Assembly: GCA_005878385.1 (NCBI GenBank)
Contig: VBMN01000078.1
Coordinates: 1-42,651, forward strand
DNA from: Methanobacteriota archaeon
GTDB lineage: Archaea > Thermoplasmatota > Thermoplasmata > RBG-16-68-12
Direction: 5' to 3'
Length of the DNA: 42,651 bases
Shown: piece after piece, positions 1-42,651 of the stretch
How the letters are laid out: each line of letters opens with the position of its first letter
How positions within the stretch are numbered: position 1 is the stretch's first letter
Made by a program: the position numbers and the translations under genes
The notes under the pieces: model-generated
The model's input: the letters and a program-made list of their open reading frames with translations, nothing else
Database searches by the model: none
Told to the model about the DNA's origin: nothing

Positions 1-7
1 GCCGAGC

Positions 8-2911
8 TCAGAGCTCGTCGTCCGTGGTGTTTTCGCTGCCAGCGTCCGACTGACCTTCGTCGTCCGAACCTTCGCCCGAGGGCTTCTTGATCACTTTCTT
101 TTGCACAACCGGCTGGGGCCCGATCGGTTTGCGGATCACCCGGCGCGGGATCGCTTCGGTGCCGCCTGGACCGCCGGACTGGGCGCCCGACGAACCGTAG
201 GGGGACGCCTGGCCTCCCGCGGGGCTCTCCGGGGGCGGGCTGCCTCCGGGACGTCGCGCCTGGATCACCGGGGCTGCACCCCCGCTCCCGCCTCCGCTCG
301 GCGGTCGGGGCGTCTCGCGCATGAGCGAACCGCACTTGTGGCAGACGTTGGCCGTGACGGAGTTGAGGGTGCCGCAGGTGGGGCACGGCTTCGAGCCCAT
401 CTTGCGCATCTCCTCTTCCTCGCGGAGCCAATCCTCGAATGTCACGAAGGTCGGCTGCTTGCGCCACCACTCCTGGAACTCGCGGTCAGACAACGCGCGG
501 CCGAGTTGCCGGGATGCTTCCTCCTTGAACTTCGTCACGACCTCGTCGTACTGGAGTCGCATCTTCTCCTGGTAGTCGGCCATCTCGACCTGACCGGTCG
601 CGAACTCGACACCGCACTCGGGGCATTGTTTCACGTCGACCGGGATCCAAGCCTGGCAGTTCGAGCACTTCGCCATGTCCTTCTCGAACTCGACACCGCA
701 CTTCGGGCACGACGTCGCGTCCTCAGGGATGAAGGCGCCGCACTCGCCGCACTCGACCATCTTGCCGAGGCCATAGATCTTCCAGTACAGCGTGACGCCG
801 ATCACCGCCGCGGCCGCTGCCGCGAGGATGATGAAGAACAGCCAATAGGGCAGGCCGAGGATCGGCACTGTTTGGTTCAGGAACGGCACGTTCTTTCGGA
901 CCGAGATGGTCTGTGTGCTCGGCTGGATAGACCCCGCCGTGGGCGTGACGACCACGCTGTAGGATCCGTCCTGCGTACCGGCGGGAACCATGATCATCCC
1001 CACGAACAAGCCTTGGTCTCCCGAGGCGGATTGGTTCGTCGCGACGACGGCCGTGCCGGAACGCAGCTCGATCGTCAGAGAGATGCCGACGATGGCGGCG
1101 TCACTTCCCGTGGCCTTTACGTATCCCGTCACGACAAGTTGGGATCCCGGCTCCACGGACTGGCCCGACCCGGGATTCTGAATCGCGACGTATCCGGCCG
1201 GAGGTGGTGCGACGTTCAGGGTGACGTTCGCGAAGTTGTTGTTCTCCTGGGCGGCCCCACCTTCGTCGATCGTGTTGAGCGGATCGACCACGAGCATGAG
1301 TGTCTGAGCACCGACTTGGTTGATCGCCGCCACGTTCAGGGTCTGGTTCACGGATCCGCCGGTGACGATCGTCAGTCCATTCACCCGCGCGACCTCGGAG
1401 CTGCGGTTCCCGTTCAGATAGGCGGCGATGGACACGGCACTCGCGTCCGTCTGGCCCCGGTTGTAGATCTTGGCGGTCACCGTGAACGGCTGGCTCTGGA
1501 TCACGTTCTGGGTGGAGCTGTAGTCCGTTTGTCGCAGCTCGAGATCGGGTCCCGTCCGGACTTGCACGGTGTTGAAGGTGTACGTGGCCCAGTGGTTGTT
1601 GTCTGCGACACTCACCGCCGGGTACGCGTTGAACGAGACGCCGTCCGTGACCGTCGCGGCCGCGTAGGTCAGAACCTCGCGGAAGTTCCCGAACGACTGT
1701 CCGTTCGGCAACGTCGCGGCTGTGATCTGATCTGTATACAGCGGGATCCTCGCGCGGCCGGTACTGTCCGTCCGGTTCCACGCGTTCAGACCGCTGGCGC
1801 TTCGGCCCAGGTACCACAGTGTGCGCGAGCTCGGGATCGACGAAGGCCCGTTGTCGGGATACTGCGCCGTCGCTCCGGTGGGACTCGACGATGACCAAAT
1901 CCCCGTGCCCGCCACCGCGAACGCGGTCCGGTCGAGGACCGTGGCATCGAGCCAGCGGAACAGATTCACCGCGCCGCCGGGCGCCGGCACAAACGCCGCT
2001 GTCCAGTTCGAGCTGTAGATCGGGTCCTGCGCCCGATCAATCGTGACGTTGTACAGGTACGCCGTCGATGTTCCGTCGACGTGGAATTCGTTGTGAATTC
2101 CGACGACGTTCGAGTAATCCACGCTAAGGTAAGAGTCGTACGCGTACACCGTGCTGGATCCGCTGACGGTCAGGTTGAAGTTCGCCGCACCGCCCCGGCC
2201 TCCCTCAGAGAACCGGCTGTCCTGGTAGATGCGGTCGATCGAGGATCGATAGAGGCTCGCGGTCGTCGACGCGGTCCATGCGATAATCGGGCCGTCGTTG
2301 TTGAGCTCCGAGTCAAGTCCCGAATTCTGGAGTTCCGTGTCGTTGAAGCCGGTGATCGTAGAGTCCGTGATGTTCAGCGAGGCGCCCGTCGCGTTGAACC
2401 ATCCTGGGAATTTCAGCATCGCTCCGTTCGACATGACGAACTGGCTGCCGGCTCCCGAAACGGTCAATGCGAGCTTCAAGTACGGATTGATCGCCGTTGG
2501 GTTGGTTGTGACGACCGAGTTGTCAAGAATCAAGGCGCCACCTGCATTCACCGTCAGGGCGTATCCCATGTGGCTAGCATCCTTCGAGAACTTGAGGCCC
2601 CCGTTGATCAAGGTGAGGCTGCCTCCGGAGTTGATCGTGATCGAACCGTCGACCGTGTAGAATACCCCACTGCAAACCTGGGGTGTGTTGATCGTCCAGT
2701 CCCCGGTGATGTTGATCCCGATCTGATCGCACGAGCCCGCCCGCGTAGCGGGGCTCAGGGCGACAATCGCCGCGAAGATCCCGCCAAGGGCGATGGACCA
2801 TACGATCAAGAGGCTGAGTGCCCTGCCATTCCGTCCGGCTCGGTTCGACATCCGAAGACCTCCCAAGGTCGAGTCCCGCAGAACCTCCGCAATACTGCGA
2901 CCGGTGGGCAT
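8..2911 (-). CDS. Large single-pass surface protein: beta-helix-like repeats, CARDB-like and Ig-like ectodomain, TM helix, cytoplasmic tail with three zinc ribbons and a G/P/S-rich acidic end
   Basis: 967-aa ORF with protein-like composition. N-terminal anchor LSLLIVWSIALGGIFAAIVAL. Repetitive G-x-L-x-L/N-S strands suggest a parallel beta-helix. CARDB-like stretch PDLELRQ..IYNRGQTDA..VDPLNTIDEGGAAQENNN. TM helix LPYWLFFIILAAAAAAVIGVTLYW. Ribbons CGECGAFIPEDATSCPKCG, CSNCQAWIPVDVKQCPECG and CPTCGTLNSVTANVCHKCG. A TATA box lies about 27 nt upstream of ATG 2911. Confidence 0.8.
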   Translation of the reverse strand: MPTGRSIAEVLRDSTLGGLRMSNRAGRNGRALSLLIVWSIALGGIFAAIVALSPATRAGSCDQIGINITGDWTINTPQVCSGVFYTVDGSITINSGGSLTLINGGLKFSKDASHMGYALTVNAGGALILDNSVVTTNPTAINPYLKLALTVSGAGSQFVMSNGAMLKFPGWFNATGASLNITDSTITGFNDTELQNSGLDSELNNDGPIIAWTASTTASLYRSSIDRIYQDSRFSEGGRGGAANFNLTVSGSSTVYAYDSYLSVDYSNVVGIHNEFHVDGTSTAYLYNVTIDRAQDPIYSSNWTAAFVPAPGGAVNLFRWLDATVLDRTAFAVAGTGIWSSSSPTGATAQYPDNGPSSIPSSRTLWYLGRSASGLNAWNRTDSTGRARIPLYTDQITAATLPNGQSFGNFREVLTYAAATVTDGVSFNAYPAVSVADNNHWATYTFNTVQVRTGPDLELRQTDYSSTQNVIQSQPFTVTAKIYNRGQTDASAVSIAAYLNGNRSSEVARVNGLTIVTGGSVNQTLNVAAINQVGAQTLMLVVDPLNTIDEGGAAQENNNFANVTLNVAPPPAGYVAIQNPGSGQSVEPGSQLVVTGYVKATGSDAAIVGISLTIELRSGTAVVATNQSASGDQGLFVGMIMVPAGTQDGSYSVVVTPTAGSIQPSTQTISVRKNVPFLNQTVPILGLPYWLFFIILAAAAAAVIGVTLYWKIYGLGKMVECGECGAFIPEDATSCPKCGVEFEKDMAKCSNCQAWIPVDVKQCPECGVEFATGQVEMADYQEKMRLQYDEVVTKFKEEASRQLGRALSDREFQEWWRKQPTFVTFEDWLREEEEMRKMGSKPCPTCGTLNSVTANVCHKCGSLMRETPRPPSGGGSGGAAPVIQARRPGGSPPPESPAGGQASPYGSSGAQSGGPGGTEAIPRRVIRKPIGPQPVVQKKVIKKPSGEGSDDEGQSDAGSENTTDDEL

Positions 2912-2935
2912 GTTGCGCGGGCCATCCGGGCCCGG

Positions 2936-2945
2936 TTTATAAATA
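2936..2945 (-). promoter_or_regulatory. TATA box (TTTATAAATA) for the 8-2911 gene; leaderless start
   Basis: A/T-only decamer in GC-rich DNA, centred about 29 nt upstream of ATG 2911. The same spacing recurs at about 9 other genes in the window. Confidence 0.55.
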
Positions 2946-3046
2946 GGTTACCGAGCGATTATCTATCGCGATACGGACCTGTTCTCGAGAAAAAGAACGA
3001 CGGGTTCCTATGGAGGAAAGATTTTTATCGTGATTCGTACATGGAA

Positions 3047-3090
3047 ATCGCGAGAAAACCGCGAAATTCGCGGAAAAATCGCGCCAAAAT
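3047..3090. promoter_or_regulatory. About 10-bp phased CGCG + A-tract units containing the inverted repeat CCGCGAA-A-TTCGCGG (3059-3073)
   Basis: Read directly: atCGCGAGAAAAcCGCGAAAttCGCGGAAAAAtCGCGCCAAAAt. It lies 110-150 bp upstream of the 2936 TATA box and just downstream of the stop of 3142-4287. Confidence 0.3.
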
Positions 3091-3141
3091 GCATCGTTCC
3101 ACGCGTGCGGGGGCGCGTTTGTACCCACCACTTCGTTCGGC

Positions 3142-4287
3142 TCAAATCACCTTCTTCTTAAGGACCTTCTTGACGCTCACAGGTGCCTTCTTCGCTCCCT
3201 TCTCATCGTCCCCGCTGAGGCGGTGGCCGCAGGCGTAACACATGATCGCATCCGCGGAGATCATCGTGCCACATGCGGGACAGGGGATTTCCGACTCGTT
3301 TTCCGTTTCCGAGGCTTCTTCCACATCCGATTCCTCGTGCAATCGGTGCCCGCAGGCGTAGCACATGATCGCATCCGCGGAGATCATCGTGCCACATGCG
3401 GGACAGGGGATTTCCGACTCACCTCCCGAGGCGGCCTCCGTCGTCACGGCTGGCTTCCCGGCGGCCTTCGCACTTTGAACCGCAACCACCGGAGCCGCCG
3501 TAGCGGTCTTCGGGGCGACCGACTGGGGGTTCACGGGGATGGGCTGCGGTCGTACGGCCGTAGGCACGGCGGTCGGTGAAACCACAACGCGACCCAAAAC
3601 GGCTGGAGTCGGACTCAAGGGAATCGACGCGGAGGCGCGCATCGATTGTTCCTGCGCAAGCATCTGTTTCTCCTTCTCGAGGAGGCGCTTGCCCTCATCG
3701 GCAATTTTCGCCCGAGCCGTCGCAATCGTTTCCTCTTCGGCCGCGAGCTTCTTCTCACGATCCATCAGCTCGCGACTTCGTTCGATTTGCGTTTGAAGAG
3801 TCGCCTTTTGTTCTTCGAGGAGCTTGACAATCTGTTCTTGCCGTCCCGCGATTTCGTTCTTGCGGGCTGCGATCTCCCGCACGTGCGCGACCGTCTCCGA
3901 ATCTCGATGGGCAATCTCTTCCTCGCGCTTCACGAGCGTGTCGAGCCTCTTCACGAGTTCCTGCTCCCGACTCACGAGTTGGCTTTCCTTCGTCAAGATT
4001 TCCTGTTTCGTCGCGTCGAATTCCTGGTCTCTCTGATCCAATCCTCGTTCCTTCTGCTCGAGTTCCTTCTCACGAGCGCGAAGGCCCTTTTCACGGCCGA
4101 CGACCGAATCGCGTTCGTCCGCGAGCGCGGTCCGCTCCTGTTCCATCATCCGGCGGTCCTCTTCCAGCTTCGAGGCTTGCTCCTGGAGAGACGATTCGCG
4201 TTCCTTGAACTCGGTGTCTCGCGACCTCAGGCTCTCCTCGAGCTTTTTCAGTGCGTCCAGCGCGTCTAGGATTGATGCTTCGGCCAT
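3142..4287 (-). CDS. Coiled-coil protein with a P/A/V-rich linker, two identical C-terminal zinc ribbons and a basic tail
   Basis: 381-aa ORF. About 215 aa are E/K/R/L/Q heptad-rich. ESEIPCPACGTMISADAIMCYACGHRL occurs twice. GGAGGT (4296-4301, minus strand) lies 8 nt before ATG 4287, indicating an operon with the upstream KaiC-like gene. Confidence 0.8.
   Translation of the reverse strand: MAEASILDALDALKKLEESLRSRDTEFKERESSLQEQASKLEEDRRMMEQERTALADERDSVVGREKGLRAREKELEQKERGLDQRDQEFDATKQEILTKESQLVSREQELVKRLDTLVKREEEIAHRDSETVAHVREIAARKNEIAGRQEQIVKLLEEQKATLQTQIERSRELMDREKKLAAEEETIATARAKIADEGKRLLEKEKQMLAQEQSMRASASIPLSPTPAVLGRVVVSPTAVPTAVRPQPIPVNPQSVAPKTATAAPVVAVQSAKAAGKPAVTTEAASGGESEIPCPACGTMISADAIMCYACGHRLHEESDVEEASETENESEIPCPACGTMISADAIMCYACGHRLSGDDEKGAKKAPVSVKKVLKKKVI
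3221..3420. repeat. Intragenic direct duplication: 77-bp units at 3221-3297 and 3344-3420, period 123 bp
   Basis: The two units differ at 2 positions when read by eye. Each encodes one zinc-ribbon module. Confidence 0.9.
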
Positions 4288-4356
4288 GTGCGGCGACCTC
4301 CGGTGTTCGTTCGTGGAGCCGAGCTCTCAGGCATCGGCCGTGGAATCGACATGGGA

Positions 4357-5277
4357 TCACATTCCTCCCGCTTCGAAGATCGGACCCAAGACGGTGAGGC
4401 CGCCCTTACGAATCTCGATCGCGTGCTTCTCCATCGAGTGATCCGTCGAACGCATCTTCTCCACCTGGAGATACCGAACGAGCTTTCCTCGAGAGTGGTC
4501 GAGGCCGAGCAACACGATGCCGTCGACGAGGAAGCCCTCATTGCCGAGGAGCTGGCTTTCCCCGTCCGGGCTTCGTTCCATCACGACGAGGGAGGTCAGC
4601 TCGTTGTCGCGGAGCATCTTGAAGAAATAGAACATCCGCTTGCGCATGTTCGTCGTGTTCTCCATCAGTGAGTACAGGGCCCCGAGCGAGTCCAAGGTGA
4701 AGATCTTGAACTTGTGTCCGTGGACTTTCCGGTAGTGGATGATCATCCGTTCGATGAAGGCGAGGTAATCCGTCTGATCCTCCGGACCGACGACCGCATC
4801 GATCTCGCGCAAATCCGTGAAGTCACTGATCTGCATGTTCATCGAGAGCTCGACGCCGAGCGATTCCATGTTCCGTAGGTGGGACTGGACCGTTTCCTCG
4901 AGCGTGGTGTACAGACCAAACTCCCCGGTGTCCTTCAGGTATCGCGACATGAGCGTGTAGCAAAAGGACGTCTTCATGGAACCGGGAGGGCCGGTCACGA
5001 GGATCACCTTCGGCGGCGAAATGTCGGTGCGGATCACTTTGTCAAGTCCATCAATCGCATTGCGGAAGGCCATGGCCACGCCGTATAGGTCATTGGACGG
5101 GTCCAAGTCCAACTTAATCGTTTTGCGCTGATTATCTACCGGATGACTTATCATTCTCTGGACTGAGTCCGGAAAGTCTTTGTACGCTGGTCCAGGATAG
5201 AAACACGTCGACAAGTCGAGGTGTCGGCTTACGCCAGCGAAGGAAACGAAGGTCTGTCCCGTCTGTGATTCTTCCAT
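4357..5277 (-). CDS. KaiC/RecA-like single-domain ATPase
   Basis: Walker A-like VILVTGPPGSMKTSF (Met replaces the usual Gly before Lys). Acidic pair in YTTLEET. Walker B FKIFTLDSLGAL. The overall KaiC-like layout is preceded by NAIDGLDKVI. ATG 5154 (MISHPVDNQ) is a likely alternative start that avoids overlapping the divergent gene's first zinc knuckle. Confidence 0.8.
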   Translation of the reverse strand: MEESQTGQTFVSFAGVSRHLDLSTCFYPGPAYKDFPDSVQRMISHPVDNQRKTIKLDLDPSNDLYGVAMAFRNAIDGLDKVIRTDISPPKVILVTGPPGSMKTSFCYTLMSRYLKDTGEFGLYTTLEETVQSHLRNMESLGVELSMNMQISDFTDLREIDAVVGPEDQTDYLAFIERMIIHYRKVHGHKFKIFTLDSLGALYSLMENTTNMRKRMFYFFKMLRDNELTSLVVMERSPDGESQLLGNEGFLVDGIVLLGLDHSRGKLVRYLQVEKMRSTDHSMEKHAIEIRKGGLTVLGPIFEAGGM

Positions 5278-5293
5278 CGAGGCGGAAGCCCGC

Positions 5294-6688
5294 GTGTGTC
5301 CTTCCTGTCAGACCGACCTGACGCTGTTCGACCTCGCGGGCGGTCCTCAAGAACCCATCGAGGTGCCCGTGAGAGACGGCCGGAGCATCGACGAGATCCT
5401 CGCCTCGATCATGAACGGCAAGGAAGATCATCGGGAAATCATCGAATCGCTGAAGAGCGTGGCGCGCAACACGTCCGAATCCGGAGAAACCGCGACCGTT
5501 TCCGGGTCCGCCTCCATGATCTCGACCGCACGCGAACTCGGCGAGAAATTCCTCTGTCCCGTGTGCGAGACGCTCGTCGCCGCCGACGCCACCGTCTGTC
5601 CGGCCTGCGGAGCCGAGTTCTCCGAGGGCTCGGCCACCGAGTATGAATGTCCCGTCTGCAAGGCGTCTGTGCCGGCGGACGCCGACCAGTGCCCCAACTG
5701 TGGAGTGCGATTCGCCGATGACAGCGGGGTGGCCAAAGTAGCCCCCCCGGTCCCCGGTCTATCGGGAGCGGTGGTGGACGTGTCGGGGGCGGGAAGGGCT
5801 CCCGCGTTGGCGACCGTCGCCGTGGCGCCGCCTTCCGCGAAACCAACCCGTTCGCCGTTGCAGAATCGGCTGGAAGCGCTCCGGCAGACTCGTCGAGAGG
5901 CGGATCGTCGTATCCCCACGGGCGACCGGAAGCTCCTCTACCGCGAGCTCCCCAAGCTCGTGAACGAGGTGAAGCCCCTCCTGGTCTCCGCGAAACGGAT
6001 CGGGCTCGAGATCGAAGAAGGGAAGCGAATCATCAACGATGCGATTCAGGCAGGGAAAGGGCGCGACATCGAGCGGGCGGTCACGCTCATCGCGGACGCC
6101 CGGCGGGCCCTCGACATCGCCTTCGTGGACTTCATCGGCGGGGGGATCGAGCGTTTCGCGCTAGAGATCCGAGCGGCGAAGGGAGAGGGAGGCGTCGCCG
6201 CCGTGACCCCCGGACTCCTCGAGGCGGTCAGTCGGATGGAGGCGGGTGACTATGACGGCGCCTGGGACACCTACCAGATCGTCCTCGACCGGTTTGAGTC
6301 CGAAGCGAAGGACTTCCATGATGCCCGGAAGACGATCGAAGACGGCGACCGACTCGCACACGAGGTGCGCGGGATGGGGATGGATGTCTCGGCCTCGGAA
6401 CGACTGTTGCGCCAAGCGCGCGAGTCCCTAGAACGGAGGGATGTCGCCACCGCGACGCGTATCGGCACGCAGGCATACGACCGCCTGAAGCGAGATGTCC
6501 CCGAGTTCGTGCAAGAAGAGATGCGAAAGGCCCGGAGCCTGTTGCTCGATCTGAAGCTGAAAGGGAACGACCTCGCCAAGCCGATCGGGATCCTTAAGGA
6601 GGCGAGCACGCTCGTCAAGCGGGAAGCGTGGGCCGAGGCGCTCCGCCAGATTCGGGATTTCCACAAGGAGATTCAACGCCTCGGATGA
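5294..6688 (+). CDS. Multi-zinc-ribbon protein with P/A-rich linker and C-terminal alpha-helical (MIT/TPR-like) repeats
   Basis: Ribbons CPVCETLVAADATVCPACG and CPVCKASVPADADQCPNCG. The first ribbon is split: CPSC follows GTG 5294, but its partner CPVC is encoded in frame at 5255-5266, upstream of any canonical start. Helical repeats include GMDVSASERLLRQARESL and GNDLAKPIGILKEASTLV. Confidence 0.75.
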   Translation: MCPSCQTDLTLFDLAGGPQEPIEVPVRDGRSIDEILASIMNGKEDHREIIESLKSVARNTSESGETATVSGSASMISTARELGEKFLCPVCETLVAADATVCPACGAEFSEGSATEYECPVCKASVPADADQCPNCGVRFADDSGVAKVAPPVPGLSGAVVDVSGAGRAPALATVAVAPPSAKPTRSPLQNRLEALRQTRREADRRIPTGDRKLLYRELPKLVNEVKPLLVSAKRIGLEIEEGKRIINDAIQAGKGRDIERAVTLIADARRALDIAFVDFIGGGIERFALEIRAAKGEGGVAAVTPGLLEAVSRMEAGDYDGAWDTYQIVLDRFESEAKDFHDARKTIEDGDRLAHEVRGMGMDVSASERLLRQARESLERRDVATATRIGTQAYDRLKRDVPEFVQEEMRKARSLLLDLKLKGNDLAKPIGILKEASTLVKREAWAEALRQIRDFHKEIQRLG

Positions 6689-6693
6689 CCTGG

Positions 6694-6712
6694 GCGTCCC
6701 GTCACGGGACGC
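6694..6712. terminator. Hairpin GCGTCCCG-TCA-CGGGACGC between convergent genes
   Basis: Perfect 8-bp stem with a 3-nt loop. The loop is the TGA stop (minus strand) of 6702-8672, and the hairpin sits 6 nt after the stop of 5294-6688. No oligo-T tract is present, so a terminator role is uncertain. Confidence 0.3.
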
Positions 6713-8672
6713 GGATCACTTCCATCTCTCGCTCCAACACCTTCAATTCCTGTTCCTTCACGGTGGCGGATCCCAACGAGATGATCAGGGCGTAATGGCT
6801 TTCCGAGATGGCGTCCAAAAGACGTCGGACGAACTTGAGGACCGCGTCGAAGGAATTGTTCGACACCAGGTACTCGATTCCGTCGAGCAACACGGCGCCC
6901 CGCGGCTGTTTGGACATGAAGTCCTCGATTTCGTACACGATCCGCTCGAGTGCGGGAGCAATCGTGTCTTCGGCGGATCCTTCCCGATCGGTCAGCCACA
7001 GGACCCGTTCCGCAGAGAGATCGTAGGTCTCGCGGACTCGCTTCGGATTCGTCCGGGTGATGACGAGTCCGCCGCCGCGACCGCCGAGAAATGCCGCGAA
7101 CCGACGGAACGCCTCGGCAGGCCGCTCCTCTTCGATCAGGTAGCTCCTTCCCGGCGACAGGCCCTGCAGGCTGATCGGTTCCGCGCGCTCCTGGACCGCC
7201 ACGGGCGGTGGCGCCGCCTCCGACGGCGGCTCGGCGAGGACCTCTCTCACCAGGTCCTCCGTGATCGGACGACCCATCATCGAAGAGAAGGCCACGACCC
7301 GATTGAGCGCTCCCCCGAGTTCGCGGACATTCTCCTCGACGAGGCTCGCAATGAGCTTCAGCACGCCCGGCTCGACCGTCACCTTGGCTTCGCGCGATCG
7401 GCGTTCGAGGATTGCCACCCGCGTGGCCAATTCGGGGGGTTCGATTCCGGCGACGAGGCCGGATTCGAACCGAGAGATGAGGCGTTCGTCGAGGTTTGCA
7501 ATCGCCTTCGGGGGACGATCGCTCGCCAGCACGATCTGCTTCCCGGCGCCGTGGAGGTCGTTGAATGCGTGGAACAGTTCTTCGTGGACCTCCGTCATGC
7601 CGCTCAGAAACTGGATGTCGTCGATGAGGAGACAATCCACCCCTCGAACCCGATCTCGAAAGGCCCCCAACGTGCCCTTCTCGCGGGCGTCCGTGAGACC
7701 GGTTCCGAAGGCCTCGCACGTGAGGTAGAGCACCTTCGCGCCGGTCTCGTGCGACGCGATGTAGTTCCCGATCGCATGGAGAAGATGTGTCTTGCCGAGG
7801 CCCGGACCCGACGTGATCAGGAGGGGGTTGTAGGCCTTCGCCGGCTGTTTCGCTACCGCAATCGCGGCCGTGTGAGCGAACCGGTTGCTCTCTCCGACCG
7901 TGAAGCCTTCGAACGTGAACGCCGGTGCGAGGTTCGTCGCGGCATCCCGCGGAGGGGCCGGTTCCTCGAGGGCTTTTTCGACCTCCTCCGAGGAGGGCAG
8001 CGGAGCTTCGGACTTCATCTCTCGCCGCTGTTTCATGACGAGTTCCAGGACTTTCTTCGTCCGCTCCTTGAACTCGCGTTCCCGCGAGCGTTCGAGGCTG
8101 CGTCGGGACTCGACTCGCCGCATGCTCTCCGTGGCCTCCCGGAGCAACTCGACCTCGGCATCGATGTCTGGATGCCGGATCGGATCGCGGAGCCTCTCCC
8201 GGAGAATTGCGGCCCGCGACTCGAAGCCGGTCACGTCCAGGCTCGCGAGGGCCTCGGAGGCCGCTTCCGCCTTTTTGACGGCTTCCCGCATCGCCAGGAC
8301 CGAGGCGGTCAACACACTCGGCTCCGCGGCGAGGTTCGCCTCGATCACCGAGACGTCGTACGACCGCTCCTTCCACGTCCGAAGTTGGGCCTCGATATCC
8401 CCGCGGTCCAGGGCTTGCGGGACCTTCGTCTTCTTCACGACCTTCGAGGGCCGTTCCAGGACCGCATCCGCGTACTCGCGGACGAGTCCGTCCATGTCCA
8501 CCCGCGCGTGAAGCTCGAGGACGCACGATTCGTCATAGGAGTCCTGCCACACCTTCTTCAGGGCGTTCCGCCCGCGGTCTTGTGCCTCGTCCCGCTGGTG
8601 CAGGCTCGCCTCCGGGTTCCCTCCCCGGAGGAGCACGATTCCCTCCGACCGTTTGCCGCCCGCGGTTCGCAC
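6702..8672 (-). CDS. DnaA-type AAA+ ATPase with a helical/coiled-coil N-terminal half and a C-terminal DUF835-like domain (no DnaA domain IV)
   Basis: DnaA domain III motifs: FTFEGFTVGESNRFAHTAAIAVA, GPGLGKTHLLHAIGN, CLLIDDIQFL, IVLASDRPP, ERLISRFESGL, NVRELGGALNRV. The C-terminus GRSYLIEEERP..VITRTNP..LWLTD..VLLDGIEYL..LKFVRRL..LKVLEREMEV matches the DUF835 pattern. The N-terminus probably extends upstream of GTG 8672. Confidence 0.85.
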   Translation of the reverse strand: MRTAGGKRSEGIVLLRGGNPEASLHQRDEAQDRGRNALKKVWQDSYDESCVLELHARVDMDGLVREYADAVLERPSKVVKKTKVPQALDRGDIEAQLRTWKERSYDVSVIEANLAAEPSVLTASVLAMREAVKKAEAASEALASLDVTGFESRAAILRERLRDPIRHPDIDAEVELLREATESMRRVESRRSLERSREREFKERTKKVLELVMKQRREMKSEAPLPSSEEVEKALEEPAPPRDAATNLAPAFTFEGFTVGESNRFAHTAAIAVAKQPAKAYNPLLITSGPGLGKTHLLHAIGNYIASHETGAKVLYLTCEAFGTGLTDAREKGTLGAFRDRVRGVDCLLIDDIQFLSGMTEVHEELFHAFNDLHGAGKQIVLASDRPPKAIANLDERLISRFESGLVAGIEPPELATRVAILERRSREAKVTVEPGVLKLIASLVEENVRELGGALNRVVAFSSMMGRPITEDLVREVLAEPPSEAAPPPVAVQERAEPISLQGLSPGRSYLIEEERPAEAFRRFAAFLGGRGGGLVITRTNPKRVRETYDLSAERVLWLTDREGSAEDTIAPALERIVYEIEDFMSKQPRGAVLLDGIEYLVSNNSFDAVLKFVRRLLDAISESHYALIISLGSATVKEQELKVLEREMEVIRVP

Positions 8673-8920
8673 GGTCCGGACATAGCCCGAGAACGAGTAC
8701 TTTTTCAGGTCGAGGAGGAGTTGTTTCAGCGCGTTCGCCCCGCCCCGAGTTGTGCGGATGAGTTTGCCCTCTGGGAGCAGGAGGTCTTGGGGCGTAGGTT
8801 TCCCTCGGTCCTTGCGTCCATCTCCCGGGCCCCTCTAAAAAGCTTGCAACCTAGTTCCCCCGTTTGAGAACACAGGCCTGGCTCCCGGGGGAAACCCGCC
8901 ACCGGCGCGATGCAAAAAGG

Positions 8921-8928
8921 CTATTACA
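8921..8928 (+). promoter_or_regulatory. Possible TATA-like element (CTATTACA) for pgk
   Basis: Centred about 28 nt upstream of ATG 8952. The box is weak. Confidence 0.35.
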
Positions 8929-8951
8929 TTGCGGCTTTCTGTCTCATTCTG

Positions 8952-10205
8952 ATGGCCCGGGATTTCTTCACGATGGACGATTTCGACCTCTCGGGCCGTA
9001 CCGTGCTCCTCCGGGTGGATATCAACTCGCCCGTCGACCCGGCGACGGGGCAGCTCCTGAACGACGCGCGGATCCGGGAGCACCTCACGACGATCCGCGA
9101 GCTGCGGCTTTCGAAGGTCGTGCTGTTGGCGCACCAGTCCCGCCCGGGGAAGGACGACTTCACGACCCTCGAGGCGCACGCGGAACGGATCGCCGCCCTC
9201 CTCGGCCGGCCCGTGCGGTACGTCTCGAGCCTGTTCGGAAGGCCCGCGATCGAGGCGATCGGAGCGATGGCGGTCGGGGACGTCGTCGTGTTGGAGAACA
9301 CCCGATTCTACGCAGAGGAGGAGGCCCTTGCGGATACAAAGCTCGAGAAGATGGCGAAGACGCATATCGTGCAGCGCCTCGCACCCCACGCCGAATACTT
9401 CATCCTCGACGCCTTCGCCGCGGCCCATCGCGCTCAGCCCAGCCTCGTCGGATTTTGCGACGTCCTCCCGTCCCTCGCGGGTCGGGTGATGGAGCGCGAG
9501 CTGACGATGCTCACCCAGGCGGTCCAGGATCCGGAGCGGCCAAAGGTCGCTCACCTCGGCGGCGTGAAGGCGGACGATTCGATCGCGGTCGCCCGGCACA
9601 TGCTGGAGAAGAACATCGTGGACACCGTGCTCACGTCCGGCGGGGTCGCGAACATCTTCTTGGACGCCTCCGGCGTCGACCCGGGGGAGCCCACGACGGA
9701 GTTCATGCGACGCGAAGTGGACGACTATGACGCCATTCAGACGGAATGCAAGGAAGTCCTCCGGAAATTTTCGAAGAGAATCCTCCTGCCGACGGACGTG
9801 GTCCTCAACGACGACGGAGGAAGGAAGCCCGTGTCCGTGGACGCGCTCCCTGCGAAGCTGCTCGTCTATGACATCGGACTCGACACCATCGCCCACTACG
9901 CAGACGTAATCCATCAAGCGAAGACGATCTTCTTCAACGGTCCCGCCGGGGTCTTCGAGCTTGAACCGTTCTCCGTCGGCACGCGGGAACTCCTCACCGC
10001 GGTCGCTGAGTCCGACGGACTGTCGGTCGTGGGAGGAGGTCACACGGTGGCGGCCGTGGAGCGGTTTGGGCTTCAGGATCGGATTGACCATGTGAGCACC
10101 GGTGGCGGGGCACTGATCAATTTCCTCGCCGGTCGAGAGCTGCCCCTGGTCACCGCGCTGCAACATTCGTACAAAAAGTTCTCGAAGGGCGGGTCCAAGG
10201 CCTGA
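8952..10205 (+). CDS. pgk: Phosphoglycerate kinase (archaeal type)
   Basis: N-terminus MARDFFTMDDFDLSGRTVLLRVDINSPV, plus later GGGHT/STGGGA-type motifs (VVGGGHTVAAV, VSTGGGALINFL). The ORF track starts at 8910. I prefer ATG 8952 because of N-terminal homology and the TATA position. Confidence 0.9.
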   Translation: MARDFFTMDDFDLSGRTVLLRVDINSPVDPATGQLLNDARIREHLTTIRELRLSKVVLLAHQSRPGKDDFTTLEAHAERIAALLGRPVRYVSSLFGRPAIEAIGAMAVGDVVVLENTRFYAEEEALADTKLEKMAKTHIVQRLAPHAEYFILDAFAAAHRAQPSLVGFCDVLPSLAGRVMERELTMLTQAVQDPERPKVAHLGGVKADDSIAVARHMLEKNIVDTVLTSGGVANIFLDASGVDPGEPTTEFMRREVDDYDAIQTECKEVLRKFSKRILLPTDVVLNDDGGRKPVSVDALPAKLLVYDIGLDTIAHYADVIHQAKTIFFNGPAGVFELEPFSVGTRELLTAVAESDGLSVVGGGHTVAAVERFGLQDRIDHVSTGGGALINFLAGRELPLVTALQHSYKKFSKGGSKA

Positions 10206-10238
10206 TCTCCGGAACCAAGCCTCGCTCCCGTCAATGCG

Positions 10239-10246
10239 TTATATAT
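10239..10246 (+). promoter_or_regulatory. TATA box (TTATATAT) for the permease gene
   Basis: Centred about 24-27 nt upstream of ATG 10267. It lies inside the longer ORF-track model (start 10234), which argues for the downstream start. Confidence 0.5.
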
Positions 10247-10266
10247 CGACCGCGTTCGGTCGGCCG

Positions 10267-11640
10267 ATGGTGCGACTGAGGAGACCGCCTGAGTGGGGTG
10301 TGGAACCGGTCCCCGACTCGCTCCGTATCCTAAGGACGTTCGACCTGTTTGTCCTGTGGTCCAGCCTCGGGGCGGGACTCTTAGTCCTCGCGGCGGGTGC
10401 GCTCCTCGTGACCGCGTTCGGTTTTTCCCTCTGGGAGGCGGCAATCGTATCGCTCGGCGGTTCGATCGTGGGAAGTCTGCTCCTCGCCGCGGCGGGTCAC
10501 CACGGCAGTCGAGCGGGCGTACCGACGATGGTCAGCCTGCGTCCGATCCTTGGGCGCGCCGGGTCCTACGTACCGACCGCCTTGAACATCCTGCAACTCC
10601 TCGGATGGACCGCGTTTGAGCTGCTCATTATGGCTCAGGCGGCCGCAATCCTGACGGGGAATATTCTCGGCCCTTGGACGGCCGCGTTCTTTGTGCCCGT
10701 CTGGGGAGCAATCACGATGGCCCTGGCCTTGGGCGGTCCCCTGGCGGTCGTTAGGAGCTGGCTCGAGCGGTTCGCGATCTGGATCGTGTACGGATCGACG
10801 ATCGCCGTCGCGATCGCTCTTGGCCTACACGGCCTGAACCTGAATTTCCGTCCTCCGGCAGTCGCCGGCGCTTTCACGGGGACGGGGTCGCTCCTCCTCG
10901 GCCTGGATCTCGTCGTCGCGATGCCGATCTCTTGGTGGCCCTTGATCTCTGACTACAACCGTTTCGCACGGTCACCGAAAGGAGCCGCCGCGGGGACGAG
11001 CCTCGGTTACATTGCCGCGAACACGTCCTTCTACCTCCTCGGGGCGGCCTTGGTGTTCCTCGGCATCACCGCGTTCGGGTTGAACCCGCAAGTTCCCATT
11101 GCATTCCTGGCGACGCTTGGCCTCTTGGGCCTCAGCGCCCTCCCGTTGATCGCGATCCTGGTCGACGAGACGGACAATGCCTTCGCAGATGTGTATTCCG
11201 CGGCCGTGTCCGTCCAGAATCTTTCGATGCGACGCAAACAGGCGACGACGATTGTGGCCTCCACCTTCATCGGCATCGCGGCCGCATGGTACCTGGTCGC
11301 CTCGGGCCAAGGTATTGGCGGACCCTATGAGACGTTCCTCCTCCTGATTGGAGGCCTCTTCGTCCCGCTCCTGGGAGTCGTGATCGCGGAGACCTTTTTC
11401 GTGCGTCGCGGAGGGTATCCGCGAAGCGATTTCTTCGAGGGGGCGCCCCGCTGGCGGTGGCCCGCCTTCGCGAGTTGGATCCCCGGTACGGCGCTGTACT
11501 TCGTGATCGTCTGGTTCGCCCTGCCGATCGGCGCGACCCTGCCTTCGTTCGCCCTCGCCGCCGGTCTCCACGTTGTGTTCTCGAAAATCGAACAAGGATT
11601 CGCGCGGTCGTCGCCCGTCGTATCGGACGGCGAGCCGTGA
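10267..11640 (+). CDS. NCS1-type nucleobase/cytosine-purine permease-like transporter
   Basis: About 12 predicted TM segments. N-terminus EWGVEPVPDSLRILRTFDLFVLWSS resembles purine-cytosine permease/CytX-like proteins. Substrate unknown. Confidence 0.75.
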   Translation: MVRLRRPPEWGVEPVPDSLRILRTFDLFVLWSSLGAGLLVLAAGALLVTAFGFSLWEAAIVSLGGSIVGSLLLAAAGHHGSRAGVPTMVSLRPILGRAGSYVPTALNILQLLGWTAFELLIMAQAAAILTGNILGPWTAAFFVPVWGAITMALALGGPLAVVRSWLERFAIWIVYGSTIAVAIALGLHGLNLNFRPPAVAGAFTGTGSLLLGLDLVVAMPISWWPLISDYNRFARSPKGAAAGTSLGYIAANTSFYLLGAALVFLGITAFGLNPQVPIAFLATLGLLGLSALPLIAILVDETDNAFADVYSAAVSVQNLSMRRKQATTIVASTFIGIAAAWYLVASGQGIGGPYETFLLLIGGLFVPLLGVVIAETFFVRRGGYPRSDFFEGAPRWRWPAFASWIPGTALYFVIVWFALPIGATLPSFALAAGLHVVFSKIEQGFARSSPVVSDGEP

Positions 11641-11716
11641 ACGTCCATCTGCAACGGTCCCTCATGTGAGATCAGGAGGCCCGGACGTGGCCATTTCACG
11701 CGGGGTCCGACGATAG

Positions 11717-11725
11717 CTATTTTAC
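11717..11725 (+). promoter_or_regulatory. TATA-like element (CTATTTTAC) for LemA
   Basis: Centred 27 nt upstream of ATG 11748. Confidence 0.45.
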
Positions 11726-11747
11726 GTCGGGGCCCATGGGAGAATCG

Positions 11748-12305
11748 ATGACCCTCACGCTAGGCTCCCGCAGGCGCTTGACCCTCGTCGGCATCCTCGT
11801 GATCGTCCTCGTGTTGCTCGCGTGGATCGTCGCCGCCTACAATTCCCTCGTGGCCAAGGACCAGGGGGTGACGGCCCAATGGGCGCAGGTCGAGAACCAA
11901 TACCAACGGAAGATCGACCTGATCCCAAGTCTCGTAGGGGCCGTGACCCAGTACCAACAGTTTGAGCGTTCGACGTTGGAGAACATCACGCGTTTGCGCT
12001 CCCAATGGTTGAACACATCCGGCATCGACCAGCGGATCAACACGTCACAGAGCCTCGACCAGAACCTCTTCGCGATTCGGGTCACGTATGAGAACTACCC
12101 GGACCTCCACTCGGACCAGCTCGTCGCTGGATTGATGGACGAACTCGCGGGCACGGAGAATCGGATCGCGGTGGAACGGATGTGGTACAACGATGCGGTC
12201 CGTTCCTATAACACGGCCGTCATCTCGTTCCCGAATTCCCTCTTGGCAGGCTCATTCGGCTTCCAGCCTCGTAAGTATTACGATCCGATCCCCGGCGGTC
12301 CTTGA
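11748..12305 (+). CDS. LemA family protein
   Basis: N-terminal TM followed by YNSLVAKDQGVTAQWAQVENQYQRKIDLIPSLV..ENYPDLHSDQ..YNTAVISFPNSL, the classic LemA pattern. The ORF-track start at 11736 is 12 nt upstream. Confidence 0.85.
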   Translation: MTLTLGSRRRLTLVGILVIVLVLLAWIVAAYNSLVAKDQGVTAQWAQVENQYQRKIDLIPSLVGAVTQYQQFERSTLENITRLRSQWLNTSGIDQRINTSQSLDQNLFAIRVTYENYPDLHSDQLVAGLMDELAGTENRIAVERMWYNDAVRSYNTAVISFPNSLLAGSFGFQPRKYYDPIPGGP

Positions 12306-13024
12306 GGTCTCCGGGCCGGAGGGACCGCATGCGAACGCTTGCCGTTCCCATCCTTCTCGTCTTCGGCGTGGCGATGAGCTCGTTCCCCGTGGTCGCTCAG
12401 GACCTGCCGACGATCTACCTGTACGTGAACGACCTCACGACGCCCGGCACGCTGCTGTCCGATGAATTCAACGCCCTCGAGGACCTCTGTTACCAGGTCG
12501 ATTCCCTCACGTCCGCCGAGATCGCGATCCTCGTCGTGAACACGACCCAGCCCTGGGGAATCGACACCTTCGCTGCTCGGACGTTCAGCGCGAACGGCAT
12601 CGGGAAGGCAGGCAGAGACAATGGAGTCCTCTTGGTCGTATCGACCGACGAACGCGCCTGGCGATTCGAAGTGGGGTATGGACTCGAAGGAATCCTGAAC
12701 GACGCACTCGTCGGTCGCATCGGACGGGATAACTTGACGCCGGCCCTGCAGTCCGGAGACTTCTTCGAAGGGATCTACGATGCCACCTACGTGGCCGGAA
12801 GCGAAATCGTTTCGAGGTATGACGGGGGATCCGCAAACCCGGAGCCTTCCCTCCTCGTGCTCGATTGGAAGGCGGTCGCCGTCGTGGTGATCGTCTTCCT
12901 CGCCATCTCCATCGTGACGCGAGGCCGTTCGTTCCTCTGGATCGGAGCGTTGTTCAACCTGTACCGCCGCGGTGGCTTCGGTGGCGGGCGAACTGGCGGG
13001 GGCGGTGCGCGGGGCAAGTTCTGA
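12302..13024 (+). CDS. TPM-domain (YgcG-like) membrane protein
   Basis: Signal peptide MRTLAVPILLVFGVAMSS. TPM-like core EIAILVVNT..GIGKAGRDNGVLLVVSTDERAWRFEVGYGLEG. C-terminal TM and Gly-rich tail. TTG 12302 overlaps the LemA stop as TTGA. ATG 12329 is an alternative start. Confidence 0.8.
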   Translation: MRSPGRRDRMRTLAVPILLVFGVAMSSFPVVAQDLPTIYLYVNDLTTPGTLLSDEFNALEDLCYQVDSLTSAEIAILVVNTTQPWGIDTFAARTFSANGIGKAGRDNGVLLVVSTDERAWRFEVGYGLEGILNDALVGRIGRDNLTPALQSGDFFEGIYDATYVAGSEIVSRYDGGSANPEPSLLVLDWKAVAVVVIVFLAISIVTRGRSFLWIGALFNLYRRGGFGGGRTGGGGARGKF

Positions 13025-13198
13025 CCTCCTGGGGGCGAAGCCTCCGAAGGTGAGCGGAACTCCCCCGGAAGCGTGCCCAGATTGGGTCTCCCATCTCCGA
13101 CCTTTCGACCGCGCGCGCGAGTTCGGAGAATTATCAAGTACCCCTCAATGTGCTCCAGAGATCGACTGATCCACGAGAGCAGACGGTGTCGAGAGCAG

Positions 13199-13630
13199 AT
13201 GGATGTCAAACCCGAATTCCCTCAACGATCGCCCCCGGTCGATCCACCGACCAAGAGCGGCACGCCGATCAGCGTGGGGAGGCGTCTCCTCCAGTTCACG
13301 ACGGTCATCGCGGTGGGATTGTTCGTCCTTCTGTTGCTCTTCTTGCCCAGGGCCACATTCCAAATCGAACGAGTCGAATTCATTAAGACTTCTTGCGACC
13401 CGGTCTCCCACAGCCACCAAGTTACCGCGGCCATGTCGATTCGAAACACCGGTACGGCGGGAGGCGTGGCGAGCGTACGCCTTCTGGTCGACGGGGGAAT
13501 TGCCGTGATCGGCCACTATGAGGTACCGGCGCACGAGAGTGTCCAGCGGGGTCTGAGCGCGCCCGTATTCGATTGCCAGTGGCACCGCTTCGGGGTTGAG
13601 CTCTTCGTCGAGCCTTCCGATGGTGGCTAG
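13199..13630 (+). CDS. Hypothetical single-pass membrane protein
   Basis: TM TVIAVGLFVLLLLFL followed by a beta-rich about 90-aa domain. The start was chosen at ATG 13199 (MDVKPEF). The Arg-rich ORF-track N-terminus from 13073 looks non-coding. Confidence 0.5.
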   Translation: MDVKPEFPQRSPPVDPPTKSGTPISVGRRLLQFTTVIAVGLFVLLLLFLPRATFQIERVEFIKTSCDPVSHSHQVTAAMSIRNTGTAGGVASVRLLVDGGIAVIGHYEVPAHESVQRGLSAPVFDCQWHRFGVELFVEPSDGG

Positions 13631-13646
13631 ACAACTATTCGTGGGG

Positions 13647-13720
13647 AGCCGCCAGGGGGCTTCGATCCCCCGACCTGCAGTTTACGAAACTGCCGCTCTG
13701 CCGGGCTGAGCTATGGCGGC
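13647..13720 (-). tRNA. tRNA-Thr: tRNA-Thr (anticodon CGU), 74 nt, no intron, CCA not encoded
   Basis: Manual fold: acceptor GCCGCCA/UGGCGGC, D-arm GCUC-AGCCCGGCA-GAGC, anticodon arm GCAGU-UUCGUAA-ACUGC, variable loop AGGUC, T-arm GGGGG-AUCGAAG-CCCCC, discriminator U. Confidence 0.85.
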
Positions 13721-13885
13721 ATTGCGCCACCATCGTCCCACGGGGCGGCCAGGCGGAATTTCCCGCGCTAACCGGATGAGCTGCGGTGGTGCAACCGCGA
13801 GGAAAAGCTCCCACGCCATAAAGATTCCGAGACCCTTCCGTTCCGGGCCGCCACCGTTAAGGTTGATTCCGCCCTTCGCGCGGAT

Positions 13886-14995
13886 GTGGAGCGCGTCGCG
13901 GGCTGGTTCTACGACGGACGGCGATTCCGGGAAGGAACGATCGGATGGGAAGACGATGTCATCGTCGAAGTCCGGAACGGCCGGGCCCGGAATCCGATTG
14001 CGACCGGACTGATTATCCCGGGGCTGTGGAATGCCCACACCCATCTGGGCGACGCCGTCGTCACCCAGGAACTCACCGGGACCCTGGAGGAACTGGTCGC
14101 TCCGCCGCATGGACTCAAACATCGGATTCTCGCGAGGGCGAAGGACGACGCTGTCATTGCAGCGATGCGGCGCGCGATGGCCACGATGCTACGGACGGGC
14201 ACGACCGGCTTCACCGATTTTCGGGAGGGCGGCCTGAAAGGACTCAAACTCTTGTACGCCGCGGTCGCCCCGATGCCGCTTCGGGGAGTGGCCCTCGGGA
14301 GGCCGATGGGCCTCGACTACGACGCGCGAGAGGTCTCGGCGATCTTGCAGACGTCGGATGGAATCGCGGTCAGCTCATACGTCGATTGGCCTGGAGATGA
14401 AATCCGGAAGCTCGCCGCGCACGTCCGGCGCGAGAAGAAGATCTTCGCGGTCCATTGCTCCGAACGGATCCGAGAGGATATCGACAAAGTCCTGGCCTTG
14501 TCGCCCTCGTTCCTCGTGCACATGCTTCAGGCGACGGATGCCGACCTGAATCGATGCGCCGACGCCGGCGTCCCAATAGTCGTCTGCCCACGATCGAATG
14601 CCTTCTTCGGGATGACGCCGGACATCCCGCGCATGATCCGATCCGGGGTTGAACTCCGCCTGGGGACCGACAACGCAATGATCAATGTCCCGTCCATCTT
14701 GCGGGAGATCGAGTTTGCGTACCGCGTGGCACGGATGCACGGCGGCGTGCCGGCCCGGGACATCTTCGAAATGGCTCTTCACGGCCGTCAGGTCGCTGAC
14801 CGGCACACCTCCGGTGCGATTCGAGTCGGAGAGCAGGCCGACCTCGTGGTCTTCGATCTCCCGGGAGGTTTGAACGGGTTTGCATCCCTGATGCGAGCGT
14901 CCGCGAGCGATGTGAGCCTCGTCGTGTCGGGCGGTCGCATGTGGCCGAGCCGATCGACCACGACTCCGCGAACGGCCCGGCGCCGGCGCACCTGA
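13886..14995 (+). CDS. Metal-dependent amidohydrolase (chlorohydrolase/deaminase family)
   Basis: LIIPGLWNAHTHLGD (HxH metal motif), later AVHCSE and LGTDNAM motifs. GTG start. Confidence 0.75.
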   Translation: MERVAGWFYDGRRFREGTIGWEDDVIVEVRNGRARNPIATGLIIPGLWNAHTHLGDAVVTQELTGTLEELVAPPHGLKHRILARAKDDAVIAAMRRAMATMLRTGTTGFTDFREGGLKGLKLLYAAVAPMPLRGVALGRPMGLDYDAREVSAILQTSDGIAVSSYVDWPGDEIRKLAAHVRREKKIFAVHCSERIREDIDKVLALSPSFLVHMLQATDADLNRCADAGVPIVVCPRSNAFFGMTPDIPRMIRSGVELRLGTDNAMINVPSILREIEFAYRVARMHGGVPARDIFEMALHGRQVADRHTSGAIRVGEQADLVVFDLPGGLNGFASLMRASASDVSLVVSGGRMWPSRSTTTPRTARRRRT

Positions 14996-15057
14996 GGAGA
15001 TCGATTTCCTCCCGTGGGGACGGGCTTACGCGGTAGCGATGCGACTTCCACCCCATG

Positions 15058-15065
15058 CTTTATCA
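15058..15065 (+). promoter_or_regulatory. TATA box (CTTTATCA) for glyS
   Basis: Centred 29 nt upstream of ATG 15090. It lies inside the longer ORF-track model (15039). Confidence 0.5.
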
Positions 15066-15089
15066 CCGGCCCTCCCCTTCGGGGCCGCG

Positions 15090-16574
15090 ATGGCCTCGTA
15101 CGAGGACCTGATGTCCTTGTCCGTCCGTCGCGGCTTCCTCTGGCCCGCCGTCGATCTGTACGGCGGCTTCGCCGGTTTCTACGATTACGGGCACAATGGC
15201 GTCCTCCTTCGGAGGCGATGGGAAGACCGCTGGATCGAGACCTTCCTCGGGCTAAGCGATAATTACCATCTGATCGACACGACGACGATTCTTCCCGAAG
15301 CCGCCCTCAAGGCGTCCGGCCATGTGGATCACTTCACGGACATCCTCGTCACCTGCACGCGATGCGGGGAGTCGTACCGCGGCGACCAGCTTCTCGAGGC
15401 CGCGACCCACGAGGAGCAGGAAGGGCTGACCACGAAAGAGGTCGACGCTCGGATCGAGGATCTCAAGATCCGATGTCCGAACTGCAAGGGTGTTCTGGGC
15501 CCGTCCCGCGAGTTCCACATGATGTTCCCGCTCGGAGTCGGTCCCACGGGGAAGGACCGCGCTTACCTGCGACCCGAAACCGCCCAGGGCGTGTTCCTGA
15601 ACTTCAAACGGGAGTTCGAGGCTCTCCGCCGGAAACTGCCGATGGGGCTGGCCATCGTCGGACGCGCATACCGGAATGAAATCAGTCCCCGGCAAGGCGC
15701 GTACCGGATGCGGGAATTCATCCAAGCGGAACTGCAGATCTTCTTCGACCCCGCGACGTTCGCGGACGCACTGCCTTTCCACGAGATCGCGTCCGTCCCC
15801 GTTCGAGTTGCCTGGGCCTCGGAGAAACACGCGCCGACGGCGCACGACATTCCCGCGAAGGATCTGATCGACCACGGACTGCCGCCGTGGTATGTCTGGC
15901 ACCTCGTGCAGGTCCAGCGCTTCTATCTCGACTTCCTGCGGCTCCCGAGGGACGCCTTCCGCTTCGCCGAACTGGACGAGAAGGAACGCGCGTTCTACAA
16001 CAAGATCCACTTCGACATCCAGGTTCGACAGGAGAGCTTGGGAGGATTCAAGGAAGTTGGCGGAGTCCACTACCGGACGGACCACGATCTGAAGGGGCAC
16101 GAGGCGGGGTCCCACGCGAAACAGTCCGTCACCTTCGGAACGTCGAAACTCGTTCCGCACGTCCTCGAACTGTCGTTCGGTGTGGATCGCAACGTATGGG
16201 CGCTCCTCGACCTCTCGTACACGAAAAGCGATCGCATCGTGCTCCGGCTTCCGCCCCGGATCGCGCCTGTTCCCGTCGGGGTCTTTCCGCTCGTGAACAA
16301 GGACGGCCTCCCGGAGCGAGCCGAAGCGCTGTACGCGGACCTCCGCAAGCGGACCACGGTGTTCTACGACGATTCGGGTTCGATCGGAAGACGATATGCG
16401 CGGATGGACGAAATCGGCACGCCCTTCTCCGTCACCGTCGATCACGAGACACTCGAGGGGAAGGGCGTCACCGTGCGCGAGCGAGACTCGCAGAAACAGG
16501 TCCGGGTCGAGGAACGGGAACTCGCAGGGAAGCTTGCCCGCTTCCTGTCCGGCGAAGAGACATTCTCTGCGTGA
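15090..16574 (+). CDS. glyS: Glycine--tRNA ligase (archaeal/eukaryal class II type)
   Basis: SVRRGFLWPAVDLYGGFAGFYDYGHNGVLL, RPETAQGVFLNFK, GRAYRNEISPR, and a C-terminal anticodon-binding region ending GIGTPFSVTVD. Confidence 0.9.
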   Translation: MASYEDLMSLSVRRGFLWPAVDLYGGFAGFYDYGHNGVLLRRRWEDRWIETFLGLSDNYHLIDTTTILPEAALKASGHVDHFTDILVTCTRCGESYRGDQLLEAATHEEQEGLTTKEVDARIEDLKIRCPNCKGVLGPSREFHMMFPLGVGPTGKDRAYLRPETAQGVFLNFKREFEALRRKLPMGLAIVGRAYRNEISPRQGAYRMREFIQAELQIFFDPATFADALPFHEIASVPVRVAWASEKHAPTAHDIPAKDLIDHGLPPWYVWHLVQVQRFYLDFLRLPRDAFRFAELDEKERAFYNKIHFDIQVRQESLGGFKEVGGVHYRTDHDLKGHEAGSHAKQSVTFGTSKLVPHVLELSFGVDRNVWALLDLSYTKSDRIVLRLPPRIAPVPVGVFPLVNKDGLPERAEALYADLRKRTTVFYDDSGSIGRRYARMDEIGTPFSVTVDHETLEGKGVTVRERDSQKQVRVEERELAGKLARFLSGEETFSA

Positions 16575-16578
16575 GACG

Positions 16579-17193
16579 ATGGGGACGCCTCGCGGCGTGC
16601 TCCGATTCGTGGAGCAACTCGAACATCGAATCGACGATCTTGTCTCGGGACGGGATCACGTCGCGCTCGCTTATTCCGGGGGCTTGTCGAGCACGCTCCT
16701 CGCGATGGTCGCTCGCAAGAGATGCGATCTGGAGTGCGTCGTCGCAGGAGTCGAGAGCTCCGAAGACGTCCGCGCAGGGAAGGCCGCGAAGGCCCATTTG
16801 GACTATCGGGTTCGATTCGTGTACCTCGACCTCGAGGAGGTGCTCCGAATCCGTGAAGACATCGAGACTTCGAACCGACGCTTGTCTCCAATCTCGGTCC
16901 GTTCATTGATTCCCTTGCGCGCGGTGCTCAAGGAAACGCCCGACCACGCGGTCCTGACAGGATTCGGGCTTCAGCGGATGGACGCGAACATCGAGACGGT
17001 TCTCCGGGGCCGGGGATTCCTGTGTCCTCTGATGGACCTGTCGCGGAATCGACCGTTCCCTCGGGCCTTACTTCGCGAGGCGGCGATTTCTCTCGGCCTT
17101 CCGGTCGAATGGGCCCGCGTGGCACACCGATCCCCCGCGACGGGTGCGGGAATCAATGACTTCCTCCTGACAAGGGGACCCCGTGATCGCTAG
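16579..17193 (+). CDS. PP-loop-like ATP pyrophosphatase family protein (function unclear)
   Basis: VALAYSGGLSSTLLAMV resembles the SGGxDS PP-loop. ATG is 4 nt after the glyS stop. The ORF-track start at 16396 lies inside glyS. Confidence 0.55.
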   Translation: MGTPRGVLRFVEQLEHRIDDLVSGRDHVALAYSGGLSSTLLAMVARKRCDLECVVAGVESSEDVRAGKAAKAHLDYRVRFVYLDLEEVLRIREDIETSNRRLSPISVRSLIPLRAVLKETPDHAVLTGFGLQRMDANIETVLRGRGFLCPLMDLSRNRPFPRALLREAAISLGLPVEWARVAHRSPATGAGINDFLLTRGPRDR

Positions 17194-17290
17194 GACGCTC
17201 CTCGCGGGGCCAACCCGAACGGTGCATTCGGCGATCTTTTCCTCGAGCGGAACCCCTGTATTCGCAAGGATGACATTGAGCCAGCAAGCG

Positions 17291-17296
17291 TTATAA
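17291..17296 (+). promoter_or_regulatory. TATA box (TTATAA) for the small GTPase gene
   Basis: About 30 nt upstream of ATG 17326. The ORF-track GTG at 17299 is only 3 nt from the box and therefore implausible. Confidence 0.5.
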
Positions 17297-17325
17297 GCGT
17301 GACCCCTGCATGGAGCGACATCGCG

Positions 17326-18144
17326 ATGGTCGACGACCACATCAAACGCAAGATTCTCCTCCTCGGCGACGGGGCGGTCGGGAAGACGAGCCTGATCCGA
17401 CGCTTCGTGGTGGACAAGTTCTCGGACGAGTACATCACCACGATCGGGACGAAGGTCACGAAAAAGGACCTGCGGATCGAGTCGCCGGGAAAATTCACGG
17501 ACCTGACCTTCATGATTTGGGACGTCCTCGGACAGAAGGGCTACAAGGGGATTCAAGAGAGTTCGTTTCAAGGGGCTAAGGGAGCCCTTCTGATGTACGA
17601 CGTCACGCGACCGGAGACGGCGGAGAGTCTTCAGGACTACTGGATTCCGCACCTGCTCCAGGTGACGAACCCGATTCCGATCGTCGTCGTCGGCAACAAG
17701 GTGGACCTCGCGAATTCCCGACGGGAAGCGCAGGAGGCGCTGGACGATCTCAAGGAGAGCCTCGGCGTGGCCGGATTCCTGAGTTCCGCGAAGACCGGAC
17801 AGAACGTGGAGGCGGGCTTCCTCGCCCTTGCGAAGGCCATGATTTCTCATTCGGATGCGAGGATGTCCCGACGCGAGGCCGTCGAGGAAGTGACGCACGA
17901 GTTCATCGCCGTGACGGACCAGATCATCATGGACTTCTGCGACTCGATGGGCGGTCAAGAGGCCGCGATGCCCATCGTGCGACAACAACTCACCCGCGCG
18001 GGCGTCGATGTGAAAGCGCCGACCCGGGAGGGCCTGCGTCTCGCGGTCGACTATCTGGCGGAAACCGAGTCTTCGTTCCGGAACGCGGCCGACGTCGAGG
18101 AGAGCAAGCGCAAACGTCTCGGTTGGATCAAGGAAGTTGCCTGA
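17326..18144 (+). CDS. Rab/Ras-like small GTPase with an about 100-aa C-terminal helical extension
   Basis: G1 LLGDGAVGKTSL, G2 YITTIGT, G3 WDVLGQ, G4 GNKVDL, G5 SAKTGQNVEAGF. No CAAX motif. Confidence 0.85.
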   Translation: MVDDHIKRKILLLGDGAVGKTSLIRRFVVDKFSDEYITTIGTKVTKKDLRIESPGKFTDLTFMIWDVLGQKGYKGIQESSFQGAKGALLMYDVTRPETAESLQDYWIPHLLQVTNPIPIVVVGNKVDLANSRREAQEALDDLKESLGVAGFLSSAKTGQNVEAGFLALAKAMISHSDARMSRREAVEEVTHEFIAVTDQIIMDFCDSMGGQEAAMPIVRQQLTRAGVDVKAPTREGLRLAVDYLAETESSFRNAADVEESKRKRLGWIKEVA

Positions 18145-19554
18145 TCAGAGCGGCCGTTCCATGTACGGTCGATCGAGCCGGTAACCGAGGGAACGGTAGT
18201 ACCCTCGGACGCCGACCCCGGACATGACCCGCATCCTTGGCACATGGAATTCATCTCGGGCGATCCGTTCACATTCCGACATCAATCTGCGTCCGAATCC
18301 GCGGTGCTGCCAGCGCTCGCCCGCCGACTCGTGGATCGGGACGATACGACCAAAGACTTTCAGTTCCCGGACCGTCGCTTCCTTCATTCCAATCCTCAAG
18401 CGTGCGTACGCGACAAGAACATCACGCTCGGGATCCTCGATGCTCAGGAACACCTCGAGGCCGCCGGATGCGTCGTAGTCGTTGCGCAGCAGGGTCAGCG
18501 CCTCAAGGCGAGGCGGGACCGCTCGGAAGCCGACCTCGCGACACCGAACGCAATGGCAGTCGAGGCCCTGCGACCGGAGACGCTCCTTCGCGAGCACACG
18601 CAAGTCTCCTCGCTTCGCGCCCTCTTCGATGTCCGGTGCCCCGATCTCCCGTTGGACCCGCTGGATCCGGCACCATCGCGGGACGATGGCCTTGACGCGG
18701 GCGATCAGCTCGACGGCCTCGTCCGTGCGGAGCGGCGTGTAACGGCCGGATTTCCAAAGCCCATGCAGGGCGGTGCCTGACAGCACGAGCGTCGGATAGA
18801 TCTTCAGGAAGTCAGGGCGATAGGAGGGATCCTCGAAAAGGCCGCGGAACGATTCCATGTCTCGATCCGGATCCGATCCCGGGAGGCCCGGCATCATGTG
18901 GACCCCGACCTTCAACCCGGCAGACTTCGCCACGCGGATTGCCTCCCGACTTTGCGCGTCGGTGTGGCCCCGGTGGACGGCCTCCAACACGTCATCGTGG
19001 GTCGTCTGAACCCCCAGTTCCACGCGCGTCGCACCCAGGGCCAAGGATTCTGCGACCTCAGGGCCCAGGAAGCAATCCGGTTTCGTCTCAATCGTAAGCC
19101 CGATGCATCGACTCGCGGCGGATTCGTTCGCGTCCTGCGCGTCTTCGAGGGCCGGAGCTTCGAATCCGTTCAGGCCGTCGAAGCATCCTTTCACGAACCA
19201 CTCCCGATAGCCCGCCTCGAGGGCGGTGAAGGTGCCGCCGAGGACAATCAGGTCCACCTTGTCCGTGTCGTGTCCGATCCGCTGCAAAGCCTCGATCCGG
19301 GAGACCGTCTGTCCTCTGGGATCGTAATGATGCTCCGCGGCCCGCTGGGCGACCGGCTCGGTCCCCATGTAGGACTGCGGTGTTCCGAGACGCGGTCCAC
19401 CGGGGCAGTACGTGCAGACACCGTGCGGACAACCGTGAGGGGCGGTCATCACGGTGACGACCGCGACCCCGCTCGCCGTCCGAGCGGGCTTGACCCGAAG
19501 GAGATCCCGGAGGTCCTCCCGCAGCGGGTCGGGCATGCGCTCGAGGATCGCCAA
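18145..19554 (-). CDS. elp3: Elp3 (radical SAM + GNAT tRNA wobble-uridine modification enzyme)
   Basis: Radical SAM cluster CPHGVCTYCPGG, GNAT end HRGFGRRLMSECERIA. The conserved N-terminal segment continues in frame to 19701 without a canonical start. Confidence 0.9.
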   Translation of the reverse strand: MAILERMPDPLREDLRDLLRVKPARTASGVAVVTVMTAPHGCPHGVCTYCPGGPRLGTPQSYMGTEPVAQRAAEHHYDPRGQTVSRIEALQRIGHDTDKVDLIVLGGTFTALEAGYREWFVKGCFDGLNGFEAPALEDAQDANESAASRCIGLTIETKPDCFLGPEVAESLALGATRVELGVQTTHDDVLEAVHRGHTDAQSREAIRVAKSAGLKVGVHMMPGLPGSDPDRDMESFRGLFEDPSYRPDFLKIYPTLVLSGTALHGLWKSGRYTPLRTDEAVELIARVKAIVPRWCRIQRVQREIGAPDIEEGAKRGDLRVLAKERLRSQGLDCHCVRCREVGFRAVPPRLEALTLLRNDYDASGGLEVFLSIEDPERDVLVAYARLRIGMKEATVRELKVFGRIVPIHESAGERWQHRGFGRRLMSECERIARDEFHVPRMRVMSGVGVRGYYRSLGYRLDRPYMERPL

Positions 19555-19697
19555 ATCCGAGGGAAGGCCGCCGAGACGATGCGTGCGCGCGAGGCGAAGC
19601 TTGATTCGTTCGAGTTCGTCCTTCGACGCAGGCGTTCGGTCGCGGAGCTCGCCGACTAGGGCCTCGACAAATCCCGCGTCGAGACCGCCCGCGGGGG

Positions 19698-20228
19698 TCA
19701 GCCGGGCTCCTCCGATGAGACGGGGGCCGCTGGGACCGCGGCCTGCGCTCGCCCGAACAAGTCCACCGCGCGGGCGAGTCCGACACCGAGCGATGCGAGC
19801 CCCGCGAAGACGAGCGCTGTACCCGCGATGATTCCGGCATCGAGAGCGGGCGAGCGGGAGAGTTCGTTGATGGGATTCATGAAGATGCCAATCCAGTCGA
19901 AGAATAGGGCTATCTCAAAGAGGGAGAGCAACGCGATCCCGGCGCCTCCGAGAGCGAGTCCTCGAATTCGAGATCCCGAAACCCCGGCCGCGAGATTCGC
20001 CCTCCAGAGCGCCGCCGTGAGACCGGCGAACAACACGATCTGACCGAGTCCGGAGGTGATCGCGAGGACCTGCCTCGCTTCCGGGATGGAGAGGTCGAAC
20101 GCGTCCGCGGTCCCCGTCGGAAAGATTCGCAGAAGTTGGGAAATCAGATACAGCCACACCGCAAGGAACGCGAGGCCAAGCCAGCCTCGCGGCGGCCGAA
20201 TCCCCCGAGCAGTTACCGGCGGAGTCAT
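19698..20228 (-). CDS. Hypothetical polytopic membrane protein
   Basis: 176 aa with about 5 hydrophobic segments. Its stop overlaps the elp3 reading frame. Confidence 0.6.
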   Translation of the reverse strand: MTPPVTARGIRPPRGWLGLAFLAVWLYLISQLLRIFPTGTADAFDLSIPEARQVLAITSGLGQIVLFAGLTAALWRANLAAGVSGSRIRGLALGGAGIALLSLFEIALFFDWIGIFMNPINELSRSPALDAGIIAGTALVFAGLASLGVGLARAVDLFGRAQAAVPAAPVSSEEPG

Positions 20229-20277
20229 GGAAAAGGCATCTCGCGTTGGGGCATGAACTCTTGGTACAGGGTCGATG

Positions 20278-20553
20278 CTACCCGTACATGGTCCCGTGCT
20301 TCTCGACCTTCGGCGCCTCGCCCGGCACGTGTTCGAGGACGTCCACGGCGAGGACGACGTGCAGCGGGATCAGTCGTAGCTTCCCTTTCAATTCCTGATG
20401 GCTGTCGTCCAGTTCGATCACGACCGCATCATCGGTCCCGATCGTGGCGTAGCCGCGGAAGACTCCTTTTGTGACCTTCGTCCGCTCGCGAGTCTCCATC
20501 GATTCGATGCGGTAGCGGGAACCTTTCGTCAGCGAGACAATGTCATCGGCCAA
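20278..20553 (-). CDS. Small hypothetical protein (beta-rich, 91 aa)
   Basis: Protein-like composition. It starts 4 nt downstream of the wHTH gene stop, so it is likely co-transcribed. Confidence 0.5.
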   Translation of the reverse strand: MADDIVSLTKGSRYRIESMETRERTKVTKGVFRGYATIGTDDAVVIELDDSHQELKGKLRLIPLHVVLAVDVLEHVPGEAPKVEKHGTMYG

Positions 20554-20557
20554 CTCC

Positions 20558-20992
20558 TCACCTCCGCTGCTCCGCGAGCTTCGCGAGATGGTCGACCGTC
20601 TTGCGGTAGTTTTCCATGGCGATCTCGACGTTCGATTCGACGAAGTTCCACGCCTTCGAAAGATTTCCGTATCGGATCCGGTATCCCTTCCGGATCGTCC
20701 CGCGCTCGTTCACGTTCACCTCGTCCAAGAGGTCCATCTCCTTGAGCTTGTTGATGTGGCGGTAGATCGTTGCTTTCGTCGTCTTCAGCTTCGCGGCGAG
20801 CTGTTCCACCGTCCACCCTTTGTCCATCCGACCCAGGAGGCATTCGACGAACAATCGGTAGGGCACGGAATCCCGCACGCTCGACGCGTCCGTCTTCGGG
20901 TCGTACCCTTTCGGGATGTACCCGATCTGCGTGAGGAACAGGAGGGAGACATCGTCGATGTCCTTCAGCGGCGTGAGGGGAGTGTTGCTCAC
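20558..20992 (-). CDS. Winged-helix transcriptional regulator (ArsR/TrmB-like)
   Basis: WTVEQLAAKLKTTKATIYRHINKLKEMDLLDEV. GTG start. Confidence 0.7.
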   Translation of the reverse strand: MSNTPLTPLKDIDDVSLLFLTQIGYIPKGYDPKTDASSVRDSVPYRLFVECLLGRMDKGWTVEQLAAKLKTTKATIYRHINKLKEMDLLDEVNVNERGTIRKGYRIRYGNLSKAWNFVESNVEIAMENYRKTVDHLAKLAEQRR

Positions 20993-21080
20993 GATGACGA
21001 TTTCAAACGGCAGAAGGAACCCTTCGCCTCGGGTATCGAAAGGGCGTAGTTAAGGCTTACCATTGAATTATATCGTCTAA

Positions 21081-21096
21081 CATGATAATAATCATG
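21081..21096. promoter_or_regulatory. Palindrome CATGAT-AATA-ATCATG in an AT-rich spacer
   Basis: Perfect 6-bp arms. It lies upstream of the wHTH operon (minus strand) and immediately after the NIF3 stop, next to the AT-rich GAATTATATC (21065-21074). It could be an operator or a 3' end element. Confidence 0.3.
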
Positions 21097-21097
21097 C

Positions 21098-21928
21098 TCA
21101 GACGTCGATAATTCCGCTATACGTGTCGATGCCCAACCCTCGCGCACGAAGCTCCCGGACGAGCACATTGATGCCGATGCTGTCGGAAGCTAGGTGGCCC
21201 GTGACCACGAGGTTCTTCGGACCGTCGCGGCCATAGAGCTCCCACAACCGTCGGAGGGCCCCCGCATCGATGTGGATATAGAAAACCGTGTCGATTCCGT
21301 GGTCGAAGGCGGCGCGGGCGACCGGAACGCCTCCGTTCGTCCCCGCACCATGGTGGACCGCCCATTTTCCGAGGGGATTCTCCGGTTTCCCCATGCGGAC
21401 GACGATGCGGGTCTTCGCCGCCCGAAATTCCGGAATCGTCTCGAGGACGGCGACTGCATCCTGCACCCGCGGCTTCGCGGACAGACGGCTGCGCAGCGTC
21501 TCGTCCATCACGCGACGCCCGATTTCGTCGCATGGATTATGGATGCACATCAGGCCGATCCCGATCATCCGAGCGACGGAAGGCAGGTGGTCGTAGTTCT
21601 CCGCATGGGCCCTCGGCTCGCGTTCTTCCTGTAACTCTCGGACCGCGGAAGAGGCCGCTTGGATCGGCACGTCGTGGCGCTGCAAGATGTCCCCATGTTT
21701 CGCGAGCACCTTCGGGAAGTTCAGGATCGCGCTGCCGCCGGTCGGATGGTGCGCGATGACCAGATCGTAGCCTTTCTCCTTCGCGAGGAGAAGGTCCGCT
21801 GGGTCGACGTCGATGCCGATCAGGGCCCGCTTGACGTCCTTCGACGGAACATTGATCGTCGTGTCGGCGGGGACTTCCGACTGCTTCGCGAGACGGAGGG
21901 CGACGTCCAGGATTTCCTGCGTATCCAT
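21098..21928 (-). CDS. NIF3-family (GTP cyclohydrolase I type 2-like) metal-binding protein
   Basis: GYDLVIAHHPTGG near the N-terminus and VTGHLASDSIG near the C-terminus. Start chosen at ATG 21928 (MDTQEILD). Confidence 0.8.
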   Translation of the reverse strand: MDTQEILDVALRLAKQSEVPADTTINVPSKDVKRALIGIDVDPADLLLAKEKGYDLVIAHHPTGGSAILNFPKVLAKHGDILQRHDVPIQAASSAVRELQEEREPRAHAENYDHLPSVARMIGIGLMCIHNPCDEIGRRVMDETLRSRLSAKPRVQDAVAVLETIPEFRAAKTRIVVRMGKPENPLGKWAVHHGAGTNGGVPVARAAFDHGIDTVFYIHIDAGALRRLWELYGRDGPKNLVVTGHLASDSIGINVLVRELRARGLGIDTYSGIIDV

Positions 21929-22053
21929 CGCGCGCCCGGAGCGACCGAGGCAGCATAAGCCCTTTGCGCCCTGTTCCCGCGCTTCGCCCACGTCGGCCAA
22001 AGGCTTTTCGTCTCAGGCCGGTTGCCGTGGCCGGGAGGAGTGGCACGTCCCGC

Positions 22054-22350
22054 ATGTCAGCCGCAGAAATCGCTCGGACCGGTGTCCTCGTTCGGATCCC
22101 GTCCGCCCTCCGTTCGTACACGAGGGGACAGGATGAGGTCGTCCTCGATGCGCCGAACCTGGCGGGCATGCTAGAGTCGCTCGAGTCCTCGTTCCCGGGG
22201 ATTCGGCATCGGGTGGTGGATGAGGCCGGCCGCCGACGTCCGTTCGTGAACGTGTTCCTGAACGAGGAGCTCGTGATGACGGCCTTCCCGGACGTGGCGC
22301 TGAAGCCCGGGGACATCGTGCATATCTTGCCCAGTGTGGCCGGTGGTTGA
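22054..22350 (+). CDS. MoaD/ThiS-family ubiquitin-like small protein ending in Gly-Gly
   Basis: 98 aa ending ..GDIVHILPSVAGG-stop. GGAGG at 22035-22039 lies upstream of ATG 22054. Confidence 0.75.
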   Translation: MSAAEIARTGVLVRIPSALRSYTRGQDEVVLDAPNLAGMLESLESSFPGIRHRVVDEAGRRRPFVNVFLNEELVMTAFPDVALKPGDIVHILPSVAGG

Positions 22351-22351
22351 C

Positions 22352-23455
22352 GTGGCATCTGCAATCAAGAAGGGTAGTGTGGTCGTGGCAGTCGGAACGA
22401 AGAAAGGTGGATTCCTGTTCCATTCGCCCGATCGAAAGAAATGGTCCGTGGCCGGGCCGTTCATGACGGGCGCAAGCGTCTATCACATGGTCCTCGATCC
22501 GAGGGACGGCCGCACCGTCTACGCGGCCGCGCCGCATTTTGCGGAACCGTGGGGCCCCGGCGTCTACCGCGGACGAGCCGGAGAGCAGTTGAAACCGACC
22601 GCCGCTGCGCCGAAATTCAAGGAGGGTTCCAATCTCGCCGTGAGCCGTGTCTGGCATGTCGAGCCGGGTCCCGAGGACGAGCCCGAGACCGTCTACGCCG
22701 GCGTCGAACCCGCAGCGCTCTTCCGCAGCGCGGATCGAGGCGATACGTGGCAGGACATCGAGTCTCTGAACTACCATTCGACGCGGAAGGATTGGCAGCC
22801 CGGAGGCGGGGGACTGTGTTTGCATTCGATCCTGGTTGACCCGAAGAAATCGAAACACCTTGTGATTGGAATCAGCGCGGTCGGGGCGTTCGAATCGCGC
22901 GACGGCGGCCGCTCGTGGACGACGGAGAATCGCGGCGTACGGGCGGGTTTCATGCCGAACAAGTATCCCGAGTGGGGTCAATGTGTCCACAAACTCGCGT
23001 GGGATGCGTCCGGGGACGGCTCCATGTTTCAGCAGAACCACTGCGGCACGTACCACCGCGGCCCGGACGGGGGCTCTTGGACCGAGGTGACGAAAGGCCT
23101 TCCGTCGGAGTTCGGATTCCCGATCGCGGCCCATCCGGACCGGAAGAACACGGCGTTCGTCGCGCCGCTGATCGGCGCGGAGAACCGCGTGTTCCCGAAG
23201 GGACAAATGGCCGTGTGGAAGACCGGGAATTCGGGCAAGACGTGGCGGCGAGTTTCGAAGGGCTTGCCGGGTCCGAACGCATACCTCGGCGTCTTGCGAG
23301 AAGGAATGTCGACCGACGCGGAAGATCCGCTCGGCCTTTACGTCGGAACGAACACGGGGCAACTGTTCGCAAGCCGCGACGAAGGCGATTCCTGGAAAAT
23401 GATCGCCGATTTCCTTCCACCGATCCTGTCGGTCAGCGGCGGCATGGCACGATAG
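22352..23455 (+). CDS. BNR/Asp-box-like beta-propeller protein (sialidase-fold or Ycf48-like family)
   Basis: Repeated S-x-D-x-G-x-(T/S)-W motifs: SADRGDTWQD, SRDGGRSWTT, GPDGGSWTE, TGNSGKTWRR, SRDEGDSWKM. GTG 22352 lies 1 nt after the MoaD-like stop. The ORF track uses 22334. Confidence 0.75.
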   Translation: MASAIKKGSVVVAVGTKKGGFLFHSPDRKKWSVAGPFMTGASVYHMVLDPRDGRTVYAAAPHFAEPWGPGVYRGRAGEQLKPTAAAPKFKEGSNLAVSRVWHVEPGPEDEPETVYAGVEPAALFRSADRGDTWQDIESLNYHSTRKDWQPGGGGLCLHSILVDPKKSKHLVIGISAVGAFESRDGGRSWTTENRGVRAGFMPNKYPEWGQCVHKLAWDASGDGSMFQQNHCGTYHRGPDGGSWTEVTKGLPSEFGFPIAAHPDRKNTAFVAPLIGAENRVFPKGQMAVWKTGNSGKTWRRVSKGLPGPNAYLGVLREGMSTDAEDPLGLYVGTNTGQLFASRDEGDSWKMIADFLPPILSVSGGMAR

Positions 23456-23541
23456 ACGAGGACGATCCGCCCGCGCTGATTGGATCCCGGGTTCGCAGTG
23501 GGGAATGCGGCTGATGCCGCCCCGTCTCGATTCCGTCCCTC

Positions 23542-23853
23542 TCAGAACACGAAGATGAGGATCAGGACCGCCGCCAGAAGCTGAGCGATCCGCCAGACGG
23601 TCGTCGTCCATGACTCCCCGCTGGCCGTGTACGCGCCGACGAACAGGGCCAAGGTCACGAAGAAGCCTCCGACTCCGAGGAGGACCAAAGCTGCCAACGT
23701 GATCGACGCCACAGCCGCGCCGCTTCCGACCACGGCCACCATCGATCGACTGATGAGGCCGGTCAGGAGGGCGACGAGACCGAAGACAAGGAGGCCCAGA
23801 TGCTGCGAGGGCGACCTGCCCATGTCCCAGATTTTCTCGCCGAATCCTGGCAT
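23542..23853 (-). CDS. Small membrane protein (3 TM)
   Basis: 103 aa, hydrophobic. It starts 16 nt after the stop of 23870-24232. Confidence 0.5.
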   Translation of the reverse strand: MPGFGEKIWDMGRSPSQHLGLLVFGLVALLTGLISRSMVAVVGSGAAVASITLAALVLLGVGGFFVTLALFVGAYTASGESWTTTVWRIAQLLAAVLILIFVF

Positions 23854-23869
23854 TGTTGTCCCCCCGCGA

Positions 23870-24232
23870 TTACGGTACGCCGAAGATGGTCGTCGAGCCC
23901 GCCAAGATCAGCAGGGCCGCCAAGAAGGAGAGAATCACAAGGAAGAGTCGGACGAAGACGTCGAGTTCCTCAAAGAACACGGCCGCACTAATCAGACCGA
24001 GGACGAACAGGAACATTCCGATGTGAGCCACCGCAGGACCCCAGACGAGGCCCAGGTTATCCCGCGCGATCGCGGCCTCCTGCGACTCTCCGGGGTTCGG
24101 CCGGGCGTGACTCTCATCGACAAGGATCGCTCCCGCCAACAGGAAGACGAGCCCGAGCACGATCGCCAGGCCCACGAGCCGGCGTCGATCCATCATCATC
24201 GGTCCGCGCATCATCGGGGGTGGTGGTTGCAT
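23870..24232 (-). CDS. Small membrane protein (3 TM)
   Basis: 120 aa, hydrophobic, with an AT-rich promoter region upstream. Confidence 0.5.
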   Translation of the reverse strand: MQPPPPMMRGPMMMDRRRLVGLAIVLGLVFLLAGAILVDESHARPNPGESQEAAIARDNLGLVWGPAVAHIGMFLFVLGLISAAVFFEELDVFVRLFLVILSFLAALLILAGSTTIFGVP

Positions 24233-24268
24233 CCAATCCCTGCCTTTGTGGGCGCAGTTATGTCCGGA

Positions 24269-24280
24269 TTAATATATATT
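24269..24280 (-). promoter_or_regulatory. AT-rich TATA-like element (AATATATATTAA on the minus strand)
   Basis: Only pure A/T dodecamer in this intergenic region, about 40 nt upstream of ATG 24232. Confidence 0.35.
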
Positions 24281-24355
24281 CCGCTGAATAGGCGACTAAT
24301 ATAGGTTTCGCCAGGTCCATCACCCTGGGGCACGGATTCGCGCTCCGTTGGATGT

Positions 24356-25765
24356 TTACAGTCCAAGTTTCCCCGGATTCAGCACGTCCTGCGGATCGAG
24401 TGTCTCTTTGATTCGGCGTGCCAGGTCTGCACCGATCCCGAGCTCTTCGCCGATGAGGTGGGCCAGCTTCACCCCAATTCCGTGGACATATTCCATCGAA
24501 CCGCCGAGCGCGTGCGCCTTACGAATCAACGCATCGACCGACGCCGCGACCGCGGCCTTGGCCGCGGAACGATCCCCCAGGACGGGCTTCACGACCTCCA
24601 GGGAGACCAACTCAGGCTGGGTCCACAACCCGAAGCCGATCGGATGCACTCCGCGGCGGCGGAGAATCGCCAGGGCCGCTCGCCGGTACGCCAAGATCCG
24701 CGACCGCGGCAGGGCAACGTGGACGTAGTCGAAGATGGTGTCTTTCAACGCAACGTCTGCGCGCGTGACCCCCGGGGAAATTTCGTCGTGCATGTAGATG
24801 ATGTCGTGGCGGGTCCTCCAGTAGTCGCCTGCCTCGCGATTCGGCAGGGGGCTCGCATGGGCCGATCTCAAGCGACGACGTGCGACCCTCCAGGAAGCAG
24901 CGACGATCTCCTTGGCGCCCGCGAATCCCAGATAGAGCGTGGGCGGGCCGGCCTCGGCTCCCCACGGGAGCGCCGGCGCCTCGAAGGTCTCTTCGAAGTC
25001 CATTACACTCGGCGTCAATCCGTCATCATAGACACGAGAAAGCGCGGCGAATCCGGTCGAGAAATCTCGCAGGCGGAACGCGCGGATCACTTCCGTCGCG
25101 GGAACTGGGAACACGCGAAGGGTCGCGGCGGTCACGATGCCAACCGTCCCTTCGGTACCGATGAAGAGGCGCTTCAAGTCCAACCCCGTCGTGGATCGTG
25201 CCGCGGGCCGAGTTCGGATCACGGTCCCGTCCGCGAGGACGGCCTCGAGGCCCAAGACTTGGTCTCCCATCGTTCCACGGAGATAGCCGGCATATCCGAT
25301 TCCGTTCGTCCCGATGGCCCCTCCGACGGTGGCCCGGGGCTGGGACCAAGGATCGTGTCCGAGGGTGAGCCCGCGCCTCCGGAGCCGACGATCCAGCGCC
25401 TCCAAAACCATGCCGGCCTCCACGGTCACCGTACCGGAGATGGGATCGATTGCGCGAACCCGACGCATCTCCCGAAGGTCGAGGACAATCGAATCGGACG
25501 ACGGACGAGCCCCTCCCATGAGGCCAGTGCCTCCACCCCAAGGGACGAGTTTCAGTCCCGCATCAAGCGCGAAGCGCACGACGGTCGCAACCTCGGCGGC
25601 CGTTCGCGGCAAGACGACTGCCAGGGGAGACGGACCCCGTTCCTCCAACAGAGAACCGCGGTGCGCGCGAAACGCGTCCGTCTGGTAGCGCGGCGGAATG
25701 GACGGGCCCGTCATGACCCGGCGTGGACCGAGACGTTCCGCGAGGTTCGATAGATCCAGGCCCAC
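24356..25765 (-). CDS. FAD-linked oxidase (GlcD / D-lactate dehydrogenase family)
   Basis: FAD-binding PCMH-type N-terminus AVVLPRTAAEVATVVRFALDAGLKLVPWGGGTGLMGG and C-terminal SMEYVHGIGVKLA. Confidence 0.85.
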   Translation of the reverse strand: MGLDLSNLAERLGPRRVMTGPSIPPRYQTDAFRAHRGSLLEERGPSPLAVVLPRTAAEVATVVRFALDAGLKLVPWGGGTGLMGGARPSSDSIVLDLREMRRVRAIDPISGTVTVEAGMVLEALDRRLRRRGLTLGHDPWSQPRATVGGAIGTNGIGYAGYLRGTMGDQVLGLEAVLADGTVIRTRPAARSTTGLDLKRLFIGTEGTVGIVTAATLRVFPVPATEVIRAFRLRDFSTGFAALSRVYDDGLTPSVMDFEETFEAPALPWGAEAGPPTLYLGFAGAKEIVAASWRVARRRLRSAHASPLPNREAGDYWRTRHDIIYMHDEISPGVTRADVALKDTIFDYVHVALPRSRILAYRRAALAILRRRGVHPIGFGLWTQPELVSLEVVKPVLGDRSAAKAAVAASVDALIRKAHALGGSMEYVHGIGVKLAHLIGEELGIGADLARRIKETLDPQDVLNPGKLGL

Positions 25766-25807
25766 AGGAACGCAAACGACCCGGTCGTATACAAAGCGAC
25801 CGACGTT

Positions 25808-25954
25808 TCATGCGCGTTCAAGGTAGTACAGCGTGTAAGCCTTGCGGGATCGAGTCGGGTAGACGTTGTGGTCGAGGCGCACGGGAATCCACTGGTCCGG
25901 AAGTTCAATGAGGTCTTCCTCGTCGCACTCAAGCGTGTGGAGCTTGGCCTTCAT
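25808..25954 (-). CDS. Possible unlisted 48-aa ORF (MKAKLHTLECDEEDLIELPDQWIPVRLDHNVYPTRSRKAYTLYYLERA)
   Basis: ATG to TGA read manually. Its composition is far more protein-like than the overlapping Arg/Thr-rich track ORF 25711-25932. It ends 42 nt upstream of the FAD oxidase start. No homology was recognised. Confidence 0.25.
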   Translation of the reverse strand: MKAKLHTLECDEEDLIELPDQWIPVRLDHNVYPTRSRKAYTLYYLERA

Positions 25955-26263
25955 GGAGGATCGTTCGTTCGTGGGGGGAGAAGGGGAAAGGCCTTTCGAG
26001 CTAGTTCTCGCCCGTGATTCCTGAAACCCTCACCCTCGTCTCGGGCTCTCACGCCGGCCAAGAGCAGAGGGGACCATTCACGTTCAAGCCGCACGTACCA
26101 GGGTCGAGGAATTCGTCGGTTCCGATTCCGTGTCGCACGCTCTCCATGGGCCTCAGATGCGCTATATTCAAGCTTCGAAACAGCTACCTTAGCATTGCCG
26201 TCAGACAGTTCTCGGGAGGGAAACGCTTTTTACACCCTAGCGTATGGAGGACCGAGGTCAAAC

Positions 26264-26452
26264 ATGCCGTACACGTACCAGGGATGGACGCTGTACTCGC
26301 GAGATGTGAAACTGAAGAAGGGACCGAAAGTGACGATCTACTTCTTCAGTAAGCGGAAACCGAAAAGCGGCAAACCGATGGACGAAATGCCCAAGAACCG
26401 CAAGGTCGGCGTGAACAAGCGCACAGGCCTTCCGTTCTTGCGAAAAGGCTGA
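26264..26452 (+). CDS. Small basic hypothetical protein (62 aa)
   Basis: MPYTYQGWTLYSRDVKLKKGPKVTIYFFSKRKPKSG... GGAGG at 26246-26250 lies 13 nt upstream of ATG 26264. The ORF-track start is 26195. Confidence 0.55.
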   Translation: MPYTYQGWTLYSRDVKLKKGPKVTIYFFSKRKPKSGKPMDEMPKNRKVGVNKRTGLPFLRKG

Positions 26453-26579
26453 GTCCTCCCTCGCGACCCCATACGCCGAGGCATCTCGGGGGAGGCCCTC
26501 GGCCCTTTCCCTCTTTTGGTGGACCGTGTCCGTCGATTCAGATCGAACTGATTTCGTCGTCCTCCATCGGTGACGGAAC

Positions 26580-26587
26580 CTATTTGG
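26580..26587 (+). promoter_or_regulatory. TATA-like element (CTATTTGG) for the CoxG-like gene
   Basis: Centred 27 nt upstream of ATG 26610. Confidence 0.45.
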
Positions 26588-26609
26588 TGCGCTCTGTGAT
26601 GCTCGCGCG

Positions 26610-27038
26610 ATGCCGGAGGGGACCGTAGCGTTCGACGTAAACGCGCCGGTGGAAAAGGTGTGGTTCTTCCTGAGCGACATGCGCCAGGTGGGTCGGTGCG
26701 TGCCCGGTGTAGAGAGCATAGAGGTCCTGGATGCGACCCATGCTCGCTGGACGCTAACGGTGAAAATCGGCCCGCTGTCTCAGACGATGAAGGTCTTGAC
26801 GGAAACGCTGGAGCAGGTGCCTCTCCGGCGTGGTCGCTTCCGCGCCGAGGCGGAGAACCTCGACATGATGGGAACGATTGACCTCGCGCCCGCCGGGAAC
26901 GGGACGAAAATCATCTACACGATGGCCGTGAACGCAAAGGGTCCGTTGGCGCGAATCATGGACAACTTCATGCGCACCAAACTGAAATCGCAAACGGAAG
27001 AATTCGCCGCGAACGTGAAACGGGCCCTCGACGGCTGA
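26610..27038 (+). CDS. SRPBCC-fold CoxG-family protein
   Basis: FDVNAPVEKVWFFLSDMRQVGRCVPGVESIEVLD, with a typical CoxG length of 142 aa. Confidence 0.8.
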   Translation: MPEGTVAFDVNAPVEKVWFFLSDMRQVGRCVPGVESIEVLDATHARWTLTVKIGPLSQTMKVLTETLEQVPLRRGRFRAEAENLDMMGTIDLAPAGNGTKIIYTMAVNAKGPLARIMDNFMRTKLKSQTEEFAANVKRALDG

Positions 27039-27104
27039 AGACCCGTTGGAATTAGGGAGGGATCGCCCCGGGTCTCGCTCAATCATGATAACCGGAGCCC
27101 AGCC

Positions 27105-27112
27105 CTTTTAAG
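27105..27112 (+). promoter_or_regulatory. TATA box (CTTTTAAG) for the HTH regulator gene
   Basis: Centred 27 nt upstream of GTG 27135. Confidence 0.5.
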
Positions 27113-27134
27113 CCAACAAGCGCGAATCGGGCCC

Positions 27135-27596
27135 GTGGCCTTTGTCGGACCGACAAATGGCGGTAGTCCGGCCCCTCGACCTCAATTGGTGGCCGAGGAT
27201 CTCCTCTTCTACGATAAGGACGGCCAGTCCCTTCTGGACGACCACGCCCTCCGCATTCTGATCGCCTTGCACCAGGAGAGCCTGACTGCCCAACAGATCG
27301 CGAGCCGGTACCGAGTTCCGATTGCGGCTTGCTACCGGCGGGTCCGTCGACTCACGTCGCTCGGGCTCATCTCGGAGGCGGGTTTCGTCACGGAAGGCCG
27401 TCGGCGGCCCGCACGGCTCTACAAGTCCGAAGTCGACCGCTTCCAGATCACCTATGGCAGCGGCAAGATGCTTCTCCTTCTGATGCTTCGAAACGGGTCC
27501 GAGACGAAGACCTTGGTCGGAATTCCACCCGACGTCGCGGTCAGTGGAACAGCGCCGCCACTCCCGCACGAAGTCGGGGAATATCCGTCCGCATGA
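27135..27596 (+). CDS. Winged-helix (ArsR/TrmB-like) transcriptional regulator
   Basis: LDDHALRILIALHQESLTAQQIASRYRVPIAACYRRVRRLTSLGLI. The 3' end overlaps the convergent SIS gene by 56 nt. Confidence 0.7.
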   Translation: MAFVGPTNGGSPAPRPQLVAEDLLFYDKDGQSLLDDHALRILIALHQESLTAQQIASRYRVPIAACYRRVRRLTSLGLISEAGFVTEGRRRPARLYKSEVDRFQITYGSGKMLLLLMLRNGSETKTLVGIPPDVAVSGTAPPLPHEVGEYPSA

Positions 27597-28596
27597 TGTC
27601 CGGGTTCGCGTGCCGTGCGAGGGCTGCATAGTAGGCGATGAATTGCATCGGAATCACGGAGATGATCGGCCGCAGGTCGGCACGGGCCGCAGGGAGCCGA
27701 ATCGACGCTCGCGGGTGTTCTCCGATCTCCGTGACCTCCGCCCCGCTTTTCGAAAGTGCCCGACGCGCCACATCGGACCGTGTCCCATCGGTCCGGCTCC
27801 GCAGAAGCACGACCGACTCGCCTCCGTCGAGGGAGAGGAAGGGCCCGTGGAGGAACTGCTCCGGATGATAGGCGCTCGCAGTCAAGCCACACGTCTCGCG
27901 AATTTTCAGCGCGGCCTCGAGCGCCGTGACCTGATCCAAACCGGCCCCGAGGAATGTGACCTTGTCGTGGCGTGCGATCCGTCGCGCGACCCTTTTGAGC
28001 GCGGATTCGGTCTCCAACGTCTTCCGCATGACCTGGGGTAACCTCGTAATCGCCCGAGCTGCATCGGCCCACCCCTGCCGTTGCTGTGCGGCGAGGATTG
28101 CGAAGGCGATCAACTGGGTCGTGTAGCTCATCGTGTTCGCCCACGAGCGGTCGTGGGTCGAACCGATCACGAGGGTCCGATCGACGATTCGCTCCATGCT
28201 CGAGTCGGGGAGACCGCAAACGCCGAGCACTCGCAAACCGCGACGCTTCGCTCGCGCGAGCGCGCGGTTTGTGGTCGGCGTCGATCCGCTGTGACTCACG
28301 CCGAGAACGGTCGCTTTCCCGGGAGGAAGCGGCCCAAAGGCGAGGTCGTAGGCGTGAATCGCTTCGACCACGCACCGAGTGCCCAATGCGTCTTGCAGGA
28401 TTTTCGCCCCGTACATCGCGGCATGAAAGGACGTTCCGCATCCGGTCAGAACGAGATGATGTGACCGTGACAGGGATTTCCCGAAGTCACTCTTCCAAAC
28501 CCGATCGATGGCCTCCTCCGCGTAGGCGGGCTGGGCGTGGATCATCGAGTGCATGTGAAACGGATGCCGAGACCGAGGGTCTGGAAAAGAGACCAT
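27541..28596 (-). CDS. Double-SIS-domain sugar-phosphate isomerase/deaminase (GlmS C-terminal / AgaS / FrlB-like)
   Basis: LVLTGCGTSFHAAMYGA and VLGVSHSGSTPTT in the first SIS domain, TFLGAGLDQVTALEAALK in the second. No glutaminase domain. Confidence 0.85.
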   Translation of the reverse strand: MVSFPDPRSRHPFHMHSMIHAQPAYAEEAIDRVWKSDFGKSLSRSHHLVLTGCGTSFHAAMYGAKILQDALGTRCVVEAIHAYDLAFGPLPPGKATVLGVSHSGSTPTTNRALARAKRRGLRVLGVCGLPDSSMERIVDRTLVIGSTHDRSWANTMSYTTQLIAFAILAAQQRQGWADAARAITRLPQVMRKTLETESALKRVARRIARHDKVTFLGAGLDQVTALEAALKIRETCGLTASAYHPEQFLHGPFLSLDGGESVVLLRSRTDGTRSDVARRALSKSGAEVTEIGEHPRASIRLPAARADLRPIISVIPMQFIAYYAALARHANPDIMRTDIPRLRAGVAALFH

Positions 28597-28618
28597 GGTT
28601 GGGCATGGTCATCCGGCC

Positions 28619-28626
28619 CATAAATC
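28619..28626 (-). promoter_or_regulatory. TATA box (GATTTATG on the minus strand) for the SIS gene
   Basis: Centred about 27 nt upstream of ATG 28596. Confidence 0.5.
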
Positions 28627-28744
28627 GGACGCGCGGCTCGGAGATCAGGCAAAAACGGAACAACTCACGTTATTCTTAAATCGGATAGCACAAGACACGG
28701 CGGCGAAGAGGTGAAAGCGTGGACGGGCCGCCGAAAGATCCGAA

Positions 28745-31501
28745 CTAGGTCCCCGCTCGAGAGGATGTCGAAGGACGAGCCTCCTGAGCGTCGATTCGAC
28801 GCTGGAGATCTTCAATCGTCCCGATCAACAAGGTCCCACCGAGCTTCCGGGCAATTGTGTCCGCTTCCGCCAGGAGGTCCCGGGTCCGGTCGACGTCACC
28901 CTTCTCGAGGTAGAAACGGGCCACGTAGGTGAGCGCGCGGGCGTAATCTGAGAGGTCGCCCAACTGTTTCAACTCGTGGAGAGCCCGCTCCCACAGACGG
29001 ACCGCGCGATTCCAGCGGCCTAGTCCCATCTCTCTTTGTCCGTCCGTGATGTCGAGCAAAGCGATCGTGCTTCGCTCCTCCAACATTTGTACAAACCGCT
29101 TCGCCTCCTCAAGGATCGGTCCGGCATCGACGTACAGGCCCAGGTCCACCATCGCCGCGGATCGATTCATGAGCGCGTATCCTTGGAGACGGATGTTTCC
29201 GACCAACCGGGCGATTTGCAACGCGCGGTCGTAGTACTTGAGGGCCTGGTCGTGACGAGCGAGGTCGTGCATCGAGACACCGACCGCGATGGACGCCCTC
29301 GCGGTTTCCGTGAGGTTCCCGCCGCGTTCCGCGACCCGCAATCCCTCGACCTTGAACTCGAGGCCGCGTTCCGCATTGCCTCGGCGAGCCTCAATCGTCC
29401 CGAGGGCCGTGAGACTTCGGGCCAATGCACCGGGTTCAGACACCTCGGTCGCTAAGTCCACGGATTCGTTCATGTGGGAAGCGGCCTGCGCGAGGTCTCC
29501 CTTCGCTTGTTCCAGCAGGGCCATCTCCCGGAGCACCTCGCCACGTTCGGCCGCGTCCGGATGCGACTCGAGCCGGGCCTGCGCCTCGACCAGATGACCC
29601 AATGCCTTCGAAAACTCGTCCCGACAGCGTTCGATCGACGCGACCTTTCGAAGCAACCGCGGGACCCGTTCCGGTCGACGGTTCGACTCCGCCCGCTGGA
29701 CCGCATGTCGGTACTCGAGCAAGGCGGGCTGCAGATCTCCCGAAGCTCGCAGGGCATCGCCCATCACCTCCGGCAGAATGCACGCGGGCAAAGGTTCGAG
29801 GGCGGTGCCGTCGATCGGGTGCAGCACGCGGAGGAGCTCGGAGGCCGGAACGGAGTCGAGCAGGGCAGTCCCATGGGAGACCAGATACTCTCCGAAGGCC
29901 TTCGTGTCTCCCGCTTCGAGGAAGTGGTGCATTCCCTCGAGGCGGTCCCTCATCTCCGATCCATCGAGGAAATACACGGCCGCGAGGGAATGGAACGACC
30001 GACGACGGCCGTCCGGCAGCCGTTCCCGGATGTAGTCGCGAATCGTATCGTGCACGACGACGCCTGCCGAAATCGTCGGAGCGAGGAGATTCTTCGCCTG
30101 CAGCCCGTGAATCGCGGCTTGCCACTCGCTCGAGAAACAATGAAGCGCGTCGAGGGGGACGAGTCCGCGGAACAGGGAGGCGGCTTCCAGGATCGTCCGC
30201 TCGTCTTTCGTCAAGGTACGCCAGATTTCCCTCTCCAGGTACCGGGTCATTTCTCCGCTGACCGTGGAACCCGTCTGGGCCGCGAACGACAGGAGGATCG
30301 GGTGGCCTCGCGCCGAACCCGCGGCGCGGTCCAGGGCGGCTTCGTTCCCCGCGAAACCCTTCGAACGAAGGAGACCAAGAGATGCGGCCGGATCCAGGCC
30401 CTCCACCCGCATCACCTCGGCTCGGAATCCCTTCGTCCCTTTGCGGCGTACGAGGGCGGACGGAATCGTGCGTGAGATGAGGAGGATCTTTGCCGAAGCT
30501 TCCGAGCCCAGGTCCAGGATCGGACCCGCAATGAACCGGGCTAGATCGGCCGTGGCCCCCTGGAAATTGTCGAGGACGAAGAGGATCGGGACGTCGTGCA
30601 ACTCGTGTGCGAGCACGCGGGCCGTCACCTGTGGATCTTCCACGCGGCGCTCCGCCAAGAGATTCGTGAGGCCTCGTCGGCCCAGCCGCGCCAGGAACGA
30701 GGCCAGGTCCTGTAGGAACACGGCGCGCGTCGTGCCGTCGTGGATTTCGAACCAGTAGATGTAAGGCCGCGGGCGCTGGCGGACGAGCCAACTCGCGACG
30801 AGCGTGCTCTTCCCGATCCCCGCGATGCCCGTGACCACCAGGAGAGCGGAGGGAGATTCGGACCACGCATCGAGGGCGTGGAACTCCTCCACCCGACCGA
30901 AGACGCGGCCCAGGCGACGCAAGGTGTCGCCCCACAGGACCGGCGCGACGGCCCCCGACCCGATCCCGTGCAGTCGGGTAAAATCGAGTCGACCTCCACG
31001 GACTAGGGACACGGCGGCGGTCAGGTTCACATACGCCGGGAAAATCTCGGGGATTTCCGCGACCCGCATGGGTGTCGGGTCGAGGCCTGGGGCCAGGACC
31101 TCGACGATGTCCCCCTGAAGGCGGGCCCGCAACTTCATCGCCTCGACCCAGCCCTCGTGAGTGAGACGATACACCGTTTTCCGGACTCGATGACCGGGTA
31201 CGTGGGCCCGTTCTCCGGCGATGAGCCCTGTCGACTCCATGCGCGCAAGCCATTTCGTCGCCGTCGTTCGGCCGGAATGGGTCGCGGACGCAATGCCTTC
31301 CTGGGTGAGCGCACTCAGAGTCCCCGGTTCGTGCGCCGCGGTGGACGAGAGGTGCGTCAGGACGCGGATCGGGGTCGAATAGAATCGCTTTCTCCGATAC
31401 CCCCGCGCCACGAAAGGGAGAGGAGGACGATGGCTCTTAAGGATATCCAAAACGGAACATTTCGGGGCAGAGCCTATTTTCGAACATGATAACATTCCCA
31501 T
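28745..31501 (-). CDS. wHTH - STAND/NB-ARC-like P-loop NTPase - TPR repeat protein
   Basis: N-terminal wHTH TQEGIASATHSGRTTATKWLARMESTGLI..YRLTHEGW. Walker A VVTGIAGIGKSTLV. Walker B PILFVLDNFQ. C-terminal about 400 aa of TPR-like helices. The ORF-track start 31618 would overlap the divergent UbiA gene, so I prefer ATG 31501 or 31495. Confidence 0.8.
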   Translation of the reverse strand: MGMLSCSKIGSAPKCSVLDILKSHRPPLPFVARGYRRKRFYSTPIRVLTHLSSTAAHEPGTLSALTQEGIASATHSGRTTATKWLARMESTGLIAGERAHVPGHRVRKTVYRLTHEGWVEAMKLRARLQGDIVEVLAPGLDPTPMRVAEIPEIFPAYVNLTAAVSLVRGGRLDFTRLHGIGSGAVAPVLWGDTLRRLGRVFGRVEEFHALDAWSESPSALLVVTGIAGIGKSTLVASWLVRQRPRPYIYWFEIHDGTTRAVFLQDLASFLARLGRRGLTNLLAERRVEDPQVTARVLAHELHDVPILFVLDNFQGATADLARFIAGPILDLGSEASAKILLISRTIPSALVRRKGTKGFRAEVMRVEGLDPAASLGLLRSKGFAGNEAALDRAAGSARGHPILLSFAAQTGSTVSGEMTRYLEREIWRTLTKDERTILEAASLFRGLVPLDALHCFSSEWQAAIHGLQAKNLLAPTISAGVVVHDTIRDYIRERLPDGRRRSFHSLAAVYFLDGSEMRDRLEGMHHFLEAGDTKAFGEYLVSHGTALLDSVPASELLRVLHPIDGTALEPLPACILPEVMGDALRASGDLQPALLEYRHAVQRAESNRRPERVPRLLRKVASIERCRDEFSKALGHLVEAQARLESHPDAAERGEVLREMALLEQAKGDLAQAASHMNESVDLATEVSEPGALARSLTALGTIEARRGNAERGLEFKVEGLRVAERGGNLTETARASIAVGVSMHDLARHDQALKYYDRALQIARLVGNIRLQGYALMNRSAAMVDLGLYVDAGPILEEAKRFVQMLEERSTIALLDITDGQREMGLGRWNRAVRLWERALHELKQLGDLSDYARALTYVARFYLEKGDVDRTRDLLAEADTIARKLGGTLLIGTIEDLQRRIDAQEARPSTSSRAGT

Positions 31502-31537
31502 GACCACGAGCGTCCAAGCGAGCCCAGAGCGCAACCC

Positions 31538-31547
31538 TTTTTTCGAA
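31538..31547 (+). promoter_or_regulatory. T-rich TATA-like element (TTTTTTCGAA) in the 65-bp divergent spacer
   Basis: Centred 25 nt upstream of GTG 31567 (UbiA). It is the only A/T-rich element between the divergent STAND and UbiA genes. The consensus match is weak. Confidence 0.3.
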
Positions 31548-31566
31548 GCGAGGAGCTCGCGGCGCG

Positions 31567-32460
31567 GTGAAAACGCTCGAGTGGATCCGGGCCTCGCAGG
31601 CCCTGTTGTTCGAGGCATCCGTCATACCGGTGATCGTCGGAACGGCCGCAGCGATCCATGCGGGGGCCCGCTTCGATGCCGCGTGGTTCGCCCTGATTGT
31701 CATTTCGCTCGTAGGAATCCAAGCGGGAGCGAACTTGTTCAAGGGATACTATGAAGGCCGCGATCGGTCCGTTCCTCCTGCCTCACCGGGCTCCTGGTTC
31801 GCGTTCGATAGCACCGCGGCGACGAACCTGACGTCCGACCCAGAGGACGTTCTCCGACTCGGGAGGATTTGCTTCGGACTTGGAGCCGCAGCAGGCCTCT
31901 TGCTTGTCGCCCTATCGAGGAATCCCCTCCTTCTCGGGTTCGGCCTCGCGGGCGCATTGTTGGCATGGAGTTACAGCTCTCCTCCCCTCCAACTCAGTTA
32001 CCGAGGCATCGGCGAGCTCTCGACGTTTTTCGCATTCGGACCGGTCATGACGGTCGGGGCCACCGTCGCGTTTGGAGGCGCAGGACTTCGCGAGAGCGCG
32101 TTCGCCTCCGTTGTCCTCGGGTTTCTCGCGGCCGCCATTTCCTTTGCGCGGTACTTCCCCAATCGAGAGGAGGACGTATCTAAAGGAAAAGCGACGCCCG
32201 TCACAATCCTCGGTTTCGCGAAGGGGAGACGGGCCTTCTTGGGTTTGCTAATTGCACCGCTGCCGTTCGGGATCGTGTGGTACCTTTTCGGAGGCGGGGT
32301 TTTGTGGATCATGGCTGTCCTTGGGTCCTTCCTCGCCGTCGTTCTTCTGTTTCCGAAGGAACAAGTGGGCGCGCGGTTCGAACGCGTGGTCGCCGGAGCG
32401 ATCGCCGCACATATCATTGTCGGGTTCGCGTTAATCGTCGATCTCGCGGTCGGGCTATAG
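31567..32460 (+). CDS. UbiA-superfamily prenyltransferase, MenA-like, first Asp-rich motif degenerate
   Basis: 9 TM-like segments. LSYRGIGELSTFFAFG and NREEDVSKGKATPV align by eye to the MenA motifs YGYIGLGD and NNxRDxxxDxxxGKxTL. The expected NDxxDxxxGxD is replaced by NLFKGYYEGRD. Confidence 0.75.
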   Translation: MKTLEWIRASQALLFEASVIPVIVGTAAAIHAGARFDAAWFALIVISLVGIQAGANLFKGYYEGRDRSVPPASPGSWFAFDSTAATNLTSDPEDVLRLGRICFGLGAAAGLLLVALSRNPLLLGFGLAGALLAWSYSSPPLQLSYRGIGELSTFFAFGPVMTVGATVAFGGAGLRESAFASVVLGFLAAAISFARYFPNREEDVSKGKATPVTILGFAKGRRAFLGLLIAPLPFGIVWYLFGGGVLWIMAVLGSFLAVVLLFPKEQVGARFERVVAGAIAAHIIVGFALIVDLAVGL

Positions 32461-33168
32461 GTTCGCGACCGCGGCGATCAGATAGGCAAGCGTCATTCCC
32501 GCGCCGAGCAAGAGGACTGCCTGAATCGTCCCCGCATTCGCGGGGATGTGCGCCGGATATTCGCGATAGTGGGCGCGAAGGACCGCTCGGGCGCGGGAGA
32601 GAGGGATGAACGCGATGAGCCCGATCAAGGCGACCCAGGAGACGAACCGGAACACCGCGAGGACGGCGAGCAGGACAAGGGCGGACCCCCCGACGCCGTG
32701 ATATTGGAGGGCGACGGGAGGGAGCGTGTAGAAGATGCCGATCGCTCCACCGATCCCGCCGAGCACGAGCAGGATCCAGCCGTTCGGGCGGGTCAGGAAG
32801 AGGAAGAGCCCGATCAGGCCTCCCGCAACATAAAGGCCGATCCACACCCGGCGATGGGTCTCGAACGGGACCGCGCGATCCGGGAGGACTCGTGCCCCGC
32901 CGGTGAAGGGGCTCACGAGATGCGGAGGCAGATCATCGACTCCGCGTCGAAAGTCAATCGAATCGTTGCTCATGTTCGTGGCCGCATGGAGGCAGACGAC
33001 TCCGATCGCGGTGAGAAGGAGACCAATCGCATCGAAGTTCCGTGACTCGTGCCACGCGATCGCGGTCCCGAGCGCCACACCGACGAGCGAGGCGACGAAG
33101 CTGTGGGGCTGCGTCGCCTTGATCCAGCTCCGCAGCGAGGACATCCTATTCCCAGACCGTCTGGCCAC
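32455..33168 (-). CDS. UbiA-superfamily paralogue (short, second Asp-rich motif not visible)
   Basis: WIKATQPHSF and NMSNDSIDFRRGVDD (first Asp-rich motif intact). 229-237 aa. ATG 33144 lies 1 nt after the cupin stop and is an alternative start. Confidence 0.65.
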   Translation of the reverse strand: MARRSGNRMSSLRSWIKATQPHSFVASLVGVALGTAIAWHESRNFDAIGLLLTAIGVVCLHAATNMSNDSIDFRRGVDDLPPHLVSPFTGGARVLPDRAVPFETHRRVWIGLYVAGGLIGLFLFLTRPNGWILLVLGGIGGAIGIFYTLPPVALQYHGVGGSALVLLAVLAVFRFVSWVALIGLIAFIPLSRARAVLRAHYREYPAHIPANAGTIQAVLLLGAGMTLAYLIAAVANL

Positions 33169-33499
33169 GGGGAAGCACTCGGACCTCGATGAGGCTGAGC
33201 GGTCCCGGACCCGGATTGATGACGGTATGTTCCTCTCCGTGGACGAACCGCGCGACCGATCCGGCGCTCACATCATACGCGTGCCCATCCGCAATGACTT
33301 GTCCGTTTCCTTCGATGAAATAGAAAATCTGCGTGTATCGGTGTCGGTGGGGCGGTGACTTCACGCCCGGGTCCATTTTCGCGAGGCCCATCAACATGAA
33401 GTTGCTGTCATTCGGCCCCATGATTTTCTTGTCCACGATGCCCGGCCCGATCCCCTTTTCCCACGGTTCGGTCGGAAGGCTGCGTACGATGGCTCCCAT
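33146..33499 (-). CDS. Cupin-domain protein
   Basis: GVKSPPHRHRYTQIFYFIEGNG..GEEHTVIN, a cupin_2 His/Glu pattern. Start chosen at ATG 33499 (MGAIVRSL). Confidence 0.75.
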   Translation of the reverse strand: MGAIVRSLPTEPWEKGIGPGIVDKKIMGPNDSNFMLMGLAKMDPGVKSPPHRHRYTQIFYFIEGNGQVIADGHAYDVSAGSVARFVHGEEHTVINPGPGPLSLIEVRVLPRGQTVWE

Positions 33500-33613
33500 G
33501 ATCCTCTCCAAGAAACGCCGACACCGAGCTGCTATAAGTATCCTGCGCGGGCACTTCGGCGAGCCTGATTTTTCCTCAGCCAAGACGACCACTTGAAGGG
33601 GAGGTGGAATCGG

Positions 33614-33829
33614 CTAGTTCCTGCCGAATTGGGCAAAGCGCATGCCCCACGTGGCCCACATCGCCCCGAGGACTCCCGCCAACACGAGCAGGGAGACGAG
33701 GACGATCACGATGCTCTGGAACAACGAATAGCCCCCGGACCAGAACGCGGCGTAGAGCAGGACGAAGCTGAGCCATCCGACTCCCAGCAAGATTGATGCG
33801 GCGACCCGCACACGCAGCCCCCGCATCAT
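33614..33829 (-). CDS. Small 2-TM membrane protein
   Basis: 71 aa and hydrophobic. Divergent from the ArsR operon. Confidence 0.45.
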   Translation of the reverse strand: MMRGLRVRVAASILLGVGWLSFVLLYAAFWSGGYSLFQSIVIVLVSLLVLAGVLGAMWATWGMRFAQFGRN

Positions 33830-33911
33830 GTGCCTCGGCTACAAGAACGCTCCCCCAAGGAGGAACCGCCACGAGCGCCATAATGGTTCCGGGGCGCCGG
33901 GATGCGCTCAC

Positions 33912-33927
33912 TTAACCAAATCGTTAA
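33912..33927. promoter_or_regulatory. Operator-like palindrome 1: TTAACCA-AA-TCGTTAA
   Basis: One mismatch from a perfect 7-2-7 palindrome. It abuts the TATA box of the ArsR gene. Confidence 0.5.
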
Positions 33928-33932
33928 ATATT
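33925..33932 (+). promoter_or_regulatory. TATA box (TAAATATT) for the ArsR-AHSA1 operon
   Basis: Centred 27 nt upstream of ATG 33955. Confidence 0.55.
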
Positions 33933-33946
33933 CAAGCGGATATCTC

Positions 33947-33962
33947 TTAACCAGATGGTTAA
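33947..33962. promoter_or_regulatory. Operator-like palindrome 2: TTAACCA-GA-TGGTTAA (perfect)
   Basis: Perfect 7-2-7 inverted repeat that covers the ATG (33955) and predicted TSS. Its centre is 35 bp from the centre of palindrome 1. Confidence 0.55.
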
Positions 33963-34332
33963 CCGAGCCAAAGCATCCGTCGACCTGGGCCCCGTCTTTG
34001 CCGCCTTGGCACACCCGATTCGGCGGGCCATCGTCGAACAGCTGGCCGGTGGTGACGCCACGGTCGGCGAACTCGCGGAGCCCCACAAGGTGAGCCTTCC
34101 CGCCATCTCGAAGCACCTCCGTGTGCTCGAAGACGCGGGCTTGCTGCAGGTCGAACCTGAGGGCCGCGTGCACCGCTGCCAGCTTGACGCCGCGCCGCTC
34201 AGTGCGGCGTTCGGTTGGCTCACGCGCTATCGCGTCCTGTGGGAGGATCGCTTTGACCGGTTGGCCAGGCACTTAGAGGAAACCCGCAAAACAGAAACCA
34301 GGGAGGAAACAACACATGCCCGCAAAAAGTAA
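33955..34332 (+). CDS. ArsR/SmtB-family transcriptional regulator
   Basis: FAALAHPIRRAIVEQLAGGDATVGELAEPHKVSLPAISKHLRVLEDAGLL. Confidence 0.85.
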   Translation: MVNRAKASVDLGPVFAALAHPIRRAIVEQLAGGDATVGELAEPHKVSLPAISKHLRVLEDAGLLQVEPEGRVHRCQLDAAPLSAAFGWLTRYRVLWEDRFDRLARHLEETRKTETREETTHARKK

Positions 34333-34963
34333 GACTGCTAGAACGTCAGACCGAGAGATCGTGACGACGTACGTCTTCGATGCTCCTCGCGATCTCGTTT
34401 GGAGAACATGGATGGATCCGAAACTGATCCCTCGATGGTGGGGTCCGAGGAAGTACACGACGACCGTTGAGAAAATGGACGTACGACCCGGAGGTACCTG
34501 GCGGTTCCTCCAGCGTGACGACGAGGGGAACGAGTACGGCTTCCATGGCGAGTACCGGGAGGTCGTCCCGCCTGAGCGGATCGTCGACACCTTCGAGTTC
34601 GAGGGAATGCCGGGGCACATTCTGGTCGAGAGCGCCGTGTTCGAAGAGGTCGGCCAGAAGACCAAGGTCACCCAGAAGGCCCTCTTTGCGACCGTCGAGG
34701 ACCTCGAAGGAATGGTCGCATCGGGGATGGAGGAAGGGGCCCGCGAAACAATGGAACGCTTCACGGAACTCGTGCAGGAGATGAAGAAGGACGCGCGGGG
34801 CTCGCGGGCGGAAGCTTCCGGTATTGCATGCGATCGCCGGAAGGGAAGGATTACTGGGGCATCGGCGTCTACCGCGAGATCGTCCCCGGGAAGCGAATCG
34901 TCTACACGGACAGCTTCGCCGATGAGAAGGGCAACGTGGTGCCCGCGACGTACTACGGAATGA
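34316..34963 (+). CDS. SRPBCC/AHSA1-domain protein with an aberrant about 55-aa out-of-frame C-terminal tail
   Basis: FDAPRDLVWRTWMDPKLIPRWWGP..RPGGTWRFLQRDDEGNEYGFHGEYREVVPPERIV. GGAGG at 34302-34306. After ..ELVQEMKKD the frame reads through a second AHSA1 remnant in the wrong frame. Confidence 0.75.
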   Translation: MPAKSKTARTSDREIVTTYVFDAPRDLVWRTWMDPKLIPRWWGPRKYTTTVEKMDVRPGGTWRFLQRDDEGNEYGFHGEYREVVPPERIVDTFEFEGMPGHILVESAVFEEVGQKTKVTQKALFATVEDLEGMVASGMEEGARETMERFTELVQEMKKDARGSRAEASGIACDRRKGRITGASASTARSSPGSESSTRTASPMRRATWCPRRTTE

Positions 34964-35133
34964 GCGCGGACATGCCGCTCGAGATGCTCGTCACCGCGAC
35001 TTTCGAAGAGGAAGACAGCAAGACGAAGGTCGGCTTACATCACGCGGGGCTTCCAGCGGGACCAGATCGTGACGGAGCGACGCAGGGCTGGAATGAAATG
35101 TTCGACAAGCTGGTCGAGTTCCTCGAGGGGTGA
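34828..35133 (+). pseudogene. 5'-truncated second AHSA1-domain paralogue
   Basis: GGSFRYC-MRSPEGKDYWGIGVYREIVPGKRIVYT aligns with RPGGTWRFLQRDDEGNEYGFHGEYREVVPPERIV of the upstream gene. The first about 45 residues of the domain are absent in all frames. Confidence 0.5.
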
Positions 35134-35185
35134 ACGTTCAACCAAGAAGGGAGTTTGTGGGCCCGGCCCCGCATCGACTTGCGAC

Positions 35186-35884
35186 TCAGTAGATTCGGGT
35201 GTTGTCGTCGGGGGGGTCCTGCGAGACTTCCGGAGGGTCCGGGGACGGATCCGGGGCCGGATCGAGGGGCAAATCCGAGCCCGGATTGGGTGATGGATCC
35301 GGATTGGGACCGGGGGCGGGAGGGGCGCGGCGCCATGCCCAAACGCTCAACATCAGAGAGGCCGCCATGAGTGCCAAACCACCGACAAGCACGATCACCG
35401 CGAGAATGGAGTCGCCAGTTTTCAGGCCTACCACGATTAGGTCGACGTGGACTCGGAGTTCTTGCCGCGTGGGAGAGTCGACAGCCACAACGTGATATTG
35501 TCCCGAGCCCCCAAGATTCAGATCGAACACGATGCTCGTTCCACTCTGCTCGAACAGGGGAGACACGGCATTGGAGCCGTCGCGGAACGACGCGTATCCG
35601 GAATCATCGAAGACGAAGAGGTCGAAGGATCGACCCTGACTTTCGGAGAGATTTCCGCTCAACCGCCCCGTCCCCAAGATGCCAAATTCGAACTGGTAAT
35701 AGGTCCCGGAGGGGACAAAGACATTTTGGGATGTCCGGACCGGCTGTGCGGCCGCAAGGAGCATGAACGATCCGACGATAATTTGCACGACCGCGATTGC
35801 GACGAGGATGTTGATGCGTTTCAACGAGTCGCCTCCGGGTCGTCTTCTCGTCTCGTCATCGAAGATTGGTCGCGCCCGCGGCAC
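35186..35884 (-). CDS. Two-TM membrane protein with a beta-rich ectodomain and a Pro/Asp-rich cytoplasmic tail
   Basis: TM1 INILVAIAVVQIIVGSFMLLAAA, TM2 ILAVIVLVGGLALMAASLMLSVWAW, tail PAPGPNPDPSPNPGSDLPLDPAPDPSPDPP. It is the last gene on the same strand after the kinase gene. Confidence 0.6.
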   Translation of the reverse strand: MPRARPIFDDETRRRPGGDSLKRINILVAIAVVQIIVGSFMLLAAAQPVRTSQNVFVPSGTYYQFEFGILGTGRLSGNLSESQGRSFDLFVFDDSGYASFRDGSNAVSPLFEQSGTSIVFDLNLGGSGQYHVVAVDSPTRQELRVHVDLIVVGLKTGDSILAVIVLVGGLALMAASLMLSVWAWRRAPPAPGPNPDPSPNPGSDLPLDPAPDPSPDPPEVSQDPPDDNTRIY

Positions 35885-35992
35885 TCGCGGTGGCCGTTTC
35901 GTTGGACCGATGAGACCGCCGGACTCCGCTCATGGGGGAGGTACGCCCATTGCCCTCGAACCGGGGAAACGAACCCTCTTCCCTTTCTTTGG

Positions 35993-37765
35993 TCAAACAT
36001 TTCGCTTCCCCTCCGGAGACTGCTCGGGAGCGCGCGCAATGATGACCGAGATATTGTCCGTCCCGCCGCCTTTGTTCGCGAGTGCGACCAGAATGTCGCA
36101 GGCGGTCTGGGGATCGCTCGTTTCGACCACGACCCGTTGAATCTCATCATCTTCCACATGGTTGATGAGGCCGTCGCAACACAACAAAATGCTGTCGCTA
36201 CGCTCCATCGTGAGGCATCCGATATCCGGAGTCACCTCGTCGTAGACCCCGAGGGCCATCGTGATCACGTTCTTCCTGGGATGGTGCCTGGCGTCGTCCG
36301 GGGAAAGCTCCCCCCGGTCGACCATCTCCTGAACAAGGGAGTGGTCCCGCGTCACCTGGTAAATCTCCCGCGCGTTGACGATGTACGCCCGGGAGTCACC
36401 GGCGTTCGCGACATGAAGGGTGCGACCATCGGCAATTGCAAGGCTCAAGGTCGTCCCCATCCCTTCGCATTCCGGATGCAGTTGGGCTTCCTCGATGATG
36501 GCTTGATTGGCGATGCCGATGGCCGCTCGGAGTTCGTTGTGGTAGATGGCGCGCGCGATGTCGGTCTCGCTTGTCAGCAGTGGCAGGAGCGTGCGGGCCA
36601 CCGCCTGCACCGCGATCCGGCTCGCCACGGCGAGGACGTCGCCATCCGTGAGGGGTTGCCGTTTGAACTTGGGCAGCCGTTGATAGGTCCTCCCGCCGTC
36701 GTGCGACATCGCCGTGCCGTTCAAGCTTCCCAGGTCCTCGACCCAACACCGGCCCTTCGGGTCCTTCAGGATCCGCGCATGATGCTTGGAGAGGAACCGC
36801 TCCGTATCCAGGATGCCGATGTCTGGAGGCCGTCCGAACCCTCTCTTCGTGCAACCCTGGTCGCAGGCCTTGTGCTCCCTGCCGATCTCCATCTCCTTTT
36901 TCACCTTGCACTTCTGTCCGAGCACTACCAGGTGGGGAAAGCCGAGGGACTCCGGGGCACCGCCTCCGATCGCCTCGGCCATGTCCTTGGCCGTCGTAAA
37001 CCGCTGCTTCGGATCGAACGCCATCGCTCGCGTCACCACGTCGGAAAGCGACCGCGGGACGCTCGGCACGAGATCGCGGGGGGATCGGTACAGCTCCGTC
37101 CTCCCTTGCGCGAGTTGCTTCATGGAGCCTTGAGGGTCCTGGGTTGTCAGGAGAAAGAAGAGGACCGCGCCCACGCTGTACAGGTCGCTCGCCGGCGTCG
37201 CCTCTCCGAGGTTCTGCTCCGGTGCCCCCCAGCCCGGGGTGTAGATGACAGTGCCGGATCCTCGGAACTGATGGAATTCCTTCTTCGCCGCCCCGAAATC
37301 GATCAGCACCACCTCTCGCCGGGCGTCGAGGATGATGTTCTTGGGCTTGACGTCCCGATGGATGACGTTCCGCCCGTGAAGGTAGGACAGGGCCTCGAGC
37401 AACTGCAGGACGTATCGAGTGGCCGTGGCCGCGTCGGCCGACTGATCTCGGAATCGTTCGGCCAGCGTATCGCCATCGAGTCGTTCCTCGACCAGACAAA
37501 AAGGCCCCAAGTTGTTGCCTTCGTCCACATACCGGACGACCCGCGGATGACCCGGAGAACCCAGGGCGCGCAGGATATCGGCCTCGATCCGAAGCCGTTC
37601 CTGGGCCTGTTCGAGATCGGGCCCGCTCGCCTCCTTGACGACGATCGCCTGTCCACGGCTGGACTTGCCCGCATAGACGGTCGACATCCCTCCCTCAGCC
37701 AACTTGCTGACGACCTCATAGCGACCTCTCCGACCTTTCAAGGTACACGGAAGGGAGAGGGTCAT
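35993..37765 (-). CDS. Ser/Thr protein kinase - FHA - PP2C-like triple-domain fusion
   Basis: Kinase motifs: LAEGGMSTVY, AIVVKEA, HRDVKPKNIIL, DFGAAK, TPGWGAPEQ. FHA motifs: EIGRE..LSKHHARI..EDLGSLNGT. PP2C-like motifs: GMGTT, VANAGDSRAY, TRDHS, LLCCDGL, GGTDNISVIIA. Confidence 0.9.
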   Translation of the reverse strand: MTLSLPCTLKGRRGRYEVVSKLAEGGMSTVYAGKSSRGQAIVVKEASGPDLEQAQERLRIEADILRALGSPGHPRVVRYVDEGNNLGPFCLVEERLDGDTLAERFRDQSADAATATRYVLQLLEALSYLHGRNVIHRDVKPKNIILDARREVVLIDFGAAKKEFHQFRGSGTVIYTPGWGAPEQNLGEATPASDLYSVGAVLFFLLTTQDPQGSMKQLAQGRTELYRSPRDLVPSVPRSLSDVVTRAMAFDPKQRFTTAKDMAEAIGGGAPESLGFPHLVVLGQKCKVKKEMEIGREHKACDQGCTKRGFGRPPDIGILDTERFLSKHHARILKDPKGRCWVEDLGSLNGTAMSHDGGRTYQRLPKFKRQPLTDGDVLAVASRIAVQAVARTLLPLLTSETDIARAIYHNELRAAIGIANQAIIEEAQLHPECEGMGTTLSLAIADGRTLHVANAGDSRAYIVNAREIYQVTRDHSLVQEMVDRGELSPDDARHHPRKNVITMALGVYDEVTPDIGCLTMERSDSILLCCDGLINHVEDDEIQRVVVETSDPQTACDILVALANKGGGTDNISVIIARAPEQSPEGKRNV

Positions 37766-37778
37766 ACCGTCCGCGGAC

Positions 37779-38435
37779 CTATTTCACCACGAACTGGAGC
37801 GTCACCAACTCAGCGATGTCAATCTCATCGTCGTCTTGAAGTTCAGTACGACCCGTGCCGGTCACGAGGATTCGATCGCTGCCTCGGATGACCCAGGTCT
37901 TATTCGTGCTGGCTTTCCTTTGCACCATCGTCTTCCCGTCTTCGACGAAAAACCTCTCGCCTTCCTGAAAAACGGTGAGATGCCCGCGAGAAATCTCATT
38001 CGCCTTTTCCGGGTCGGGAAGAAATTTGGACACGTCCGCGCGGCCGATCAGCCACTGGGACGGTGGAATCGGCTGCTCCGTATCGTCGGGAAAGACTAAA
38101 TAGCCCGCTTTGGGCGTCTGGGCCGGAGGCTCCTCCTCGGTCTCGACCGATTCGGCGGGCGCCTCGCTCTCGGGCTCCGTCACATCGATTTCAGGCTCGG
38201 GTTCGGCCGTCGAATCGGAGGTGCCTTCCTCGCCAGTGAACATCGAATCGACCGCGCCTTCACCTTCGTCCGCGACTGACGCAAACGCAGGGTCCTGGTC
38301 CTCGGTGGGGGTCGGTGTAGACTGTTGTTCCGGTTCGGCGACCTGGAGATCCAGCCTCCCGCCGCACGCATCGCAGAATCGGGCGTCTTGCCGATTCTCG
38401 CTCCCGCAGTCCGGACAGCTTGCCATGGGCATCAC
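37779..38435 (-). CDS. Zinc-ribbon + acidic linker + FHA-domain protein (ArnA-like architecture)
   Basis: CPDCGSENRQDARFCDACGG, then an E/D/P-rich linker, then LIGRAD..ISRGHLTV..FFVEDGKT. The GTG start overlaps the vWA stop as GTGA. Confidence 0.8.
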   Translation of the reverse strand: MMPMASCPDCGSENRQDARFCDACGGRLDLQVAEPEQQSTPTPTEDQDPAFASVADEGEGAVDSMFTGEEGTSDSTAEPEPEIDVTEPESEAPAESVETEEEPPAQTPKAGYLVFPDDTEQPIPPSQWLIGRADVSKFLPDPEKANEISRGHLTVFQEGERFFVEDGKTMVQRKASTNKTWVIRGSDRILVTGTGRTELQDDDEIDIAELVTLQFVVK

Positions 38436-39727
38436 TTCCTCGGTTTCTTCTTTCCGATGATCGTGGTCGCCTGGAGGAAATCCTTCTTGGCCGACTCGCT
38501 CAGCTGGAGCCCGCTCCTTGCGACGGTCGCCTGGGCGTCTCGCATCGTCGTCACGATCTCGCTCAGGGCGGGGTTCGCTCGGACGGCGGCCGCGGCGCCG
38601 GCATCCGACGCGAGGGTCCGCATGATCGTCTCTGCTTTCTGCATCGCTGTCGCCTCCCTCGTCTGGACGGCCCTCTGCATGAGGACGGTAGCCTCGGCCG
38701 AGCTCAACAGCGTGCGCGGATACGGATTCGTCTCCACGCCCGACAACCGGGGGTCGTCCGTGAAGTTCAGTTCGACGTCCGACACGACTTCGACCAGGGA
38801 GAATCGAATCAAGGTGGCCTTCCCCGCCGGCCTGGCCGGGACCCCCATGCGGAACACGAGGGTCTGCTGCTCGCCCGCGATCAGGTCCCTGAGCGGGACC
38901 GTGAAGGAGCCTCCCTCGAGCCGAGGTCGGGGCAGTCGGTTCAGGACCGGCCGCACACTGTAGGCATCGGCCAGCTCCGAACCGGGCATGATCGAGACTT
39001 TCAATTCAGGGTTCGCGACCAAGGTTCCCGCCATCTGCGCCGCCTGCTCCTGGAAAATCTGGGGGAGATCGCCCTTCCCGGCATCGATGTGGTGCCACAA
39101 CCCTCCGGCGGACTCGGCAATTTTCTGAAGCAACATTTCGTTGTAATCGGTTCCAATCCCGATCGCGGTGATCGTGATGCCGGCCTCGCGCATGTTCTGG
39201 GCGAGGGTCACGAACTCTCGGCCGTCGGTCTTGCCGACCGTGGGATTGCCGTCAGTCAGGAGGATGACCCGGTTCACCATACCGGGTTCCTGAGAGGTCG
39301 TGCGCGCCTGTTTGAAGGCAGCCTCCAATCCGTTGTACATCGAGGTGAGGCCGTTCACGGAGATGGCCTTCACCGCCGCCGCGATCTCTCGTGAATTGCC
39401 GACTCGAGACATGGGTAGTTGGACCGTCACCGTATCGGAGAATGAAACGATTGAGATCTGGTCGGTCGGACGGAGCTGCTTGAGCAGGCCGAGCGCCGCC
39501 GCCTTGGCCTGGTCGATTTTCTCGCCGTCCATGGACCCGCTCGAATCGATGGCGAGGGAGATGCTTCGGTTCCTTCCGGCGATGGCGGCGGCAGACGGGG
39601 TCAGGTCCACGGCCACGTACACGGATGTGCCCGAATTCGGCTTCAGGTGTGCGCGATTGACCGTGCACAGCATCGCGAACGGCGATCGCTTCGTTGGACG
39701 ATTCTGGGTTTCCAGGGCTGGTTTCAT
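38432..39727 (-). CDS. von Willebrand factor A (vWA) domain protein (ArnB-like architecture)
   Basis: MIDAS motif LAIDSSGSMDG, then ..SFSD..GLTSMYNGL..ILLTDGNPT, plus an about 200-aa C-terminal extension. Confidence 0.85.
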   Translation of the reverse strand: MKPALETQNRPTKRSPFAMLCTVNRAHLKPNSGTSVYVAVDLTPSAAAIAGRNRSISLAIDSSGSMDGEKIDQAKAAALGLLKQLRPTDQISIVSFSDTVTVQLPMSRVGNSREIAAAVKAISVNGLTSMYNGLEAAFKQARTTSQEPGMVNRVILLTDGNPTVGKTDGREFVTLAQNMREAGITITAIGIGTDYNEMLLQKIAESAGGLWHHIDAGKGDLPQIFQEQAAQMAGTLVANPELKVSIMPGSELADAYSVRPVLNRLPRPRLEGGSFTVPLRDLIAGEQQTLVFRMGVPARPAGKATLIRFSLVEVVSDVELNFTDDPRLSGVETNPYPRTLLSSAEATVLMQRAVQTREATAMQKAETIMRTLASDAGAAAAVRANPALSEIVTTMRDAQATVARSGLQLSESAKKDFLQATTIIGKKKPRK

Positions 39728-39993
39728 TTTCCCACCTGAGAGCCGGGCGATGGCGGCGAGGCTTTCTTATCTCTTGCGTCGTCGTTCTCACGGATTGATT
39801 CTCACGCCAGGAGGCCTGAGGGCCGAAGGAAACCCCTCACGACTACGCGTGCCCTCTCGACCTCGTATCGAAATCGTTTGTGACACGCGTTTGCGCGTTT
39901 GGTCGTCTTGTTGCAGGCCTGTCATGTGTTCCGCGTGGAGCAACCTCACGAACCTGGACCTGCCTCCACGTTGGAGGGATCGGTGCGGACGAC

Positions 39994-40140
39994 GAGTTGA
40001 GCTCCCGTCAGCGGGAAATCTCGAGTCTCGTGTGGAATCTCGGTTACTTCGATATTCCGGCGCGGATCGGCCTCGAGAACCTTGCGGAACTGACCAGCCT
40101 CAGCCAGAACACGGTGAGTCCGCACTCTCGCCGGGATGTG
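39994..40140 (+). pseudogene. Isolated HTH_10 (Bat-type) helix-turn-helix remnant
   Basis: ELSSRQREISSLVWNLGYFDIPARIGLENLAELTSLSQNTVSPHSRR matches the pattern LTxRQRExLxxAxxxGYFDxPRxxxxxELAxxLGISxxTxxxHLRR. The flanking ORF sequence is Arg-rich junk and runs into the PKD gene. Confidence 0.3.
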
Positions 40141-40298
40141 CCGGATCCTGCGGGCGTCCCTCGCGCAACGAAACCGGTCAATGGGACTGAGACGCATCCC
40201 CCGGGAGCCGACATGGCCTCGAATAGGCCCGCAAGCATCAGAACGACACGAGCAGGATGGCGGCGCTCCAGAGGAGGATTACAGCCTGGTTGTCTGTC

Positions 40299-42651
40299 CT
40301 ACATCAGCGTGACGACGACGGTCACATCCGCGGAATGCGTGATGGAGCCAATCGTCGCCGTCACGGTAACCGTGTAGGTGCCCGGCGTCGTCAAGACGGA
40401 GGTCGAAACGGTCAGGGTGGACGTAGCGGTTCCGCCGGAGGGCAGCGTTACACTACTTGGGCTGAGGGAGACCGTCGGCCAGACCAAAACGAGGCCGGAC
40501 GAAGAGATCGAAGCGCTGAGGCTCGCCGTCCCGGAGAGCCCATTGAGGCTCGTTAGGGTGATTCCGGAGGAACCGGACGACCCGCAGACGATGGTGAGCG
40601 AGGCTGGTGAGGCACTGATGCTGAAGTCTCCCGGTGGGGGCGGGGCCGTGACGATAATCGTGTGGGACTGAATTGCAGTGAGCCCACCCGAGTCGATCGC
40701 CTGCACGACGACCGTGTAAGTCCCGGCCGAACTGAATGTGTGGCTCACGGTCTTCGTCGTCGACCACGTGGTGTCCCACGTCCCGTCCCCGGTCCAGTCC
40801 CACCGGACTTGGATCGTGTTCGGCGGATCGTGGTCATCGCTTGCCGTAGCGGTGAACGTGAAGACGGTGCTTGTATCACCGGAAGTCGGCGTCCAGGTGA
40901 AATCCACCGTTGGGGGGCCGTTCGGCGGGGGTGGAGGTGAAGTGACCGAGACCATGTGGGATGCACTCGCGGTCAGGCCACCGGAGTCTTTCGCCTGCAC
41001 GACGACCGTGTAAGTCCCGGCCGAACTGAATGTGTGGCTCACGGTCTTCGTCGTCGACCACGTGGTGTCCCACGTCCCGTCCCCGGTCCAGTCCCACCGG
41101 ACTTGGATCGTGTTCGGCGGATCGTGGTCATCGGTTACTTGAGCCGTGAATGTGAAAACGGTGTTCGTGTCTCCCGAGGTGGGTGTCCACGTGAAGTCCA
41201 CGGACGGCGGCGCGTTCGGCGGGGGCGGAGGTGAGCTGACCGGGATCACATGTGAGGCGCTCGCGGTCAGGCCACCGGAGTCTTTCGCCTGCACGACGAC
41301 CGTGTAATTCCCGGGCGAACTGAACGTGTGGCTCGCGGTTTTTGTTGTGGACCATGACGTGTCCCACGTCCCGTCCCCGGTCCAGTCCCAGCGGACCTGG
41401 ATTGCATTCGGCGGATCATGGTCATCGCTTGCCGTAGCGGTGAACGTGAAAACGGTGCTTGTATCACCGGAGCTCGGAGTCCACGTGAAGTCCACGGACG
41501 GGGGCGCGTTCGGCGGGGGCGGAGGTGAGGTCACTTGGACAATGTGGGATGCGCTCGCGGTAAGCCCGCCCGAGTCGACGGCCTGCACGAAGACAGTCTT
41601 ATTCCCCGCGGAGCTAAAAGTATGGGTCGCGGTTTTTGTTGTGGACCATGACGTGTCCCACGTCCCGTCCCCGGTCCAGTCCCACCGGACTTGGATCGTG
41701 TTCGGCGGGTCGTGGTCATCGCTTGCCGTAGCGGTGAACGTGAAGACAGTGCCCGTGTCGCCCGAAGTCGGGCTCCAACTGAAGTCCACCGACGGCGGGT
41801 TATTCGGCGGCGGAGGGGGAGGGGGTGCCGTGACCTGGACCTGGTGGGAACGGTTCGAAGTGAGGCCACCCGAGTCGATCGCTTGCACGACGACAGTCTT
41901 GTTCCCCGCGGAGCTATACGTGTGGCTCGCGGTTTTTGTCGTGGACCATCCCGTGTCCCACGTCCCGTCCCCCGTCCAGTCCCAACGGACGGGAACCGAG
42001 TCGGGAGAATCGTGGTCGTCACTCACCTGAGCCGTGAAGGAGAACACCGTGCTTGTATTGCCTGAGGTTGGGCTCCAAGAGAAATCCACGGAAGGGGGCG
42101 AATTCGGGGGTGGCGGAGGCGGGGAGTTCGAAAGTTTCCATGCGGTCAGAGGATGGAGTTCCCAGTGATACGGCCCCTCCCAGAAGACGAACCCCTGCAT
42201 GTCGAGGGAAATGCTGCCGTTCGACTGTTCCTGGCCGAGCGTCTCATTGTTGCACGAGGGCACGTTCGGTCCGCAGTAGCCTCGGCCCAACCAATCGCGA
42301 TCGATCTCGATTTTCATGTACCCGCTCGTCGTCCCGAGCGTGATGATCTGTCCCGCGTCCGTGCAGAAGGTCTGGTTGCCTGGATAGCGGTGTCCCCCGT
42401 TCTGCTTGGAATACCATCCCGAGCAATCCGTGGTCTTGACGCCGTAACCGTACAAGGAGACTCCGTTGATTTGGACGAACGGAGAGAGGACCGCGCCGGT
42501 GATGTTCGTGATCGTACAAGGGGGCGAGAGGGACCGCTCGAGCGGGATCCCACCCGAGGTCGCGTTGTGCTGATACCGGCTGCCGCTGAGGGACTGGTGC
42601 GGATAGGCCGACCCTAAGACGTCCTTAATCGTGACCAAATCGGCCGCACAG
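40299..42651 (-). CDS. Secreted multi-PKD-domain protein (5' end outside the window)
   Basis: Five about 98-aa repeats of the form PPSVDF(T/S)W(T/S)PTSGDTSTVFTFTA..DDHDPPN..VRWDWTGDGTWDT..AGTYTVVVQAKDSGGLT, separated by poly-Pro. There is an N-terminal globular Cys-rich domain and a C-terminal Ig-like domain. The frame stays open to the window edge and no signal peptide is visible. Confidence 0.85.
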   Translation of the reverse strand, partial: CAADLVTIKDVLGSAYPHQSLSGSRYQHNATSGGIPLERSLSPPCTITNITGAVLSPFVQINGVSLYGYGVKTTDCSGWYSKQNGGHRYPGNQTFCTDAGQIITLGTTSGYMKIEIDRDWLGRGYCGPNVPSCNNETLGQEQSNGSISLDMQGFVFWEGPYHWELHPLTAWKLSNSPPPPPPNSPPSVDFSWSPTSGNTSTVFSFTAQVSDDHDSPDSVPVRWDWTGDGTWDTGWSTTKTASHTYSSAGNKTVVVQAIDSGGLTSNRSHQVQVTAPPPPPPPNNPPSVDFSWSPTSGDTGTVFTFTATASDDHDPPNTIQVRWDWTGDGTWDTSWSTTKTATHTFSSAGNKTVFVQAVDSGGLTASASHIVQVTSPPPPPNAPPSVDFTWTPSSGDTSTVFTFTATASDDHDPPNAIQVRWDWTGDGTWDTSWSTTKTASHTFSSPGNYTVVVQAKDSGGLTASASHVIPVSSPPPPPNAPPSVDFTWTPTSGDTNTVFTFTAQVTDDHDPPNTIQVRWDWTGDGTWDTTWSTTKTVSHTFSSAGTYTVVVQAKDSGGLTASASHMVSVTSPPPPPNGPPTVDFTWTPTSGDTSTVFTFTATASDDHDPPNTIQVRWDWTGDGTWDTTWSTTKTVSHTFSSAGTYTVVVQAIDSGGLTAIQSHTIIVTAPPPPGDFSISASPASLTIVCGSSGSSGITLTSLNGLSGTASLSASISSSGLVLVWPTVSLSPSSVTLPSGGTATSTLTVSTSVLTTPGTYTVTVTATIGSITHSADVTVVVTLM
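40645..42128. repeat. Tandem coding repeats, about 294-300 bp period x5 (PKD modules)
   Basis: The anchor motif GTGTCCCACGTCCCGTCCCC recurs at 40771, 41065, 41359, 41653 and 41953. Region 40697-40839 reads identically to 40991-41133. Confidence 0.9.

Follow-up and report, generated by a model that had tools for sequence, protein, structure and literature searches.

To our knowledge, Archaea are taught as having no DnaA. Archaeal KaiC-like ATPases have reportedly been proposed as signalling hubs, by Makarova, Galperin and Koonin in 2017. The DUF835 domain has been named iKaiC, for inactivated KaiC, and serves as an output domain in the response regulators of archaea, Thermoplasmata among them (Galperin et al. 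2018, PMC5847659). Our analysis covers a window (the whole stretch of DNA that was analysed) of 42,651 nt, contig VBMN01000078.1 of assembly GCA_005878385.1, from uncultured soil archaea of the Thermoplasmata. Near one end of it, five genes designated a to e form an undescribed architecture inside the known theme of KaiC-like signalling, and no account of a DUF835 domain with a DnaA-type AAA+ module and a zinc-ribbon partner was found in the literature searched.

A comparison with bacterial DnaA shows that the AAA+ core and lid of e match domain III (closest solved structure, 8btg_A, E = 6.4e-75; TIGR00362, 309 bits), whereas domains I and IV are absent. In their stead e has at its N-terminus a putative PATAN/DUF2226-like domain plus a helical repeat, and DUF835 at its C-terminus; its host is archaeal, with no dnaN or oriC context. 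The SSV-type virus-associated "DnaA-like" AAA+ proteins (arCOG07960) are also archaeal and also carry that label, but they are mobile-element proteins only remotely similar to DnaA, while e is chromosomal, syntenic and close to DnaA domain III. With the archaeal KaiC-like/iKaiC (DUF835, MEDS) modules the locus has in common a single-domain PF06745 ATPase, c, and the DUF835 of e, which differs in being joined to a DnaA-type AAA+ module, not REC or PAS, and in being paired with a zinc-ribbon protein. The KaiC clock protein has two tandem RecA-like domains (~500 aa), in contrast to the single domain of c. ArlH/FlaH, like c, is a single-domain KaiC-like ATPase, and a PilB-type ATPase is present in the wider neighbourhood of relatives. 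Unlike PATAN (DUF4388)/DUF2226 proteins, e has no REC domain, and a fold search gave no solved counterpart.

Organization of the cluster

All five genes were found on the strands given by the initial annotation (Table 1), and Pfam bore out its main domain calls (CARDB, KaiC, zinc ribbon, DnaA-type and DUF835). Its eight CxxC-x10-CxxC ribbons, three in a, two in b and three in d, are likewise present, all inside 332-5701; by motif count over 42.6 kb, the remaining ~37 kb holds only one more, so the local enrichment of ribbons is real. A membrane-anchored five-gene system, as had been envisaged, is not established. Transmembrane (TM) segments are predicted in a only, and no sign of a membrane location was found for b, c, d or e. 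Instead, the data show a core of two genes, the convergent pair d-e, that a Thermoplasmata lineage conserves, and an accessory operon, c-b, for the KaiC-like and coiled-coil proteins. PADLOC returned no significant match (best E 1.8e-4 to 7e-3, to generic P-loop or coiled-coil stretches), and searches against phage families (PHROGs) gave ribbon and generic ATPase matches only across the cluster.

Table 1. Features of the five-gene cluster, in window coordinates
Feature	Position	Strand	Basis
Gene a, 967 aa	8-2911	-	Pfam, TM prediction
TATA TTTATAAA, 24 nt ahead of the leaderless a ATG	2936-2943	-	
Terminator-like hairpin then T-run, 3' of b	3059-3073	-	terminator scan
Gene b, 381 aa: long coiled coil, Pro/Ala-rich linker, two zinc ribbons	3142-4287	-	Pfam
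Tandem duplication within b, 123-nt period, one ribbon per unit	3221-3420	.	repeat search
Gene c, 238 aa: single-domain KaiC-like RecA-superfamily ATPase, intact motifs	4357-5073	-	Pfam PF06745
Divergent c/d intergenic region, 157 nt	5074-5230	.	stops in orthologues across c ORF extension
Conserved TATA-like GTCTTTGTAC in c/d intergenic region	5176-5185	.	alignment of upstream DNA across loci
In-frame stop TAG upstream of d	5198-5200	+	
Proposed d start: SD GAGGTG (5218-5223), 7-nt spacer, ACG (5231-5233)	5218-5233	+	conservation
Gene d, 485 aa: three zinc ribbons (single + double DZR), disordered linker, C-terminal helical bundle	5231-6688	+	Pfam, AF2
Gene e, 697 aa, four modules	6702-8795	-	Pfam, NCBIfam
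e, DUF835 / putative inactivated KaiC-like domain (residues ~540-697)	6705-7178	-	Pfam PF05763
e, bacterial DnaA-type AAA+ with lid (residues ~290-521)	7233-7928	-	Bac_DnaA
e, ~100-aa helical repeat WKxxGYDVS...LDVxGFE...KDP, one copy (residues 131-240)	8076-8405	-	7-8 copies in giant relatives
e, small alpha/beta N-domain (residues 1-125)	8421-8795	-	N-terminal extension kept in homologues
Invariant ACG, proposed non-canonical start of e	8793-8795	-	conservation, geometry
SD-like GAGGGA before e ACG	8801-8806	-	
TATA-like CTTTTTAG upstream of e; its TAG is an in-frame stop	8835-8842	-	

The convergent pair d-e

The description of e as a DnaA-type AAA+ protein fused to DUF835 is correct (Bac_DnaA, E = 1.7e-57; DUF835, E = 1.3e-27, PF05763 at 96.6 bits with a gathering score of 33.1), but its boundaries are not, as 41 codons are added upstream to reach the invariant ACG at 8795. 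None of Walker A, Walker B, the box VII Arg and sensor II varies among 12 homologues, and the protein is predicted to be soluble, with no TM segments. The DnaA-box-binding HTH of domain IV is missing: Bac_DnaA_C is unmatched, DUF835 occupies the C-terminus, and TIGR00362 is matched only as far as profile position 337 of 437, with a score under the cut-off of 343.9. Domain I is missing as well, with no DnaA_N match and an N-terminus that belongs to a different small family. The neighbours of e are pgk, a transporter gene and ProRS, and no dnaN, orc1/cdc6 or origin-like context was found near it. From the published iKaiC naming (PMC5847659) and a weak hhalign alignment to c (colinear over 121 columns, Walker A/P-loop deleted, Walker-B Asp kept; P = 0.01), the DUF835 of e is probably an inactivated KaiC-like domain. 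Since DUF835 would itself be a KaiC-like domain that has lost its P-loop, the two ATPase genes c and e are apparently not unrelated, and their earlier description as two unrelated P-loop ATPases was incomplete.

The three ribbons ascribed to d are present (DZR, E = 5e-8; Zn_ribbon_3, E = 6.7e-9), but not in the form starting at 5294, which has 2.5; conserved upstream coding from the ACG at 5231 completes the third. In an AF2 model of a 464-aa form, residues ~190-464 are all helical with pLDDT > 90. Only 13 nt separate the stop codons of d and e, and their convergence means that the two are not co-transcribed. Homology of the helical motif said to be common to d and e is unsupported (hhalign P = 0.16-0.18), and Foldseek with predicted models returned no match at E < 1e-3 for d or for the N-terminal half of e.

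Conservation and geometry suggest that the ACG codons of d and e are probably non-canonical start codons. The e ACG occurs in 34 of 34 loci, with GAGG(G/T) 5-7 nt upstream, and the d ACG in 32 of 32; this invariance compares with an ACG share of 57% among Thr codons, and neighbouring genes have ATG starts. At d, an in-frame stop falls between the SD and the ACG in three loci (L021, L036 and L031), and the start position is TTG in L048 and L049 and GTG in L054 and L056. Distant relatives of e have TTG or ATG at the position equivalent to its ACG. The ATG at 8819-8821 upstream of e is not in frame with it; other loci have this ATG out of frame too, or lack it. In about 20 of the 34 loci there is an in-frame ATG 8-10 codons 5' of the e ACG. 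Gene callers shorten or mis-start d and e in nearly all deposited genomes.

Relatives of e and fusions to zinc ribbons

The N-domain of e belongs to a small family (129 clusters in 1.84 billion proteins), and among its 70 long members Bac_DnaA is found in 40 and DUF835 in 33. The N-domains of e and of its relative P0037 gave no direct Pfam match to DUF2226/DUF4388, even at E <= 10. The e N-domain profile retrieves P0300 and P0348, which Pfam assigns to DUF2226 (2e-20, 1e-13) and DUF4388 (9e-9), and this link, transitive only, suggests that the N-domain may be remotely DUF2226/PATAN-like.

In three relatives (P0301, P0360 and P0367), 7-8 repeat units and Bac_DnaA accompany the N-domain, with a DZR at the C-terminus, and P0285 has the N-domain with eight repeats and a DZR. 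The repeats of these fusion relatives are coiled-coil-like, the double zinc ribbon takes the place of DUF835, and none of the four has a d-like neighbour. Fusion of the same N-domain/repeat/DnaA chassis to a ribbon supports a partnership between ribbons and a DnaA-type ATPase. To this extent the association put forward by the initial annotation is upheld in other archaea.

Genes c, b and a

Conservation within the cluster is highest for gene c (median identity 92%), and 29 orthologues all keep its motifs GPPGsMKT, LEET and LDSLG (Walker A, catalytic Glu pair and Walker B) unchanged. It had been rightly recognized as a single-domain KaiC-like ATPase (PF06745, E = 1.7e-34; 119.6 bits, gathering score 26.6), but its span of 4357-5277 (306 aa) was too long: the first 68 codons of that ORF (5074-5277) contain stop codons in orthologues, and the called length of c in relatives is 236-240 aa. 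Within the stretch so freed, 5074-5230 is a divergent control region common to c and d. Two known identities were considered for c and rejected, the KaiC clock protein (PRK09302, 93.8 bits where the cut-off is 408, and no KaiA or KaiB among annotated neighbours) and ArlH/FlaH (ArlH 21.4 against 215, FlaH 26.6 against 194, and no arl operon at the locus).

Gene b matches Zn_ribbon_3 (E = 2.7e-17) and coiled-coil-type families in Pfam. It is probably co-transcribed with c, from which it is separated by a 69-nt gap, and the reported SD GGAGGT (4301-4296) does sit 8 nt ahead of its ATG at 4287. The 77-nt cores of the duplication within b are 97% identical, and in L054 and L056 b has three such ribbons. 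Genes c and b adjoin each other in every c-bearing locus, and are found beside d-e down to 46% e identity.

The product of a has an N-terminal TM or signal anchor (residues 30-55), a large CARDB ectodomain (E = 1.4e-10), a second TM segment (residues 681-712), a three-ribbon cytoplasmic tail and a disordered end, with DZR and Zn_ribbon matches in Pfam. The CARDB part of an earlier "beta-helix/CARDB" label for the ectodomain was retained, but Pfam gives CARDB alone there and did not reproduce the beta-helix. Gene a has its own TATA, is preceded by the terminator-like hairpin, and is a syntenic neighbour that the module does not require.

Conservation of gene order

Linkage was counted over assessable loci only and split by the identity of e. 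At e identities of 52% or more, every assessable species genome retains the order pgk-e-d-c-b-a, with d in 32/32 loci, c in 27/27, b in 23/24 and a in 22/22. However, the housekeeping flanks are equally conserved at this identity (pgk 28/28, transporter 25/25), so synteny within the clade is no proof of functional coupling and the position of c-b beside d-e could be inherited gene order. ProRS, an amidohydrolase gene and a PilB-like ATPase gene are likewise kept around the cluster in relatives; the last, of the PilB/T2SSE type and highly conserved, is found 0.6-2.5 kb past a in all eight related loci reaching that far. At 37-47% e identity, d adjoins e in four of five loci, in contrast to c (0/4), b (0/3) and a (0/2), and d also adjoins e at two distant loci where e is without the DnaA module; no KaiC-like gene adjoins the distant e-d pairs. 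The synteny predicted for related genomes is therefore seen within the clade but not beyond it, where the d-e pair alone persists, and c-b sits beside d-e in one order-level clade. In four loci (L031, L032, L037 and L039) c, b, a and pgk are jointly gone from the neighbourhood, and the L054-L057 lineage keeps e-d-c-b with a absent alongside. In an unrelated Woesearchaeota locus (L050), a KaiC gene is directly upstream of a gene for a DUF835 protein.

Discussion

We tentatively favor a reading, short of an even chance of being right, in which e does not initiate replication but serves as an oligomerising switch or scaffold that depends on ATP. On this reading d would be the obligate ribbon partner of e, c-b an accessory operon specific to the clade, and a no more than a neighbour. 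In the mechanism we infer, ATP-bound DnaA-type AAA+ modules of e would self-assemble, and the inactivated KaiC-like end of e would present a docking surface for a KaiC-like ring, for which c is a candidate. The ribbons may act as protein-protein adaptors, carried in e-d systems by a separate d (and b) and in other archaea fused straight onto the N-domain/repeat/DnaA chassis, where they would replace DUF835. The ACG starts behind SD sequences could hold translation of d and e low or regulated, and coordinated. Alternatively, the functional link may exist between d and e only, with c-b and a adjoining them through inherited gene order and the ribbons reflecting the general abundance of DZR in archaea. 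We judge this somewhat unlikely, even though pgk, the transporter, ProRS, amidohydrolase and PilB-like ATPase genes keep the same order in the same genomes, c, b and a vanish together with pgk, a was lost independently in L054-L057, and the genes are separate transcription units. What it leaves less well explained is that a, b and d hold all but one of the nine ribbons in 42.6 kb, that e has a putatively KaiC-derived domain two genes from a KaiC-like ATPase, that KaiC and DUF835 genes are also neighbours in Woesearchaeota, that the e chassis is fused to coiled-coil-like repeats and DZR elsewhere, and that c and d have a compact divergent promoter region in common.

It is improbable that the module works on DNA, whether to control replication, in repair or to organise the chromosome, with c as a RadC/KaiC-like ATPase, b as an SMC-like coiled coil and the ribbons binding nucleic acid. 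The AAA+ module of e is closely related to that of true bacterial DnaA, c has weak recombinase and helicase matches in PHROGs, b has weak SMC-type matches, and one giant fused relative sits between genes for an RFC-like clamp loader, a Cas4/PD-DExK nuclease and an Lhr helicase. Yet e has no DNA-binding domain IV and no origin-like context, orc1/cdc6 or dnaN nearby, and its companion domains, DUF835/iKaiC and PATAN-like, are known from signal-transduction proteins. We take the single-strand-contact residues of DnaA to be V211/R245 in E. coli and I190/K222 in B. subtilis; the positions that align with these appear variable in the e family. Least probable of all, and very much so, is that c is an ArlH-like regulator of a PilB/ArlI-type secretion ATPase and that the cluster controls a type-IV-pilus-like or surface structure including a. 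In cyanobacteria, regulators of the PatA type have PATAN domains that bind motor proteins of the pilus, which would be consistent with such a role, as would the conserved PilB/T2SSE-type ATPase past a and the weak FlaH/ArlH matches of c. These matches are far under the cut-offs, however, the PilB-like gene is convergent and lies outside the window, beyond a and sometimes an MFS gene, no pilin, ArlJ or PilC gene was seen beside the cluster, and a is dispensable in L054-L057.

The reading of e as a switch or scaffold can be extended to a fuller one, which we consider distinctly unlikely to hold in its entirety. The d-e pair, with c-b where present, would then be an undescribed archaeal ATP-driven assembly switch. 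Its bacterial DnaA AAA+ core would have been acquired horizontally and have lost DNA binding; a sensor end resembling PATAN and a helical repeat would have been added to it, together with one of two further parts, an inactivated KaiC dock or a double zinc ribbon. Expression of both core genes would be gated by their ACG codons. If true, this gating would have no described precedent in Archaea as a conserved case of ACG initiation, as far as was found in the literature searched.

In conclusion, a whole Thermoplasmata lineage has fixed a DnaA ATPase core that is near-canonical yet without its DNA-binding domain and joined to signalling-type domains, pointing to the repurposing of a replication-initiator motor. 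The locus defines a small modular family built of an N-domain, ~100-aa repeats and a DnaA AAA+ module followed by DUF835 or a double zinc ribbon. The ACG starts of d and e, if confirmed, would be a rare archaeal case of conserved non-canonical initiation, and c together with the iKaiC-bearing e offers a concrete pair for the idea of a KaiC-like signalling hub.

Gene content and transcription units

The five open reading frames initially proposed for this cluster are all present and oriented as described, and their component parts are known families (see the table): a CARDB surface protein with a ribbon-bearing tail (a), a coiled coil with ribbons (b), a KaiC-like ATPase (c), a ribbon protein with a helical bundle (d), and a protein combining an N-domain, a helical repeat, a DnaA-type AAA+ module and DUF835 (e). 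The eight zinc ribbons attributed to them were recovered in a scan for the CxxC-x10-CxxC pattern (three in a, two in b, three in d), which found only one further ribbon in the other ~37 kb of the window; the local ribbon enrichment is thus real. This ninth ribbon, CPDCGSENRQDARFCDAC, lies near the N-terminus of its ORF. Hydrophobic segments were found only in a (residues 30-55 and 681-712), and none in b, c, d, or e. The G+C content stays at 59-65% across the window and does not shift at the cluster, and close relatives of the window's genes come from soil and sediment MAGs deposited under Thermoplasmata or "Methanobacteriota" archaeon. PADLOC and PHROGs returned nothing meaningful for the cluster proteins, and a defense or mobile-element origin is unlikely.

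Genes c and b likely form an operon, judging by their 69-nt gap and the GGAGGT motif, confirmed 8 nt from the ATG of b; downstream of b there is a hairpin with a T-run. Gene a is leaderless, its ATG lying 24 nt downstream of its own TTTATAAA box. Genes d and e converge, with stop codons 13 nt apart, and c and d diverge across 157 nt holding a conserved TATA-like element. The c gene is present, but the 306-aa frame first assigned to it is too long, as its first 68 codons carry stops in orthologs; c encodes 238 aa, and most relatives have 236-240 aa. The two ribbons of b are tandem duplicates (period 123 nt; 77-nt cores 97% identical), and b of two related loci (L054 and L056) has three copies, pointing to recent duplication or to concerted evolution and to a variable number of ribbons. 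An Arf/Ras/Roc-type small GTPase gene, from a family uncommon in Thermoplasmata, is located 9 kb from e.

Coordinates of the features discussed, with database matches and retention at loci of e homologs by identity of e. L numbers denote compared loci.
Feature	Position (strand)	Match or description	Kept at locus, e ≥52%	Kept at locus, e 37-47%
a	8-2911 (-)	CARDB 1.4e-10; DZR and Zn_ribbon on tail (Pfam)	22/22	0/2
b	3142-4287 (-)	Zn_ribbon_3 2.7e-17, C-terminal to long coiled coil (Pfam)	23/24	0/3
b ribbon duplication	3221-3420
c	4357-5073 (-)	PF06745 KaiC family 1.7e-34 (Pfam)	27/27	0/4
Over-extension of c ORF	5074-5277 (-)	divergent c/d control region; overlaps opposite-strand 5' end of d
d (probable extent)	5231-6688 (+)	DZR 5e-8; Zn_ribbon_3 6.7e-9 (Pfam)	32/32	4/5, plus two DnaA-less loci
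ACG of d	5231-5233 (+)	probable start
e (probable extent)	6702-8795 (-)	Bac_DnaA 1.7e-57; DUF835 1.3e-27 (Pfam)
ACG of e	8793-8795 (-)	probable start
ATG upstream of e	8819-8821 (-)	would open a 31-codon uORF overlapping e, if transcribed
tRNA-Thr	13645-13720 (-)	anticodon CGT, reads ACG; sole tRNA of the window
Small GTPase	17299-18144 (+)	Arf/Ras/Roc type, 272 aa by gene call
Ninth ribbon	38364-38417 (-)	in ORF 37779-38435
pgk			28/28	0/5
Cytosine/purine-type transporter			25/25	0/5
Giant e relatives	L058:10001-14263; L059:10001-14071; L061:2912-9991	996-1420 aa, with or without DnaA AAA+
PilB/T2SSE-type ATPase	L051:18646-19404; L052:20313-22112	just beyond window position 1; also at six other related loci
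KaiC-like/DUF835 locus	L050:8911-11234	Woesearchaeota
Tubulin/FtsZ and proteasome-related genes	L031:15388-16539; L060:7995-8939	alpha subunit or PAC2; 2-4 kb from e homolog

Conservation of gene order

The comparison of gene order covered fifty loci, drawn from archaeal and bacterial assemblies at one genome per species, with assessable loci counted by identity of e. The proposed five-gene synteny held where e is at least 52% identical, and only d stays beside e at 37-47%. Together with a lineage found via c (c 75% and e 46% identical) in which pgk-e-d-c-b is retained, b has three ribbons, and a is missing, these counts resolve three layers: d-e, a deep and robust pairing; c-b, tightly paired and accompanying d-e wherever local gene order survives; and a, which is dispensable. 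The presence of c-b and a could, however, be a matter of synteny only, as pgk and the transporter are just as conserved in the close group, which also keeps in place ProRS, an amidohydrolase, and, beyond a, a PilB-like ATPase. The latter, a PilB/T2SSE-type protein 85-95% conserved, oriented convergently with a and in some loci separated from it by an MFS-like gene, indicates that synteny runs past the cluster. The position of c-b beside d-e fits functional coupling and inherited gene order alike, and the data cannot separate the two. The initially proposed five-gene, membrane-anchored system is only partly supported: ribbon enrichment and synteny in the close group speak for it, but distant loci keep only d-e, and a is dispensable. 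Tubulin/FtsZ-family and proteasome-related genes lie near two distant e homologs, which may be coincidence.

Architecture of e and its ribbon-fused relatives

The AAA+ module of e is a close relative of that of bacterial DnaA (309 bits to TIGR00362 over profile positions 48-337 of 437; best solved-structure match DnaA 8btg_A, 6.4e-75), but e lacks both domain I and the DNA-binding domain IV. Its Walker A, Walker B, box VII arginine, and sensor II do not vary across 12 homologs, and the ATPase motifs of c are likewise intact. Galperin et al. 2018 (PMC5847659) class DUF835 among output domains as inactivated KaiC-like (iKaiC), and in a profile comparison DUF835 of e aligns colinearly with c, with the P-loop deleted and the Walker-B Asp kept, a weak match at P = 0.01. 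On this listing and alignment, the two ATPase genes would in part have KaiC ancestry in common. The description of c and e as unrelated P-loop ATPases would then apply to the DnaA-type AAA+ module of e but not to its DUF835 end. A Woesearchaeota locus provides an independent KaiC-DUF835 adjacency: membrane proteins, one of them with DUF835, are encoded directly downstream of a gene for a KaiC-like ATPase.

The N-domain (residues 1-125) is predicted as a small alpha/beta fold with pLDDT around 80, and its profile found only 129 clusters (50% identity) among 1.84 billion proteins. Among 70 long members, Bac_DnaA is present in 40 and DUF835 in 33, and some carry DUF835 without DnaA (including those at L048 and L049). 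Compared directly with Pfam, the N-domain had no match at E ≤ 10; two weaker matches to its profile are DUF2226/DUF4388 (PATAN-type) proteins, making that link to e transitive rather than direct. AF2 models were made for e residues 1-290 and for d; Foldseek matched neither of them to PDB at E < 1e-3, its top matches being designed helical repeats or unrelated folds. Profile searches of PDB sequences with the e N-terminal and d alignments brought up nothing beyond generic ribbons. The C-terminal domain of d is confidently predicted as a helical bundle (pLDDT > 90), with no informative structural match. A short helical motif had been proposed as shared between d and e; its e version, SYDVSVIEANL, falls within residues 131-240, which are one copy of a ~100-aa helical repeat. 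Homology was rejected by hhalign, both for the e helical region against the d C-terminal domain (P = 0.16) and for an alignment of 69 repeat units against that domain (P = 0.18), with P = 0.16-0.41 when comparisons with b are included. The resemblance is a short helix-loop-helix pattern for which homology is not demonstrable.

The same repeat occurs in 7-8 tandem copies in giant relatives of e. In P0301, P0360, and P0367 (1348-1420 aa) the N-domain is followed by 7-8 repeats and Bac_DnaA, and a double zinc ribbon takes the C-terminal place of DUF835; P0285 (996 aa) combines the N-domain and 8 repeats with a double zinc ribbon. At L061 two giant genes stand in tandem, one with the DnaA module and one without. 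Their ribbons are 41-45% identical to those of a and d over 53-61 residues by BLAST, the E-values meaning little given the six-sequence database. The giants lie in ordinary archaeal chromosomal surroundings, and no d-like gene was found beside them at the examined loci. The N-domain/repeat/DnaA chassis thus has its ribbons either attached or encoded next door, and this is our best evidence that ribbons and the DnaA-type ATPase may cooperate.

Probable ACG starts of d and e

Both members of the d-e pair extend further upstream than initially annotated. The frame of d, first begun at GTG 5294, continues as an open, conserved frame encoding the first half of ribbon 1, TPAKETKVCPVCDSSIEAEAR, and this stretch contains no ATG, GTG, or TTG. 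ACG stands 7-8 nt after a GAGGTG Shine-Dalgarno motif in 32/32 related loci, an in-frame stop separates the two in three lineages, and outgroups carry TTG or GTG in exactly the place of ACG. Gene e, first listed as 6702-8672, has in frame 41 more N-terminal residues common to its homologs, beginning TPQDLLLPEGKLIRTTRGG..., and its ACG is invariant in 34/34 loci, with GAGG(G/T) and a TATA-like CTTTTTAG preceding it; taking d and e together, the outgroup codon in place of ACG is TTG, GTG, or ATG. In seven genes of the window, 57% of Thr codons are ACG, and the genes neighboring d and e start with ATG. Based on the conserved upstream frames, the invariant ACG behind a Shine-Dalgarno motif, and this usage comparison, we adopt the longer genes, both probably ACG-initiated.

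The ATG upstream of e is out of frame in the window, in frame in about 20 related loci, and elsewhere out of frame, missing, or ATA. Programmed frameshifting from it was rejected, as its frame and presence vary by locus and the Shine-Dalgarno-like site and ACG are invariant. Archaea have a usual spacing between the TATA box and the transcription start, by which we infer that this ATG would lie 5' of the transcript. Sequencing error was also rejected, since the pattern is repeated across dozens of independent assemblies. Gene callers have miscalled the start of d and of e in nearly all deposited genomes, and the literature searched contained nothing relevant on ACG start codons in archaea. Through their ACG starts, the levels of d and e could be kept low or co-regulated. 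That the window's sole tRNA reads ACG is probably coincidence.

Possible roles of the system

KaiC-like signaling hubs with iKaiC domains are an already published concept. The searched literature contains no description of the DnaA-AAA+/DUF835 protein, the N-domain/repeat family, its ribbon-fused forms, or the d partner, although Makarova et al. 2017 may mention the fusion; DUF2226 is absent from it, DUF835 comes up in a single paper, and the archaeal "DnaA-like" proteins it describes are virus-associated and only remotely similar.

A DNA-related role for e would suit the one fused relative whose neighbors are RFC-like, nuclease, and Lhr helicase genes, but domain IV is missing from e, and the positions that we take to be the single-strand contacts of DnaA are variable in the family, which counts against such a role. 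Similarly, c could act in an ArlH-like manner toward the nearby PilB-like ATPase, but it scores far below the cut-offs. We instead propose that e may be an ATP-dependent oligomerizing switch or scaffold, whose iKaiC end would serve as the dock for a KaiC-like ring; c is the candidate partner, and the zinc ribbons may be adaptor modules.

What the first reader, a model, noticed from the sequence alone, without database searches (positions are those of the whole stretch)
6702..8672. Bacterial-type DnaA AAA+ module in an archaeal gene, with domain IV replaced by DUF835
The central about 225 aa match DnaA domain III motif for motif:
- FTFEGFTVGESNRFAHTAAIAVA
- Walker A GPGLGKTHLLHAIGN
- Walker B LLIDDIQFL
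- IVLASDRPP
- box VII ERLISRFESGL
- sensor 2 NVRELGGAL (bacterial consensus NVRELEGAL)

The DnaA-box-binding domain IV is absent. In its place is a textbook DUF835 pattern: SYLIEEERP..ITRTNP..LWLTD..LLDGIEYL..LKFVRRL. Archaea initiate replication with Orc1/Cdc6, so this looks like a horizontally acquired DnaA/Hda-type nucleotide switch repurposed for something other than origin binding.
Basis: partly seen in the sequence, partly recalled or inferred. Interest (0 to 1): 0.72.

Follow-up and report, generated by a model that had tools for sequence, protein, structure and literature searches.

The report
Archaeal DnaA-type ATPase fused to DUF835
An archaeon of the Thermoplasmata group carries a bacterial-style DnaA ATPase motor that has lost its DNA-recognition domain, is fused to an inactivated KaiC-like domain, and sits in a conserved gene cluster with a KaiC ATPase and zinc-ribbon proteins, which points to a repurposed ATP switch rather than a replication initiator.

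Summary
ORF 6702-8672 (minus strand) encodes a DnaA domain III AAA+ module (Pfam Bac_DnaA E=1.7e-57; 53-54% identical to B. subtilis DnaA domain III; model TM 0.93). After a disordered linker comes DUF835 (E=1.3e-27). DnaA domains I and IV are absent.

The frame stays open to about 8795 and encodes a conserved N-terminal domain that has no solved-structure match and is weakly PATAN/DUF2226-like.

This is not a one-off. The fusion is a diverse family found only in Thermoplasmatota among the top 80 of 269 matching GTDB species. The AAA+ module is fused in 73/74 loci. The neighbourhood is conserved: a convergent double-zinc-ribbon protein (63/71), a KaiC-family ATPase (51/64), a coiled-coil zinc-ribbon protein, and a transmembrane CARDB protein with cytoplasmic zinc ribbons.

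ATPase and arginine-finger residues are conserved. The ssDNA-contact positions are relaxed (T and M in this protein). I found no DnaA-box enrichment, no defence-system hits and no viral relatives.

Best reading: an ATP-driven oligomerising switch or scaffold working with the KaiC and zinc-ribbon partners, not an origin binder. The anatomy is solid; the mechanism is inferred. No paper in the searchable library describes this architecture. Novelty: new variant of a known kind.

The parts
6702..8795 (-). Whole gene for the multidomain protein (about 697 codons counted from the Thr codon ACG at 8793-8795; stop codon at 6702-6704). The true initiation codon is unresolved.
   Evidence: ORF list. Open frame upstream with a conserved peptide. 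Full-length homologs at 60-92% identity cover it.
8418..8795 (-). N-terminal alpha/beta domain (beta-alpha-beta4-alpha-beta-alpha) of unknown function, weakly PATAN/DUF2226-like.
   Evidence: AlphaFold model pLDDT 92.8, pTM 0.84. No significant PDB fold match: best E=0.02, TM<=0.42. 3 of 37 family members hit DUF2226 (best 3.2e-5) and 2 of 37 hit DUF4388 (best 6.3e-4). Fused upstream of the AAA+ module in 61/67 loci.
7938..8435 (-). Helical middle region ('MID'), including one long helix. It occurs as 4-5 tandem copies in related giant proteins.
   Evidence: Secondary structure of the full-length model. phmmer domain mapping shows nterm-mid x4-5-aaa architectures. No Pfam family.
7218..7937 (-). 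DnaA domain III AAA+ module with lid (ORF residues 246-485). Walker A GPGLGKT lies at 7788-7808. Also contains Walker B LLIDD, sensor 1 SDR, box VII RLISRF (arginine finger) and sensor 2 NVRELGGAL.
   Evidence: Pfam and NCBIfam. PDB sequence alignments. Foldseek TM 0.93, rmsd 1.5 A to 8bv3. Residue conservation by class.
7158..7217 (-). Low-complexity Pro/Ala/Glu-rich linker of variable length, predicted disordered.
   Evidence: Variable, gapped columns in the alignment. pLDDT below 50 for the equivalent residues 533-566 of P0037. Linker length ranges widely across the family, median about 20 residues, up to 164.
6705..7157 (-). DUF835 domain (P-loop-less, KaiC-like 'iKaiC' according to the literature).
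   Evidence: PF05763 E=1.3e-27. No Walker A in 189/190 family DUF835 segments. Marginal profile hits to KaiC and FlaH (E about 1) at the Walker-B-like strand. Listed as 'DUF835 (iKaiC)', an output domain of archaeal response regulators, in PMC5847659.
5294..6688 (+). Convergent neighbour: a protein with N-terminal zinc ribbons (5 CxxC motifs; DZR) and a C-terminal helical domain. Its stop lies 13 nt from the stop of the fusion gene.
   Evidence: Pfam DZR and Zn_ribbon_3. CxxC positions. Same position and orientation in 63/71 loci, including distant lineages.
4357..5277 (-). Single-domain KaiC-family ATPase. The conserved part starts at Met69, so the likely gene is 4357-5073. It has a deviant Walker A, GPPGSMKT.
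   Evidence: PF06745 E=1.7e-34. NCBIfam KaiC families. Present at the same relative position in 51/64 loci. GPPGSMKT in 49/56 and GPPGAMKT in 5/56 neighbours, with the LEE and Walker B Asp conserved.
3142..4287 (-). Coiled-coil protein with two C-terminal zinc ribbons, downstream of the KaiC gene on the same strand.
   Evidence: Pfam Zn_ribbon_3 E=2.7e-17. Weak SMC/coiled-coil-type hits. Conserved position in 41/53 loci.
8..2911 (-). Transmembrane surface protein. It has an N-terminal signal-anchor, an extracellular region with a CARDB domain, a second TM segment at residues 680-698, and a cytoplasmic tail with three zinc ribbons.
   Evidence: Pfam CARDB and DZR. Hydrophobic segments and CxxC map. 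Conserved position in 24/40 loci, and nearby in the rearranged locus L087.

Best explanation
The gene encodes a cytoplasmic multidomain ATPase of about 700 aa, found in Thermoplasmatota archaea. Its domain order is: N-terminal interaction-type domain (weakly PATAN/DUF2226-like), helical region, DnaA-type AAA+ module, flexible linker, then DUF835 (a KaiC-like domain without a P-loop).

Shown:
- The AAA+ module is a true DnaA domain III with intact ATP-binding, hydrolysis and arginine-finger residues.
- The DNA-recognition domain IV and the helicase-recruiting domain I of DnaA are absent.
- The gene lies in a conserved cluster with a double-zinc-ribbon protein, a KaiC-family ATPase, a coiled-coil zinc-ribbon protein, and a membrane-spanning CARDB protein with cytoplasmic zinc ribbons.

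Inferred:
- ATP binding makes the AAA+ modules assemble head-to-tail through the arginine finger, as DnaA protomers do.
- This assembly clusters the tethered DUF835 domains and the N-terminal domains.
- The DUF835 domain docks on, or co-assembles with, the neighbouring KaiC-family ATPase.
- The zinc-ribbon proteins act as adaptors that connect the complex to the membrane protein.
- ATP hydrolysis resets the assembly.

On this reading it is a nucleotide-dependent switch or scaffold in a KaiC-type signalling or assembly module, not a replication-origin binder.
For: - Architecture and ATPase identity.
- Catalytic and oligomerisation residues conserved across 55 representative fusion proteins: Walker A Lys 55/55, Walker B DD 54/55, arginine finger 49/55, sensor 2 Arg 53/55.
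- The region holding the initiator-specific helices aligns without gaps to B. subtilis DnaA.
- Domain IV and domain I absent.
- ssDNA-contact positions relaxed. B. subtilis I190 is I/V/L in 48/48 bacterial DnaAs but in only 27/55 fusions. K222 is basic in 48/48 bacterial DnaAs but in only 33/55 fusions. The window protein has Thr and Met at these positions.
- Conserved neighbourhood in 81 loci (84 fetched, 3 duplicates excluded): zinc-ribbon neighbour 63/71, KaiC 51/64. It is retained at 38% identity where the outer flanks differ, and stays nearby after rearrangement.
- 'Rosetta stone' support: related proteins carry the same N-domain, MID and DnaA AAA+ module with C-terminal DZR zinc ribbons in place of DUF835.
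- DUF835 is listed as an inactivated KaiC output domain of archaeal response regulators (PMC5847659). It has no P-loop in 189/190 segments.
- The linker is disordered and of variable length.
Against: - No experiment exists, and no interaction was computed.
- Profile-profile comparison of DUF835 with the neighbouring KaiC family was not significant. The PDB profile hits to KaiC and FlaH are only marginal, E about 1. The KaiC-like nature of DUF835 therefore rests mostly on the literature.
- The fusion gene is not co-transcribed with its partners. It is convergent with the zinc-ribbon gene, and the KaiC operon is transcribed separately.
- About half of the family keeps hydrophobic or basic residues at the ssDNA-contact positions, so nucleic-acid binding is not excluded.
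- KaiC is missing from the expected position in 13/64 loci.
Confidence: 0.5

Rival explanations
1. It is a replication protein: either an initiator that uses partner zinc-ribbon proteins for DNA recognition, or an Hda-like regulator of initiation or the cell cycle, possibly coupled to the KaiC-type ATPase.
For: 53-54% identity to DnaA domain III, with all nucleotide-sensing motifs and the initiator-specific region retained. Roughly half of the family keeps DnaA-like residues at the ssDNA-contact positions. Zinc ribbons are encoded next door, or are fused in related proteins.
Against: No domain IV or domain I. Scores below the DnaA and Hda equivalog cut-offs: 309 versus 343.9, and 90 versus 194.8. 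The window protein has Thr and Met at the ssDNA-contact positions. DnaA-box-like sites number 1 against 0.39 expected. No origin-like repeats near the gene. The neighbours include a membrane surface protein.
Confidence: 0.12
2. It regulates assembly of a type IV pilus-like or other surface structure. The PATAN-like N-domain and the KaiC-like partner would act on a PilB/ArlI-type motor ATPase, as PATAN does in cyanobacteria and ArlH does in the archaellum. This is a more specific version of the best explanation.
For: Weak DUF4388 (PATAN) and DUF2226 hits for the N-domain. PATAN binds the PilB1 motor (bioRxiv 10.1101/2021.06.11.447907). A T2SSE ATPase or a Pilin_N gene lies just beyond the cluster in L001, L003, L086 and L088. 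The cluster includes a CARDB surface protein. A related giant protein combines MshEN (GspE_N-type) with DnaA AAA+ modules.
Against: The PATAN-like signal appears in only 2-3 of 37 members, and the fold search found nothing. The T2SSE adjacency is seen only among fairly close relatives (62-72% identity) and not in L004 or L087. It may be plain synteny.
Confidence: 0.15
3. It is part of an anti-virus defence system or a mobile element that happens to use a DnaA/IstB-like ATPase.
For: AAA+ ATPases of the DnaA/IstB clade occur in transposons (IstB hit 30.8 bits). There are very weak PADLOC hits to mad8 (E=3e-4, a P-loop stretch only).
Against: No meaningful PADLOC match for any of the five cluster proteins. 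No relatives in 2.9 million viral contigs. The chromosomal position next to PGK and other housekeeping genes is stable across many species. Composition is ordinary.
Confidence: 0.03
4. It is an artefact: a chimeric assembly or bacterial contamination that joins a bacterial dnaA fragment to an archaeal DUF835 gene.
For: None beyond the unusual combination.
Against: The same fusion sits in one open reading frame in 73/74 independently assembled loci, in more than 120 full-length database proteins, and on contigs up to 2.3 Mb.
Confidence: 0.01

Closest known systems
Bacterial chromosomal replication initiator DnaA (domain III, AAA+)
   Same: The ATPase module. It is 53-54% identical to B. subtilis DnaA domain III with a gapless alignment, shares Walker A/B, sensor 1, box VII arginine finger and sensor 2, and has the same fold (TM 0.93). 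It very probably binds ATP and oligomerises in the same way.
   Different: It has no domain IV (DnaA-box HTH) and no domain I/II. Instead it has an unrelated N-terminal domain, a helical region and C-terminal DUF835. It scores below the DnaA equivalog cut-off. The ssDNA-contact positions are not conserved. It is archaeal, and it lies next to KaiC and zinc-ribbon genes rather than dnaN/oriC.
Hda / HdaA (DnaA-related inactivator of DnaA)
   Same: Both are DnaA-family AAA+ modules lacking domain IV that serve as regulators rather than origin binders. One homolog (P0116) gives a weak Hda_lid hit, E=1.3e-4, below Pfam's cut-off.
   Different: Hda is about 230-250 aa, consisting of a clamp-binding motif plus the AAA+ module only. 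This protein scores far higher against DnaA than against Hda (309 versus 90 bits; Hda cut-off 194.8) and carries three extra domains. Archaea have no beta-clamp.
DUF835 / 'iKaiC' output domains of archaeal signalling proteins (REC-DUF835, REC-PAS-DUF835; Galperin et al. 2018, PMC5847659)
   Same: The C-terminal domain is the same Pfam family. It occurs as a terminal module attached to an upstream switch domain, is found in Thermoplasmata and methanogens, and lacks a P-loop.
   Different: The upstream switch here is a DnaA-type AAA+ ATPase rather than a phospho-receiver. I found no paper in the searchable library that mentions DUF835 together with DnaA.
KaiC-like ATPase signalling modules of archaea (Makarova, Galperin and Koonin 2017, as cited in PMC5847659; I could not read the paper itself)
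   Same: A single-domain KaiC-family ATPase is encoded beside proteins carrying inactivated KaiC-like domains and small zinc-binding proteins.
   Different: Whether that work lists this DnaA fusion is unknown, because the paper is not held. The KaiC here has a deviant Walker A, GPPGSMKT.
Orc1/Cdc6, the archaeal initiator
   Same: Both are AAA+ ATPases of the initiator clade.
   Different: No Cdc6-family hit and no winged-helix DNA-binding domain. The sequence groups with DnaA, not with Orc1/Cdc6.

Membership tests
DnaA (chromosomal replication initiator, TIGR00362) | AAA+ domain III with Walker A/B, sensor 1, box VII arginine finger and sensor 2 | tested here: met
   Pfam Bac_DnaA E=1.7e-57. 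Gapless alignment to B. subtilis domain III. TM 0.93. Residues conserved family-wide.
DnaA (chromosomal replication initiator, TIGR00362) | C-terminal domain IV (helix-turn-helix, DnaA signature) that binds DnaA boxes | tested here: not met
   The TIGR00362 match stops at model position 337 of 437. No Bac_DnaA_C hit. The PROSITE-type DnaA signature regex is absent from fusion proteins but present in the bacterial hits.
DnaA (chromosomal replication initiator, TIGR00362) | N-terminal domain I (DnaB/DiaA interaction) | tested here: not met
   No DnaA_N hit. The N-terminal domain model has a different topology and no PDB match.
DnaA (chromosomal replication initiator, TIGR00362) | Whole-protein score above the curated equivalog cut-off | tested here: not met
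   309.3 bits against a cut-off of 343.9.
DnaA (chromosomal replication initiator, TIGR00362) | Conserved ssDNA-contact residues (B. subtilis I190 and K222; E. coli V211 and K243) | tested here: not met
   The window protein has Thr and Met. Across fusions the positions are 27/55 hydrophobic and 33/55 basic, against 48/48 and 48/48 in bacterial DnaAs. The roles of these residues come from my own knowledge of the DnaA literature.
DnaA (chromosomal replication initiator, TIGR00362) | Association with an origin (clustered DnaA boxes) | tested here: not met
   TTWTNCACA gives 1 match against 0.39 expected in the window. No origin-like repeat arrays in 1-12000.
Hda (TIGR03420) | Short protein made of a clamp-binding motif plus the AAA+ module, scoring above the Hda cut-off | tested here: not met
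   90.2 bits against a cut-off of 194.8. The protein is about 700 aa with three additional domains.
DUF835 (PF05763) | Match to the family profile above the gathering score | tested here: met
   96.6 bits against 33.1, E=1.3e-27, covering profile positions 20-136 of 136. Homologs score the same.
Inactivated KaiC-like ('iKaiC') domain | KaiC/RecA-type fold with loss of the P-loop | tested here: inconclusive
   The P-loop is absent in 189/190 segments. KaiC and FlaH appear only as marginal hits, E 0.8-1.1. hhalign against the neighbouring KaiC family is not significant. The assignment comes from PMC5847659.
Orc1/Cdc6 | Orc1/Cdc6-type AAA+ module plus C-terminal winged helix | tested here: not met
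   No Cdc6_C or ORC family hit at E<=1. The generic AAA_22 match is only 27 bits.
PATAN (DUF4388) / DUF2226 | Match of the N-terminal domain to the family profile | tested here: inconclusive
   The window sequence itself has no hit. 3 of 37 members hit DUF2226 (best 3.2e-5) and 2 of 37 hit DUF4388 (best 6.3e-4). There is no solved-structure match.
Known anti-phage defence systems (PADLOC) | Match of cluster proteins to defence-system models | tested here: not met
   Only P-loop-level or coiled-coil-level hits, E 3e-4 to 7e-3.

The most novel reading that the evidence does not exclude
A bacterial-type initiator ATPase has been wired to a KaiC-family ATPase in a whole archaeal phylum. It would act as a cell-cycle or replication-timing device. 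DnaA-like ATP-dependent filaments would form on single-stranded or origin DNA through the zinc-ribbon partners, and would be gated by a KaiC-type ATPase or phospho-timer. That would amount to a second, DnaA-derived layer of replication control alongside Orc1/Cdc6.
Probability: 0.08. Interest if true: 0.9.

Novelty: new variant of a known kind. Interest (0 to 1): 0.62.

Why it matters
DnaA is regarded as the bacterial initiator, and archaea use Orc1/Cdc6. This finding shows a well-conserved, catalytically intact DnaA domain III maintained across the Thermoplasmatota, stripped of its DNA-recognition domains and coupled to KaiC-type and zinc-ribbon components. That has three consequences:
- It offers a natural experiment on what the DnaA ATP switch can do apart from opening origins.
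- It flags hundreds of database entries named 'chromosomal replication initiator protein DnaA' in archaeal MAGs as probable misannotations.
- It gives a concrete, testable partner set for two poorly understood archaeal components: DUF835/iKaiC and single-domain KaiC-like ATPases.

Tried and rejected
- Similarity between the fusion protein and the neighbouring zinc-ribbon protein: none.
- hhalign of the DUF835 profile against the neighbouring KaiC family: not significant.
- Foldseek with the full-length model returned only AAA+ matches, so the N- and C-terminal domains could not be assessed that way. The separate N-domain model found no solved homolog.
- A profile search with the N-domain in the large protein database returned only fragments of the same family and no new architectures.
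- A broad DUF835 alignment was too divergent for the genome scan. A narrower alignment worked.
- NJ tree of AAA+ modules. Bacterial DnaAs cluster together and the archaeal fusions form several deep groups. The midpoint root falls among fast-evolving tandem forms and no Hda/DnaC/Orc1 outgroup was available, so I draw no conclusion on the direction or donor of transfer.
- Programmed -1 frameshifting as the explanation for the out-of-frame ATG. The window and L007 have a G_GGA_AAC heptamer in the right register, but L014, L028 and L036 have no ATG at all. Frameshifting therefore cannot explain the family-wide pattern.
- The key paper on KaiC-like hubs (mBio 2017) is not held, so I could not check it.
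- I could not test whether the genomes carrying the fusion also encode Orc1/Cdc6, because only the flanks of each locus are accessible.
Full report
**1. Observation**

The ORF at 6702-8672 lies on the minus strand and is 656 aa from a GTG. The evidence for the two domains is:
- Pfam gives Bac_DnaA at residues 249-408 (E=1.7e-57) and DUF835 at residues 533-650 (E=1.3e-27, 96.6 bits against a cut-off of 33.1).
- NCBIfam's DnaA equivalog matches at 309 bits, but only over model positions 48-337 of 437, and below its cut-off of 343.9.
- Competing families score far lower: Hda 90 bits, IstB 49, DnaC 14. No Orc1/Cdc6 family appears.
- The best solved relatives are B. subtilis DnaA (E=5e-75), then T. 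maritima and A. aeolicus DnaA.
- A full-length AlphaFold model superposes on B. subtilis domain III with TM 0.93 and rmsd 1.5 A at 54% identity.

**2. The gene is longer than stated**

Homologs carry a conserved N-terminal extension. In the window the same frame is open up to a TAG at 8835-8837. It encodes TPQDLLLPEGKLIRTTRGGANALKQLLLDLKKYSFSGYVRT upstream of the GTG at 8672.

The window and its closest GTDB relative (L007, an independent MAG) differ at 7 positions in this stretch, and all 7 are synonymous. The stretch is therefore coding.

Modelled with a diverse alignment, this N-terminal domain folds confidently (pLDDT 92.8, pTM 0.84). It has no significant match in the PDB by fold (best E=0.02) or by sequence profile. 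Three of 37 family members weakly hit DUF2226 and two hit DUF4388, which is the PATAN domain. PATAN is a protein-interaction output domain that binds a type IV pilus motor ATPase (bioRxiv 10.1101/2021.06.11.447907). I treat this relationship as a lead, not a result.

The overall domain order is:
- N-terminal domain.
- Helical region with no family assignment.
- AAA+ module.
- Disordered linker of variable length.
- DUF835.

**3. Distribution**

The fusion is not a singleton. More than 120 full-length database proteins at 60-100% identity share the architecture. Where named, they are called 'DnaA/Hda family protein', 'DUF835 domain-containing protein' or 'chromosomal replication initiator protein DnaA', from Thermoplasmata archaea.

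An exhaustive search of 50%-identity representatives finds dozens of distinct clusters of the fusion, down to about 33% identity. True bacterial DnaAs appear at 47-53% identity over the AAA+ module.

A scan of one genome per GTDB species found 269 genomes with a relative. The best 80 are all Thermoplasmatota MAGs: Thermoplasmata, uncultured Methanomassiliicoccales, Proteinoplasmatales SG8-5 and similar. In these loci the AAA+ module is fused upstream of DUF835 in 73/74 cases and the N-domain in 61/67.

Other points on origin:
- No relatives occur in the viral contig collection.
- GC content at the gene is ordinary.
- The nearest bacterial DnaAs come from several phyla: Desulfurobacterium, Acidimicrobiia, Actinomyces and Clostridia.
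- My NJ tree has no outgroup, so the donor and direction of transfer remain open.

Because DnaA is universal in bacteria and this family is confined to one archaeal phylum, an ancient bacteria-to-archaea transfer is the parsimonious inference.

**4. Neighbourhood**

The gene order in the window is:
- CARDB/zinc-ribbon membrane protein (8-2911, minus).
- Coiled-coil zinc-ribbon protein (3142-4287, minus).
- KaiC-family ATPase (4357-5277, minus).
- Zinc-ribbon plus helical protein (5294-6688, plus).
- The fusion gene (minus).
- PGK (8910-10205, plus).

Across 81 loci (84 fetched, 3 duplicates excluded), counting only those with enough flanking sequence:

| Neighbour | Loci with it in the expected position |
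|---|---|
| Convergent zinc-ribbon gene | 63/71 |
| KaiC gene | 51/64 |
| Coiled-coil zinc-ribbon gene | 41/53 |
| CARDB protein | 24/40 |
| PGK | 34/50 |

In a lineage at 38% identity the outer flanks differ, but the trio of fusion, zinc-ribbon and KaiC genes persists. In another lineage the KaiC operon has moved 8 kb away but remains nearby, and the zinc-ribbon neighbour is kept.

Related proteins combine the same N-domain, repeated helical modules and a DnaA AAA+ module with C-terminal DZR zinc ribbons instead of DUF835. This fusion independently links the AAA+ module to zinc-ribbon partners.

Features of the partner proteins:
- The KaiC neighbour has an unusual but conserved Walker A (GPPGSMKT in 49/56), with the catalytic LEE and the Walker B Asp retained.
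- The CARDB protein has two hydrophobic segments and a cytoplasmic tail with three zinc ribbons.
- None of the five proteins matches known defence systems.

**5. What the AAA+ module can still do**

Across 55 representative fusions:
- Walker A Lys: 55/55.
- Walker B DD: 54/55.
- Sensor 1 Asp: 49/55.
- Box VII arginine finger: 49/55.
- Sensor 2 Arg: 53/55.

The region containing the initiator-specific helices aligns to DnaA without gaps. ATP binding, hydrolysis and DnaA-style head-to-tail assembly are therefore expected.

The two positions that contact ssDNA in B. subtilis DnaA (I190 and K222, numbering verified on the 8btg alignment; their role is from my knowledge of the literature) behave differently. 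They are I/V/L and K/R in 48/48 sampled bacterial DnaAs. In the fusions they are only 27/55 and 33/55, and the window protein has Thr and Met. The E. coli R245-equivalent position varies even among true DnaAs, so I give it no weight.

The window shows no DnaA-box enrichment and no origin-like repeats near the gene.

**6. Mechanism**

I commit to an ATP-dependent oligomerising switch or scaffold.
- Shown: the domain anatomy, the intact ATPase, the loss of the DNA-recognition domains, and the conserved cluster.
- Inferred: ATP-driven self-assembly clusters the flexibly tethered DUF835 and N-terminal domains. DUF835 is classed as an inactivated KaiC domain used as a signalling output (PMC5847659) and has no P-loop in 189/190 segments. 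It would engage the KaiC-family ATPase. The zinc-ribbon proteins would connect the assembly to the membrane-spanning CARDB protein.

Weak points:
- The DUF835-KaiC relationship is only marginal in my own tests.
- The genes are neighbours but not one operon.
- No interaction was computed.

Rivals are a replication-related role, a more specific role in controlling pilus-like surface structures (a T2SSE gene lies just beyond the cluster in several relatives), defence or mobile-element functions, and artefact. The last two are effectively excluded.

**7. Novelty**

Searches of the held literature found no description of this architecture. The terms tried were DUF835 with DnaA; DnaA with Thermoplasmata or Methanomassiliicoccales; Bac_DnaA with archaea; and DnaA with KaiC. 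The 2017 paper on KaiC-like hubs could not be read.

The proteins are in public databases under automatic names, several of which ('chromosomal replication initiator protein DnaA') are probably wrong. I rate it a new variant of a known kind: a DnaA-family AAA+ ATPase in a new architecture, a new conserved context and an unexpected domain of life. Interest is 0.62.

**8. Side observation on the start codon**

In 11 of about 70 species loci, including the window, there is no in-frame ATG, GTG or TTG between the upstream stop and the conserved N-domain. Some have the usual ATG out of frame, some have an in-frame TGA, and some have ATC in its place. A conserved GAGG-type motif lies 4-7 nt before an invariant ACG (the Thr of TPQD). 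This suggests non-AUG initiation, or that the annotated ATG of relatives is not the real start. It is unresolved.

Noticed in passing
window 8793-8837 (minus strand); also L007, L012, L014, L028, L029, L032, L033, L034, L036, L052: There is no canonical in-frame start codon ahead of the conserved N-terminal domain in 11 of about 70 species. In the window and L007 the ATG (8819-8821) is out of frame. L012, L028 and L029 have an in-frame TGA. L014, L028 and L036 have ATC where relatives have ATG. The stretch is nevertheless under purifying selection: 7 of 7 window-versus-L007 differences are synonymous. An SD-like GAGGG (8802-8806) lies 6 nt before an invariant ACG (8793-8795), which suggests non-AUG initiation.
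   Followed up: partly
window 8798-8804 (minus strand): A slippery heptamer G_GGA_AAC sits in the correct register for a -1 frameshift from the out-of-frame ATG into the body frame, and is shared with L007. It is probably coincidental, because other start-less lineages have no ATG at all.
   Followed up: partly
window about 8832-8876 (minus strand), between the fusion gene and PGK: An upstream element of about 45 nt, GTTCTCAAACGGGG(G/A)AACTAGGTTG.AA.CTTTTTAGAGGGG, is nearly invariant among relatives whose proteins are only 73-91% identical. It contains a TATA-like TTTTTA, and is probably a promoter or regulatory element.
   Followed up: no
window 4357-5277 (minus strand): The KaiC-family neighbour has a conserved deviant Walker A, GPPGSMKT, with Met where the last Gly normally is (49/56 loci; GPPGAMKT in 5). 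The listed ORF start is probably too far upstream, because conservation begins at Met69 (about 5073).
   Followed up: partly
window 3221-3297 and 3344-3420: A 77-nt direct repeat at 97% identity lies inside the coiled-coil zinc-ribbon gene. It encodes a recently duplicated zinc ribbon (ESEIPCPACGTMISADAIMCYACGHRL, twice).
   Followed up: no
database proteins P0133, P0137 (Gemmatimonadota MAG), P0143, P0150, P0156, P0199, P0209, P0218, P0219; locus L085: Other non-canonical DnaA AAA+ architectures exist. There are tandem double Bac_DnaA proteins of about 650 aa. There are giants of 1876-1990 aa with MshEN plus two Bac_DnaA modules. There are proteins of 1100-1400 aa with the same N-domain, 4-5 helical repeats, one Bac_DnaA module and C-terminal DZR zinc ribbons.
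   Followed up: partly
window 17299-18144 (+) and 18145-19554 (-): A Ras/Arf/Roc-family small GTPase sits next to an Elp3-like radical SAM gene. The same pair lies in synteny in relatives L086 and L088.
   Followed up: no
window 35993-37765 (-) and 38432-39727 (-): A single protein combines a Ser/Thr kinase, an FHA domain and a PP2C phosphatase. It lies two genes from a von Willebrand A protein, with a 218-aa ORF (37779-38435) between them. This may be a signalling module.
   Followed up: no
window 28745-31618 (-): A 957-aa STAND-like NTPase (AAA_16/AAA_22) with TPR repeats. It is not an Orc1/Cdc6.
   Followed up: no
L087 2499-8136: In a distant relative's locus the gyrase genes are called as several fragments (HATPase_c, DNA_gyraseB, Toprim plus intein, DNA_topoisoIV, DNA_gyraseA_C). 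This points to an intein plus frameshifted gene calls in that assembly.
   Followed up: no

Follow-up and report, generated by a model that had tools for sequence, protein, structure and literature searches.

The 590-aa open reading frame that appears to unite a Hanks kinase, an FHA domain and a PP2C phosphatase in this contig is not a native gene. In its place, soil Thermoplasmata-like archaea carry a conserved module of five genes, predicted to code for a vWA protein, a Zn-ribbon-FHA protein, a 403-aa kinase-FHA protein, a PP2C of about 286 aa and a protein with two transmembrane (TM) segments. The 304-nt gap that merged the third gene with the fourth is most likely due to an error of assembly or scaffolding. 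In the window, i.e. the whole stretch of 42,651 nt that was analysed, the cluster is read on the minus strand as four frames: the vWA protein (38432..39727, 431 aa), the Zn-ribbon-FHA protein (37779..38435, 218 aa), the fused frame (35993..37765, 590 aa) and the membrane protein (35186..35884 when started at a GTG at 35884). The ORF table and Pfam bear out the preliminary description on these four frames and on their domains, as well as on the GTGA overlap of the vWA and FHA genes (38432-38435) and the 13-nt gap separating FHA from kinase. Started from an ATG one codon further on, the FHA frame gives a product of 217 aa, the form called in relatives, with an overlap reduced to 1 nt (TGATG).

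Compared with the related loci L005 and L001, the fused frame divides at position 36629. Its 5' part (36629..37765, minus strand, aa 1-379) is the native kinase-FHA protein minus its last 25 codons, while its 3' part (35993..36628, minus strand, aa 380-590) is the native PP2C from residue 76 onwards. At the junction, the minus strand reads ...GACGTCCTCGCC directly followed by GTGGCGAGCCGG..., and 304 nt are missing, within which, in the other copies, the kinase-FHA gene of 403 aa ends and a second gene, for a 286-aa PP2C, begins. Removal of the last 25 codons of the former and of the first 75 codons of the latter happened to bring the two frames together by chance. The contig of a sibling metagenome-assembled genome (MAG), L005, matches the window at 99.9-100% identity but is longer by 304 nt precisely at 36629. 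The same insert is present in five JGI metagenome contigs with both flanks 99-100% identical, four of them without a single mismatch to the insert of L005; there, the kinase gene terminates in ...GGRRQGGR* and the head of the PP2C displays GRVRPVDED and DGMGGH. Logan contigs from seven soil runs (X1/X2, X3, X4, X5, X12, X20 and X22) likewise depart from the window at 36629 to enter the missing sequence, which one 409-nt contig spans. None of the Logan contigs from these soil runs, a resource that drops rare variants, spans the junction of the window. No indexed run contains this junction as a 60-mer, the best run sharing 0.82 of the words of the window, and as a 26-mer it has 0 matches in 241 million JGI records, against 5 for the undeleted junction.

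Comparison of the proteins leads to the same picture. Close homologues of the fused frame fall into more than 45 clusters (66-92% identity) of Pkinase+FHA proteins of about 403 aa, which end at query residue ~381-385. In ten related loci (L001-L008, L011 and L012), a separate PP2C gene of 282-286 aa directly follows the kinase gene. The identical 590-aa protein is found on 1 contig, against 12 for the identical vWA protein and 7 for the identical membrane protein of 212 aa. Because homologues, JGI contigs, Logan contigs and L005 all point to two genes, the fusion is not native. The preliminary description had presented it as an unusual all-in-one protein, while allowing for an artefact created from separate genes; what was found are two separate genes in every other copy and a 304-nt gap private to the window contig, which takes away the catalytic N-terminus of PP2C. 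As an observation of its own, homologues labelled 'src' show internal deletions and frameshifts, and one of them is a 557-aa kinase/PP2C read-through (P0041). That the source collection is prone to deletions, an idea suggested by the odd lengths of these homologues, was dropped, SRC being separate read-derived protein assemblies (SRR accessions) with no bearing on the window contig.

What the 590-aa frame would produce can be read from its motifs. The kinase (aa 16-260, nt 36986-37720, minus strand; Pfam Pkinase 2.4e-37) has all its catalytic motifs, read in translation as VVK, HRDVKPKN, DFG and APE. The FHA domain (aa ~310-379, nt 36629-36838, minus strand; Pfam FHA 2.3e-9) stops at the junction. 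The PP2C segment is partial (Pfam PP2C 9e-13; positions 41-182 of the 209 of the PP2C_2 profile). It retains GMGTT, NAGDSR, CCDGL and GGTDN and is devoid of motif I (GRVRPVDED) and motif II (VADGMGGH), which carry metal-binding aspartates. Its PDB matches include PppA 6JKV and PstP 1TXO; its alignment begins at residue 35 of 247 in Stp1 and at residue 44 of 237 in PstP. With the intact neighbour PP2C, the alignment to Stp1 begins at its first residues and takes in both motifs. Judged from its sequence, the product would combine an intact kinase with an FHA domain short of its last strand or strands and with a PP2C remnant lacking motifs I and II, and it would not include a working phosphatase.

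It is therefore hardly credible that writer, reader and eraser work together in this single protein, as had been supposed. To be sure, the frame remains open and in phase for 590 codons, and natural two-domain fusions of kinase and PP2C exist in both orders, a PP2C+kinase protein of Pseudomonas being a known example (PMC1262709). Our searches also retrieved natural kinase-PP2C fusions (P0436, P0460, P0064 and P0068). However, these proteins of 555-770 aa have a complete PP2C N-terminus (profile start 8-27), where the window frame lacks the two motifs together with the first beta-strands of the fold, and their origin is unrelated to the window junction. FHA was present in 0 of the 20 fusion candidates scanned with Pfam. 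A search for the Pkinase+FHA+PP2C architecture found none among the best 120 hits or the best 150 representatives, and no relative displays this arrangement, confined to a single contig.

A rather different possibility is that the 304-nt deletion is real, and that the assembler followed a minority soil strain with an allele that had lost its phosphatase and impaired its FHA domain. We hold this to be possible but unlikely, about three times less probable than an error of assembly or scaffolding. In its favour, a repeat that might explain collapse of the assembly graph at 36629 was sought and not found beyond a microhomology of 1 nt, and de Bruijn assemblers rarely create junctions without a shared k-mer. 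The sibling contig L005 has its own, different gap of 96 nt, in frame, in the same kinase-FHA gene, which could hint at real heterogeneity at the locus. The rest of the window contig is collinear with independent assemblies; as positions 1-18,720 are gap-free when compared with three independent contigs, the contig is not error-ridden in general. Against a real deletion, the junction is absent from all other data sets searched, and it does not stand by itself. Two further gaps private to the window lie within 4 kb, one of 237 nt in a UbiA gene (with a microhomology of ~7-8 nt) and one of 223 nt, creating a frameshift, in an AHSA1 gene; other assemblies contradict both of them. The window junctions of this pair lie at 32688-32695 and 34806/34807. 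That sequence 99.9% identical should, over 4 kb, have lost 223-304 nt three times, each time in a different and unrelated gene, would make an implausible mutation spectrum; as one of the three is a frameshift, nothing points to selection for function. It is this accumulation of window-only gaps, set against only ~20 SNPs in the same 12 kb, that leads us to favour an assembly error. The consequence reaches beyond the locus: the 590-aa protein is an NCBI nr entry derived from one MAG contig, and it is unfit to be counted as real in databases or in censuses of domain architectures.

With the fusion set aside, the likeness of the cluster to the ArnA/ArnB pair, which represses the archaellum in Sulfolobus acidocaldarius (PDB 8S05, 5A8I, 5A8J; PMC6509490, PMC12852372), holds. 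It is based on sequence matches, on the fit of AlphaFold2 (AF2) models in Foldseek, on a shared layout and on synteny. The vWA protein has the MIDAS motif DSSGS that had been noticed at the outset, in a vWA/MIDAS domain at aa 56-212 (nt 39092-39562, minus strand; Pfam VWA 7e-26), where D61, S63, S65, T128 and D159 do not vary across the family (n=36 sequences). AF2 and Foldseek place a beta-sandwich at aa 235-322 (nt 38762-39025, minus strand) and a helical bundle at the C-terminus, aa 336-422 (nt 38462-38722, minus strand). In the latter, the conserved T347, T393, T421 and T422 are candidate phosphosites. ArnB is its top PDB match in sequence (8S05_A, 3.9e-19, reaching 6e-33 with the family profile), with 5A8J also among the matches, and the family profile gives a full-length alignment with 4FX5. 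The AF2 model (pLDDT 90.9) fits 4FX5 (TM 0.72/0.73), ArnB 8S05 (TMt 0.71-0.76) and ArnE 5A8J across all three domains, superposing on ArnB and ArnE over ~430 columns, and Foldseek further returns Sec24.

The partner of the vWA protein is laid out as ArnA is, with a C4 zinc ribbon (aa 7-25, nt 38361-38417, minus strand; Pfam Zn_Ribbon_1 2.5e-6), an acidic and proline-rich linker (Pro/Glu/Gln) and a C-terminal FHA domain (aa 128-207, nt 37815-38054, minus strand; Pfam FHA 1.3e-5) displaying the phosphothreonine-binding residues GR, SRGH and STNKT. It aligns with ArnA (8S05_C and 5A8I) over nearly its full length, with 12 of the 19 residues of the ribbon identical. The matches are weak (phmmer E 0.015 for 8S05_C and 0.019 for 5A8I), and they are its sole PDB matches at E <= 0.1. 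Shared with ArnA are the ribbon CxxCGxENxxDAxFCxxCG and the SRxH of FHA. Pairing of the vWA and Zn-ribbon-FHA genes is conserved in the ten loci quoted above and in distant loci, and a kinase and a PP2C stand beside the pair in all relatives examined.

The fifth gene of the module most likely starts at TTG 35824, giving a membrane protein of 212 aa (35186..35824, minus strand). A distance of 108 nt from the fused frame had been reported; this is correct from GTG 35884, and becomes 168 nt from the likelier TTG. The earlier view of a 2-TM protein with a proline-rich tail is confirmed, the tail being rich in both proline and aspartate. AF2 and the alignment place TM1 at aa 2-25 and TM2 at aa 136-165. 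Between them, AF2 (pLDDT 78) and Foldseek suggest an outer GOLD/PPC-like beta-sandwich (aa 29-135, nt 35420-35740, minus strand), the matches being the GOLD domain of TMED1 (TMt 0.74) and also Tk-SP and PPC jelly rolls. The cytoplasmic tail is disordered and terminates in a near-invariant DDNTRIY. The protein has no Pfam match, and its 145 homologues all belong to one narrow clade.

The likeness to Sulfolobus has its limits. In both cases adjoining genes code for a protein made of a Zn-ribbon, a linker and FHA and for one made of vWA, beta-sandwich and helical bundle. However, identity is low (17-20% for vWA; E ~0.02 for ArnA), the vWA gene comes first here, and the cluster includes the kinase-FHA, PP2C and membrane proteins, whereas in Sulfolobus the kinases ArnC and ArnD and the phosphatase PP2A (of the PPP family, not a PP2C) are encoded elsewhere. 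Archaellum genes were found neither in the window nor in the loci examined with Pfam and gene tables, another difference from the ArnA/ArnB setting. To our knowledge, ArnA/ArnB-type pairs have been studied so far only in the Sulfolobales, where kinases and phosphatase are unlinked to them. In the soil Thermoplasmata-like organisms the pair is tied, within one cluster, to a Hanks kinase of its own, to a PP2C and to a small membrane protein, and this supplies candidate partners for the ArnA/ArnB pathway.

Bacteria also gather such functions. In Pseudomonas aeruginosa, threonine phosphorylation of type VI secretion uses PpkA (which carries a vWA domain), PppA and Fha1 as a reversible phosphothreonine switch; this vWA domain belongs to the kinase itself and lies in the periplasm. 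In mycobacteria, the FhaA-FhaB-PstP-PknA/B cluster assembles kinases, a PP2C and FHA readers into a switch of the same kind, and in both cases the genes lie together. The outputs of the PpkA and PknA/B clusters are secretion and the cell wall. In contrast to these bacterial clusters, only the present one has a three-domain vWA protein of the ArnB type with a Zn-ribbon-FHA partner. A recent preprint, as described in its abstract, places a vWA protein, a Ser/Thr kinase, an FHA protein and a PP2C in one operon of Deinococcus radiodurans, DRA0331-DRA0334, and proposes a push-pull logic of kinase and phosphatase (bioRxiv 10.64898/2026.01.23.701218). Compared by description, that bacterial system is similar in that a second docking domain of the FHA type is fused to an enzyme, and it differs in that this domain (KI-FHA) is carried by the PP2C there and by the kinase here; the abstract includes no Zn ribbon, and no GOLD-like membrane protein figures in the system as described.

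How the native module might work can be proposed wholly by analogy with ArnA and ArnB. The membrane protein would sense a signal or anchor the system. The targets of the kinase would be conserved threonines of the vWA protein, located in its helical C-terminal domain, and perhaps also the DDNTRIY tail of the membrane protein. The FHA domains would bind these phosphothreonines, so that a loose, ribbon-mediated complex of the vWA and Zn-FHA proteins would become a tight one, with a change in the downstream output, and PP2C would reset the system. A more specific and still doubtful reading makes the five genes a complete transmembrane phosphothreonine relay, in which the kinase would phosphorylate a conserved threonine at the cytoplasmic C-terminus of the GOLD-like protein (T209, in DDNTRIY) and the FHA domains would read this mark, tethering the ArnA/ArnB-like complex (with a core resembling Sec23/24) to the membrane, with PP2C as the reset. 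If true, this would be an arrangement not described in archaea.

One may also ask whether the module belongs to conflict with viruses rather than to housekeeping regulation, a reading that we find quite improbable. Conflict systems often include vWA proteins and kinases. Systems of this type that are centred on vWA and have kinases are on record, as are kinase-PP2C-vWA neighbourhoods (PMC7159879). Furthermore, the kinase domain scores against the PADLOC models PD-T4-6, mad6 and PglW, and the genomic context of the module differs between lineages. However, the PADLOC matches reflect generic kinase similarity; the vWA, Zn-FHA and membrane proteins match none of these models, and PP2C does so at 1e-4 only. 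The module is without MoxR ATPase, effector nuclease or other toxic domain, its kinase is catalytically intact by its motifs and accompanied by a phosphatase, the arrangement of regulatory modules, and its flanking genes are housekeeping genes. A divergently oriented frame with an HTH_10 DNA-binding domain (39880..40377, plus strand; Pfam HTH_10 5.6e-7) is found next to the module in the window and is present in the sibling contig L005; since it does not adjoin the module in L001-L004 and L011, it probably lies outside it.

The kinase-FHA-PP2C fusion of 590 aa, which the preliminary description had taken as a native all-in-one protein, is no real feature of the organism. The four minus-strand ORFs are located where that description placed them: a vWA protein of 431 aa (38432-39727), a Zn-ribbon-FHA protein of 218 aa (37779-38435), the 590-aa ORF (35993-37765) and a membrane protein ORF without Pfam match (35186-35884), with the vWA/FHA gene overlap and the intergenic gaps that it reported. 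Its domain content is confirmed by Pfam (VWA; Zn_Ribbon_1 and FHA; Pkinase, FHA and PP2C), the kinase has its full set of catalytic motifs, and the FHA domain that follows it has GR, SKHH and NG. The PP2C match of the 590-aa ORF is present but only partial. It covers positions 41-182 of the 209 of the PP2C_2 profile, and the alignments begin at residue 35 of 247 in S. aureus Stp1 and at residue 44 of 237 in M. tuberculosis PstP.

L005, a contig from a sibling MAG (NCBI 'Methanobacteriota archaeon') with 99.9-100% identity to the window, has 304 additional bases located exactly at window position 36629. Their translation gives the last 25 codons of a kinase-FHA gene, LVYKPGRGPYMTIAFKGGGRRQGGR*, making the final FHA strand(s), and then the first 75 codons of a PP2C gene, with motif I GRVRPVDED and motif II VADGMGGH. 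The intact L005 PP2C aligns with Stp1 from the first residues, both motifs included, and the window ORF joins PP2C immediately past them. As the native genes are in different reading frames and 304 is 3n+1, the gap brings them into one frame. Contigs assembled from soil sequencing runs (X1/X2, X3, X4, X5, X12, X20 and X22) match the window perfectly on both flanks of 36629, and every one of them departs from it at exactly that position, going on into L005 sequence; one, of 409 nt, holds both flanks with about 303 letters in between. No run contig spans the window junction, and a 60-mer over it is absent from all indexed runs. Among 241 million JGI metagenome records, a 26-mer over the junction has 0 exact matches, and the matching undeleted 26-mer is found on five contigs. 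The flanks of all five agree with the window at 99-100% identity, and each contig has the insert; in four of them it shows no mismatch to that of L005, and the kinase-FHA stop codon and a complete PP2C head are present. The exact 590-aa protein is found on a single contig, of 42,651 nt, the window itself; the exact vWA protein is found on 12, and the unchanged 212-aa membrane protein (most likely start, TTG 35824) on seven. Kinase-FHA and PP2C are thus two genes in all other copies, the 304-nt gap being private to the window.

Relatives tell the same story. In a search of 5.8 billion proteins, the 590-aa product has relatives at 66-92% identity in more than 45 clusters; these have Pkinase+FHA and a length of about 403 aa, and they cover no more than the first 65% of the query, whose PP2C part is matched by separate proteins; with HMMER, among 1.84 billion representatives, all kinase-FHA relatives stop at about query residue 380-385. 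Their loci display five genes rather than four, encoding vWA (431 aa), Zn-FHA (217-250 aa), kinase-FHA (397-403 aa), a separate PP2C (282-286 aa) that overlaps the kinase gene or lies a few bases downstream, and the membrane protein (198-216 aa). The linkage of vWA, FHA protein and kinase-FHA persists in distant loci where kinase identity is down to 33-37%; there, a second kinase-FHA comes next and a PP2C is nearby on the opposite strand.

The comparison with L005 discloses two further private gaps in the window. The UbiA-family ORF 32455-33168 (minus strand) lacks 237 nt, in frame, at 32688-32695, so that a UbiA prenyltransferase of 308 aa becomes shorter; microhomology at the junction is about 7-8 nt (CCCGACG), and the missing letters are present in L005 and in contigs from X1, X3 and X5. 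On the plus strand, an AHSA1/SRPBCC-family gene lacks 223 nt at 34806/34807, a frameshifting gap that breaks it into two overlapping ORFs, 34316-34963 and 34828-35133; an X1 contig has 226 letters between the sides, and contigs from X3, X4 and X5 enter the missing sequence. Both gaps are therefore contradicted by run contigs holding the missing letters. Within 4 kb, three unrelated genes each show a gap of 223-304 nt, which makes an implausible mutational spectrum; only about 20 substitutions separate the window from L005 in the surrounding 12 kb, and the reading frame is not consistently preserved. For these reasons we favour an assembly or scaffolding error at 36629. In the study of the sibling MAGs, 60 samples were each assembled separately with IDBA-UD (PMC6784897), and the 99.9% identity suggests that the window stems from the same study.

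It is rather unlikely, in our judgement, that the 304-nt loss is a rare but genuine deletion allele, even though microhomology at its junction is limited to 1 nt, three independent contigs match the window without gaps over its first 18.7 kb, and L005 has a 96-nt loss of its own in the same kinase-FHA gene, in a segment kept in the window and the JGI contigs. A real deletion would be a loss-of-function allele, not an integrated writer-reader-eraser. [quoted passage not shown]

Natural two-domain kinase-PP2C proteins occur in both domain orders (PMC1262709 and proteins scanned here). Their PP2C profile match begins at positions 8-27, hence the domain is complete, and in our non-exhaustive survey an FHA domain was found in 0 of 20 scanned fusions. 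Irregular database versions of proteins of the module, as we call the native five-gene cluster, include P0041, P0050, P0051, P0022 and P0001, besides many vWA homologues labelled 'src'. Those of the SRC read-derived protein catalogue show read-through, frameshifted tails or deletions inside the protein; in P0041 (557 aa), an out-of-frame stretch connects the kinase to a full PP2C, and P0001, a JGI protein, has a 60-aa tandem duplication. Such odd-length homologues are further spurious 'architectures' of module genes in public collections.

The proposed likeness of the vWA and Zn-ribbon-FHA pair to ArnB/ArnA, the archaellum-repression pair of Sulfolobus acidocaldarius, holds, if with weak sequence similarity on the ArnA side. 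The vWA protein is ArnB-like: its best PDB sequence match (3.9e-19; family profile 6e-33) is to 8S05 chain A, from the complex of ArnB with ArnA of S. acidocaldarius, and the family profile aligns over the full length with 4FX5, a Catenulispora vWA protein held to be a structural orthologue in the ArnAB papers (PMC12852372, PMC6509490). Its AF2 model (pLDDT 90.9), a vWA domain with a beta-sandwich and a helical bundle, superposes on 4FX5 (TM 0.72) and ArnB (TMt 0.71-0.76), and also on ArnE and Sec24; the MIDAS residues are invariant in the family. For the Zn-FHA protein, ArnA is the only PDB match at E <= 0.1, a weak one (E 0.015-0.019), with an end-to-end alignment and a common layout: 12 of the 19 ribbon residues (CxxCGxENxxDAxFCxxCG) are identical, the linker is rich in Pro, Glu and Gln, and the FHA domain has GR, SRxH and STN-T. 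The membrane protein family (145 matches, all inside this clade) has no Pfam annotation. Its AF2 model (pLDDT 78) has an outer beta-sandwich between TM1 and TM2, similar to GOLD domains (TMED1, TMt 0.74) and to jelly rolls of the PPC/collagen-binding type; TM2 is followed by a disordered tail of Pro and Asp with a near-invariant DDNTRIY at its end. Positively charged residues ahead of TM1 and following TM2 suggest that this tail is cytoplasmic.

As a whole, the module belongs with already known kinds of phospho-signalling cluster. It has two core proteins of the same kind as Sulfolobus ArnA/ArnB, where, however, the enzymes are encoded elsewhere and the phosphatase, PP2A, belongs to the PPP family. 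Bacterial FHA/PP2C/Hanks-kinase clusters are also among the closest characterised systems. The D. radiodurans DRA0331-0334 operon (vWA, STPK, FHA, KI-FHA+PP2C) has nearly the same parts list, but with an additional FHA on the phosphatase (bioRxiv 10.64898/2026.01.23.701218). In the published ArnA/ArnB model, the zinc ribbon holds a loose complex, which tightens when the C-terminal domain of ArnB, phosphorylated step by step, recruits the FHA domain of ArnA (PMC12852372, PMC6509490). By analogy, the module kinase would phosphorylate the vWA helical domain, where the conserved threonines T393, T421 and T422 are candidate sites, and possibly T209 in the DDNTRIY of the membrane protein; the FHA domains would act as readers of these phosphorylations and PP2C as their eraser. 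As already noted in the preliminary description, the window has no archaellum genes, nor have the related loci examined. PADLOC returned generic kinase matches only, leaving a defence role without specific support. An HTH_10 ORF (bacterio-opsin-activator-type DNA-binding; 39880-40377, plus strand), divergent from the vWA gene and overlapping the 3' end of the PKD gene, is present in L005; in other lineages it is not beside the module.

Elsewhere on the contig, a DnaA-type protein of 644-656 aa (6702-8672, minus strand; Bac_DnaA 1.7e-57 fused to DUF835) adjoins phosphoglycerate kinase; to our knowledge, a bacterial DnaA-type ATPase domain is unusual in an archaeon. A Ras/Roc/Arf-family small GTPase (17299-18144, plus strand; Pfam Ras 4.8e-36) is called in the independent contig L019 too, such eukaryote-like GTPases being, as far as we know, uncommon in archaea beyond a few lineages. 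A further signalling cluster is possible at 8-6688, where a KaiC-like ATPase (4357-5277) has three zinc-ribbon/DZR proteins around it, those of 3142-4287 and 5294-6688 and one of 967 aa with CARDB+DZR at 8-2911; gene 3142-4287 contains a 77-nt direct repeat (3221-3297 and 3344-3420). Finally, a surface protein of 779 aa (40299-42638, minus strand) displays five near-identical PKD repeats with Pro-rich linkers between them; L005 terminates within this array, which is therefore probably an assembly breakpoint.
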